DNA of 35,435 nt from contig CAUJGH010000040.1 of NCBI GenBank assembly GCA_963169575.1, positions 1 through 35,435 of the forward strand. Reading direction: 5' to 3'. Made by a program: the position numbers and the translations under genes. This document shows, in pieces, positions 1 to 35,435 of the stretch. This DNA is from Myxococcota bacterium (lineage in GTDB: Bacteria; Myxococcota_A; UBA9160; UBA4427). Each line of letters starts with the position of its first letter. The first letter of the stretch is position 1. The notes under the pieces were generated by a model. It was given only the letters and a program-made list of their open reading frames with translations. It did no database searches and was not told the DNA's origin.

Positions 1-1017
1 GTACTCGGGACCAAGCCAAAGCAGGACGATCTCTGGAAGCCACAGAGCGATTTGCGCCGTAAACAGGATCACGCACGCGCAATAGAGAGCTTCCACATCC
101 CAGATCAGACGACGCCGATGGGAGCTCAGCTTCGAGAGATCGATTCTCGCTGCAAGTGGAATCGCCAGCGGCTGAGCCACCGCAAAGAGAATCTGCAAGA
201 TGTAGTTCTGGATGGTGTTTACGACAATCGCAACCAGACCCGCTTCCTTCGCCCCCAGGAAGTACGATGCGACGAGCACGGGAGCGCGCCGCACCATGAA
301 GGACGCGCCCTCCGTGGCGAGTACCGGCGTCGAGTAACTCAACGACGAGGACGCACGAGTCAACGGAGCTCGAATCGAACCGCGAACGTCGCGTGGGAAT
401 TTCCGAACGACGCGAACAAAGAGGGCCAACTGGCGTGCGACAGTCCAGAAGGCCTGGATCGAAAAGTAGCTGGCCAATGTCGCGTCATAGTTCACAAAGC
501 AAAAGACCATTGACGCCGTCCTGAGAACGACTTCGGCCATTCCCGCAAAGTTCACGAACAAGACGTCTCCGCGTGTGAGGAGAGGGGCCCGCGCGAGATA
601 GAGGCCATTCTCGGCGACCACGAGCAGCGAAGCCCAATTCAGGGCCGCTTGTTCGTCCGGTGTCCCATTGAGCCCTACGACATCGAGCAGAATGCTCCCG
701 AGACACAGTACTATCACCGCAAACAGAAGCCCCGACCCGAGGAGAATCTTCGTGCCGCAGCCAACGAACTCTCCCACGGACTCACCATCGGATCCGATCT
801 CGTGAGCGATCGACCGATCGAACGACATCCGCAGACCGGAAGTCAGCAGGCTTAGTACACTCACGATGCCTAGTAGGGTGAACGCCGCTCCATAACGATC
901 GAGCCCGAGAACGTCATCGCGCAGGAGAAATGGAACGATTCCGACCGTGGCAAGAAACTGGACCGCCTTTGTGAAGTATCCGCTCGCGATTCCGGCCGAT
1001 AATTCTGATAGCTTCAC
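1..1017 (-). CDS. wzx: Wzx-like polysaccharide flippase (MOP / polysaccharide-biosynthesis-protein family). The N-terminal ~339 codons are visible; the 3' end runs off the left edge.
   Basis: Absent from the ORF track because it is edge-truncated. Hand translation of the minus strand from GTG (1017-1015) gives an uninterrupted frame: VKLSELSAGIASGYFTKAVQFLATVGIVPFLLRDDVLGLDRYGAAFTLLGIVSVLSLLTSGLRMSF...ALWLPEIVLLWLGPEY. It has many hydrophobic helices and an N-terminal pattern typical of Wzx/RfbX flippases, and it lies in a GT/Wzy locus. Confidence 0.65.
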   Translation of the reverse strand, partial: MKLSELSAGIASGYFTKAVQFLATVGIVPFLLRDDVLGLDRYGAAFTLLGIVSVLSLLTSGLRMSFDRSIAHEIGSDGESVGEFVGCGTKILLGSGLLFAVIVLCLGSILLDVVGLNGTPDEQAALNWASLLVVAENGLYLARAPLLTRGDVLFVNFAGMAEVVLRTASMVFCFVNYDATLASYFSIQAFWTVARQLALFVRVVRKFPRDVRGSIRAPLTRASSSLSYSTPVLATEGASFMVRRAPVLVASYFLGAKEAGLVAIVVNTIQNYILQILFAVAQPLAIPLAARIDLSKLSSHRRRLIWDVEALYCACVILFTAQIALWLPEIVLLWLGPEY

Positions 1018-1246
1018 GACGCATCCACGCGATGTTCACCGTATATACAGTCGACCAGGAGCAGGGATCCGAGGACGGAATGCGACGCGAACCCTATACG
1101 TCGTCCTAGCTCGGACCCTCCCGCTTCGACACCGACGCCCTTCGACGCCAAATTCCCGTTGATCGAATTCCGGACGATAGCACCAAGCATAGAATGCAGT
1201 TCCGTGCCCATGTCTCCTGAATAGCTCCGCACTCGCGAGAAGAATA
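1018..1246. promoter_or_regulatory. Divergent intergenic region between the wzx-like gene (-) and the secreted-protein gene (+); promoters are inferred only.
   Basis: A 229-bp gap lies between divergent starts (GTG 1017 on the minus strand, ATG 1247 on the plus strand). It is locally AT-richer, with -10-like hexamers tatata (1042-1047) and tagaat (1190-1195). I found no convincing -35. Confidence 0.3.
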
Positions 1247-3673
1247 ATGAAGGCTGCAACATCGATCGCCGCACTGCTCGTGTTTCTCGGTGGAGCGCCG
1301 TTCTCCATGAGCCGCGCCGCTTCCATTGTCGCGGAACCAGGCATCCACCCCAACAGCGCAGCAGCTTGCGAGACGCCACGAGTTGGAAGCCCGCAGCGTT
1401 GGTCGACCTTCCGAGACCAACATCGGTTGCCGAATTGGCCCGGTGCGATCCCCGAGCTTCCGGCAGATCAGGATTCCGCAGTCATGTCTTCCGGACGGCT
1501 GATTCTTTTTCGGAATAGGCATCTCGGAGTGCTGTTTTCCGCTCCGAACGGGGAAGGCAAAGGAGGCGGGGGGCTTCTCGGAATCACTAATTTCGAGTTC
1601 GCAGCGGATCTGATTCGTCCCGAACCTTCTCGAGGCCTGGCACCGTCCTGGCAGATCTGTCTGGGCACGAGGCGTACGGATCCGGACACGTGCAAGCCCG
1701 ACGGGGTTTCGATCGTCAGCCAGAATCTACCAACGAGCTGGGCGCTCACCGAACGCTCGACAGGTGGACTTCTGCGATTTCGATCGACGGACGCGAGCAC
1801 AGGACTCCAGGTTACGGTCGATTTCGAGCTCACCGCAGAGAATGTCCAGGCCAGGATCGAATCCCAGGTCCCCGCGAGTTCTGAGCTTGGAGTCGTATCA
1901 ACGCGGTTCCCGATTCTGGCCGGAGCGGGGAGAAGATTGACGGGGAAAGAGCAATTGATCCTTCCCAGGTACAACTTCGGAATTGCATGTGATGACTGCG
2001 TCGAGTTCCACGACCGCTATCCCAGCATGTATCAAACGATGCCCTGGTTCGGCTACCTGGACGGCGAGCACGGGCTCTACGTCGGAGCTCACGATCCGAT
2101 CGGTCGATACAAGGTCGTTCATGCGGGTGGCCCACTAGCGAAGAATCCTTCGTATTTCGAGACATTCCCGGAGCAGTCCGGCCTTCCCTCGAACACGAGT
2201 TCCGCGCCAGGTTCGTTCGTCATTGAGCCCGTTTGTGCAAGTCGTGGTTGGCCGGCACTTTCTCACGTCTATAAGAGCTGGGTAACCCAGTCGACGGAGT
2301 GGGGGCGAGCCCAGCCGGTCGGGGCACGTTCCGACATTCCGTCTGACTTCCTTCGTGGAGCCTGGTGGTTCACCCACTCGATCAACGAGAAGCAGTCTGC
2401 GACGCATCTCTCGAACACGTCAGAAATGAATCGGTCCGACTTCCCCGGGATTCCCACGGTCCATCACTGGTATGGATGGCATCTACCAGGAATGGATAAA
2501 GGCTTCCCGGCATTCGAACCGAAATCGGGAACGAAACAGGCAGTCGCCGCAGTGCAAAGAGACGGTCGTTCTCGAGTCATTCTCTACACGAACGGATCCA
2601 TGTCGGATCAATCCACGGCACCGTTGGGATCGGGTAGACCCGCCGACTGCAATCCAGGTAGCAGCCAGTATCCGCGTTTTTGGGAATCGACGATGATTCG
2701 CGCCAACGGCGAGAGGTATTTCGGAAAGTTTTCCAGCGGTGCGTGTCTGGTGCGAATGGACCTGGCTTCCCCGCTGTGGCGAGAGATCGTCCTGAGGAAC
2801 ATCGCTGCGGCGGCAAATGACCTCGATGCCGCTGGTGTATACGTCGACGTGACGGGAAACGTCGCACCGGGTTCATGGAGCGGGATCCACTATCCACCTG
2901 GTCGTGGAAGGCGATTGACGGAGGCCGCTCGGGCCTTGATCAGAGATGCTCGAGAATCTGGGGCGTTGATTATTTCGGAGGGATCGCTCGAGCAGCTTTC
3001 CGGCCTCAACCATGCCGGCGTCAACTATCTCGATTTCCCGCCGACGTCCGTTCCGCTCTTTCAGGCGGTACATCACGAGCGGTACATTCTCGCTGGCACG
3101 AGGTCGCTTCCGCCCGATGACGAAGACGCATTAGCTATTAAGAACGGATTGGCGATCGCCTGGGGGCTGCAACCAGGACTTAGCAGTCTCCAGTGGAAAT
3201 CTACCTCCGAGAAGCGAAATGTGGCATGGGCGAATCGGTTGATCGCGGCTCGAAGAGCGCTCGAACCATGGCTCGCGTCGGGGGAATATTTGGGCCCCCT
3301 GAGACCTTCCTCGGATGAATCCTCAACGTATGCGACTTCCGCAAGCTGGTCGCCTCTTCCTCCGCAGAAGCCAGGCGCCGCGTCGAGGCGTCCCGCGATC
3401 GAGACCAGCCTCTACCGATCGCTCGATGGAGGGTATGCCCTGATTGCAGTCAACGTGAGCCGGAATCCAGCGAATGTCCGATATCGATTGCCGCCTCCGT
3501 TGAAAGACCTCGTTGCAAGGACGATCTCGCACGTGGAGTTGGGACAGCCAGTCGGGTTCGCTGCAGACCGGGTTTCCTCCCAAGAGGTCGTATTGTCGCT
3601 GCCCGCACGGTCGGTAGCCGCCGTGATTCTTGAGAGCCCGCCAATGAATGACTCGTCCGAGAGAGTGCAATGA
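1247..3673 (+). CDS. Secreted 808-aa protein, possibly a glycoside-hydrolase-like (TIM-barrel, DUF6259-like) polysaccharide-processing enzyme.
   Basis: ORF track entry. The N-terminus looks like a signal peptide (MKAATSIAALLVFLGGAPFSMSRAAS). Motifs HHWYGWHLPGMDKGFPAF, VILYTNG, GVYVDVTG and LIISEG resemble strand-end motifs of GH-like TIM barrels. The stop overlaps the next start (ATGA at 3670-3673). The family assignment is from memory only. Confidence 0.55.
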   Translation: MKAATSIAALLVFLGGAPFSMSRAASIVAEPGIHPNSAAACETPRVGSPQRWSTFRDQHRLPNWPGAIPELPADQDSAVMSSGRLILFRNRHLGVLFSAPNGEGKGGGGLLGITNFEFAADLIRPEPSRGLAPSWQICLGTRRTDPDTCKPDGVSIVSQNLPTSWALTERSTGGLLRFRSTDASTGLQVTVDFELTAENVQARIESQVPASSELGVVSTRFPILAGAGRRLTGKEQLILPRYNFGIACDDCVEFHDRYPSMYQTMPWFGYLDGEHGLYVGAHDPIGRYKVVHAGGPLAKNPSYFETFPEQSGLPSNTSSAPGSFVIEPVCASRGWPALSHVYKSWVTQSTEWGRAQPVGARSDIPSDFLRGAWWFTHSINEKQSATHLSNTSEMNRSDFPGIPTVHHWYGWHLPGMDKGFPAFEPKSGTKQAVAAVQRDGRSRVILYTNGSMSDQSTAPLGSGRPADCNPGSSQYPRFWESTMIRANGERYFGKFSSGACLVRMDLASPLWREIVLRNIAAAANDLDAAGVYVDVTGNVAPGSWSGIHYPPGRGRRLTEAARALIRDARESGALIISEGSLEQLSGLNHAGVNYLDFPPTSVPLFQAVHHERYILAGTRSLPPDDEDALAIKNGLAIAWGLQPGLSSLQWKSTSEKRNVAWANRLIAARRALEPWLASGEYLGPLRPSSDESSTYATSASWSPLPPQKPGAASRRPAIETSLYRSLDGGYALIAVNVSRNPANVRYRLPPPLKDLVARTISHVELGQPVGFAADRVSSQEVVLSLPARSVAAVILESPPMNDSSERVQ

Positions 3674-4821
3674 CGGGTTCAAGAAATCCGCGGGTTTGCG
3701 TCATCACCAACATCGTTCCCCATTATCGCGTGAGCTTGTACAACTCGATCTGCAGATCGGAAATCGCAGAGCTTTCGATCTTCTGTCAAAACGAGATTCC
3801 CGGGATCAATCTCGAGTCGAACGCATCGAAACTGGATGCGGCGATTGAGGTTTCCATCGTTCCGTACGTTTCGATGAAGCGAGAGTCCCTCGCTTGGCAG
3901 TTCCTGCCTCTTCGATTCTTCTTCCGAAAGTGGGACGCGTACCTTCTGACCGCGAACCCCAGAGTCGTCTCGACGGTCGTCTATTCGTTGATACTCAAGC
4001 TCCTCGGTCGTCGCGTCGTCGGCTGGGCTCAGCTTCACAGTGGGCGATCGAACAAGCTTCTGGAGAGATTGAAGCTTTACTGGTGGAACCTACTTGACGG
4101 GATGTTCGTCTACACGGATGCGGAGGCGATCGAGCTCGCCGCCGGCGGATATCGAGGAATTGCTGTAGGGATGAACAACGGCTTGGATCAGGATCGGATC
4201 GATTCCGCCATTCTCGAGTGGCCTCGTACTCGTCTGGAGCAGTGGCAGAGGCAAGCCGACGTCGACCCGGTGATGACGATTCTCTCCTGCGCTCGCCTAG
4301 ATTCCAAGAACGCCTTCGAGCTTGTTCCGCGCGCGATGAGTCTTCTCCGCGAATCGCATCCGCGAATACGCTGGGTGGTGATCGGCGACGGACCGGAGAG
4401 ATCCTCGATCGGGTCCCTGGTCGACGAACTCGGACTCGGCGATCGGGTTCGGTTCGTCGGCTCAATCTACGAGGAAATAGACTTGGCGCCCTGGTTTCTT
4501 TCTGCCGTCGCATTGGCTCACCCCGGCAAGATCGGACTTAGCTTGCTTCATGCGTTCGGATACGGTTGCCCCGTAATCACGAACGACAACGTCAAATCGC
4601 ATACGCCTGAGATCGCAGCCTTCACGGATGGGAAAACTGGACTGTTTTACGAACATGGCAGTATTTCCTCGCTCGCGGAAGCGCTCGCACAAGTCCTGGA
4701 TTCGCCCAATCGGCGAGATTCAATGGCGCGGGAGGCACAACGGAGAGCACGCAACGACTTTAACGTTCGTGTTATGACGGCTCGGTTTCAATCCTTGATC
4801 GGAGCCGTCGTGCCTCGCTGA
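3670..4821 (+). CDS. Glycosyltransferase family 4 (group 1 GT).
   Basis: 383-aa ORF. The C-terminal GT-B motifs are HPGKIGLSLLHAFGYGCPVITND and GKTGLFYEHGSISSLAEAL. It is translationally coupled to the upstream gene. Confidence 0.8.
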   Translation: MTGSRNPRVCVITNIVPHYRVSLYNSICRSEIAELSIFCQNEIPGINLESNASKLDAAIEVSIVPYVSMKRESLAWQFLPLRFFFRKWDAYLLTANPRVVSTVVYSLILKLLGRRVVGWAQLHSGRSNKLLERLKLYWWNLLDGMFVYTDAEAIELAAGGYRGIAVGMNNGLDQDRIDSAILEWPRTRLEQWQRQADVDPVMTILSCARLDSKNAFELVPRAMSLLRESHPRIRWVVIGDGPERSSIGSLVDELGLGDRVRFVGSIYEEIDLAPWFLSAVALAHPGKIGLSLLHAFGYGCPVITNDNVKSHTPEIAAFTDGKTGLFYEHGSISSLAEALAQVLDSPNRRDSMAREAQRRARNDFNVRVMTARFQSLIGAVVPR

Positions 4822-5996
4822 ACTCGAGAGGAATTCTTTGCGAAGGTTTCGACCTGTCGAGCCCGCCCCCCGGTCAAAATGGATTCGATCACCGAGGCGT
4901 ATTGCTCCGCGACGAGAGGCCAGGAGAAGTCGCGACTGCGGCGGAGTCCGCGCTGCTGAGCGGCGGCCCACTTGGACTCATCAACCAGCAGTCGTCTCGC
5001 AACCCGCGCGATCTCCTGTCCGGACGGCGGTGCGTAGTCTGCGGCCTCACCGCAGACTTCGGGAACTGCACTCTCTTCACACGCAACGACGGGCAGCCCG
5101 CATGCCATTGCCTCAACAGGCGTCAGGCCAAAGGTTTCGAGGCGACTTGTGGCGATCAGAAGCGACGCCGACTGATACAGACCCATCAATTCTTCACGGG
5201 GAACGTGCCCCAGGAATTTCACTTTGGGTGACAAGTCACGCTTCTCTACGAAATCGCACATCTGTCGGTAGTACTTCTCATCCAATGTTCTCCCCGCAAT
5301 ATGCAGCTCGAGATCGGGAAACTCCTCAGAAAGCACCGCAAGAGCATCGATGGCTAGCTCGAAACGCTTGTGGGGGTAGACGTCACCGACGCAGAACAGC
5401 ACCGCGCGCCTGGTCGCTCGTCCAAGTAGCGGCCGGACACCTCGAAACTTCTCGTCGATCGCGAGCGGGATCACGAGTGGCCGATGCATCTCGCCTCTGA
5501 TGCACCGAGCGCTCCTTCGAGCAGAGTCATGGGACAGGAATATGTTTCCGGCGACTCGACCGACCGAGGCGCGCATCAACATGCGCTGAACGGCGATATA
5601 GCATTGGAGCGACACGGGCTGCGCCTCCGCCCCTCGCTCCCAGAGGTTCGCGTTCTGCCAGACGGCGATTTGGGGAATTCCGGAGCCGAAGATCTTGAAT
5701 CCCCCTAGGAGCAGGACTGCGTCAATCCCTCTGTGCGAGAGAATCGAGGGAAATAACAGCTGCTCCAACATCGATCGAACCACGAGCCTTCGAGCGCCTC
5801 TGATCATAAGTGGCTCGAAGTTCGACGGTACTTCCTCAGGAAGCGCCTGCACGTCCGAAACGAACGAAGTGAACTGCCAGTCGGGTCGGACCGTGCAAAG
5901 TGCTTGCGACAACCCTCTGGCGACGGAGATACCTCCCCCCGACGTCGCGCTGAGTGCGTCGATGGCGACGCGGACCGTATTTGATTCTGACGCCAA
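4788..5996 (-). CDS. Glycosyltransferase family 4 (group 1 GT).
   Basis: 402-aa ORF with a TTG start at 5996. It has the classic GT4 motif ETFGLTPVEAMACGLPVVACE and the N-terminal RVAIDALSATSGGGISV. Its 3' end overlaps the convergent GT4 gene by 34 bp. Confidence 0.85.
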   Translation of the reverse strand: MASESNTVRVAIDALSATSGGGISVARGLSQALCTVRPDWQFTSFVSDVQALPEEVPSNFEPLMIRGARRLVVRSMLEQLLFPSILSHRGIDAVLLLGGFKIFGSGIPQIAVWQNANLWERGAEAQPVSLQCYIAVQRMLMRASVGRVAGNIFLSHDSARRSARCIRGEMHRPLVIPLAIDEKFRGVRPLLGRATRRAVLFCVGDVYPHKRFELAIDALAVLSEEFPDLELHIAGRTLDEKYYRQMCDFVEKRDLSPKVKFLGHVPREELMGLYQSASLLIATSRLETFGLTPVEAMACGLPVVACEESAVPEVCGEAADYAPPSGQEIARVARRLLVDESKWAAAQQRGLRRSRDFSWPLVAEQYASVIESILTGGRARQVETFAKNSSRVQRGTTAPIKD

Positions 5997-6141
5997 AGAA
6001 AAACTCGAATCTCACCGGTAGACTAATGGCGTGATGGGTTTATAGGCCTCACGCTGATGCTCCCGAAGATGCATTGTTCCTCTTCGACCACTCTCGTTCG
6101 AAGGGAGCACGAACCCTATCGCGATTTGGATTCGTCGCGGC

Positions 6142-6867
6142 CTACGGCGAACCCTCCGAGATGAATGCGACGCAATCCTTAGTACCGTCCGTCGTATGAA
6201 TTCGCCTGAGACTCTCGACCTTTCCCCAGAATCGCTCCCATGCCTCGCTCTGGAAACGTGAAGATCCCATGCCCATGGCACCTGGCGCACGACTGAGAAG
6301 GGGGAGGTAACGATGAGAGTCGTCGACGATGACCAATCCGCCCGCTCGCAGCACCTCGAGCGCCCAGAGCGCACAGTGATCCCGATTGGGGCCATCCACG
6401 AGCACCACGTCGACGGACCGCCCGCGCAGGGTCGCCTCCGCCGCTCCGGTCATTTTCTCAGCGTGAGGATCGACGCGCAGATACTCGACTGCATCGCGCC
6501 CTGCGTTCCTCAACTTGTCTGCGATTTGTCGATGCCATTCTTCGTGATGCTCAATGCTGATCAACGCGCCTACCCGATCGGCGAACCAAAGCGTGCTCCG
6601 ACCAGATCCGAATTCGACGAGTAAATCGGTGGGCTGAAGCCAGAGATCGAGAAACCGCACCATCGAATGCGTCAACCAAGGCTCATCGGGCTTTCTTAAC
6701 TGGTACCATGCCACTCCCAGCCGATCAGCGACGTATTGGAGAGTCCAATGGGGCCTAGGGCGCGGCCAAAGCCGCAACCACTGGGGTACTCGGTTGGGCG
6801 CCGGTGTCTCCGCATCGGTAGAGCGCAGAGTCTCCGATTCGATCCGTTTCAGGGAGTCTTTTTCCAC
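6142..6867 (-). CDS. Class I SAM-dependent methyltransferase (O-methyltransferase-like).
   Basis: 241-aa ORF with a GTG start. Motif I is LVEFGSGRSTLWFA, followed by an acidic-loop segment ISIEHHEEW and VDVVLVDGP. It sits between Wzy and a GT4 gene. Confidence 0.7.
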   Translation of the reverse strand: MEKDSLKRIESETLRSTDAETPAPNRVPQWLRLWPRPRPHWTLQYVADRLGVAWYQLRKPDEPWLTHSMVRFLDLWLQPTDLLVEFGSGRSTLWFADRVGALISIEHHEEWHRQIADKLRNAGRDAVEYLRVDPHAEKMTGAAEATLRGRSVDVVLVDGPNRDHCALWALEVLRAGGLVIVDDSHRYLPLLSRAPGAMGMGSSRFQSEAWERFWGKVESLRRIHTTDGTKDCVAFISEGSP

Positions 6868-6930
6868 TTCATTCTCCGCGACGCACGGTGGGCCTCGCGA
6901 TCGGAAGATCGATGGCAGCTCGAACCACGA

Positions 6931-8427
6931 CTAGACGACGCCTGCGTGGTCCGGCTCTCCGTGCGTGTCGGAGCTACCGCGATTGGCAGAAACGACGTGC
7001 CGCTTGAACCTTGCCGGTATCGTCACGAACGGAATGATCGCAAGCGTGATGCCCACCGTATACCCAAACGAAGAAATTAGGTCTCCTCGGGTCATGAAGA
7101 GCATTAGTCCGACCCAGAAGGGATAGACGATGTCGATTCTCCGAATGCCCGCCGGATAGTAGCTGGAATCAAATGCGGCCCAATAACTTCGATCGATCGA
7201 CGCCAGTATCCAACCAAACGCGAATGCAAAAAAGGGTACTCCGAACAATCCGAAATCGACCAGCGGCTCGGTCATGATCGGAACGGAGAGATTCGTGAAA
7301 TCGAAACCTAGGCCCTCGCTGACCATTGCACCGGTCCCAATCGGCTTCGACGGCCATATCGCTCGTGGCACCCAGAAAAGTACAGCGCCCAGAGTCTGCA
7401 TCCCCCACGTAGGACCGTAGAGATCGAGCCACTTAATCGCCACGCACATCATCCCGAAAGCATCGACGTCACCCGAGAGCGCAAGGTACTGGAACGGCGA
7501 TTCGAGCTGGAGGTAATACTGCACAATTTCAGCCATGGTTTCAGCGTTTCTCGCTGCACCCAATGAAGGAAGAACGCTGAAACCTAGAATTGCGCAAACC
7601 AGAATTGGCACTCCCGTCTTCCTACCGGCCAGAAAGTGAGGCGAGATCAATCCAACCGTGACTGCGACGAACCAATAGCGGGCGGCTGCGAAGGGGCTGT
7701 TTGTTACTAGCACTCCGAGTACTTCTATGATGAACAGCGGAACCAGGAAGCCGATTCCCAATGACATCCTACCTCGTCGAATTGCCAATGCGGTTCCCGC
7801 TACGGCAAGAAGCGGCAACGCCCGAACGAAGATCGTGTTGATCAGGACGATCGAACTGCTCGACGAAACGGAAAGACTCTCTCGTGCCGCCGCTCGAGTG
7901 AAAGCCCCGAGCAGTCCGAGGGAAGCGAGATAGACCAAAGCCACGAATCCGACGATGAGCGCGAAATAGATTGCCGCGATGCTCACGGGCTTTTCGAACG
8001 ATCGAACGAATTGCGACTTAACCGCGCCCGAAATGAGCCGCTGGCGAATGGAGTAGCCGGCGAGATAGGCCAAGATCCAAAGGCTGACGACAATACATCC
8101 GACCGGGATTTCCGATCGAAAAGCCAGCACCGGCCCAGCGAGTGGAAAGCGCCCGGCGATGTATTGATACAATCCAGCTACGCACGCGAAAATCAATAAC
8201 CCGACCAGGTGGAAAAGGTGTAGCGAATAGGGGCGTTCGCGAGCAGCGAAGAAAAGCGCGACGAGTACGAAAAACGTATTCGCCGCGAAGTGAGCAACGA
8301 CCGTGTCGGATAAAGCCCCCCCAGCCGATCCGTCGATCGACAACGCTCCGACGATGACTAGCAATCCGAGTATTAATACCGCCGGCCCAGCGATCATCGT
8401 CGAAGTCAGACGTTGGCGTTGAGTCAC
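6931..8427 (-). CDS. wzy: Oligosaccharide repeat-unit polymerase (Wzy-like), a polytopic membrane protein.
   Basis: 498-aa ORF with a GTG start. It has more than 10 hydrophobic helices. The segment GDVDAFGMM...LFWVPRAIWPSKPIG resembles the Wzy repeat-unit polymerase signature. There is a GTGA overlap with the upstream oxidoreductase stop (8424-8427). Confidence 0.7.
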   Translation of the reverse strand: MTQRQRLTSTMIAGPAVLILGLLVIVGALSIDGSAGGALSDTVVAHFAANTFFVLVALFFAARERPYSLHLFHLVGLLIFACVAGLYQYIAGRFPLAGPVLAFRSEIPVGCIVVSLWILAYLAGYSIRQRLISGAVKSQFVRSFEKPVSIAAIYFALIVGFVALVYLASLGLLGAFTRAAARESLSVSSSSSIVLINTIFVRALPLLAVAGTALAIRRGRMSLGIGFLVPLFIIEVLGVLVTNSPFAAARYWFVAVTVGLISPHFLAGRKTGVPILVCAILGFSVLPSLGAARNAETMAEIVQYYLQLESPFQYLALSGDVDAFGMMCVAIKWLDLYGPTWGMQTLGAVLFWVPRAIWPSKPIGTGAMVSEGLGFDFTNLSVPIMTEPLVDFGLFGVPFFAFAFGWILASIDRSYWAAFDSSYYPAGIRRIDIVYPFWVGLMLFMTRGDLISSFGYTVGITLAIIPFVTIPARFKRHVVSANRGSSDTHGEPDHAGVV

Positions 8428-10697
8428 AGATCATTCCCTCGAGGTCCGATCGATCGTTTAGCCGAAGGATCTCCGACTCGCGCCGCCGGCTCTCCCTGCG
8501 TCGCTTCAAGAACCACCATGCTCGCACTGATGATCTCATCCATGTTCATCGGCGATTTACCATTAGCGGCCACGAGTCGAAAAACTTCAGCCACCGCCTC
8601 CCCCTGCCCCTTATCCTGATTCACCCCCCTGACCTTCTTCCCCCCCGGCAACACCGTCACCCGATAGTTGTCACAGCTCGCACTCTTCCCACCCGCATGC
8701 ACCTCGAACCGCGCCTTCGGCAGCTCGGTACTCGCGTTCGCCAGATACGAAATGCTCGCCGTCGACCCATCCGGATACGAGATCAACATCATCGTCGAAT
8801 CATCCCGCTCCGGATCCCTTCCAAGCGCCCGCGCCTGCACGCCGTTCGGAATCTGCCCGACCAAATAGGTGCAGAGATCCACGAAATGACATGCCTCGCC
8901 GACGATCCTGCCGCCGCCGATCTTCGGATCGGTCAGCCAGGTTCCGCCCGGCGTCGGGCCGGCTGCGACGACGTACTGGATCGCCATCGGGCCGCTTCGC
9001 TTCGCGAACGCCTCGCGGATGGCGCGCGCGTGGGAGGAGAAGCGGCGGTTGTAGCCGACCATGAGGAAGCCGTTCGTCTCGCGGGCGGCGCGGGCGACGG
9101 CATCGACCTCCTCCATCGTGAGGCCGACGGGTTTTTCGAGCCAGACGGCCTTGCCGGCGCGGAGCGCGGCTTCGGCGAGGGCGGCGTGGGAGTCGTGGCG
9201 GGTCGCGATGAAGACGAGGTCGACGCTCGGGTCGGAGAAGACTTCGGTCGGGTCGGTGCCGCAGGCGGCGAATCCGAAGCGCTGGGCGGTTCGGAAGGCG
9301 GAGGGGCCGGTCGCGGTGACGATCGTGCGGCGCGAGATGCCCTTGGTCTTCTCGAGGATCGGGAGCAGGACGCCCTTGGCGTAGTTGCCGGCGCCGAGGA
9401 AGGCGACGCCGAGGTCGCCATTTCGGGCTGCGCCGGCGGCGCGGTTCGGCGGCGTGCCCGCTTTCGCCGCGCTGGCCGCCGCGCTCGTGGCCGCGCCCGT
9501 TGCAGCGCTCGTCGCCTTGCTGGTGATGCCGGCCGTGCCGGCCCCGCCGAGCAGGAGGCTGCGGCTGCGATCGACGTCCTCCGCATAACGGAAGACGGCG
9601 GCGAGGGCGCGGCGCTCGCCCTTGGCGAGGGCTTCGTAGGTTCCGGTCGCGGATTCGAACTCGACGGTCTCGACGTCGAGCTTCATCGGATCGAGGGAGC
9701 CGCGGGCGGCGAGGTCGAGGAAGGCCTGGAGGTTGCGCTGTTCGGTCCAGCGGACGTAGGCGATGGGGTAGTCGAGGCCGAGCTCTTCGTAGCGGCGATC
9801 GTAGCGGCCGGGGCCGTACGACATGCTCATGCGGAGCTCGAGCTCCTTCTCGTAGAAGCTGCGGCGGTCGAGGTCCATGGCGGTCGCGCCGACGGCGACG
9901 ACGCGGCCTTTGTGCCGGCAGAGCTCGGCGGCGAGCTGGATGGGGGCTGAAGAGTCTGAGGCGGCGGTGACGATGGCGAGGTCCACGCCGTGGCCGCCGG
10001 TCGCGCGGGCGAGGACGGGATCGTGGTCGTCGCCGGGGGCGGCCCCGAATTCCATGCCGAGCGCGCGCGCCTGCTCGATGCGCTTGGAATCAAGATCGAT
10101 GCCGTAGACGCGGCAGCCGTTGGCGAGCAGGAGCTGGACGGTCAGCTGGCCGATCAGGCCGAGGCCGATGACGGCGACGACTTCGCCGAGGCTGGGCGCG
10201 CCGACGCGCAGGCCCTGCATGGCGATGGCGCCGAGGGTCGCGAAGGCGGCCTTCTCGAGGGCGAGGCTCTCGGGCACATGGGCCGTCAGGTTCTCGGGGA
10301 CGACGATGAGCTCGGCGTGGTTCGCGTAGCCGGCGCCAGCGCAGGCGACGCGGTCGCCGGGCGCGAGGGAATGGACGCCCTCGCCGACGGCTTCGACGAT
10401 GCCGGCGCTCGCATAACCGAGGGGCTGGGGGACGTCGAGGCGGTCCATGACGGTGCGATAGGTCGGAAGCGGACCTTCCTGGCGGAGCTTGCGGACGACC
10501 TGCTGGACGAGGTCGGGGCGGCTTCTCGCCTTGCCGAGCAGCGACTTTCTCGCGAAGTCCATCGCCATCTTCTCGGTTCCGGGCGAGAGCACGGAGAACG
10601 CGTTGCGGACGAGCACGAGCCCCGGCCCGACGGCGGGAGCGGGAACCTCGACGAGCTCGAGGGCACCGGTGCGGGCATTCTGGAGGATCTGCTTCAC
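8424..10697 (-). CDS. Bi-domain oxidoreductase: N-terminal zinc-type alcohol dehydrogenase (MDR) fused to a C-terminal Gfo/Idh/MocA oxidoreductase.
   Basis: 757-aa ORF with a GTG start at 10697, preceded by GGAGA 8 nt upstream. The N-terminal part carries MDR motifs (VLSPGTEK, GYASAGIVEAVGEGV, VIGLGLIGQLT). An Ala/Thr/Ser linker follows (SKATSAATGAATSAAASAAKAG). The C-terminal part has a GFO Rossmann (GVAFLGAGNYAKGVLLP) and EACHFVDL. Confidence 0.85.
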   Translation of the reverse strand: MKQILQNARTGALELVEVPAPAVGPGLVLVRNAFSVLSPGTEKMAMDFARKSLLGKARSRPDLVQQVVRKLRQEGPLPTYRTVMDRLDVPQPLGYASAGIVEAVGEGVHSLAPGDRVACAGAGYANHAELIVVPENLTAHVPESLALEKAAFATLGAIAMQGLRVGAPSLGEVVAVIGLGLIGQLTVQLLLANGCRVYGIDLDSKRIEQARALGMEFGAAPGDDHDPVLARATGGHGVDLAIVTAASDSSAPIQLAAELCRHKGRVVAVGATAMDLDRRSFYEKELELRMSMSYGPGRYDRRYEELGLDYPIAYVRWTEQRNLQAFLDLAARGSLDPMKLDVETVEFESATGTYEALAKGERRALAAVFRYAEDVDRSRSLLLGGAGTAGITSKATSAATGAATSAAASAAKAGTPPNRAAGAARNGDLGVAFLGAGNYAKGVLLPILEKTKGISRRTIVTATGPSAFRTAQRFGFAACGTDPTEVFSDPSVDLVFIATRHDSHAALAEAALRAGKAVWLEKPVGLTMEEVDAVARAARETNGFLMVGYNRRFSSHARAIREAFAKRSGPMAIQYVVAAGPTPGGTWLTDPKIGGGRIVGEACHFVDLCTYLVGQIPNGVQARALGRDPERDDSTMMLISYPDGSTASISYLANASTELPKARFEVHAGGKSASCDNYRVTVLPGGKKVRGVNQDKGQGEAVAEVFRLVAANGKSPMNMDEIISASMVVLEATQGEPAARVGDPSAKRSIGPRGNDL

Positions 10698-10718
10698 GTT
10701 CCCGATCTCCAGGGGCGA

Positions 10719-12212
10719 CTAACGCTCGCCCCGCTCCACATGCCCGACCCATCCCGCATGCGCCACGAACGCCCGGTCCCAGCGAATCTGCTCGAGCGTT
10801 CGCTCCTCTGCCTGCGCCGCGCCGCGCGCGACCTCGCCGACGCGCACGTCTTCCGGGCGCCGGACGGCCGTGATGCGCGGGCCTTCGTCTTCCATCGGCC
10901 CGCGCAGCTTTTCGAGCTTCTTCTCGTCGAAGCCCATGAGGCGCACGGCGACGAGGTCGACGGCGACAGGATCGGTGCCGGCGATGACGCGGCCGAGCGG
11001 GACGTCGGTTGTGGCGAGGGGGCCCTCGCCTTCGCCGGCGAGGACGCCGTCGATGATCGTGAGCACGGTTCGGACGGGGGCGGGCGCGTCGAGATGGAGG
11101 CCCGATTTGTCGCTGTAATAGAGGCAGCGGTTGAGGTCGCAGCACATGCGCCAGGTGGTGCGGTTGCCGTACCAGTTGCCGCTGCGGATGAACTGGTCGC
11201 CGCGCGCGGCGGTCTCGACGCGGCGGTAGGCGCGGAAGAGGCCGCCGAAGAGGCCGCGGGCGAGCAGCGGGCGGGCGATCTCGGTCGCGCGGCTGCGCAG
11301 GCGATCGATGAGGCGGCTCTCGGGGAATTCGTCGCCGCCTTCGCCGACGGCGCCGAGGCTGTGGTGCGGCAGCCAGTTCTTGTCGCCATTGATGCCGACG
11401 AGGTTCTTGAGCGCCAGCGTGACGCCGGTCTTCTTGTGGGTCTTGAGCTTGGGGAGATTGATCACGAGATCGGCAGACAGGACGGTCTCGGAGAGGAGAT
11501 AGGCGTTGCGGCCGCCGCTGTGCTGGGCGGCGGTCGGGCCGGGATCGTAGTCGGCGCCGCGGAAGCGGTTGGGATCGAGGCCGGAGCCGGTGAAGAAGCT
11601 CTTGTCGCCGAGGTCGACGGCGCGGTAGCCGGCGGGATCGCCGGGGAGGGTCTTGCGCTGAACGATGATGCCGTCTTCGAAGACGACGGCCTCGCGGCGC
11701 AGGTCGATCACCTCGAGCTCGCGGCCGATCGTCTCTTCGTAGTAGTCGACGATGGCGTCGAGGCCGACGATCTCGCGGATGCGGTCGAAGTCGCAGTCCA
11801 TCTGGGGCGCTTCGGCGATCGCGACGGTGCCATCGGGGCCGGCGGCGAGGAAGGCGTAGTCGGCGACGGCGCGCAGGATGGCACCATGGGTGATGACGCT
11901 GGCGACGCTGCCGCCGCGGCCGTCGGCGGCGGGGTTCCAGTGGCGGATGAGATTGGGCTTGAGGACGATGCGCTGGCCGGGGCGGACGAGGGCGCCGATC
12001 GGGTTCCAGTCGGCGGTGCCGAAGCGCTCGGCGTCGAGGCCAAGGCCGTAGAGCGCGGCGCGCACGGCGGCGTAGACCTCATTGACGCTCCCGCCCTCGG
12101 CGGCGCGCTCGCCGAACAGGCGCTCGAGCTCGGGGTAGTGCTTGCCGGGGCCCCAGGGCGCGGCGAGGCCGTCGTAGCCCGGGCGGCAATGGGCGAGCCC
12201 CACGCGGATCAT
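10719..12212 (-). CDS. DUF362 domain-containing protein.
   Basis: 497-aa ORF. Motifs VLKPNLI and INLPKLKTHKKTGVTLALKNLVGINGDKNWLPHH are typical of DUF362. The start overlaps the stop of the upstream gene (ATGA at 12209-12212). Confidence 0.75.
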   Translation of the reverse strand: MIRVGLAHCRPGYDGLAAPWGPGKHYPELERLFGERAAEGGSVNEVYAAVRAALYGLGLDAERFGTADWNPIGALVRPGQRIVLKPNLIRHWNPAADGRGGSVASVITHGAILRAVADYAFLAAGPDGTVAIAEAPQMDCDFDRIREIVGLDAIVDYYEETIGRELEVIDLRREAVVFEDGIIVQRKTLPGDPAGYRAVDLGDKSFFTGSGLDPNRFRGADYDPGPTAAQHSGGRNAYLLSETVLSADLVINLPKLKTHKKTGVTLALKNLVGINGDKNWLPHHSLGAVGEGGDEFPESRLIDRLRSRATEIARPLLARGLFGGLFRAYRRVETAARGDQFIRSGNWYGNRTTWRMCCDLNRCLYYSDKSGLHLDAPAPVRTVLTIIDGVLAGEGEGPLATTDVPLGRVIAGTDPVAVDLVAVRLMGFDEKKLEKLRGPMEDEGPRITAVRRPEDVRVGEVARGAAQAEERTLEQIRWDRAFVAHAGWVGHVERGER

Positions 12213-13621
12213 CGATTGTTCCCCTCTTCACCCATCTGCCGACCGACGGCGGATTTGACGGCCCGGAACTTACCATTGGGCTCGCGCGGGATCTCCTGCA
12301 GCCGGACGAGCTCGATGCGGATCTGGTCGCCGACACGCGAGCGGATCTCCTTGATCAGCCCGGCCTCGGCGCGCGCATCGAAGGACGGGCGCGGGACGAT
12401 GCGGACCTCGATCGCCTCGGGCGTCTCCTGGACGATCTGCGCTTCGGCGACGTCGAGCTGCTCCTTGAAGATGTGGTCGAGGCGGCCGATCCAGCGGCCG
12501 TCGGGGGTCACGACGTAGTCCTCGATGCGGCCGTCGACGTCGAGGAAGACGTCGCCGGGGCGGCCGCAGGGGCAGGGGCGCTTGGCGCGGGTCCCGACGT
12601 CGCCGATCCGGTAGCGGATGAAGGGCGTGGCATCGTTGGCGAAGCCGGTGACGAGCAGCGGGCCGCGCACGAAATGCTCGTTCTCCTCTTCGATCTCGAC
12701 CTCGACGATCCCGAACTCCATGTCGACGTGGAGCAGGCCCTCGCGGCAGGCGGTCATGGAGACGGCGAACTCGCTGGTGCCGTAGCGGTCGAAAATCGGG
12801 GCGGCGAAGGCGTGCTCGATGGTCTCGCGCTGGAAGGCGAGCAGCGATTCCGAGGAGGTGAAGATCGCGCGGAGCTTGCCGGCCGGGAGCGGGCGGCCGG
12901 CGTCGAGCATCGCGCGGCCGAGCAGGTGGAGCGACGAGGGATAGCCCTGGACATAGGCGGCGGGGATCGCGTGGAGCGCGTCGATGTAATGCGGAAGGTT
13001 CGCGCGCGTCATGTGGTAGAGGGAGAAGAGCGTCTGGCGGCCCCAGGCGTTCGTCCGCCAGTAGGGTGGGCGCGCCTGCGCCATCGGGACGAGCAGCTGC
13101 CCGCCGAACGAGAAATGCGGATCGAACAGGCCGATGCCGACGCTCGTGCGCAGGCGCCAGACGGCAGCGTATTCCTCGGCGAGGGCTTCTGGCGTGTACC
13201 AGAGCGGGAGCGCGGTTCCGGTGGTTCCGCTCGTCTTGCCCTTCAGCAGGCGGCGGGGCGGGATGTCGGCGGCGATGAAGGACTCGGGATCGACGCGATA
13301 GTCGGCCTTCTCGAGCACGGGAAAGGCCGCGAGCATCGCCTCGATCCCGCGCTGCGGATCCGCTTCGCAGCGGGGCTCGGGGAGCGCGAGCTTCGCATAA
13401 TGCGGGACGTGCCGGCGTGCACGCGAGGCGAGCGCGAAGAGCCGCTCCTGCTGGATGCCGTGCAGCCGCTCGCGGGAGGAGCGGCCGGATTCCTGCCATT
13501 CCCGCAGCCGGCGATGAAAATGGGGCGTGAAGCGCGTCCGGGCGCGGCGGTAGCCCGCCCAGGTACAAGCCAGGTTCTGGAGCGGGACCGGCATCGCTGC
13601 GTAGAGGCCGTCCAGCGTCAC
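12209..13621 (-). CDS. Phenylacetate-CoA ligase family (PaaK / CapK / F390-synthetase-like) adenylate-forming enzyme.
   Basis: This is the C-terminal 470 codons of the 872-aa track ORF. The real start is taken as GTG 13621, which forms a GTGA overlap with the upstream stop. It has the AMP-binding P-loop KGKTSGTTGTALPLWY, plus FDRYGTSE and a C-terminal NGKFRAV. The upstream 400 codons of the track ORF are Arg/Pro/Gly junk overlapping another gene. Confidence 0.8.
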   Translation of the reverse strand: MTLDGLYAAMPVPLQNLACTWAGYRRARTRFTPHFHRRLREWQESGRSSRERLHGIQQERLFALASRARRHVPHYAKLALPEPRCEADPQRGIEAMLAAFPVLEKADYRVDPESFIAADIPPRRLLKGKTSGTTGTALPLWYTPEALAEEYAAVWRLRTSVGIGLFDPHFSFGGQLLVPMAQARPPYWRTNAWGRQTLFSLYHMTRANLPHYIDALHAIPAAYVQGYPSSLHLLGRAMLDAGRPLPAGKLRAIFTSSESLLAFQRETIEHAFAAPIFDRYGTSEFAVSMTACREGLLHVDMEFGIVEVEIEEENEHFVRGPLLVTGFANDATPFIRYRIGDVGTRAKRPCPCGRPGDVFLDVDGRIEDYVVTPDGRWIGRLDHIFKEQLDVAEAQIVQETPEAIEVRIVPRPSFDARAEAGLIKEIRSRVGDQIRIELVRLQEIPREPNGKFRAVKSAVGRQMGEEGNNR

Positions 13622-14706
13622 AGATCCGGATCCGCTTCTTCCCTCTTCCCGATCCGCACCTCCGCCACGACCGGCAGATGGTCCGAAGCCCGCCGCGCCG
13701 CCGGCGAGTCGTGCTGCCGGACCTCGAGGACCTCGGCCTGGCGCGTGTAGATGCGGTCGAGGGCGAGCATCGGGCGGCCGGCGGGGAAGGTCGCGGGCCA
13801 GTCGCGGTTGTGATGGAGACCTAACGAGGCTTCGAGCGCCTGGGAGCCCTTGCATTTGCGCCAGGCGTTCATGTCGCCCATCAGCACGGCGGGCCCGCTG
13901 TTGAGCGCGGGATGCTCGAGCAGCGACTGGACCTGGCGATGGCGCGTGCGGTCGACGAGCGAGAGATGGGTCGCGACGACGCCGATGCCGGCGTGCTCCT
14001 CGCCGATGTACGCAGCGAGCGCCCCGCGGCGCTCGATGCGCGAGTAGGAGATGTCGAGCACCGAGATGGCCGTGATCGGATAGCGCGAGAGGATCGCGTT
14101 GCCGAGCTGGCCGAGGCGATGCTGGCGGGTCACGGCGAAGGCGAGATGCAGCTCGAGCTCGTCGCAGAGCATCCCGAGCGGATCCTCGCCGCCGCGCACG
14201 TCGAAGGCGCCGGAGAGGCTCGTCGAGGGGAAGGGCCGCAGGACCTCCTGCAGCGCGATGACGTCCGCATCGAGCTCGGAGATGACGTAACCCGCGCGCG
14301 CGACGTCCGGCTCGGCCCGGCCGTTGCCGCCCTGCCAGCGATGGACGTTGTAGGTCGCGATCCGCAAGTTGTCCCGCATCACGCTCGGCCGTATCGGCCG
14401 CCGCGGGCTCATCACGAAGCACAAATGGGGCGGGGCGGCGCCGGCCATCCGGTCCCGGGTCTGGTCGCGGAATTCCCGGGCGCGGGCGACGGATCCGTCG
14501 CGGGCCCGGCGCGCGAGATCCTTCGCGCGGGCGGTCGCCGTCGCCGTCGCCTTGCTCGCTGCCTGCGTCGCCTTGCTCGCCGCTTGGGTCGCCTGGCCGC
14601 TCGCGCGCGCTGCCTGGGCGCCAGCCCGGGCGGCCCGGACGCGGACGACCCGCGCCGCGCGCCGAACACCGCGCTTGCCGCGGGCGACCTGCTCGTCGAC
14701 TGCCAC
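13618..14706 (-). CDS. Endonuclease/exonuclease/phosphatase (EEP) family protein with a basic Ala/Lys/Arg-rich N-terminal extension.
   Basis: EEP motifs are present: RIATYNVHRW, ALQEV, ATHLS, GDMNAW, SDHLPV. The start is uncertain. I chose GTG 14706 because GAGGGAG lies 9 nt upstream and third-position GC stays very high in this frame back to there. Alternative ATG starts at 14448, 14412 and 14379 lack an SD. The track ORF (start 15426) overlaps the upstream gene and is rejected. Confidence 0.6.
   Translation of the reverse strand: MAVDEQVARGKRGVRRAARVVRVRAARAGAQAARASGQATQAASKATQAASKATATATARAKDLARRARDGSVARAREFRDQTRDRMAGAAPPHLCFVMSPRRPIRPSVMRDNLRIATYNVHRWQGGNGRAEPDVARAGYVISELDADVIALQEVLRPFPSTSLSGAFDVRGGEDPLGMLCDELELHLAFAVTRQHRLGQLGNAILSRYPITAISVLDISYSRIERRGALAAYIGEEHAGIGVVATHLSLVDRTRHRQVQSLLEHPALNSGPAVLMGDMNAWRKCKGSQALEASLGLHHNRDWPATFPAGRPMLALDRIYTRQAEVLEVRQHDSPAARRASDHLPVVAEVRIGKREEADPDL
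14546..14598. repeat. 21-bp imperfect tandem repeat (~2.5 copies) inside the basic N-tail coding region of the EEP gene.
   Basis: The units are gtcgccttgctcgctgcctgc / gtcgccttgctcgccgcttgg / gtcgcctggcc. On the minus strand they encode QATQAASKATQAASKAT. Confidence 0.8.
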
Positions 14707-14852
14707 TTCGCTGCGCTCCCTCGAAAAACGTCGGGCGACGAGCGCGGAGCCTAGCCCTTTGGCCCGGACTTCGCGGATCCCCTCGGCGACGACTCGAGGA
14801 CGTTCGAAGGCGCGCGCGCCCGGCCATTGGAGTCCAGTGGGGCCTGCCCGGT

Positions 14853-15437
14853 TCAGCGCGGCCGCGGCGGCGGCTCGGGCGGCAGATCGCGGCTCTCGAC
14901 GATGTCCCGCCCGGCGCGCCGGGCGTTCGCGATCGCGTGGTCGCAGAGCTTCCGAAGGACGTCCGAGAGCACGAGCATCACGCGATCCGACGTATTGAAC
15001 CCCGAGCCCTCGCGGATGTAGGTCTTGAGCTTGCTGGCGACGACCAGGATGTCGGTCGGGAGGCTCTCGTCCTCGTCGGTGTCCGCCGAGGCGCGGCGCA
15101 CGATCGTGCGCGGCGCCGATCCGGCCCCGGGGCTCGAGCCGGCCCCCGATCCGGCCCGGCCGGCGGTCGAGCCCGACCCCGAGACCGGTCCGTGGCCCGA
15201 GGTCGCCCGCATGCGCGGGGCGCCCTCGGGCGGATCGGGCACCTTCGGCGCCCGCTTCTCGACCGCCCAGGCCTCGCGGTGGCGCTCGGTCGGCAGGTGG
15301 ATCTCCCAGCAATCGACGGAGCAGAAGACCAGCGCCGTCCGCACGCGATTGCAGGTCGAGACGCTGCAGACCCAGTAGACCGCCGAGAGCGCGATGTCGT
15401 TCTTGCACGCGCTGCAGCGCCGCCATCGTTCGGCCAT
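14853..15437 (-). CDS. Zinc-finger (ZZ/cross-brace type) + histone-fold fusion protein (bacterial ZZ-histone-like).
   Basis: 194-aa ORF with very high GC3. The N-terminus is CSAC-x12-CSVSTC-x9-CSVDC-x3-H-x5-H (8 Zn ligands), followed by a G/S/A/P linker. The C-terminus is DILVVASKLKTYIREGSGFNTSDRVMLVLSDVLRKLCDHAIANARRAGRDIVESRDL. As far as I recall, this resembles Bdellovibrio-type bacterial histones / DUF1931. An SD-like GAGAGGGAGAAG lies upstream. Confidence 0.7.
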   Translation of the reverse strand: MAERWRRCSACKNDIALSAVYWVCSVSTCNRVRTALVFCSVDCWEIHLPTERHREAWAVEKRAPKVPDPPEGAPRMRATSGHGPVSGSGSTAGRAGSGAGSSPGAGSAPRTIVRRASADTDEDESLPTDILVVASKLKTYIREGSGFNTSDRVMLVLSDVLRKLCDHAIANARRAGRDIVESRDLPPEPPPRPR

Positions 15438-15543
15438 CGCGAAGCTCTTCTCCCTCTCTTCATCAGGGATTCGCCGAGGATTCTTCGGGCCCTCGTCGAG
15501 CCCATTTCGAGCCGGGCCGACCGACGAGGCCGGCGAGCGTCGC

Positions 15544-16530
15544 CTAACCCGCCTGGCCCTGCACCTTCGGCAGCACGTCGCGCCGGATCGTCTCGAGCGA
15601 CTCCCAGGCGTATTCGATCGGCATGCCGCCGCAGAGCGGCTGCAGCATCAGGGCGCCGTTGTTGCGGATCGCAGTGGCCGCCTCGTCCGGCGACAGGATC
15701 TGGTAGTTGCCGTTCTCGGCGCGCAGGGCCTCGACCGAGGGCGCGAGGCTCTTCGTCGCCGACTCGATGTCGTCGCCCATCCATTCGGCGTAGGCCTGCG
15801 CGTCGTGGAGCAGATGCGGGCCCCATTTCTTCCAGGCCGCGTCGGGATCGCGCGAGACGAAGACCGAGAGCGGGACGCCCGGCTTGGGGTTGATGCAGAG
15901 CCCGGGCTCGCGCCCCTCGGCGCGGCAGGCGTCCTGATAGATCTTCTCGAAGTTCGGATCCCCGCCCATCCCGAGCACCCCGAGCCCGAGCTTCGCCGCC
16001 CGCTTCGCCGTCGCCGGGACACCGCCGCCCAGCATCATCATCGGGCCGCCCGGCGTATGCGGCAGGGGCGTCACTTTGACGCGCCGCCCCTGATAGTCGA
16101 ACTCCTCGCCCTTCCAGAGCCGCTTCATGACCTCGACCGATTCCTCGAGCCGCTTGCCCCGGCCCTTCATCTCGCGGCCGAACATCGCGTACTCCGCCGG
16201 GACATAACCGATCGCGACGACGTACGAGACCCGCCCGCCCGCGACGAGATCGAGGACCGCCATCTGCTCGGCCAGCTCGACGGGGTCGTGGAGCGGCACG
16301 ATCAGCGCCGCGACCTGGATCGAGATCTTCTGCGTCCGCGCCGCCAGCGCCGAGGCCAGGATCAGCGGGGCGGGGAGATAGCCGTCGGCGGAGCGGTGGT
16401 GCTCGCAGACCTGCAGTCCGAGGCAGCCGTTCTGCTCGCCCCAGCTCGCCATCTCGAGCGCCGCCTTATAGAGCTCCGCGCGCGGTGCACCGATCGCCGG
16501 CGCGCGCATGTCGAATCGCATCGTGAACAT
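15544..16530 (-). CDS. LLM-class (luciferase-like) flavin-dependent oxidoreductase.
   Basis: The start is set at ATG 16530 (MFTMRFDMRAP), with a perfect SD AGGAGGA upstream; the track start at 16605 adds an Arg-rich leader. The sequence shows a TIM-barrel LLM pattern (LGLQVCEHH, ALIVPLHDPVELAEQMAVLDLVAGGRV). Confidence 0.75.
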   Translation of the reverse strand: MFTMRFDMRAPAIGAPRAELYKAALEMASWGEQNGCLGLQVCEHHRSADGYLPAPLILASALAARTQKISIQVAALIVPLHDPVELAEQMAVLDLVAGGRVSYVVAIGYVPAEYAMFGREMKGRGKRLEESVEVMKRLWKGEEFDYQGRRVKVTPLPHTPGGPMMMLGGGVPATAKRAAKLGLGVLGMGGDPNFEKIYQDACRAEGREPGLCINPKPGVPLSVFVSRDPDAAWKKWGPHLLHDAQAYAEWMGDDIESATKSLAPSVEALRAENGNYQILSPDEAATAIRNNGALMLQPLCGGMPIEYAWESLETIRRDVLPKVQGQAG

Positions 16531-16751
16531 CGGACGTCCTCCTGCCCGGCGCGTTCGCCCGGCCCGCATCACACGCGCGGGCCTCGCAGCCGACCGGCGC
16601 TGCACGGCGCCGCTCGTCGCCGCGCTGCGCGCCGCCGCCGCCCGATCCTAGACCATCGGCGCGCCCCCGGAGCGATTTCCGATGGCGTCGTGACCGCATC
16701 CGTCACACCCCTGGCCGATGACGGTTCACCCCCTTCGCCCGAGGTCCCCGC
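16531..16751. promoter_or_regulatory. Divergent intergenic region between the LLM gene / long minus-strand gene run and rmuC; promoters are inferred only.
   Basis: A 221-bp gap lies between divergent starts. I recognised no specific boxes. Confidence 0.3.
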
Positions 16752-18059
16752 ATGCCCGCCGAAATCCTTCCCGCCGCCCTCACGCCGCTGTTCGCCCCCG
16801 AGCTCGCCCTCGCGCTCCTGCTCGGCCTGATCCTCGGCGCGCTCCTCGGCGCCTGGCTCGCGACGCGCTTCCACGGCCGCCTGCAGCATGTCCTTCACGA
16901 CCGCTTCGAGGCCCTCTCCGCCCTCGCCCTCGACCGCACGAGCGAGCGCTTCCTGCATCTCGCCGGCGAGCGTCTCGGCTCCCTCGAGCGCGCGAGCGAC
17001 GCCTCGCTCGCCCAGCGCGAGGCCGCCGTCGAGGCCCTCGTCCGCCCGCTTCGCGAATCCCTCGCCCGGGTCGACGCCAAGCTTCAGCAGGTCGAGACCC
17101 AGCGCCAGGGCCACCACGAATCCCTGACCCGCCATCTCGAGCTCGTCGCGAACGCGAATCGCCTGCTCGAGAAGGAGACGCGCAACCTCGGCCAGGCCCT
17201 GCGCTCGCCGAATGCCCGCGGCCGCTGGGGCGAGCTCCAGCTGCGCCGCGTCGTCGAGCTCGCCGGCATGCTCGAACACTGCGATTTCGCGGTGCAGTCG
17301 ACGCTCAATGGCGGAATCGGCGGCGCGAACGGCTTTGCGGACGGGCTCGGCGATGGCGCGGGCGGCCGGGGTGCGGGCCAGGGAGCGAGCGGCGGCCGAC
17401 CCGATCTGATCGTGCGCCTGCCCGGCGGCCGCAGCCTCGCGATCGACGCCAAGGCGCCGCTCGTCGCCTATCTCGCCGCGACCGAGGCGCCGGACGACGC
17501 GTCGCGCGCCGCCGAGCTCGCCCAACACGCCCGTCATGTCCGGCGCCATCTCGAGGAGCTCGCGAGCCGCAGCTACTGGTCGAAGCTGGCCGGCTCGCCG
17601 GAGTTCGTCGTGCTCTTCCTACCCGGCGAGCCCTTCTTCGCCGCCGCTCTCGAGAGCGATCCCGAGCTGATCGCCGACGGCGCCGAGCGCCGCGTCCTGA
17701 TCGCGGGCCCGACGACGCTGATCGCGCTCCTGCGCGCGATCGCCCACGGCTGGCAGCAGGAGGAGATGGCGGAGAACGCCGCCGCCGTCGCGCGCATCGG
17801 CCGCGAGCTCTTCGATCGCCTCGTCGCGCTCAACGAGAAGTTCGGGAGCCTCGGCCGCAAGCTCGATTCCGCCGTCGACGCCTACAACCAGGCGATCGGC
17901 TCGCTCGAATCCCGCGTCCACGTCTCGGCGCGGCGGATGGCGGAGCTGGGAGTCGCGCAGTCGGTCCCGCTCGAAGCGCTGCCGGCGATCGAGAAGCGGG
18001 CGCGGCTGCCGCGGGGGGATGAGGGGGATGCGGAGGGGGGCGGGGACGTGCTGGGCTAG
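16752..18059 (+). CDS. rmuC: DNA recombination protein RmuC.
   Basis: 435-aa ORF with an N-terminal TM helix and coiled-coil. The RmuC core motifs are RSPNARGRWGELQLRRVVELAGM, RPDLIVRLPGGRSLAIDAKAPL and FVVLFLPGEPFF. Confidence 0.85.
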   Translation: MPAEILPAALTPLFAPELALALLLGLILGALLGAWLATRFHGRLQHVLHDRFEALSALALDRTSERFLHLAGERLGSLERASDASLAQREAAVEALVRPLRESLARVDAKLQQVETQRQGHHESLTRHLELVANANRLLEKETRNLGQALRSPNARGRWGELQLRRVVELAGMLEHCDFAVQSTLNGGIGGANGFADGLGDGAGGRGAGQGASGGRPDLIVRLPGGRSLAIDAKAPLVAYLAATEAPDDASRAAELAQHARHVRRHLEELASRSYWSKLAGSPEFVVLFLPGEPFFAAALESDPELIADGAERRVLIAGPTTLIALLRAIAHGWQQEEMAENAAAVARIGRELFDRLVALNEKFGSLGRKLDSAVDAYNQAIGSLESRVHVSARRMAELGVAQSVPLEALPAIEKRARLPRGDEGDAEGGGDVLG

Positions 18060-18430
18060 TCGATCGTGGTTGGCGCGACGGGCGGGAGTCGCCCTTCGGC
18101 CGGAGCGCGTTGGATCTCCCAGGATCGGCGATCCCGGAGTGCTGCGAGAAAGCTGACGAGCTGTTCGAGCCAGGCACAATAAAGCCCGTAGGGCTCGCTC
18201 TTTGGGCGACGATTGGCGAGGCGCGCATACAAGACGAGTTCGGCGGCATCATCACCGACGGTGGAACCGGCGACCCTCAAGCCAAGCGACTGAATTCGTG
18301 TGCGGGCGACTTCGACGAGCGCCGCTTCGGCGGTCGGTTGGCCGCTCTCGAGATCCGCCAAACCGCGAACGACGAGATCGGCGCCCGGAAGCCCATCGAG
18401 CATTTCGTCCAGCGCTACCGATGTCGTCAT
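18056..18430 (-). CDS. Hypothetical 124-aa protein, the downstream partner of the nucleotidyltransferase gene.
   Basis: This is the C-terminal part of the 303-aa track ORF. The ATG at 18430 overlaps the upstream stop (ATGA at 18427-18430). The sequence begins MTTSVALDEMLDGLPGADLVVRGL. It contains no His, so it is not a canonical HEPN. Its stop shares the palindrome CTAG with the rmuC stop. Confidence 0.5.
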   Translation of the reverse strand: MTTSVALDEMLDGLPGADLVVRGLADLESGQPTAEAALVEVARTRIQSLGLRVAGSTVGDDAAELVLYARLANRRPKSEPYGLYCAWLEQLVSFLAALRDRRSWEIQRAPAEGRLPPVAPTTID

Positions 18431-18960
18431 TCTTGATCCATCGCGAGATCGAGAGCCTCGAGTGTGGCGATGATCTCGGCGGAATCGATCCGTGGAAACT
18501 GCTCGAGCCGAGGCAGCATTTCCTCCAACGCAGCCCGCAATCCCTCGCGCGTCACCAGCCCGCGTTCGAGCATCGCCCGCACATCCGAGAGATCGCGATC
18601 GAATCCCCGCGCGAGCTTCGAAAGCGCCTGGGCTCGAAAATCGTAGTGGCGCACCTCGATCGAACCAAATCGCCCGACGAACCGACTCTGGCTTCGCCAA
18701 TCCCGAAGCTCCGGCAGGAAGTCGGCCGGAGACGCGAGCTCGACATTGACGTGAAGCTCTTCCTTGATCCGCGCAATCGCAGCGAAAACGCCTTCGGGCT
18801 CGGGATCGAGCTTGAAGTCGACATCGACGGTCGAATCCCTCCAACCTTCGAGCAGAGCCGTCGCCCCTCCCGTCAGGTAGACGACACCCGGCCCCCGACA
18901 GGCGCGCCCCAGCGCTTCGAGCACTTGCCGCAGACGTTCGGGATCGAGAGGTCGACGCAT
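18427..18960 (-). CDS. Minimal nucleotidyltransferase-fold protein (pol-beta superfamily, DUF6036-like).
   Basis: The sequence YLTGGATALLEGWRDSTVDVDF fits the minimal-NTase signature GG-x12-DVD. I chose ATG 18960 (MRRPLDPERL); the track offers TTG 18978. The C-terminal region LSKLARGFDRDLSDVRAML is typical of this family as I recall it. Confidence 0.6.
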   Translation of the reverse strand: MRRPLDPERLRQVLEALGRACRGPGVVYLTGGATALLEGWRDSTVDVDFKLDPEPEGVFAAIARIKEELHVNVELASPADFLPELRDWRSQSRFVGRFGSIEVRHYDFRAQALSKLARGFDRDLSDVRAMLERGLVTREGLRAALEEMLPRLEQFPRIDSAEIIATLEALDLAMDQE

Positions 18961-18979
18961 GGGCCAACGATAGAGCAAC

Positions 18980-19987
18980 TCACCCGAGCCGCGGCTCCCC
19001 GATCCCCGCCAGCTCGAGGCTCTTCTCCCAGAGCGCCCGTGAAAGCGCCGGATCGAAATCGAGCGGCTTCTCGCGGCGCTTGTTCGAGCGCCAATAGCCC
19101 CCGGTCGAGCGCTCGAGGGCCGGATCCGTCGCGACGCGCACGGCCGTGCGCGCGGCGCGGGCCGCGCTCGGGAAGAAGCCGCGGATCAGCGGGCCGACGA
19201 GGCGATAGGCGAGGCCCGGATTGTCGGCGCCGATGTTCGAGGCGACGGGGCCGGGATCGACGGCGTTGACGGTGACCCAGCGGGCGGCGCCGTCGACCGC
19301 GCTGCGCAGGTCGAACGCGTCGCCGCCGGGCCGCGAAGCGATTCGGCCCGCCGTCTCGCCGGACGGCGCATCCGCCGGAGTTCTCGCCCTGCCCACCGAC
19401 GCCCCCGCCGCGTCCGCGAGCCGCCGCGCCAGCTCGAGCGTGAAATAGACGATCGCGAGCTTCGACTGGCCGTAGGCCTTCATCATGTTGTAGTCGCGTT
19501 CGAGCTGGAGATCGTCGAGGTCGAGCTTCGCAATGCGATAGGTATCGGACGAGATGTTCACGATCCGCGCGGGACCGCTCGCCTGCAGACGCGGGAGCAG
19601 GCCGAGGGTGAGGCGGAACATCGCGAGGTAGTTGACGGCGAAGGTCAGCTCGAGCCCGGCATCGTTCACGCGGCGCGAGAGGCCGACGAGGCCGGCGTTG
19701 TTGACGAGGACGTGCAGCGGGCGACCGCTCTCGAGATAGGTCGCGACGGCGGCGTCGATCTCCTCCGCCCGGGCGAGATCGGCGAGCAGGATCTCCGGCG
19801 CCTTGCCGCCCGCGGCGCGCGCGACCTCGTCGCGGACGGCGAGGGCCTTCTCGCGGCTGCGGGCGTGGAGCACGACGTCGGCGCCGCGCGCGGCGAGCGC
19901 GAGCGCGACGGCCTTGCCATGGCCATCGGTCGAGCCGGTGACGAGGCAGGTCCGGCCCTGCAGGTCGAACGTCGTTTCACGAGCCAT
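18980..19987 (-). CDS. SDR family oxidoreductase.
   Basis: 335-aa ORF with TGSTDGHGKAVA (TGxxxGxG), NNAG and a YGQSK catalytic Y-x3-K. A ~45-aa low-complexity insertion follows the active site. Confidence 0.85.
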   Translation of the reverse strand: MARETTFDLQGRTCLVTGSTDGHGKAVALALAARGADVVLHARSREKALAVRDEVARAAGGKAPEILLADLARAEEIDAAVATYLESGRPLHVLVNNAGLVGLSRRVNDAGLELTFAVNYLAMFRLTLGLLPRLQASGPARIVNISSDTYRIAKLDLDDLQLERDYNMMKAYGQSKLAIVYFTLELARRLADAAGASVGRARTPADAPSGETAGRIASRPGGDAFDLRSAVDGAARWVTVNAVDPGPVASNIGADNPGLAYRLVGPLIRGFFPSAARAARTAVRVATDPALERSTGGYWRSNKRREKPLDFDPALSRALWEKSLELAGIGEPRLG

Positions 19988-20060
19988 GTCGCCCCCGTCT
20001 CCCTTCGCGTCCCGTCGCGGCTCGTGCCCCGAGCCCCGCGGTCGATTCCGCTCGCACGTG

Positions 20061-21326
20061 CTAGGCGTCGCCGACGCCGAAGCGCTCGCGATAGGGCTTG
20101 AAGCGCGCCTCTAGCTCCTCGGCGTCGAGACCGAAGTCGGCGAGGCCGTAGCGATGGGTGCCGTATTTATGCTGCGGGTTCTCGGCGATCCAGCGCTGGG
20201 CGCGGGCTTCGGAGCCCGCGTTCCATTCGAGCTCGCAGAAGGCGTGGACTCGCTTCAGCTGCTCGATCGGATCGCGCACGAGATCCGCATAATGCACGTC
20301 GAGGACCCGTCCGGGCCCGATCCGATCCCGCACGGCGATCGCGCGCTCCACCGAGTTCACCATCTGATCCGCGACCCGCCGCCCGACCTCGACCGGATCG
20401 ATCCGCCGCGACAGCATCGCCCCCGCATGCGCCATCATGCTGCTGAACGAAGGCACGACCTTCAGCGGATCGCGATGCGTATGGACGACCTTCGCATCGG
20501 GGAAGACGTCGAAGAGGACGTCGAGATTCTCCTGATGATGCGGCGTCTTGCCGAGGTAGCGGCCCGGCCGCTGCCAGAGCAACAGCTGGATCAGGCGGCG
20601 GACGTAGGCATAGGGCGGATGCTGGTCGATCTCGCGGATCCAGCGCGTATACGACGGAACGGAGAGCGAGGCATCGACCGCCGGGCTGATGAAGGTCACG
20701 TCGAAGAGGAAGACGTCTTCTTCGGGCGCATCGGCCTCGATCGGATGGATCGCGAAGAGCGCGGGCGACATGTATTTCATGCCGTTCTCGGCGCGCTTCG
20801 CGAAGGCCATCCGGCGCGCGGGCTCGCCGGGCTCGTCGCGGACGGGGCGGCCGAGGGGCGCGGGATTCAGGCCTTCGGCGGAAGAGAGATGCCGCAGCTC
20901 GGGGGCGCAGGCGAGCAGGCGATGGAGCTTCGTCGTGCCCGTGCGCTGCATGCCCGTGATGAAGACGGGGGCCGCGACGGGCGTCGCCTCGAGCGAGGGA
21001 TCGACGGCGCGGATCCGCTCGAGCCGCAGCCGGCACTCGAGCGCGCGCACGACGCTGCTGCGCAGCACCGCGCGGCCGAGCAGATGCAGATCCGCCTCGT
21101 CGTCGAAGGCCGCGAGCAGCCGGCGCATCGGCGTCCGAAAATCCTCGTCGCCGAAATCCTCGAGCCCCGTCCGCCGGCGCGCGCTCGCGATCAGCGCCGC
21201 CTCGTCGAAGCGCGGGGCGGGCATGCCGAGCTTCGTCGCCGCGCGCCAGGCCCCGAGCCCCAGACGCGCGGGCAGCGGAAAGGGCGGAACACGGAACGCC
21301 GTGCTCGAATTCGCGCCTTCGCTCAA
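20061..21326 (-). CDS. Sulfotransferase family protein (PAPS-dependent).
   Basis: The PAPS 5'-phosphosulfate-binding loop is FITGMQRTGTTKLHRLL, with a later segment THRDPLKVVPS. I chose the start TTG 21326, which forms a TTGA overlap with the upstream stop. The alternative is ATG 21224. The track start at 21599 is rejected. Confidence 0.7.
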   Translation of the reverse strand: MSEGANSSTAFRVPPFPLPARLGLGAWRAATKLGMPAPRFDEAALIASARRRTGLEDFGDEDFRTPMRRLLAAFDDEADLHLLGRAVLRSSVVRALECRLRLERIRAVDPSLEATPVAAPVFITGMQRTGTTKLHRLLACAPELRHLSSAEGLNPAPLGRPVRDEPGEPARRMAFAKRAENGMKYMSPALFAIHPIEADAPEEDVFLFDVTFISPAVDASLSVPSYTRWIREIDQHPPYAYVRRLIQLLLWQRPGRYLGKTPHHQENLDVLFDVFPDAKVVHTHRDPLKVVPSFSSMMAHAGAMLSRRIDPVEVGRRVADQMVNSVERAIAVRDRIGPGRVLDVHYADLVRDPIEQLKRVHAFCELEWNAGSEARAQRWIAENPQHKYGTHRYGLADFGLDAEELEARFKPYRERFGVGDA

Positions 21327-22435
21327 CGCGCGAGCCCCGCGAGCTCGCTCGTCTTGACGACGCGGGTCGTCGGCTGCGGATGCGAGGCCGCACGGATCCA
21401 GCGGAAGCACATCGTGCCCTGGGCATGGCCGACCGTGTTGATCCAGTTCGGCAGGCCCGGATCGTCGTGGGCGACGACGATGCGGACGGAGCCGTCCTTG
21501 GCGTAGACGGCCGTGTGTTTGTTGACGTGGATCGTGTAGTAGCGGTAGTCGAGGGATTCCATCCAGTGGTTGTCGAGCTGGAAGTTCCACGACTCGCATT
21601 CGGGGGGCGTCGCTTCGATGACGAGGGCCTCGTCCGGCGCGAGCTGCCAGTAGGAGTGGTAGTAACAGATGTTGGGATCGCCGCCGGCGCCCATCGAGAT
21701 CGAATCGTCGAATTTGGGCAGCTGGTTGACGTGCTTGTCGCGGAAGCCCTTCGCCCAGTTCGAGAAGAGCGCGGTGCAGCCGACGACCATGCCGGCGGCC
21801 TGCTTGAGGCCGGCATCCATCGCCTCGGGCGTCAGCAGCGCCGGGCGGCCGCTGCCGCCGATGCGCTCGATCACGAGCTCTGCGGGGATCTCCTTCGAGC
21901 GGTCGAGATGGGTCTGGCGGACGATCAGCGCCGTCGTCTGCGGCGTCATGCGCAGCCAGTTGCCGGGCTTCGGCTCGCAGGAGAGGACGATCTCGAAGCG
22001 GCCGTCGGGGCCGATCTGCATGTCCTTCGCGTCGAGATGGCCGCCCTGCTCGGAGTCGCCGGTCGAGGCGACGCCGGGCGATTGCGTGCCGAAGTCGAGG
22101 TAGTGGATCGTGTTTCGCTTGCCGCGGATCCGGTACTCGTAGGCGCCGCTGATGTTGGCGTGCTGGTAGTAGTTGTCGGGGTTGTCGGCGCCGATCTTGG
22201 CGGTCTCGTGGACCGGGCGGTTCAAGACGGGAGCGGCGGGATCGGCGTGCTCGATGAAGGCTTCGAGGGCGGTGCGCGCGAGGCGCGTGACGTAGCGGAA
22301 GCCCTCGGCGCGATCGAGCGGATCGGTCGGCGAGCCGTCCGCGAGGATCGTCTGGCCGGCGGACTTGATCGCGTCGCAGAACTCCTCCCAGGAACGGCCG
22401 GTCATGAGTCGCTCGCGCGGGGATTGCTCGGTCAT
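21323..22435 (-). CDS. DUF1214-like protein (370 aa).
   Basis: The start is ATG 22435 (MTEQSPRERLM), with SD AGGGAGGA 7 nt upstream. The sequence is well balanced (RAEGFRYVTRLARTALEAFIE...NWINTVGHAQGTMCFRWI). The family name is from memory. The track start at 22837 adds junk. Confidence 0.6.
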   Translation of the reverse strand: MTEQSPRERLMTGRSWEEFCDAIKSAGQTILADGSPTDPLDRAEGFRYVTRLARTALEAFIEHADPAAPVLNRPVHETAKIGADNPDNYYQHANISGAYEYRIRGKRNTIHYLDFGTQSPGVASTGDSEQGGHLDAKDMQIGPDGRFEIVLSCEPKPGNWLRMTPQTTALIVRQTHLDRSKEIPAELVIERIGGSGRPALLTPEAMDAGLKQAAGMVVGCTALFSNWAKGFRDKHVNQLPKFDDSISMGAGGDPNICYYHSYWQLAPDEALVIEATPPECESWNFQLDNHWMESLDYRYYTIHVNKHTAVYAKDGSVRIVVAHDDPGLPNWINTVGHAQGTMCFRWIRAASHPQPTTRVVKTSELAGLAR

Positions 22436-22445
22436 CTTGGTGTCC

Positions 22446-22475
22446 TCCCTGTCGTCTTCATCCCTGTCGTCTTCG
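22446..22475. repeat. 2 x 15-bp tandem direct repeat overlapping the RBS of the DUF1214-like gene.
   Basis: The units are tccctgtcgtcttca / tccctgtcgtcttcg (14/15 identical). The repeat lies in the 184-bp divergent region between the DUF1214-like gene and argC. Confidence 0.8.
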
Positions 22476-22619
22476 TCGTCGGGCTCGGGGCCGGGGGCGG
22501 CGCGGCCCCCTGCGGCGCCGACACGGTAGGCGCCGAGGCGGCGCGCGGCAGCGACGACCGCACGACGGCAGCGGCGCTCGAGTCCAGTCGCGGCGCCTTT
22601 GCTAGCGTCCGCGCCCATC

Positions 22620-23579
22620 ATGTCGAAGCCCCGGATCTTCATCGACGGCCATGCCGGAACCACCGGCCTGCGCATCCGCGAGTGGCTCGCGCCGCGAACG
22701 GACGTCGAGCTGCTCGTACTCGGCGAGGCCGAGCGCAAATCGGACGCCGCGCGGGAGCGGGCGATCGCCGAGGCGGACGTGTCCGTCCTCTGCCTGCCGG
22801 ATGCCGAGGCGGCGAAGGCCGCCGAGTGGGCGCACAAATCCGGTGGTCGCCTCGTCGACGCCAGCTCGAACCACCGGGTCGCCCCCGGCTGGGTCTACGG
22901 CTTCCCCGAGCTCGCCCCCGGCCAGCGCGAGGCGATCGCGAAGGCGCAGCTCGTCTCGAATCCCGGCTGCTACCCGACGCCCTTCATCGCGCTCGTCCGC
23001 CCGCTCGTCGACGCGGGCCTCGTCCGAACGGGCGCGCCGGTCTCGATCCACGGCCTCTCGGGCTACACCGGCGGCGGCAAGGCCCTGATCGAGCGCTGGG
23101 AGGCGAAGGACCAGGGCCGCATCGGCCTCCATTACGAGGCGCCCTACGCCCTCGAGCGGATCCACAAGCACGTCCCCGAGATGCACGTCTACAGCGGCCT
23201 CGCCGCCGCGCCGCAATTCGTGCCCGCCGTCGGCCCCTTCGCCTGCGGCATGCGCGTCGCCGTCCCGCTCCACGCCCAGCTGCTCGCTCCGGGCGCGACG
23301 GGCGAGGCGCTCTGGCGCTGCCTCGCGGATCGCTATGCGGGCGAGCGCTTCGTCTCGGTCGCGCCCTTCTCGGGCCCCGATCCGATCGACGACTTCACGC
23401 TCGATCCCTGCGCCCTGAACGACACGAACGGCCTGCGACTCCACGTGCTCCCGAATCCCGCCGGCCATGTCCTGCTCGTCGGAATCCTCGACAACCTCGG
23501 CAAGGGCGCCTCGGGCGCGGCGATCCAATCGCTGAACCTGATGCTCGGCCTCGACGAGGGCGCAGGCCTGCCCGGCTGA
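22620..23579 (+). CDS. argC: N-acetyl-gamma-glutamyl-phosphate reductase (short, type-2 ArgC).
   Basis: The sequence starts MSKPRIFIDGHAGTTGLRI. The active-site motif is SNPGCYPT, and the C-terminus has DNLGKGASGAAIQSLNLMLG. The ATG at 22620 is preferred to the track TTG at 22599. Confidence 0.9.
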   Translation: MSKPRIFIDGHAGTTGLRIREWLAPRTDVELLVLGEAERKSDAARERAIAEADVSVLCLPDAEAAKAAEWAHKSGGRLVDASSNHRVAPGWVYGFPELAPGQREAIAKAQLVSNPGCYPTPFIALVRPLVDAGLVRTGAPVSIHGLSGYTGGGKALIERWEAKDQGRIGLHYEAPYALERIHKHVPEMHVYSGLAAAPQFVPAVGPFACGMRVAVPLHAQLLAPGATGEALWRCLADRYAGERFVSVAPFSGPDPIDDFTLDPCALNDTNGLRLHVLPNPAGHVLLVGILDNLGKGASGAAIQSLNLMLGLDEGAGLPG

Positions 23580-23811
23580 TCGGCCCCTTCCCGGGCGCTC
23601 GGGCGCCTGATCTTCGAAGGCCGAAACCCGAAGTCCGAAGGCCGACGCGCGCCGACCGCCGACGCCCGCTCCCCGACGCAGAAAATTCCCCGTCCTGAGT
23701 GAACCGCTTCACAGTGGCCCCTCATGATCCGGATCACTCTCGACTCGCATTGATCGTGCAGGACCCCGTCGGACGGGAAATCCGATCGATCGGCGAATCA
23801 GGAGTGGTGTC

Positions 23812-24423
23812 ATGCAGAGCGAGCAGAAGCGGAAGAACGACAACGATCCCGAGCGCGACCGGGCCTGGGCCGAGCGGGTCCGGGCCGGTGACCAGGCGGC
23901 CTTCTCGGAGATCTACGCCGCCTTCTTCCCGCGGGTATACGCCTTCATCTATAAGCGCATCCGGGACCAGGCCGAGGCGGAGGACCTGACCCAGGAGACC
24001 TTCGTCCAGCTCTACCGCTCCCTCCCCTCCTACGAGGGCCGCTCGAGCCTGCTGACCTGGACCTTCGGCATCGCCCACAACGTCTGCTCCCGCTACTTCC
24101 GCCACTGCTCGCGCTGGATGGTCGGCCCGCGCGACGCCCGCGAGATCGAGGACCATCCGAGCGATGCCGCGATCGAGAGCCGGATCGACGCCACCCATCT
24201 GCTCGAGCGCTGCGACGAGGTCCTCGAGAACGGCCGGCGCAGCGCGCATCGGGAGATCTTCCGCCTGCGTTATGCGGAGAGCCAGTCGATCCGCTCGATC
24301 GCGCAGCAGGTCGGGAAATCGAGCGAGGCGGTGAAGGTCAGCCTGCGGCGGAGCCGGAACCTGCTCGTCGACGGCGTGCCCGAGCTCGAGATCATCCTCG
24401 ACACCGTCGCGCAGGGGGCCTAG
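23812..24423 (+). CDS. ECF-type RNA polymerase sigma-70 family factor.
   Basis: 203-aa ORF. Region 2 is FPRVYAFIYKRIRDQAEAEDLTQETFVQLYRSL. The region 4 HTH is SIRSIAQQVGKSSEAVKVSLRRSR. An SD AGGAG lies upstream. Confidence 0.85.
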   Translation: MQSEQKRKNDNDPERDRAWAERVRAGDQAAFSEIYAAFFPRVYAFIYKRIRDQAEAEDLTQETFVQLYRSLPSYEGRSSLLTWTFGIAHNVCSRYFRHCSRWMVGPRDAREIEDHPSDAAIESRIDATHLLERCDEVLENGRRSAHREIFRLRYAESQSIRSIAQQVGKSSEAVKVSLRRSRNLLVDGVPELEIILDTVAQGA

Positions 24424-24760
24424 CACGCAAGTACCGGCGCCTGGTCCCCGGAAACGCGCGAGAAATCGCCCCGTGTCGCAGCCTCTGCCCTCCGGGTCCG
24501 AGACTGGGCGAAGGTTCGGAATCGGGCGCGATCGATCGGGAATCCGCGTGAAGTCGTGGGAATCCGTTCATGATCGGGGTAGGGTCCGACTTGCGGCGCC
24601 TCCCGTGCGAAACCGAGATCAGCGGGTCCGTGGCCTCTCCAGACTCGAATCCTTCTGCAGAGCTCGGATCCAGCGCGGCTGCGGATCGCACCCCAGCAGC
24701 CCATCTCCGCGCGAGGCGAGACCGTCGTCGGCTGGGATCGGCCGATGAGGAGCTCCCCCG

Positions 24761-27700
24761 ATGCAAACCATCCGATCTCGCCTCCTCCCGCGCCTCTTCC
24801 CGCACCTTCTCGCTCGCATCCCATCCGATCGCCGATCCGAGGTCCGCGTCCTGCGATCCCTGATCGGCTCTTCTCTCCTTGCCATGCCGATGGTCTTCCT
24901 GCTGGGACCGGAGCCGGCGAAGGCCCAATGCGCCGCCGCGCCGAACCCGATCGTCTGCGAGAACGCGCTCCCCGGGACCAGCGACTGGCGGCTCTCCGGT
25001 CCGATCTCGACGGACGTGGGAGGCCAGATCCAGGGCTTCGCTTCGGCCACGAGCGTCGATACGGGCAGCTCGATCGATCTGCTGGTCACGGTCGCCGGCA
25101 ATGCCGCCTGGAATCTCGAGATCTATCGCATGGGCTGGTACGGCGGCGACGGCGGCCGCCTGCTGCATTCCGCGAGCGGCCTCCCCGGCATCGCCCAGGG
25201 CGGCTGCACGAACCCGGCCCCGATCAATTTCTCTCGTGTCTGCAACTGGTCCGTCGCCTCCGGCGGCTACACGCTCGCGATCCCCGCGACCTGGACGACC
25301 GGCCTCTACCTCGCCAAGCTGGAGACGACCTCCACGGGCCACCAGGCCTACGTCCCCTTCGTCGTCCGCGAAGACGATCGCGACGCGGTCTACTACTACG
25401 AGCAGGCCGTGATGAACTATCAGGCCTACAACCGCTACCCGACTTCGGATGCCGTTTCCTTCTACACGAGCCAGACCGGCTTCCAGCCCTGGGAGAAGAC
25501 CCTCTCGTTCAAGCGTCCCTATTCCAGTCAACTCGTGCTGCGCAACGGCGAGAGTCCGTTCGGTTCGGCAGGCGATGGCAGCGGCGGCTTCTTCACCTGG
25601 GACTTTCCGATGATCCAGTGGCTCGAGCGCGAAGGCTACGACGTGTCGTACGCGACGAACATCGACCTGCACACGAATCCGGAACGCGTCCTCGACTTCT
25701 CCGCCATGATCTCCGTCGGCCACGACGAGTACTGGTCCGACGAGATGGCGGTCGCTGCCGCGGCCGCTCGCGACGCCGGCGTCGACCTCGCCTTCTTCGC
25801 GGGCAATCACGTCTTCGGAACCGTCGCCTACGACCCGATCGCGCGAACCATGACGGGGCTCACGAAGGCCGGAACGCCCGGGACCGGCACACCGTCGGGC
25901 AACGATTGGTGGGACGCGCCGGACTATCCCGACAAGCGCAAGCGACAGGCGCTCCTCGGCCAGGCGAATACCGGCTGCTGCGCCCGCAAACCGATCACCT
26001 ACGCGAACGTGCCGTGGATCGTCGCGGAGGAGAGCCACTGGGCATTCGCGGGAACCGGATTCCAGAACGGCGACAGCGTCCCGGCTCTGCTCGGCTACGA
26101 GCCCGACGCCTACGATCCGAGCTTCGAGGGCGCCTGCAGCCAGGACTTCACCCTTCTCTCCGCATCGCCCTTCGACCCCGTCGCGGCCGGGGCCGCGACC
26201 AATGCGGACACGAGCTGGCTCAATACGTGGCCGCTCGCGGCCGCTCACACCACGATCTACCAGGCTCCCCGCGGCGCCTGGGTCTTCTCGGCGGGGACGA
26301 CGGACTGGCCCTGGGGCCTCGCGACGCCCCTCGCCGCGGGCGGGCCGCCCTACGATGCAGCGATCGGCAGCGGCGATCCGGCGCATCGAGGCTATGTCGC
26401 CAGTCTTTCCGGCAGCGGAAACGGCAGCCTCGTCCAGGATGGCGGACTTCCCGCCTGGCGCGTCGACGGCAGTGCCGGTCGGGCGTCGTGGACCCGTAAG
26501 GTCGGCCTCGACGGCAGCGAGGCGCAGGGTGCGCTTCGTGGGAATACGCTGACGACCGTCTTCCGGATGGTGTCGGGCGGCTTCATCACGAACTACTACT
26601 CGACACGAACCCGCCGCTACCTCCCGACCATCGGCCTCGACACCGTCAGCGGCGATCTCCAGGTTCAGCTCGAAACCGACGCCGGACTCGGCCTCCCCAT
26701 CTCCCTCGCCTCGGGCGCCGCCGCAACCGCCTATCACAGTCATACCGTCCAATTCGACGCCGCCAGCGGGTTGGCGACCTACTCCTTCGACGGCTCGCCG
26801 GTGGCGACCTGGAGCGGCTCGCCGAGCACCGCCGAGGGCGTGCACTTCGGCCAGGGCTCGAGCGGGATCGCCGGGATCGCCCACTTTCGAAGCGTCGACT
26901 TCGCTCCCGACGTTCCGCTCGCCCCCGATCCCCGCATCCAGACGCTGACCCGGAACGTCCTCGATGCGATGACCGCGCCCGCCGAACTCGAGCGCGCGAT
27001 CTTCTACGACGCGCAGGCCTGCGATGCGCCCGCGACCGCCGCCGGCGACTCCACGGGCACGCCGAGCCGCATGGGTTGGACGCCCAGCCTGAGCCTCGCG
27101 GGAACCGGATCGCTCACGACGGACTCGGATGGTGGCGAGACCGTCCCCGCCTGGCTCGCCGACGGCAGCGCGGGCCGCGCGACCTGGGACTGGATTCCGA
27201 GCGCGGACCTGGAGGCCCATGTCGCAGCGAACGGCTGGCGGATCGAGAGCCGACTGAGAGTGCTCGACGGCGGCTTTCTGACCGACTACTACGCGGACGG
27301 GAGCCGGCGCTTCATGCCCATCCTCCGGCGCGATCCGAACGGCGACCTCGCCGTCACGCTCGAAGGCGGCGGCAGCCACGTGCTCGCGACCGGCAGCGCC
27401 GCCGACGACTACCACGCCCACGTCGTCCTCTTCAATCCGCTCACGCAGACCGCGACCTACTTCTTCGACGGAGCCGCGATCGAAACCTGGAGCGGCAACG
27501 CGACCACGCAGCGACAGATCACTTTCGGCCAGGGATCGACGGCGATCGCCGGCCGAGCACACTATCGGTCGATGTCGTTCCAGCCCGCCCCCGAGCCCGG
27601 AATCGGCGGCGCGCTGGCATCCGGCCTCGTCGCTCTCGGATGGCTCGCACGCCGCGGCCCGATCACCGGCCCGATGGCGGGCCGGCGCCGAGGACTGCGA

Positions 27701-27775
27701 CGCGAACGAAAGCGCGCCGGCACGACGCCAGACCTCGAGTCGCGAGACGGCATCGAGTCGGTCCTCGAAGGATGA
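24761..27775 (+). CDS. PEP-CTERM-anchored secreted protein: an N,N-dimethylformamidase beta-subunit-like (DUF6605-like) domain plus two tandem LamG/jelly-roll-like repeats.
   Basis: 1004-aa ORF with SD GAGGAG 8 nt upstream and a signal peptide (LIGSSLLAMPMVFLLGPEPAKA). N-terminal domain motifs are LEIYRMGWYGGDGGR, YVPFVVRED, MNYQAYNRY, WLEREGYDVSYATNIDLH and GHDEYWS. Two ~175-aa repeats each end in FGQGS-x-IAG-x-AH-x-RS. A C-terminal PEP-CTERM signal is present. Confidence 0.8.
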   Translation: MQTIRSRLLPRLFPHLLARIPSDRRSEVRVLRSLIGSSLLAMPMVFLLGPEPAKAQCAAAPNPIVCENALPGTSDWRLSGPISTDVGGQIQGFASATSVDTGSSIDLLVTVAGNAAWNLEIYRMGWYGGDGGRLLHSASGLPGIAQGGCTNPAPINFSRVCNWSVASGGYTLAIPATWTTGLYLAKLETTSTGHQAYVPFVVREDDRDAVYYYEQAVMNYQAYNRYPTSDAVSFYTSQTGFQPWEKTLSFKRPYSSQLVLRNGESPFGSAGDGSGGFFTWDFPMIQWLEREGYDVSYATNIDLHTNPERVLDFSAMISVGHDEYWSDEMAVAAAAARDAGVDLAFFAGNHVFGTVAYDPIARTMTGLTKAGTPGTGTPSGNDWWDAPDYPDKRKRQALLGQANTGCCARKPITYANVPWIVAEESHWAFAGTGFQNGDSVPALLGYEPDAYDPSFEGACSQDFTLLSASPFDPVAAGAATNADTSWLNTWPLAAAHTTIYQAPRGAWVFSAGTTDWPWGLATPLAAGGPPYDAAIGSGDPAHRGYVASLSGSGNGSLVQDGGLPAWRVDGSAGRASWTRKVGLDGSEAQGALRGNTLTTVFRMVSGGFITNYYSTRTRRYLPTIGLDTVSGDLQVQLETDAGLGLPISLASGAAATAYHSHTVQFDAASGLATYSFDGSPVATWSGSPSTAEGVHFGQGSSGIAGIAHFRSVDFAPDVPLAPDPRIQTLTRNVLDAMTAPAELERAIFYDAQACDAPATAAGDSTGTPSRMGWTPSLSLAGTGSLTTDSDGGETVPAWLADGSAGRATWDWIPSADLEAHVAANGWRIESRLRVLDGGFLTDYYADGSRRFMPILRRDPNGDLAVTLEGGGSHVLATGSAADDYHAHVVLFNPLTQTATYFFDGAAIETWSGNATTQRQITFGQGSTAIAGRAHYRSMSFQPAPEPGIGGALASGLVALGWLARRGPITGPMAGRRRGLRRERKRAGTTPDLESRDGIESVLEG
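27590..27658 (+). other. PEP-CTERM sorting signal (exosortase recognition motif).
   Basis: PEPGIGGALASGLVALGWLARRG: Pro-Glu-Pro, then a hydrophobic helix, then a basic cluster. Confidence 0.7.
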
Positions 27776-28380
27776 CGACGTTCACGGGCCCCGATGGAAG
27801 ACCTCGCTGCCGATGGGCCGGCGCTGCTCCGGAATTTCTCGCCTATCACGACGAGGAATGGGGCTTCCCGGTCGCCGACGATCGCCGCCTCTTCGAGAAG
27901 CTGAGCCTCGAGGCCTTCCAGTCCGGCCTCAGCTGGCGGACGATCCTCGCCAAGCGCGAGAACTTCCGCGCCGCCTTCCACGGCTTCGATTTCGAGCGCG
28001 TCGCCCGCTTCGGGCCGCGCGACGTCGAGCGCCTGCTCGGCGATGCCGGCATCGTCCGCCATCGCGGCAAGATCGAGGCCGTCATCCAGAACGCCCGCTG
28101 CGCGAAGGAGCTCGTCCAGCGGGAAGGATCCCTCGCAGGCTTCTTCTGGCGCTACGAACCCGGGCACTGGCCCGCCTCGCAGGCCCAGACCGCCTCGACC
28201 TCGCCCGAATCGATCGCCCTCTCGAAGGATCTGAAGAAGCTCGGCTGGAAATTCGTCGGCCCGACGACCGTCTTCGCCTTCATGCAGGCCATGGGCCTCG
28301 TCGACGACCACGCCCCCGACTGCACGATCCGCCCCGCGGCCGAACGCGCCCGCCGCACCTTCGAGCGCCCGCTCGGTTGA
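27772..28380 (+). CDS. tag: DNA-3-methyladenine glycosylase I.
   Basis: The sequence is MTTFTGPDGRPRCRWAGAAPEFLAYHDEEWGFPVADDRRLFEKLSLEAFQSGLSWRTILAKRENFRAAF... There is an ATGA overlap with the upstream stop. It is the C-terminal part of the 434-aa track ORF. Confidence 0.9.
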   Translation: MTTFTGPDGRPRCRWAGAAPEFLAYHDEEWGFPVADDRRLFEKLSLEAFQSGLSWRTILAKRENFRAAFHGFDFERVARFGPRDVERLLGDAGIVRHRGKIEAVIQNARCAKELVQREGSLAGFFWRYEPGHWPASQAQTASTSPESIALSKDLKKLGWKFVGPTTVFAFMQAMGLVDDHAPDCTIRPAAERARRTFERPLG

Positions 28381-28402
28381 ACGCCCGCTTCACTCACAAG
28401 TC

Positions 28403-28551
28403 GCGAGCGCCGCGAAGCATGGGATGCGAATGGCTCGCCCTCGGCACGGCTTGTATTGCTTCTCGGGATCTCCTGGTGCTGCCCACTCCGAGCTGAAGCG
28501 AGCTCAGGCTGCGCTTTACTTCGCATCCCATGCTCCGCGCCGCTCGCTCGC
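28403..28551. repeat. REPIN/MITE-like palindromic element, copy E1 (forward orientation).
   Basis: The terminal inverted repeats are gcgagcgccgcgaagcatgggatgcga (28403-28429) and tcgcatcccatgctccgcgccgctcgctcgc (28521-28551). Conserved inner blocks atggctcgccctcggcacggc and tcaggctgcgctttact flank a 53-nt variable centre. Confidence 0.75.
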
Positions 28552-28652
28552 ATCATGCTGATTCGGCTGAACCCCGACTCGATTCGCCACTTTGAATCGC
28601 ACGGCCACCCACCCCACCCCAGCGGACGGCTCGCTCCCCGACTGCCACCCAG

Positions 28653-28801
28653 GCGAGCGACCGGCGCGGCATGCTGGGCGCGAAGTAAAGCGCAGCCTGA
28701 AGTCGCACTTGCGTTCAGTCGTCAGTTGCTCTTGCAGCCGATAAGCGACGAAGGCCGTGCCGAGGGCGAGCCATTCGCGCCCAGCATGCCGCGCCGGTCG
28801 C
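28653..28801. repeat. REPIN/MITE-like palindromic element, copy E2 (inverted relative to E1).
   Basis: It has perfect 27-bp terminal inverted repeats: gcgaccggcgcggcatgctgggcgcga (28657-28683) and its reverse complement at 28775-28801. The same inner blocks as E1 occur in reverse orientation around a 53-nt centre of equal length but diverged sequence. A partial third copy (gagcgagccattcgcg, 28824-28839) abuts the lysK stop. Confidence 0.8.
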
Positions 28802-28839
28802 ATCTTGTGAGATGCAGCCCCCCGAGCGAGCCATTCGCG

Positions 28840-30477
28840 TCAAAGTCCGGCGCGAAGCAGCGGCAGCGCCCTTTCGACCCCCATCGTCGCGAGCAGGGTC
28901 GTCAGCTTCGGGCCCTTCGGACGCGCGATCAGGAGCTCGTAGACGTAGGGATAGAAGTCCTGGGCGGTGAGCGACGTGCCTTCGCACATCGTCTTCAGAT
29001 GCGGAACGAGGTCTTCTTCACGGCAATCGGGCGCCGTCTCGAGCACGCGCACGAGGCGCGCCAGGATCTCTCTGGGCTCGCCTTCGAGCCTCTCGCTCGC
29101 GGGCGTCTCGCGGATCCGGTAGCGGAACTCGTCGGGCGCATGGTCCACGATCCAGTTCCAGACGCGCCCGGCGCGCTCGCGCAGCCGCGCGGCCTCCGCG
29201 TCGTTCGCGACCTCACCGGCCCTGCGATAGTGGGCGAGCGTGCGCTCGACGTCGCCATCGTAGACCTGCAGCGTCATCGAAAGGGGCCGGAACGAGGGCA
29301 CGCGTACGGGCGTAGAGCCCGGCTCGATCCGCCCCGGGACGAGCCGCGAGAGCTCGATCGTCCTGCGAACGACGGCGCGCTTCTTGTCGTTCTTGCCGTC
29401 GTCGGCCGCATGCGCCGTCGCGACCGCGCGGTCCCAGTCTTCGTAGAGCTTGATGACGTCGGCGTCGAAGGAGATCTGGAACTCGGAATTCGGCCGCTGC
29501 GACGCGAAGATCCAGCGCAGCATCTCGGGCTCGTAGACCGCGAGGCAATCGGCGACGGTGACGGCGCCGCCCGCCGAGCTCGAGATCTTTCCGCCGCCGC
29601 CCTTGATGCGCACGAAGTCGTAGGGGACGTATTCGGGGGCGGTCCAGTCGAAGACGGGGCCGACGATCTGCTTCGCCGTGTCGTAGCTGCCGCCGGCGGT
29701 GCTGTGATCCTTGCCGCCGGGCTCGAAGCAGACGCCCTCGAAGGCCCAGCGCATCGGCCAGTCGATCCGCCAGGGCAGCTTGACGTCACCGCCTTCGCGC
29801 AGATCGACGCGCGTCTTCGTCCCGCAGTCACGGCATTCCATGTCGACGAACCAGTCGCCGTCCCAGCCGAAGGCGATGCGGTCCCGCCCGCAGGCCTTGC
29901 AGAAGCCGGCGAGCGGCAACCAGTCTTCGGCGAGCGGCTCGGTCCGGAAACCGTCGAGCACGGCGCGGATCACGTCCTTCTTCTCGAGCGCGCGGCGAAT
30001 GCCCTCGGCATAACGTCCGGCGCGGTAGGCCTTCGACTGGCGGATGAACTCGGGCGCGATGGCGAGGGGCGCGAGGCTCGCCTCGAAGACCGCGATGTGA
30101 TGGCTCGCGTAGCTGTCGGCGGGCGGGACGGGGCTCGCCGGATCGGCGGCGAAGGGATCGGGAACGTCGGCGACGCTGCGCCGCAGGTTTTCCGCGAGCA
30201 TGGCCTGCTCGGGCGCGTCGGCCGGGACCTTGCGGAAGACGTCGAAATCGTCCCAGGAGTAGATGAAGCGGACGTCGATGCCCTGGTCGCGCAGGGCCCG
30301 GGCGACGAGGTCGACCGTCATGACCTCGCGGAAGTTGCCGACATGGACGACGCCGGAGGGCGTGATGCCCGCCGCGACGACGATCGGCCGGCGATCGGGA
30401 TGCGCCGCGACGACCCGCCGCGCCGCGATGTCCGCCCAATGCGAGAAATGAGGATCGTACTGCTGCTGTTGCCCCAT
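28840..30477 (-). CDS. lysK: Lysine--tRNA ligase, class I.
   Basis: The HIGH-type motif is PSGVVHVGNFRE and the KMSKS-type motif is GGGKISSSAGG. I chose the start ATG 30477 (MGQQQQYDPHFSHWADIAARR), giving 545 aa. The track start at 30540 adds 21 aa. Confidence 0.85.
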   Translation of the reverse strand: MGQQQQYDPHFSHWADIAARRVVAAHPDRRPIVVAAGITPSGVVHVGNFREVMTVDLVARALRDQGIDVRFIYSWDDFDVFRKVPADAPEQAMLAENLRRSVADVPDPFAADPASPVPPADSYASHHIAVFEASLAPLAIAPEFIRQSKAYRAGRYAEGIRRALEKKDVIRAVLDGFRTEPLAEDWLPLAGFCKACGRDRIAFGWDGDWFVDMECRDCGTKTRVDLREGGDVKLPWRIDWPMRWAFEGVCFEPGGKDHSTAGGSYDTAKQIVGPVFDWTAPEYVPYDFVRIKGGGGKISSSAGGAVTVADCLAVYEPEMLRWIFASQRPNSEFQISFDADVIKLYEDWDRAVATAHAADDGKNDKKRAVVRRTIELSRLVPGRIEPGSTPVRVPSFRPLSMTLQVYDGDVERTLAHYRRAGEVANDAEAARLRERAGRVWNWIVDHAPDEFRYRIRETPASERLEGEPREILARLVRVLETAPDCREEDLVPHLKTMCEGTSLTAQDFYPYVYELLIARPKGPKLTTLLATMGVERALPLLRAGL

Positions 30478-30637
30478 GCCGGGCGCCGCCCTCCGCGCCG
30501 CGGAGTGTGGCAGCCCCGACCCCGCACGCAAGGCCGACACGAATCGCCCCGGAGCCCCAATCGCTCGCTCGATCGCGGCACGGCCCCCACCTCAAAGCCA
30601 GGACCGGGCACGCCCTTGCGAGAACCGCAGCGCCCGA

Positions 30638-30761
30638 GTGTCCGGGCCGAGCCGTGTGGGGTGAGATGTAAAGGATGCACGCGCAGCACGGCGATGGACG
30701 CGCCGGCGAGCCAAGACGCGTGCGTCCGAGCCACGAACCCCGCACGGTTCGGCCCGGACAC
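30638..30761 (+). repeat. 124-nt extended imperfect hairpin (candidate structured RNA or palindromic element).
   Basis: The outer stem pairs 30638-30661 with 30738-30761 (24 bp: 22 Watson-Crick plus 2 G-T). The middle stem pairs 30673-30683 with 30717-30727 (11 bp including 1 T-G). The apical stem pairs 30689-30693 with 30701-30705 around a 7-nt loop. All three non-WC pairs are G-U only if the plus strand is read as RNA. Confidence 0.6.
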
Positions 30762-30796
30762 CCGGCACGTCGCCCGCCTCGCCCCGGCGCGACCGA

Positions 30797-31411
30797 TCAG
30801 ACCGAAGCGCGTGCCCCCTTCGGCACGACCGGCCGATCCGCCGCCTGATCCCGGCGCGACTCCGCCTTGTTGTAGAGGACCTGGACGTCCCGCGTCGCCG
30901 TGAGCAGGCGCGAATAGAGCCGCAGCTTGAGGGCGTCGAGCATCGCGAAGGAGAAGAGCGCGAAGAAGCTCGACGAGAGCGCGAGCGCCAGCGAGATGAC
31001 CTCGAGGCCCTCGTCGCTGTTGTGCATCGAGACGAAGTTGAGAAGCATGCCGCCCGTCGTCCCGACGAAGCCGAGCGGGGGCAGCAGGTTCGCGTACATC
31101 CCGATGAGCCGCGCGTAGTTGTGCTCGTACTCGTTCATGACGTACTGGCGCGACGCGTCGAACACGAAGTCCGAGGGCTGTCCGTCGCTCTCGTTCTCGC
31201 GCAGCGACTTCTGGAGGATCCGGACCATCAGGATCGCGAGCGGCTCGGCGCCTCCCGGTCGATCCGAATGTCCCCGCCGCAGCTCGTCGTTGGAGGCCCG
31301 GCGCGTCGCCGACCAGGCGGACACGACGGCGCGCAGGCCGTTCGAGAAGGGGATGAGCACCGCGATGAAGACGCCCGCGGTCACGATCACCGGCAACAGA
31401 TCACTCGACAT
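30797..31411 (-). CDS. MotA/TolQ/ExbB proton-channel family protein.
   Basis: 204-aa ORF with SD GGGGAG 6 nt upstream. It has three predicted TM helices. The motif LLPPLGFVGTTGGMLLNF resembles the ExbB/TolQ TM2 signature LG(L/F)xGT(V/T)xGM. Confidence 0.7.
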   Translation of the reverse strand: MSSDLLPVIVTAGVFIAVLIPFSNGLRAVVSAWSATRRASNDELRRGHSDRPGGAEPLAILMVRILQKSLRENESDGQPSDFVFDASRQYVMNEYEHNYARLIGMYANLLPPLGFVGTTGGMLLNFVSMHNSDEGLEVISLALALSSSFFALFSFAMLDALKLRLYSRLLTATRDVQVLYNKAESRRDQAADRPVVPKGARASV

Positions 31412-31441
31412 TCCGTACTCCCCGAGACGCTCGCGCGTCGA

Positions 31442-31984
31442 CTAGCTGTTCCACTTCTGATCGCGCAGCATCTCGAGCGCCTCGCCGAGGGAGCGCTGCT
31501 CCCCGACCGGATACTCGACCAGCATGTTCTCGCGGCCCTCGAATCGCTTCTCGAGGTCGTCGATCGACTCCTGGACCTTGCGCGTGTAGCGCATGTTCGC
31601 GAGCAGCTGGGCCTTCATGAAGCGCAGGTTCGCGTCGAGGGCCATGACCTCGGGATGCGAGCTCTGCCAGTCGGGCGCGAGCAGCGGTTCGAGATGGCGG
31701 GCCATGTACTCGGCGATGAAGTTGTCGAGCAGCACGACGCTCCGGCTGTCGTTGCGGTCGGACAATCCCTGCATCGTCTCGTCGAGATGGATCAGGTCGC
31801 GCCAGGCGCGCATCAGATCCGTCCGGCGCTGCGAGAGCGCCTCGCCGCCGAGCGCGGTCTCCTCGATCGCGGCCTGCTGAGCCGCCTCTGTGCCGCCCGG
31901 ACCTTCGTCGGACGCACAACCCGAGAGCTGGAGCGCGAGCAGCATCGGGGCGGCACCCAGGGCCAGTTTCATCGTTCGTCGCAT
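31442..31984 (-). CDS. Lipoprotein of unknown function (180 aa).
   Basis: The ATG at 31984 has SD GGAGGGA 5 nt upstream. The sequence starts MRRTMKLALGAAPMLLALQLSGCASDEG, with lipobox L-S-G-C. The rest looks helical. I recognised no family. Confidence 0.65.
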   Translation of the reverse strand: MRRTMKLALGAAPMLLALQLSGCASDEGPGGTEAAQQAAIEETALGGEALSQRRTDLMRAWRDLIHLDETMQGLSDRNDSRSVVLLDNFIAEYMARHLEPLLAPDWQSSHPEVMALDANLRFMKAQLLANMRYTRKVQESIDDLEKRFEGRENMLVEYPVGEQRSLGEALEMLRDQKWNS

Positions 31985-32033
31985 CGGATTCCCTCCGCGG
32001 GCGCGCACGCCCGCTCGCTAGTCGGTCGTTCGC

Positions 32034-34145
32034 CTACTCGTCTGCCGCTTGCGTTTCCCGGCCCGAGCCCTCGTGGTAGAGGCGGCGGAGCAGCGTGTGC
32101 ATCGGATGCTCGCGCTGGCTGCGGAGCGCCGGCGCGAGGTCTTCGCTCTCGACGACGGCGCGGAACAGCGGCAGCGCCCGGGCACGGGCCGTGATCTGCT
32201 TGTCGAGCTTCGCGAGCTGGCGACCGCCGTCTTCGAGCTCGCGGGCGACGCGCTGGCTCTCGCTGGTCCCGAACGCCGCCGTTTCCGACATCTCACCGTC
32301 GGCCGGCGAAGCGGGCGGCGAACCGCCGCGACCGCTGCGCTGCTCGGCGAGGCCGGTCAGCTTGCGGGCGAGGCCGTCGCGCTGCTGCTTGAGGTCGGCG
32401 AGGCTCTTCTCGAGCTCGCCGAGGCCCTTCGCATCGGCGAAGCCCATGTACATGAGCACGAGCTCGTCGGAGAGCGCCCGGCGATAGACGTCGATCGTCT
32501 TCGAGCCCGCGCCGTTCTGGGCGATCCAGGAGCCGGCGTGTCGCGAGCCGGCGACGTGCTCGGCGATCGGCCGCGTGATCGCGAGGAAGTCGTTCGCGCC
32601 GCCGCGCCGCTCGAGCGCCGTCGTCAGCGCCGGCCAGAGCATGCGGTCGAAGGGGAAGGCGCGCAGGGCCATGTGGTAGCGGGAAGCCGCGAGCTGGATC
32701 TCCGCCGGCGCCGGGTTCGCGATGCCGTAGGCGATGAAGGCGTCGCCGTAGCCGCGCGCCGCTTCGTAGGCCGCGAAATACGCCGAGTCCGGGACCCAGC
32801 GCGTCGAATCGGCGACCGCATAGCGCTCGAAATGCGCCAGATATCGGGCGAAGAGCCGCGCCGCATTGCGGACCAGTTCCGCCGCCCGGGCCGGATCTTC
32901 GGTCGCTCGCGCGAGGTAGTAGTCCGCGCTGTTGAGGGTCGCTTCCTGGATCTCCTCCCAGAGCGCACGCATCGACAGGAGGTAGGACTCCTCGCCGCTG
33001 TTGCGGAAGCCCAGCTCCCGCCAATCGCCATTGCGGGCCTCGTGGAGCGAGGCATAGACCTGGTAGGCGCCTTCGATCGTGAACGGGAGCTCGACGTCGG
33101 GGTCGACGCCGAGGCGCTGCTTGGCCGCGTGGACCTCGCCCATCTGCCGCAGGATGCGCATGTAGACCGCCGCCTCGCCGGACGGCGTCTCGGCGAGATC
33201 GGCCGCCCGGGCATAGGCCGCGCCGGCGGCGCGGATGGAGGCGACCGACTCGTCCGAGAAGCCTTCGCTCGCGAGCAGTCCGCGGCTCTTGTCGTGGGCC
33301 TTGCTCGCTTCGAAGAGCACGAGGGTGAAGGTCAGGCTGCCGCCATCGGATTCGGGGCCTTCGAGGCGCGCGACGATCCGCTCGAGGTAGTCGCGGACCG
33401 ACGCCTCGACCGGGATCACCTCGGGATAGGCGCCGACGCGCTGATCGCCGAGCAGGCGGACGATCGCCGCGAGCGAGTCGAGACCGAAGCCCATGCCCAT
33501 CTCCTGGCTGCGCAGGAGGATGAGTCGCGCGACGTTCTCGTAGACGTACGGGAGGGCGGAGACGAAGCCCGAGTTCGCGGCCTGCGAGAGCGAGAGCGCC
33601 TGCAGCGTGTCGAAGGGCGACTCGAGCGGGACGACGACGTCCATCCAGAGCGAGAGGACGTGCTTCACGAACTCGGTGTCGCTGCCGCGTTCGAGCGCGC
33701 GATGGGCCTGGATGTAGTGGTACCAGTAGCGATCCTCCTGGCGGCTCTTGCCGTCGGAGAAGGCCTCGATCGTGTCGACGCTGTTCTCGAGATGCGCGGG
33801 CTCGCGCGCCGCGAGGTACTGGAGGAACTGGGCGATCGCCCGGCGGCGGGTCTGCGCGAGGTCCTCGCCGTTCTTGGCGCCGCGGTCCTCGAGCGAGCGC
33901 TTCACGTACGCGTCGAGCGAGAGGCCGACCTCGCGCTCGTAACCCGCGATCCGCGCCGCGAGCGACTGGGCGTCGGCCGAGCTGTAGATGTAGGCGTAGT
34001 CGAGATAGTCGTCCCAGGTCGCCGACCGCGCGGTCGTCGCTCCGCCGAGGGCGCCGGCGGCCAGCACGAGCGCGAAGCCCAATGCCAGACGCGCCAGACG
34101 CAGGCCGAGCCCGCTCTGTCGCCATCCCTTCATCATCGTCGTCAT
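32034..34145 (-). CDS. Secreted 703-aa predominantly alpha-helical protein with a C-terminal coiled-coil-like region; function unknown.
   Basis: The start is ATG 34145 (MTTMMKGWRQSGLGLRLARLALGFALVLAAGALGGATTARSAT), which reads as a signal peptide. The composition is balanced and GC3 is high. The track start at 34280 would overlap the upstream gene. Confidence 0.65.
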   Translation of the reverse strand: MTTMMKGWRQSGLGLRLARLALGFALVLAAGALGGATTARSATWDDYLDYAYIYSSADAQSLAARIAGYEREVGLSLDAYVKRSLEDRGAKNGEDLAQTRRRAIAQFLQYLAAREPAHLENSVDTIEAFSDGKSRQEDRYWYHYIQAHRALERGSDTEFVKHVLSLWMDVVVPLESPFDTLQALSLSQAANSGFVSALPYVYENVARLILLRSQEMGMGFGLDSLAAIVRLLGDQRVGAYPEVIPVEASVRDYLERIVARLEGPESDGGSLTFTLVLFEASKAHDKSRGLLASEGFSDESVASIRAAGAAYARAADLAETPSGEAAVYMRILRQMGEVHAAKQRLGVDPDVELPFTIEGAYQVYASLHEARNGDWRELGFRNSGEESYLLSMRALWEEIQEATLNSADYYLARATEDPARAAELVRNAARLFARYLAHFERYAVADSTRWVPDSAYFAAYEAARGYGDAFIAYGIANPAPAEIQLAASRYHMALRAFPFDRMLWPALTTALERRGGANDFLAITRPIAEHVAGSRHAGSWIAQNGAGSKTIDVYRRALSDELVLMYMGFADAKGLGELEKSLADLKQQRDGLARKLTGLAEQRSGRGGSPPASPADGEMSETAAFGTSESQRVARELEDGGRQLAKLDKQITARARALPLFRAVVESEDLAPALRSQREHPMHTLLRRLYHEGSGRETQAADE

Positions 34146-34177
34146 CCCCTCAACTCCCCTCTCAAGGCGTCGACCGC

Positions 34178-35422
34178 CTAGCGCGATGCGTGCCGGCCCC
34201 CGCCCTGAAGACATTCGAGGGCGTATCGAAGCTCGGCACAGCGATCCTCGACGCGGCGGGACGGTGCCCGGTCGATCCACATCAGGAACGCGTTCAGGTT
34301 CTTGGTCTCCACGAATCGGTAGACGCCCTTGCTACTTACGCATTCGCCCTGCGTCTTTACGGCCGCCACGACGGCCTGCTTGAGGCGATCCTCCTCGCGA
34401 TCGGTCACGCAGGCCGCGAGATCACCGAGCGGAACGCCCGAGAGTCCGGGCTTCGGGCTGCTGCCGCCTCCGCTGCCACTGCCCGGCGGCGGCGCGGCCC
34501 GATCGGCACGGGCGACGACCGGGGGCGCGGCTGCGGCACGCGGCGCGGGCGAAATCGGCGCGGCCGCCATCTCGATGCGCGGGGCCGGCCGCGCGCCAGA
34601 GGCCGTCGGCGACGGGCGCGGGGCCGCGGCGCCTCGGGTCGGGACGCTGCTTGCGGGGGGCCCGTCCATCACCGGCGCGGGCATGCCGGCCGGGGCGACA
34701 CCCGCGATCGGCCGACCGCGCGGCGCCGACGGCGCACGGGCCGCCGCGACCCGGAACGCCCGCTCGGGCGCCGCGTCGCTCGGGACGTCGATGGCGGGCG
34801 CGGCCGGGGCGGCCATGCGCGGCATCGCGCGCAGATCGGGACGAACGGCATTGCGGGCGACACGGTCGGGCTGGGGTGTGGGAGCGGCACGCTCGGGGGC
34901 GACGGCGACGGCCTCGATCTGGACCCGCGGCTTCTCGATCGGCACGGGCCGCTCGCGCACGGCCCGCTCGATCGGCGGCGCCGGCACGACCGGCAGCGGC
35001 TCGATCTTCGCGATCTCGGGCTTGACCCGGACCGGCTCGGGCTCGGGCTTCGCCGCCGGCGGCGGAGGCGGCGGGGGCTCGAGCTCGGCGACCATCGGCG
35101 GCGGCTCTGGCACGACGGGTTCGGGCACGACCGGCTCCGGAACGACGGGCTCCGGCACGATCGCTTCGGGCTCGACCGGAAGCTCCACCATCGGCGGCAC
35201 GAGCGGCGGCGCCGACTCGAGCATCACGACCTCGAGCGCCTGGCGCTCGGCCTCCTGGCTCGCGAGGCCTGCGATGACGAAGCCGAGCATCCCGAAGACC
35301 GCGAGCACGCCGAGCGCCGGACCGGCGAAGCGCCGGACGACCGCGGCCGGGCCGCCGGCGCCTGCCTCGCCCAGCAGCGCGTCGAGATCCTCGCGAAAGC
35401 CGCCGCGAGCGACGCGATGCAT
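34178..35422 (-). CDS. Single-pass membrane protein with a long Pro/Ala-rich periplasmic spacer and a 4-Cys C-terminal domain (TonB-like architecture, non-TonB C-terminus).
   Basis: 414-aa ORF. The TM helix is GPALGVLAVFGMLGFVIAGLA. A PEPVV repeat and PPPPPPP tract follow. The C-terminus is LAACVTDREEDRLKQAVVAAVKTQGECVSSKGVYRFVETKNLNAFLMWIDRAPSRRVEDRCAELRYALECLQ. Confidence 0.65.
   Translation of the reverse strand: MHRVARGGFREDLDALLGEAGAGGPAAVVRRFAGPALGVLAVFGMLGFVIAGLASQEAERQALEVVMLESAPPLVPPMVELPVEPEAIVPEPVVPEPVVPEPVVPEPPPMVAELEPPPPPPPAAKPEPEPVRVKPEIAKIEPLPVVPAPPIERAVRERPVPIEKPRVQIEAVAVAPERAAPTPQPDRVARNAVRPDLRAMPRMAAPAAPAIDVPSDAAPERAFRVAAARAPSAPRGRPIAGVAPAGMPAPVMDGPPASSVPTRGAAAPRPSPTASGARPAPRIEMAAAPISPAPRAAAAPPVVARADRAAPPPGSGSGGGSSPKPGLSGVPLGDLAACVTDREEDRLKQAVVAAVKTQGECVSSKGVYRFVETKNLNAFLMWIDRAPSRRVEDRCAELRYALECLQGGGRHASR
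35108..35182. repeat. 15-bp tandem repeat (4-5 units) encoding (PEPVV)n.
   Basis: The units are ggcacgacgggttcg / ggcacgaccggctcc / ggaacgacgggctcc / ggcacgatcgcttcg / ggctcgaccggaagc. The minus-strand translation is VPEPVVPEPVVPEPVVPEP. Confidence 0.8.
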
Positions 35423-35435
35423 CTCCGAGCGGAGC

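Follow-up and report, generated by a model that had tools for sequence, protein, structure and literature searches.

Histones have been recognized in bacteria only in recent years, and among the bacterial forms the ZZ histones are the sole subfamily with an added zinc finger. Schwab et al. (2024, Nat Commun, PMC11390915) defined this class by an N-terminal ZZ-type finger, with one C4 and one C2H2 site, combined with a bacterial-dimer-like fold in which the third helix is truncated; they found it chiefly among Proteobacteria sensu lato, the examples being D0LYE7 of Haliangium ochraceum and Bd3044 of Bdellovibrio bacteriovorus. In the AlphaFold dimer of D0LYE7 presented in the supplement of the same study, the two chains pair through the interface of HBb, the histone of Bdellovibrio, and the finger lies outside that interface (PMC11390915). 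Bd3044 is poorly expressed (Schwab et al. 2024, PMC11390915) and unable to replace HBb, and the transcript of the Bdellovibrio ZZ histone peaks late in the growth phase (2025 preprint). No biochemical or genetic characterization of any ZZ histone, either in that study or later, was found in the literature that we searched, so that the class corresponds to the zinc-finger-fused histones, predicted but with no described function, that had been mentioned in an earlier note on the DNA analyzed here.

The DNA in question is a stretch of 35,435 nucleotides from a Myxococcota bacterium, which we shall call the window. The ORF singled out in the earlier note is present on the minus strand and encodes 194 amino acids; its parts and its immediate surroundings are collected in table 1. 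The window has a GC content of ~67–70% and contains, as one would expect at such GC, several long overlapping ORFs in other frames or on the other strand. Overlaps of this kind would favor reading the ORF as a chance frame in GC-rich DNA, or else as a pseudogene, a reading that is refuted by four features and to which we assign a negligible probability: GC3 in the frame is 0.88; over the first 66 codons, the differences from eight orthologous loci fall overwhelmingly on third positions (e.g., 0/0/6 and 1/2/18 at positions 1/2/3); the protein has 1660 homologous clusters (E ≤ 1e-3); and the zinc ligands are invariant. The segment is, therefore, a real coding gene. Neither a sigma-70-like promoter nor an intrinsic terminator was found within positions 14400–15700, and neither Rfam nor tRNA scans matched anything in the window.

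Table 1. Features of the ZZ-histone gene and of its surroundings, in positions of the window
Feature	Positions	Strand	Basis
Complete CDS of a 194-aa ZZ-histone-type protein, stop codon included (start ATG at 15437; stop ends at 14853)	14853..15437	minus	ORF list and translation
Shine-Dalgarno-like purine stretch GAGGGAGAAGAG	15445..15456	minus	7–18 nt 5' of the ATG; sequence inspection
Predicted two-zinc cross-brace finger, residues 5–64	15246..15425	minus	Invariant ligands, AlphaFold2, Foldseek
Disordered Gly/Ser/Ala/Pro-rich linker, residues 66–128	15054..15242	minus	Composition, low pLDDT
Imperfect 33-bp tandem repeat	15116..15182		
Histone fold with truncated third helix, bacterial-dimer (HBb) type, residues 129–185	14883..15053	minus	phmmer, family profile, predicted helices
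Pro-rich C-terminal tail PPEPPPRPR and stop codon	14853..14882	minus	Translation
Luciferase-like (LLM) flavin oxidoreductase	15544..16605	minus	
EEP-family protein with basic N-terminal tail	13618..14706	minus	

The N-terminal 60 residues of the protein are predicted to fold on their own into a domain in which eight Cys and His ligands, its putative zinc sites, are strictly conserved. The ligand string had been read in the earlier note exactly as it stands, C8-x2-C11-x12-C24-x4-C29-x9-C39-x3-C43-x3-H47-x5-H53, and its spacing is identical in 225 of the 226 relatives that possess a finger; when the protein was shuffled 200,000 times, not even a looser version of the pattern appeared. When the finger of the window was aligned with 57 diverse representatives (40–66% identity), the eight ligands were the only invariant columns among the 58 sequences. 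By analogy with the assignment of Schwab et al. (2024, PMC11390915), C8, C11, C39, and C43 would constitute the C4 site, and C24, C29, H47, and H53 the C2H2 site. For residues 1–72, AlphaFold2 supplied with the diverse finger alignment gave a model with pLDDT 90.6 and pTM 0.78. The domain is basic, with a mean net charge of +4.2 over 106 representatives and of +3 in the window protein, the conserved basic positions being 6, 7, 12, 33, and 54, and its mean column identity is 55%, versus 52% for the histone fold.

To which kind of finger does this domain belong? A Foldseek search of the model against the PDB returned nothing at E ≤ 1e-3, all matches having E ≥ 0.16, and the best neighbors are split among several families: the ZZ domain of p62 comes first (6miu; E 0.16, probability 0.80, TM 0.42/0.51), while matches 2–18, with similar scores, are mostly MYND (SMYD2, ZMYND8, ZMYND11) and HIT domains (SWR1 and SRCAP subunits), with the ZZ domain of BIG also present. 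At the sequence level, the Pfam ZZ model (PF00569) does not match the window protein at E ≤ 10, nor any of the 58 family members at E ≤ 1. Weak Pfam matches are seen instead with zf-FCS, zf-FLZ, and DUF7576 (10 of the 58 members each), zf-HIT (three members), and zf-MYND (one member). The best E-values within the family are all weak, namely 0.0053 for zf-FCS, 0.076 for zf-MYND, and 0.16 for zf-HIT, and the window protein itself matches zf-FCS at 0.71; neither the window protein nor any of the 58 members reaches the respective gathering threshold of these three models. A profile of the finger found nothing significant among PDB sequences, the best matches being a chance CxxCH of cytochrome c3 (E 0.24) and a MYM finger (E 0.76).

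Since the structural neighbors are split, the Pfam ZZ model fails to match and the sequence resemblances are only weak, we place the domain among the predicted two-zinc fingers of the ZZ/MYND/HIT kind, which have cross-brace folds. This is the same cautious wording that the earlier note had adopted, and the best, though weak, structural neighbors are precisely two-zinc fingers of these three types; the comparison with zinc-finger models that it had proposed for the N-terminal domain likewise gave a compatible outcome, with a high pLDDT, eight invariant ligands, and weak, divided PDB matches. The name "ZZ" is consequently to be taken as a structural label and not as a tested sequence membership of the eukaryotic ZZ family. 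With eukaryotic ZZ domains (PF00569; p62, p300/CBP, HERC2, ZZZ3) the bacterial finger shares the size of ~50 residues and two zinc sites, putative in its own case, of C4 and C2H2 composition, but it differs from them in being net basic and in its third ligand pair, which is C-x3-C within F-C-S-x-x-C, as in MYND, HIT, and FCS fingers, whereas ZZ domains have C-x2-C at this position. The FCSxxC motif is common to the family of the window protein and to MYND, HIT, FCS, and MYM fingers, all the matches to these families remaining below significance and below the gathering thresholds. MYND fingers, moreover, have H-x3-C as their last ligand pair, where the window finger has H-x5-H.

The finger is followed by a linker of 63 residues, of which 60% are G, S, A, or P, that carries the acidic patch DTDEDE at residues 119–124, much as the earlier note had described it. 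The length of this connection is variable: Across the family, the final His ligand and the beginning of the histone fold are separated by anything from 31 to 125 residues. The full-length AlphaFold model, which was built from a 12-sequence alignment, has a pLDDT of 52 overall and below 50 over most of residues 79–134, and it was left out of the fold search; with this low confidence, it places helices at residues 127–145 and 151–174.

Judged by sequence, the C-terminal domain of 57 residues is homologous to HBb and has a short third helix. The segment contains, in order, helix 1, loop 1, a long helix 2, and loop 2 with its clamp formed by R177 and D184. As a single sequence it retrieves HBb (8cmp/8fvx) from the PDB by phmmer with E 9e-6 over residues 129–185, and a profile of 53 histone domains taken from finger-bearing relatives aligns with HBb end to end at E 4e-23; the same profile matches 9qt0 (4e-12), 9f2c (1e-11), and HmvA (1e-7), and more weakly the archaeal histones HMfA, HMfB, and HPhA (1e-3 to 1e-5). 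Pfam proved less sensitive to the fold: Its model CBFD_NFYB_HMF (PF00808) recognizes 14 of the 53 relatives at E ≤ 0.01, with a best value of 5.6e-6, and has no match in the window protein. The chain ends ten residues after the Arg-Asp clamp, with six Pro among them, and a full third helix would therefore have no room, the truncation being as in HBb. These results bear out the parallel with the Bdellovibrio-type histone that had been drawn from the letters alone, and the proposed comparison of the last ~57 residues with histone-fold models proved positive over the full fold; the stretch given for the fold, 128–185, was right except for its start, which slips by one residue.

The second parallel in the earlier note, with DUF1931 proteins, survives in part. 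A partial match to the Pfam model (PF09123) exists, at residues 151–186 of the window protein and positions 19–54 of the model (36 of 138), with E 0.006–0.04, but its score of 14.4–17.3 bits, 17 bits at best, stays under the cut-off of 21.8. DUF1931 belongs, like the window protein, to the histone-fold superfamily. However, DUF1931 proteins are pseudodimeric, with two folds per chain, and lack the DNA-binding residues (PMC12701072), whereas in the window protein there is one fold, in which most of these residues are retained.

Taken on every testable feature, namely the finger, the linker, and the truncated fold, the published definition of ZZ histones fits, and the window protein is for this reason an ordinary ZZ histone of Myxococcota lineage, a member of a class already catalogued in 2024. 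It shares with the described members the three-part architecture of an N-terminal C4 plus C2H2 finger, a disordered linker, and a C-terminal truncated dimer-type fold, as well as the phylogenetic neighborhood (Myxococcota, Bdellovibrionota, "Deltaproteobacteria"). Compared by published numbering, the eight ligand positions given in the paper agree with those of the window protein at a constant offset in seven cases; the exception is the fourth cysteine of C4, which the paper numbers two residues before the invariant Cys of this family. A look-up of the clusters for members from cultured organisms, such as D0LYE7 or Bd3044, yielded among the representatives nothing but unnamed or "hypothetical" metagenomic proteins. 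A length of 194 residues, with finger and linker, is also the reason for filing the protein here and not under the bacterial dimers, which are single domains of ~60–70 residues. HBb (Bd0055; 8cmp, 8fvx; PMC11317129, PMC10627809) is homologous to it over the whole 57-residue fold, with the RD clamp kept and the third helix truncated in both, but HBb has no finger or linker and is abundant and probably essential. The gene of the window adds no new category of histones, but its analysis sharpens the picture of the ZZ-histone class.

The main DNA contacts of HBb are made by N22, R57, S9, T53, T8, S24, K10, K12, K52, and K16, and its loop 2 is shaped by an R51–D58 clamp that is supported by D49 (PMC11317129). 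Among 64 representatives of ZZ histones, almost all of these residues are retained: S9 in 61, K10 as K or R in all 64, K12 in 59, N22 in 50, and S24 in 57, while in the region of loop 2 we found R51 in 63, K52 as K or R in 56, T53 in 63, and both R57 and D58 in all 64. The window protein keeps seven of the ten contacts, with S135, K136, K138, R142, N148, S150, and R183 in place of S9, K10, K12, K16 (here Arg), N22, S24, and R57, respectively, and its clamp is intact (R177, D184). It departs from HBb at four positions, T8 and D49 being changed to Ala, K52 to Asp, and T53 to Ile, so that the KT motif of loop 2 is absent and reads D178-I179. At the Lys of this motif the window protein and its clade differ from the wider family of ZZ histones: In all 111 closest clusters the position of the loop-2 Lys is occupied by Q, D, E, or L, never by a basic residue. 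Loss of the Lys is a trait of a large Myxococcota clade that includes the window protein, and the change of the adjacent Thr to Ile is rare (6 of 111 close relatives).

With the Lys lost in the clade and the Thr replaced by Ile in this protein, the affinity of its fold for DNA may be reduced or altered. We considered whether the finger could compensate by being more basic where the loop-2 Lys is lost, and the opposite was seen: The mean net charge of the finger is lower in the clade than in the wider family (+2.4 vs. +4.2), and that of the histone fold is unchanged (+2.7 vs. +2.6). The less basic finger of the clade hence gives no sign of DNA binding having moved to it.

How might such a protein work? 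The best explanation, which we regard as moderately probable, is that of a low-abundance DNA-bending dimer similar to HBb that carries two flexible zinc-finger heads and serves as an accessory factor of the nucleoid. Two chains would pair via the histone fold, as in HBb, and the dimer would bind the DNA backbone at the minor groove, with no sequence preference, and bend the DNA. Contacts would come from S135, K136, K138, R142, N148, and S150 of helix 1 and loop 1, together with R183, and loop 2 would probably contribute less than in HBb, given the replacement of Lys-Thr by Asp-Ile next to an intact clamp. Each chain would also bring its basic putative two-zinc finger on a flexible tether of ~60 residues, providing the dimer with two extra interaction heads, whose most likely targets are nucleic acid or a partner protein. 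The binding partner of the finger is, however, a guess, because neither solved structures (best E 0.16) nor Pfam provided a significant match. In this view, the protein would be an accessory or bridging factor of the nucleoid, present in few copies, instead of a bulk chromatin protein; the low copy number is suggested by analogy with Bd3044, which is poorly expressed and does not substitute for HBb. The family includes variants in which one finger precedes two tandem histone folds, as well as tandem folds without any finger. Both would agree with a dimer formed within one chain and so lend support to the dimer model, and they suggest that a dimer of histone folds needs no more than one finger.

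A bolder version of this dimer model, which we put forward tentatively and consider rather unlikely, would have the finger as a nucleic-acid-binding head instead of a peptide reader, so that ZZ histones act as three-point bridging or looping factors of DNA (or of DNA and RNA), with the Asp-Ile loop 2 retuned toward a weaker or different engagement of DNA. If this were true, the protein of the clade would be a natural separation-of-function variant, useful for dissecting the role of the finger.

Other readings assign the finger a different role. It could make the protein a peptide-reading adaptor, in which the finger, in the manner of eukaryotic ZZ or MYND domains, binds a short peptide, such as the N-terminus or the tail of another nucleoid protein, and recruits this partner to the DNA held by the histone-fold dimer; indeed, the best structural neighbors of the finger are peptide-binding ZZ (p62, BIG) and MYND domains (SMYD2, ZMYND8/11). 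In eukaryotes, the ZZ pockets for basic N-termini are acidic, whereas the bacterial finger is net basic (mean +4.2), and no conserved gene neighbor presents itself as a candidate partner. The idea was raised by Schwab et al., and yet their own survey showed that the residues of the eukaryotic ZZ peptide pocket are not conserved in ZZ histones, and that a second histone accompanies the ZZ histone in no more than about half of the proteomes (PMC11390915). We hold such an adaptor to be improbable, and the more specific notion of a reader of histone tails is argued against by a finger that is basic, stands between ZZ, MYND, and HIT, and is no sequence member of the eukaryotic ZZ family.

Somewhat less probable still is a dimeric zinc-finger regulator, whose finger would bind a specific sequence or structure of nucleic acid while the histone fold mainly dimerizes, the protein then acting locally on transcription or RNA and having no architectural role. 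Some fingers of the FCS/MYM type bind nucleic acids, and the resemblance to them (10 of 58 members, best E 0.005), the basic charge of a finger conserved at least as well as the histone fold, the loss of the loop-2 Lys in the clade of the window protein, and the low abundance of the Bdellovibrio homologue would all agree with this role. But dimerization alone would not need the remaining contact residues of HBb, which are strongly conserved, and the finger is less basic just in the clade that lacks the loop-2 Lys. That the finger is a redox or zinc switch, losing its metal on oxidation or under zinc limitation and so altering how the histone domain engages the nucleoid, we find very improbable. 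Cys-rich zinc sites are redox switches in other bacterial proteins, and what speaks for one here is a matter of composition, six invariant Cys within 46 residues; however, so strict an arrangement of C4 plus C2H2 is characteristic of zinc sites with a structural role, genes for redox or metal homeostasis are not consistently nearby, and the luciferase-like oxidoreductase next door is confined to the close clade.

Does the neighborhood of the gene tell more about its function? The co-directional run reported in the earlier note is there, with a flavin oxidoreductase of the luciferase-like (LLM) type and an EEP protein with a basic tail on the same strand, within the order RmuC (divergent), LLM oxidoreductase, ZZ histone, EEP, CapK-like ligase, and DUF362. 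In the closest genome record, a Myxococcota MAG (L008), the ZZ histone is 85% identical and the neighbors are 91–98% identical. Searching 86 loci by tblastn, we found the neighbor proteins exclusively at loci whose ZZ histone has an identity of 53% or more, their own identities then being 53–98% and the gene order being conserved, with other genes sometimes inserted; they are absent from ~55 more distant loci, and clustering of flanking ORFs revealed no alternative neighbor common to more than six of the distant loci. As the neighbors are missing from distant loci, the run represents inherited synteny and not a conserved module, and a functional link of the histone to the LLM oxidoreductase, EEP, RmuC, CapK-like ligase, or DUF362 is ruled out as lineage-specific synteny and shared ancestry. 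The tie to the adjoining genes implied by the earlier note, which had suggested checking synteny among homologues, is thereby lost, conservation extending to close relatives only. The ZZ-histone gene is a stand-alone gene, with no neighbor kept beyond the close clade. The relatives within reach of the genome scan with the closer alignment were limited to those that share WRRCSACK or VDCWE[IV]HL, and the taxonomic breadth that it covers is therefore a lower bound.

With no conserved operon partner, genomic context will not reveal the function of ZZ histones. What can guide the choice of proteins for a first biochemistry are the identity of the finger, the lone status of the gene, the clade with a changed loop 2, and the variants with tandem folds. 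An origin from a defense system or a phage was also considered and found no support: PADLOC gave no matches for the histone, the EEP protein, or the LLM oxidoreductase, PHROG gave none either, and viral contigs contained no relative. A minor observation concerns the DNA itself, in which the segment encoding the linker contains an imperfect tandem repeat (table 1).

The C4 site of the zinc finger (by analogy C8, C11, C39 and C43 in the window protein) raises a question of numbering: the Fig. 4 legend of the survey that defined ZZ histones places its fourth Cys at C53 in D0LYE7, the Haliangium ochraceum example, or C43 in the HMM (Schwab et al. 2024; PMC11390915). The other seven published ligands map onto the window protein at a constant offset; under this same offset, however, the published fourth Cys falls two residues ahead of the invariant Cys of the window protein, C43. 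The corresponding position, 41 in window numbering, is occupied by V (71%), L (7%), P (3%) or T (3%) in the residues tabulated for 106 representatives, with no Cys among them, the table covering all but about 16%. The mismatch reflects either a numbering slip in the published legend or a genuine difference in D0LYE7.

The finger itself has a variant form, found in six homologues (P0218, P0223, P0226, P0233, P0248 and P0252), in which the loop ahead of the FCS motif is shorter and the ligand spacing is therefore altered, the finger remaining fused to the same histone fold. Other family members have two tandem histone folds, in some cases preceded by one finger and in others without it (homologues P0121, P0122, P0124, P0126, P0128, P0129, P0134, P0136, P0139, P0148 and P0157; also P0231, P0237, P0240 and P0262). 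In P0121, the single protein inspected in this respect, the DNA-contact residues are kept in both copies of the fold. In the main text of the survey, no passage connects ZZ histones with architectures of the doublet, tandem or pseudodimer kind (Schwab et al. 2024; PMC11390915).

The spacing between finger and fold also varies across the family, from 31 to 125 residues, and the DNA encoding the Gly/Ser-rich linker of the window protein contains an imperfect tandem repeat (see the table), which is consistent with slippage-driven variation in linker length. A different kind of alteration is seen in P0090, a close homologue of 210 aa, in which the finger is intact and the histone fold readable in part, while the linker, together with the first part of the fold and the C-terminal end, looks like basic sequence translated out of frame; it probably represents a frameshifted assembly or a pseudogene.

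Several public MAG records with the ZZ-histone gene bear the titles Spirochaetaceae, Spirochaetales, Opitutales or Enterobacterales (loci L007, L018, L023, L026, L031, L049, L057 and others). These titles are probably mistaken taxonomic labels; at least L007, L023 and L031 have the same neighbouring genes as Myxococcota records.

Features of the window discussed in the text
Feature	Position	Strand	Details
Low-GC region	1-8500		two GT4 glycosyltransferases, one methyltransferase, one DUF6259 protein
EEP protein	13618-14706	-	downstream of ZZ-histone gene; Exo_endo_phos match, E 1e-17
Imperfect 33-bp tandem repeat	15116-15182		2.1 copies, 81% matches; within linker-encoding DNA
RmuC-family gene	16752-18059	+	divergent from LLM oxidoreductase gene

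Among the genes surrounding that of the ZZ histone, the one for the EEP protein has a GTG start codon and the ribosome-binding site GAGGGAG. At its N-terminus the product carries a tail about 125 aa long, rich in Ala, Arg, Lys and Gln and containing near-repeats (QATQAASKATQAASKATATATARAK), which retains 39-78% identity across 27 related loci and is thus translated. Because this tail resembles low-complexity basic DNA-binding tails, its sequence suggests that the EEP protein is a nuclease or phosphatase directed at nucleic acids. The RmuC-family gene matches the PADLOC model 'RTasRmuC' (DRT) with an E value of 7e-45, only via the RmuC part. The beginning of the window has a GC content of 0.55-0.59, versus about 0.70 elsewhere in the window, and adjoins GFO/IDH, DUF362 and CapK-like genes; this region is probably a surface-polysaccharide island acquired horizontally.

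Follow-up and report, generated by a model that had tools for sequence, protein, structure and literature searches.

A conserved five-gene module of Myxococcota and Desulfobacterota that probably transduces energy across the cell envelope

Introduction

The outer membrane has no energy supply of its own, and to our knowledge only a few systems bring energy to it from the inner membrane: Ton, Tol-Pal, the motors of gliding and of type IX secretion, and, as recently proposed, the vWA transducers. Four genes at the end of a 35,435-nucleotide stretch of DNA from a Myxococcota bacterium (GCA_963169575.1, CAUJGH010000040.1:1-35435; hereafter the window) raise the question of whether they belong to such a system, and to which. 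A first-pass annotation, made from the sequence alone, described a Pro-rich anchor (A), a large secreted helical protein (B), a lipoprotein (C) and an orphan ExbB/MotA-like channel (D). We found no literature on assembly GCA_002869635.

Results

Layout and transcription of the operon

ORF calling recovered four co-directional genes on the minus strand, separated, as had been annotated, by gaps of 32, 49 and 30 bp: A (34178-35422, its frame open onward to 35435), B (32034-34145, 703 aa counted from the ATG), C (31442-31984, 180 aa) and D (30797-31411, 204 aa). The annotated Shine-Dalgarno sequences are in place, with GGAGGGA 5 nt from the ATG of C and GGGGAG 6 nt from that of D, and inspection for ribosome-binding sites showed that the B ATG is preceded by the G-rich GAGAGGGGAG..GAGGGG. 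That the genes form a single operon is supported by conserved synteny and by metatranscriptome contigs crossing the D/C, C/B and B/A junctions. RNA contigs of close relatives span all three junctions, with depth falling 3' of D; these contigs are assembled, come from relatives that are about 90-95% identical, and may include DNA carry-over. The module is expressed in community RNA. A search of the operon for internal promoter-like or terminator-like sites found none, and Rfam and tRNA scans of the window were empty.

Each of the four proteins fell below the curated family thresholds of Pfam and NCBIfam. The profile search that the first-pass annotation had proposed gave a result for D, a sub-threshold match to MotA_ExbB that was the sole match overall, and returned no Pfam or NCBIfam family for A, B or C. 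We gathered genomic context through homologues of B, as exact-sequence look-ups with A, C and D returned nothing or contigs of 1.5-2.3 kb.

D is a divergent motor subunit with a partner beyond the window edge

D (30797..31411, minus strand) is a 204-aa, three-helix protein of the MotA/TolQ/ExbB type and presumably the pentameric part of the motor. Its annotated place in this superfamily is borne out by a weak Pfam match, by profile matches to TolQ and MotA, and by its orthologues. Against Pfam MotA_ExbB (PF01618) D scores 21.4 bits for a cut-off of 22.9, a weak match shared by 27 of 31 orthologues (best E 1.8e-5). Searched against PDB sequences, the family profile matched only TolQ (E 0.008) and MotA (E 0.56), across TM2-TM3. 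The Desulfuromonas orthologue, which the D profile reaches at E 6.7e-18, carries a full-confidence precomputed PF01618 match. TM2 reads LLPPxGFxGTTGGM, with LLPPxGFxGT invariant or nearly so; T118 (27 Thr and 4 Asn among 31 sequences) aligns with TolQ T145, and position 148, which is Ser or Thr in 31/31, aligns with TolQ T178. D therefore has the superfamily layout of three helices, a cytoplasmic TM1-TM2 loop, a Pro/Gly-rich TM2 and pore-lining hydroxyl residues.

The first-pass annotation had noted that the operon encodes no ExbD/TolR/MotB-type partner for this channel. This holds within the window, but in relatives (L004-L007 and others) a 155-aa gene, which we call U4, lies directly 5' of A and thus immediately beyond position 35435. 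In L007 and other relatives the stop codon of U4 overlaps the ATG of A as ATGA, an arrangement that points to translational coupling. U4 has one TM helix, WLFSFVDLAFLxLI, whose Asp is invariant in 30/30 clade members and 26/26 remote members and aligns with ExbD D25 and with the pore-helix Asp of MotB.

ExbD (PF02472) is the top Pfam family for U4, with every match below the 25.4-bit cut-off: sub-threshold matches were obtained for 4/30 clade members (best E 1.4e-3) and for 11/26 remote members (best E 4.8e-6, covering model positions 12-114 of 128). MotB_plug matches 6/26 remote members, and certain remote members carry the IMG or NCBI name 'biopolymer transporter ExbD'. The clade profile matched no PDB sequence; a broad U4 profile found the MotB pore helix as its best PDB match, which was non-significant, and when U4 was compared by hhalign with E. 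coli ExbD or TolR as single sequences, only the helix aligned, again non-significantly. Among 1.84 billion proteins the U4 profile reaches only 145 representatives and does not reach canonical ExbD directly. As PDB and hhalign offer no direct route, the link to ExbD runs through the remote family members, and on this sequence evidence we assign U4 as a divergent ExbD/TolR/MotB-type subunit.

U4 and D also co-vary. Among 51 assessable Myxococcota loci, 45 have both genes, 5 have neither and 1 has D alone; U4 never occurs without D. D is no orphan: the gene for an Asp-bearing, single-helix partner abuts A on its 5' side, immediately outside the window.

A resembles TonB and TolA in layout but not in its terminal domain

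A was annotated as a protein of 414 aa. No stop interrupts its frame up to the final base of the window, and in L007, the nearest relative (its B is 96% identical), A starts 22 codons further upstream, at the ATG overlapping the U4 stop. The gene is therefore cut at its 5' end by the window (34178..35435, minus strand), which covers residues 23-436 out of about 436 aa. Full-length orthologues span about 350-470 aa, with a linker variable in length and sequence. The N-terminus, MSARHIEQHYGFGAARI, is conserved among relatives, and its YGFGAA motif is found in 41/49 loci with U4 and in 0/5 loci without it.

A hydropathy scan located a single hydrophobic stretch, the TM helix ALGVLAVFGMLGFVIAGLA (35261..35317, minus strand; residues 36-54 in window-ORF numbering), in agreement with the annotated one-helix topology. 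TonB and TolA bind their motors through a His/SHLS motif in the helix. The helix of the window protein contains no Asp, no His and no Ser-His-Leu-Ser (SHLS), in line with the annotation, and comparison of 60 A orthologues found neither a conserved His nor any other conserved polar residue in it; the helix sequence itself is unconserved. Past the helix, by 8 residues in the window protein and 8-14 across orthologues, and directly before the Pro-rich linker, lies ALEVVMLE (35216..35239, minus strand), a predicted beta-strand-like motif that is a candidate 'motor box', with equivalents in nearly all orthologues (IEVVMLE, IQIVQLE, VQIVAFQ, LEIVMLE).

The Pro/Ala-rich linker, recognised from the composition and repeats of the translation and predicted to span the periplasm (34448..35212, minus strand), matches the annotated spacer: residues 59-330 are 25% Pro and 20% Ala, with PEAIV(PEPVV)x3 at 85 and P7 at 116. 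The C-terminal domain of about 85 aa (34181..34447, minus strand) is predicted to form a helix, three strands and a helix, and AlphaFold2 models it (about residues 326-414) at moderate confidence (pLDDT 77). Its four annotated Cys, at 338, 361, 395 and 404, are all invariant (alignments A4 and A6). The domain was said not to resemble that of TonB, and indeed it has no Pfam match, no PDB sequence match and no TonB chain by Foldseek, where the best hit had E 0.07 and TM 0.25 and no TonB or TolA chain stood among the top 50. It occurs in 205 database proteins only, all of the A family. A TolA domain III was ruled out (hhalign probability against TolA 0.2%), and Pfam gave no vWA match for A. The N-terminal helix, Pro-rich linker (45% Pro + Ala) and folded C-terminal domain follow the layout of TonB and TolA, and A is on these features a candidate TonB/TolA-like force transducer.

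The finding also bears on the suggestion that an ExbD gene upstream together with a TonB_C match in A would make this an ordinary Ton system. The ExbD-like gene is there; A has no TonB_C match, so that this is no ordinary Ton system.

B is a secreted TPR-like protein and C a lipoprotein

B (32034..34145, minus strand; 703 aa), the best-conserved component of the module, is a secreted protein in which a signal-like N-terminus leads into a TPR-like superhelix and then, at the C-terminus, a hairpin of coiled coil. Identities lie at 70-96% across many MAGs, and the 488 homologues of B are all hypothetical by name and carry no Pfam domain. The annotated signal, all-helical character and C-terminal coiled coil agree with the AlphaFold2 model, which consists of helices only (mean pLDDT 80.6) and places the hairpin at residues 572-605 and 628-666. 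Foldseek against the PDB returned solely TPR superhelices (Ctr9, APC subunits, OGT), at TM-scores of <=0.2. The B profile matched designed consensus TPRs over residues 470-516 (E 1e-4) and, non-significantly, coiled coils over residues 566-657 (E 0.1-0.5); no Pfam TPR model was reached by B itself. As modelled, then, B combines a TPR-like solenoid with a hairpin of coiled coil. Comparison with CpoB revealed no relation, ruling out that identity. An enzyme was considered because of many invariant polar residues and is unsupported, the fold search giving TPR scaffolds only.

C (31442..31984, minus strand) is a 180-aa lipoprotein with the annotated lipobox LSGC, whose Cys23 is about 90% conserved in the family alignment (A8). 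Its +2 residue is not Asp, and on that basis the E. coli sorting rule would direct C to the outer membrane. C matched no Pfam or NCBIfam family and had no significant PDB sequence match; the same three sources gave no OmpA-like (peptidoglycan-binding) domain. A homologue in the Desulfuromonas locus L087 was recognised by hhalign (probability 90.8%, E 1.2e-6).

The five genes stay together across two phyla

The co-occurrence of the four families in other genomes, which the first-pass annotation had left to be checked, proved extensive: they are syntenic in 75 species-level genomes, beyond chance. U4-A-B-C-D are contiguous in 45/51 assessable Myxococcota species loci, and C adjoins B in 67/67 assessable loci. 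In close relatives the module adjoins lysS, in housekeeping surroundings. The Desulfobacterota loci L084, L087 and L089 contain all five families in the classical order C-D-U4-A-B, and U4 lies directly 3' of the D orthologue in L084, L087, L088 and L089. All five genes are therefore kept together despite permutation of the operon between the two phyla.

Five to seven loci carry A-B-C with U4 and D not nearby, and five of these form one clade in the B tree. The existence of this clade implies that A-B-C may work without the D/U4 stator or with a stator encoded elsewhere. None of the 10 neighbouring ORFs scanned beside two such loci, L033 and L056, matched MotA_ExbB or ExbD; Pfam families were assigned among them only to a secretin (L056) and a TPR protein (L033). 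The MAG PL23a_bin.25 holds a stator-less copy (L037) and also a locus (L080) whose contig ends inside B, after U4 and A.

Three further genes, U1-U2-U3, directly precede U4 in the same orientation at roughly half of the Myxococcota loci, and further loci have them within 10 kb; in about one third of Myxococcota loci they are not within 10 kb, and the Desulfobacterota versions of the module are without them. U1 gives weak PSD2, PSCyt3 and PSCyt2 matches, resembling the PSD/PSCyt families, with a CxxCH motif; U2 combines a LamG domain (Laminin_G_3) with CxxCH, cytochrome-c-like motifs; and U3 has a twin-arginine (TAT) signal.

We searched 1.3 Mb of flanking DNA by phmmer with E. coli TolQ, TolR, TolA, TolB, Pal, CpoB, ExbB and ExbD, obtaining one OmpA-like match only (L030). 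In the gene tables examined, no TonB-dependent transporter was encoded within the operon or next to it. TolB and Pal domains were absent from A-D and U4, and phmmer with E. coli TolB and Pal over 80 loci found nothing in the module.

Discussion

The window probably holds four fifths of a five-gene, Ton/Tol-like module for transducing energy across the envelope. In the mechanism that we propose, D and U4 would assemble, in a 5:2 ratio, into an inner-membrane motor driven by protons, to which U4 would bring the membrane Asp. A would be the force transducer: its helix would dock on the D/U4 motor, its cytoplasmic YGFGAAR motif and post-helix beta-strand would engage D and U4, and its Pro-rich linker would bridge the periplasm. 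At the outer membrane, where C is predicted to reside, the four-Cys domain, presumably stabilised by disulfides, may grip a B/C complex.

As the first-pass annotation observed, the architecture recalls Ton and Tol, and the set of parts fits no described system. TonB and its motor genes are arranged similarly: the six-gene Vibrio TonB2 operon, ttpB-ttpC-exbB-exbD-tonB2-ttpD, includes the gene for TtpD2, a TPR protein of 425 aa without which TonB2 does not function (PMC6957404). Our module likewise has an ExbB-type and an ExbD-type gene, then one for a single-helix protein whose linker is Pro-rich and, after it, one for a TPR protein, and the Desulfobacterota order D-U4-A-B mirrors exbB-exbD-tonB-ttpD. 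The module departs from Ton in several respects: A has neither TonB_C nor the helix His/SHLS, the gene tables examined show no linkage to a TonB-dependent transporter, Ton offers no equivalent of the lipoprotein C, and D and U4 fall below curated family thresholds.

The module resembles Tol-Pal in combining a motor and a transducer that spans the periplasm with a lipoprotein, presumably of the outer membrane, and a periplasmic protein of the TPR/coiled-coil type, and TolQ is the best solved match of D. In contrast to Tol-Pal, it has no TolB propeller, C has no OmpA-like domain, B is 703 aa long and unrelated to CpoB, and the C-terminal domain of A is unrelated to TolA domain III.

The Agl-Glt gliding machinery of Myxococcus comprises the AglRQS motor, the TonB-like GltG and GltJ, TPR proteins and outer-membrane parts. 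We take the resemblance to lie in the phylum and in the use of a TolQR-type motor, Pro-rich single-helix proteins, TPR proteins and lipoproteins, whereas the Glt gene set is far larger. A, B and C have no detectable Pfam family in common with Glt proteins, and the operon has no other Glt-type gene.

A parallel in design is offered by the vWA-type periplasmic force transducers of Proteobacteria, Planctomycetes, Verrucomicrobia, Bacteroidetes and Rhodothermaeota, which are encoded with tolQ/tolR-like and uncharacterised TPR genes (Williams-Jones et al., Mol Biol Evol 2025; PMC12204202); the idea of a motor box in TonB and TolA comes from that paper as well. In these proteins, as in A, a helix is followed by a linker that is disordered or Pro-rich and by a non-TonB C-terminal domain, with tolQR-like motor and TPR genes alongside. 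Unlike them, A ends in an 85-aa, four-Cys alpha/beta domain rather than a vWA fold and lacks the SHLS histidine that vWA proteins keep, and the U4-A-B-C-D module includes a lipoprotein and occurs in Myxococcota and Desulfobacterota. Non-TonB C-terminal domains (PMC12204202) and TPR partners (PMC6957404) in motor operons are precedents that favour the energy-transducing interpretation.

What the module would do with this energy is a matter of weighing several readings. A more specific version of the energy-transducing interpretation, possible though rather doubtful, makes it a functional analogue of Tol-Pal that tethers or stabilises the outer membrane, for example at division, with D/U4/A in the roles of TolQ/TolR/TolA, C in that of Pal and B in that of CpoB or TolB. 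The TolQ match of D, the size of A (near the 421 aa of TolA), the union of TPR-like repeats and a coiled coil in B as in CpoB, the lipoprotein gene, the housekeeping setting on the lysS side in close relatives, the expression in community RNA and the lack of a TonB-dependent transporter in or beside the operon in the gene tables examined would all suit such a role; the missing TolB-like beta-propeller gene, the lack of an OmpA-like domain in C, and the unrelatedness of B to CpoB and of the A terminal domain to TolA speak against it. A Ton-like energiser of import or export serving the neighbouring secreted U1-U3 proteins is unlikely. Their co-oriented position, directly upstream at many loci and at others no further than 10 kb away, their features (PSD/PSCyt-like U1, LamG and cytochrome-c-like motifs in U2, twin-arginine signal in U3) and the TonB-like, Pro-rich linker of A are consistent with it, but U1-U3 are missing from the Desulfobacterota versions and from the 10-kb surroundings of about one third of Myxococcota loci, and a TonB-dependent transporter gene, in the gene tables examined, and a TonB-type C-terminal domain are both absent. 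Because of these last two absences, we consider Tol-like envelope maintenance somewhat more likely than Ton-like import.

Two further readings differ from the proposed mechanism. A-B-C might be a passive periplasmic scaffold or anchor with no energy input, D and U4 being neighbours with another client, as the five to seven A-B-C loci with U4 and D not nearby, five of them one B-tree clade, could suggest. We think this improbable, given the start-stop overlap of A and U4, the five genes staying joined through an inter-phylum permutation, the loss of the A N-terminal motif exactly where the stator is absent, and the presence in PL23a_bin.25 of the U4/A-bearing L080 as well as the stator-less L037. 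The originally annotated channel without an ExbD/TolR/MotB-type partner, with A perhaps serving as its axle, is hardly credible: the window itself has no such gene, and a vWA protein class has been proposed to replace TolR (PMC12204202), but the A helix has no Asp and U4, immediately 5' of A in relatives, co-varies with D, so that synteny refutes the idea for this clade.

Returning to the energy-transducing interpretation, U4-A-B-C-D could be a further, undescribed class of motor-driven periplasmic force transducer beside Ton, Tol-Pal and the vWA type, a proposal that we rate just short of an even call. It would be distinguished by a divergent ExbBD-like motor pulling by way of a Pro-rich protein, a disulfide-locked four-Cys domain, and as clients C and the dedicated, strongly conserved B of some 700 aa rather than a TonB-box transporter or TolB-Pal. 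If so, a new proton-powered process at the outer membrane would exist in Myxococcota and Desulfobacterota. The motor is recognisable in both phyla and three periplasmic or outer-membrane parts belong to no described family, so the module would bring a new client process to the short list of outer-membrane energisers. With five genes, the module is small enough to be taken apart by genetics and structural work. The module is common in uncultured Myxococcota of wastewater, biofilm and sediment, and its Desulfuromonas and Desulfobacteraceae relatives may offer a culturable route to experiments.

Five genes across the window edge

The four open reading frames of the operon lie on the minus strand as the first-pass annotation had placed them, with gaps of 32, 49 and 30 bp: A (34178–35422), a TonB/TolA-like transducer candidate; B (32034–34145, counted from the ATG giving 703 aa), a helical protein; C (31442–31984), a lipoprotein; and D (30797–31411), of MotA/TolQ/ExbB type. 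The ribosome-binding sites it had read also hold, with GGAGGGA 5 nt 5′ of the C start and GGGGAG 6 nt 5′ of the D start; a G-rich run lies just 5′ of the B start. Simple scans found no promoter-like or terminator-like sites inside the four-gene block. In two wastewater metatranscriptomes, single assembled contigs span each of the D/C, C/B and B/A junctions, and RNA coverage just 3′ of D falls from ~5–15 to <1.5; these contigs come from relatives ~90–95% identical, not from the window's own genome, and may reflect DNA carry-over. Taken together, the junction-spanning contigs and the fall in coverage fit one transcript that ends after D.

The A reading frame is open through the last base of the window. 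B homologues led us to long contigs and to 75 genomes at species level, each of them a Myxococcota MAG. The closest relative is L007, with a B 96% identical to that of the window. There, A begins 22 codons upstream of the start read in the window, with the N-terminus MSARHIEQHYGFGAARI, which is kept across the clade, and its ATG overlaps the stop of a 155-aa gene, U4, as ATGA. U4 has one N-terminal helix, WLFSFVDLAFLMLIAMTQ, with an Asp present in 30/30 clade sequences. Past position 35435, relatives thus do carry an ExbD-like gene directly upstream of A, so the earlier statement that the operon encodes no ExbD/TolR/MotB-type partner was an artefact of the window end. Of the five genes of the U4-A-B-C-D operon, four lie in the window.

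D and U4 as a probable divergent ExbB/ExbD-type pair

D matches MotA_ExbB at 21.4 bits, just below the Pfam cut-off of 22.9, and 27 of 31 D orthologues match this family weakly; one Desulfobacterota orthologue carries a full-confidence precomputed MotA_ExbB match. Searched against 177,635 solved-structure sequences, the D family profile found only TolQ (E 0.008) and MotA (E 0.56), over TM2–TM3. The TM2 motif LLPPxGFxGT is invariant or nearly so, T118 of D aligns with TolQ T145, and position 148, aligned with TolQ T178, is Ser or Thr in 31/31 sequences. The family assignment made at first reading therefore holds, while the partnerless status given to D does not.

The U4 family is small, since only 145 relatives came out of 1.84 billion representatives scanned in full with HMMER. 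The U4 clade profile had no match among solved structures and did not reach the single E. coli ExbD and TolR sequences; its Asp nonetheless aligned with ExbD D25. Remote members retain the WLFxFxDLAFLLLI helix, and 11/26 match Pfam ExbD (best E 4.8e-6, model positions 12–114 of 128) and 6/26 MotB_plug; ExbD is the top family for clade members too (4/30). IMG or NCBI gives the name "biopolymer transporter ExbD" to some remote members, which come from Desulfuromonas, Desulfobacteraceae and Candidatus Magnetomorum. With a broadened U4 profile, the MotB pore helix (W..ADL..LLLI) was the top PDB match, though not a significant one (E 0.5).

The two genes also come and go together: among 51 loci with both flanks assessable, 45 carry the pair, 5 lack it entirely and the remaining 1 has D without U4. 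The orthologue of D immediately precedes that of U4 in Desulfobacterota loci. From the family matches of both proteins, their joint presence and absence, and this adjacency, we conclude that D and U4 probably form a divergent, co-varying ExbB/ExbD-type pair, and the headline that had described D as an orphan channel was wrong. By analogy with the family, the D:U4 stoichiometry would be 5:2.

A transducer layout with a distinct C-terminal domain

None of A, B and C matched a family in Pfam or NCBIfam. From N to C terminus, A consists of a conserved cytoplasmic motif, a helix, a hydrophobic-alternating motif, a Pro-rich linker of varying length and a compact C-terminal domain. The single hydrophobic helix and the four Cys had been recognised at first reading; the repeat in the 270-residue spacer (25% Pro, 20% Ala, with a P7 run) is PEAIV(PEPVV)x3 rather than (PEPVV)x4. 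The alternating-hydrophobic motif (ALEVVMLE, IQIVQLE, VQIVAFQ) is conserved 8–14 residues past the helix, the same post-helix position as the "motor box" strand of TonB and TolA (PMC12204202), and is a candidate for such a strand. In layout, A thus reads as a putative force transducer of the TonB/TolA type. It differs from these proteins in its helix, which lacks the His/SHLS motif that defines them, and in its C-terminal domain, which is not TonB-like.

This domain contains exactly four Cys, all invariant, within the last 77 residues of A, and we infer disulfides among them. AlphaFold models it as a helix, three strands and a helix (pLDDT 77). It had no match among PDB sequences, and the best Foldseek match reached only E 0.07 and TM 0.25; no TonB or TolA chain was listed among the matches, in agreement with the earlier view that the domain does not resemble TonB. 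Across 5.8 billion clusters, only 205 proteins carry the domain, all of the A family.

B and C, the proposed outer partners

B is the most conserved component (70–96% identity across many MAGs). Its AlphaFold model (pLDDT 80.6) is all helices; the N-terminal one is signal-like, and the C-terminal part forms a coiled-coil hairpin. This bears out the helical, coiled-coil protein first described. Foldseek returned only TPR superhelices, with low TM-scores, and one stretch of B matches consensus TPRs; B is unrelated to CpoB. C has the LSGC lipobox read earlier and lies beside B in 67/67 assessable loci; no relatives beyond its own family were detected. With no Asp at +2, C would go to the outer membrane by the E. 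coli rule.

The module is kept across two phyla

Homologues of all five genes occur in the order C-D-U4-A-B in Desulfuromonas sp. (L087) and on two metagenomic contigs (L084, L089). By hhalign, L087 matches B at E 1.9e-31, D at E 6.7e-18, C at E 1.2e-6 and the A C-terminal domain at E 1e-5 with the four Cys aligned; HMM searches confirmed the five-family content of L084 and L089. Rotating the classical exbB-exbD-tonB-like order gives the Myxococcota order; D thereby comes last in the operon and so had the look of an orphan. That all five genes have stayed together despite the rearrangement, in both Myxococcota and Desulfobacterota, strongly supports their being one functional unit.

The main loose end of the motor reading is a set of five to seven Myxococcota loci (L033, L037, L040, L050, L056, L057, L061) in which A-B-C stand without a neighbouring U4 or D; in the B tree, five of these loci group as a single clade. 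The N-terminal motif YGFGAA of A is present in 41/49 loci with U4 and 0/5 without, and its loss from A in stator-less loci would fit a role as motor contact. The neighbourhoods of L033 and L056 showed no substitute stator. One MAG, PL23a_bin.25, carries the stator-less L037 together with a second locus, L080, whose contig runs through U4 and A and stops within B; these two loci recall the Ton system, in which several TonBs share one ExbBD.

Proposed working and relation to known systems

The conserved and co-varying gene set, the family assignment of D and U4, the A layout and the B fold class are established; on them we place a mechanism in which all contacts between module proteins are predicted. 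D and U4 would form a motor driven by protons, on which A would dock through its helix, cytoplasmic motif and post-helix strand. Motor action would pull on the Pro-rich linker of A, and through the four-Cys domain the force would reach B, C or both at the outer membrane.

In outline, such working would resemble that of the nearest described systems: Ton, above all Vibrio TonB2, whose operon ends with a gene for an essential TPR protein, TtpD (PMC6957404); Tol-Pal; and the vWA-type "periplasmic force transducers" proposed in 2025, whose genes occur together with a TPR gene and tolQR-like ones (PMC12204202). The latter study does not mention cysteines or disulfides and names Myxococcus only with AglZ. 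The module departs from defining features of each: from TonB and TolA in the helix motif and C-terminal fold of A, from Tol-Pal in having no TolB, OmpA-like Pal or CpoB relative, and from the vWA class in having no C-terminal vWA domain. We therefore assign it to none of the three. The five-gene module was not found in the literature searched; it is uncharacterised and Ton/Tol-like, and combines three novel parts with a motor that can be recognised.

As for its role, Tol-like envelope maintenance is weakly favoured over Ton-like import: among loci with gene tables examined, none has a TonB-dependent transporter gene in or beside the operon, A lacks a TonB-type C-terminal domain, and the module has a dedicated lipoprotein and a TPR/coiled-coil protein. 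Possibly, the module instead serves U1–U3, secreted-protein genes upstream of U4 in many Myxococcota loci, but this trio is absent from the Desulfobacterota versions.

Genomic surroundings

U1–U3 precede U4 in L007 (3018–8128, just past window position 35435) and L004–L006, with a divergent DsbD gene upstream of them; elsewhere they are inverted ~5 kb downstream or missing. U1 (~400 aa) has CxxCH and weak PSD2, PSCyt3 and PSCyt2 matches, U2 (~730 aa) has CxxCH and Laminin_G_3 (LamG), and U3 (~510 aa) has a twin-arginine (TAT) signal and no Pfam family. At the stator-less L056, a secretin gene lies upstream.

Directly 3′ of D is a class I lysyl-tRNA synthetase (28840–30540, minus; PF01921, E 2e-108), a minority form among bacteria; this position is kept in closer relatives, not in more distant Myxococcota loci. 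Window 1–9000 has 55–59% G+C, compared with ~70% elsewhere; its genes include those for two GT4 glycosyltransferases, a methyltransferase and a DUF6259 protein. The stretch resembles a surface-polysaccharide island gained by horizontal transfer, with a boundary near 8.4–9.0 kb. Very long ORFs (772–1056 aa) with no Pfam match lie at 9990–12518 (plus), 21380–23698 (plus) and 24392–27562 (minus), and some, at 70% G+C, may be spurious. In a 434-aa ORF (27076–28380, plus), a DNA-3-methyladenine glycosylase I match is confined to residues 247–417; the real gene is probably ~190 aa, with the Arg-rich N-terminal part an over-extended ORF. Many operon-bearing MAGs (L009, L015, L021, L022, L024 and others) are titled "uncultured Spirochaetaceae/Spirochaetales bacterium"; their B nests among those of Myxococcota MAGs, and these bins are probably mislabelled.
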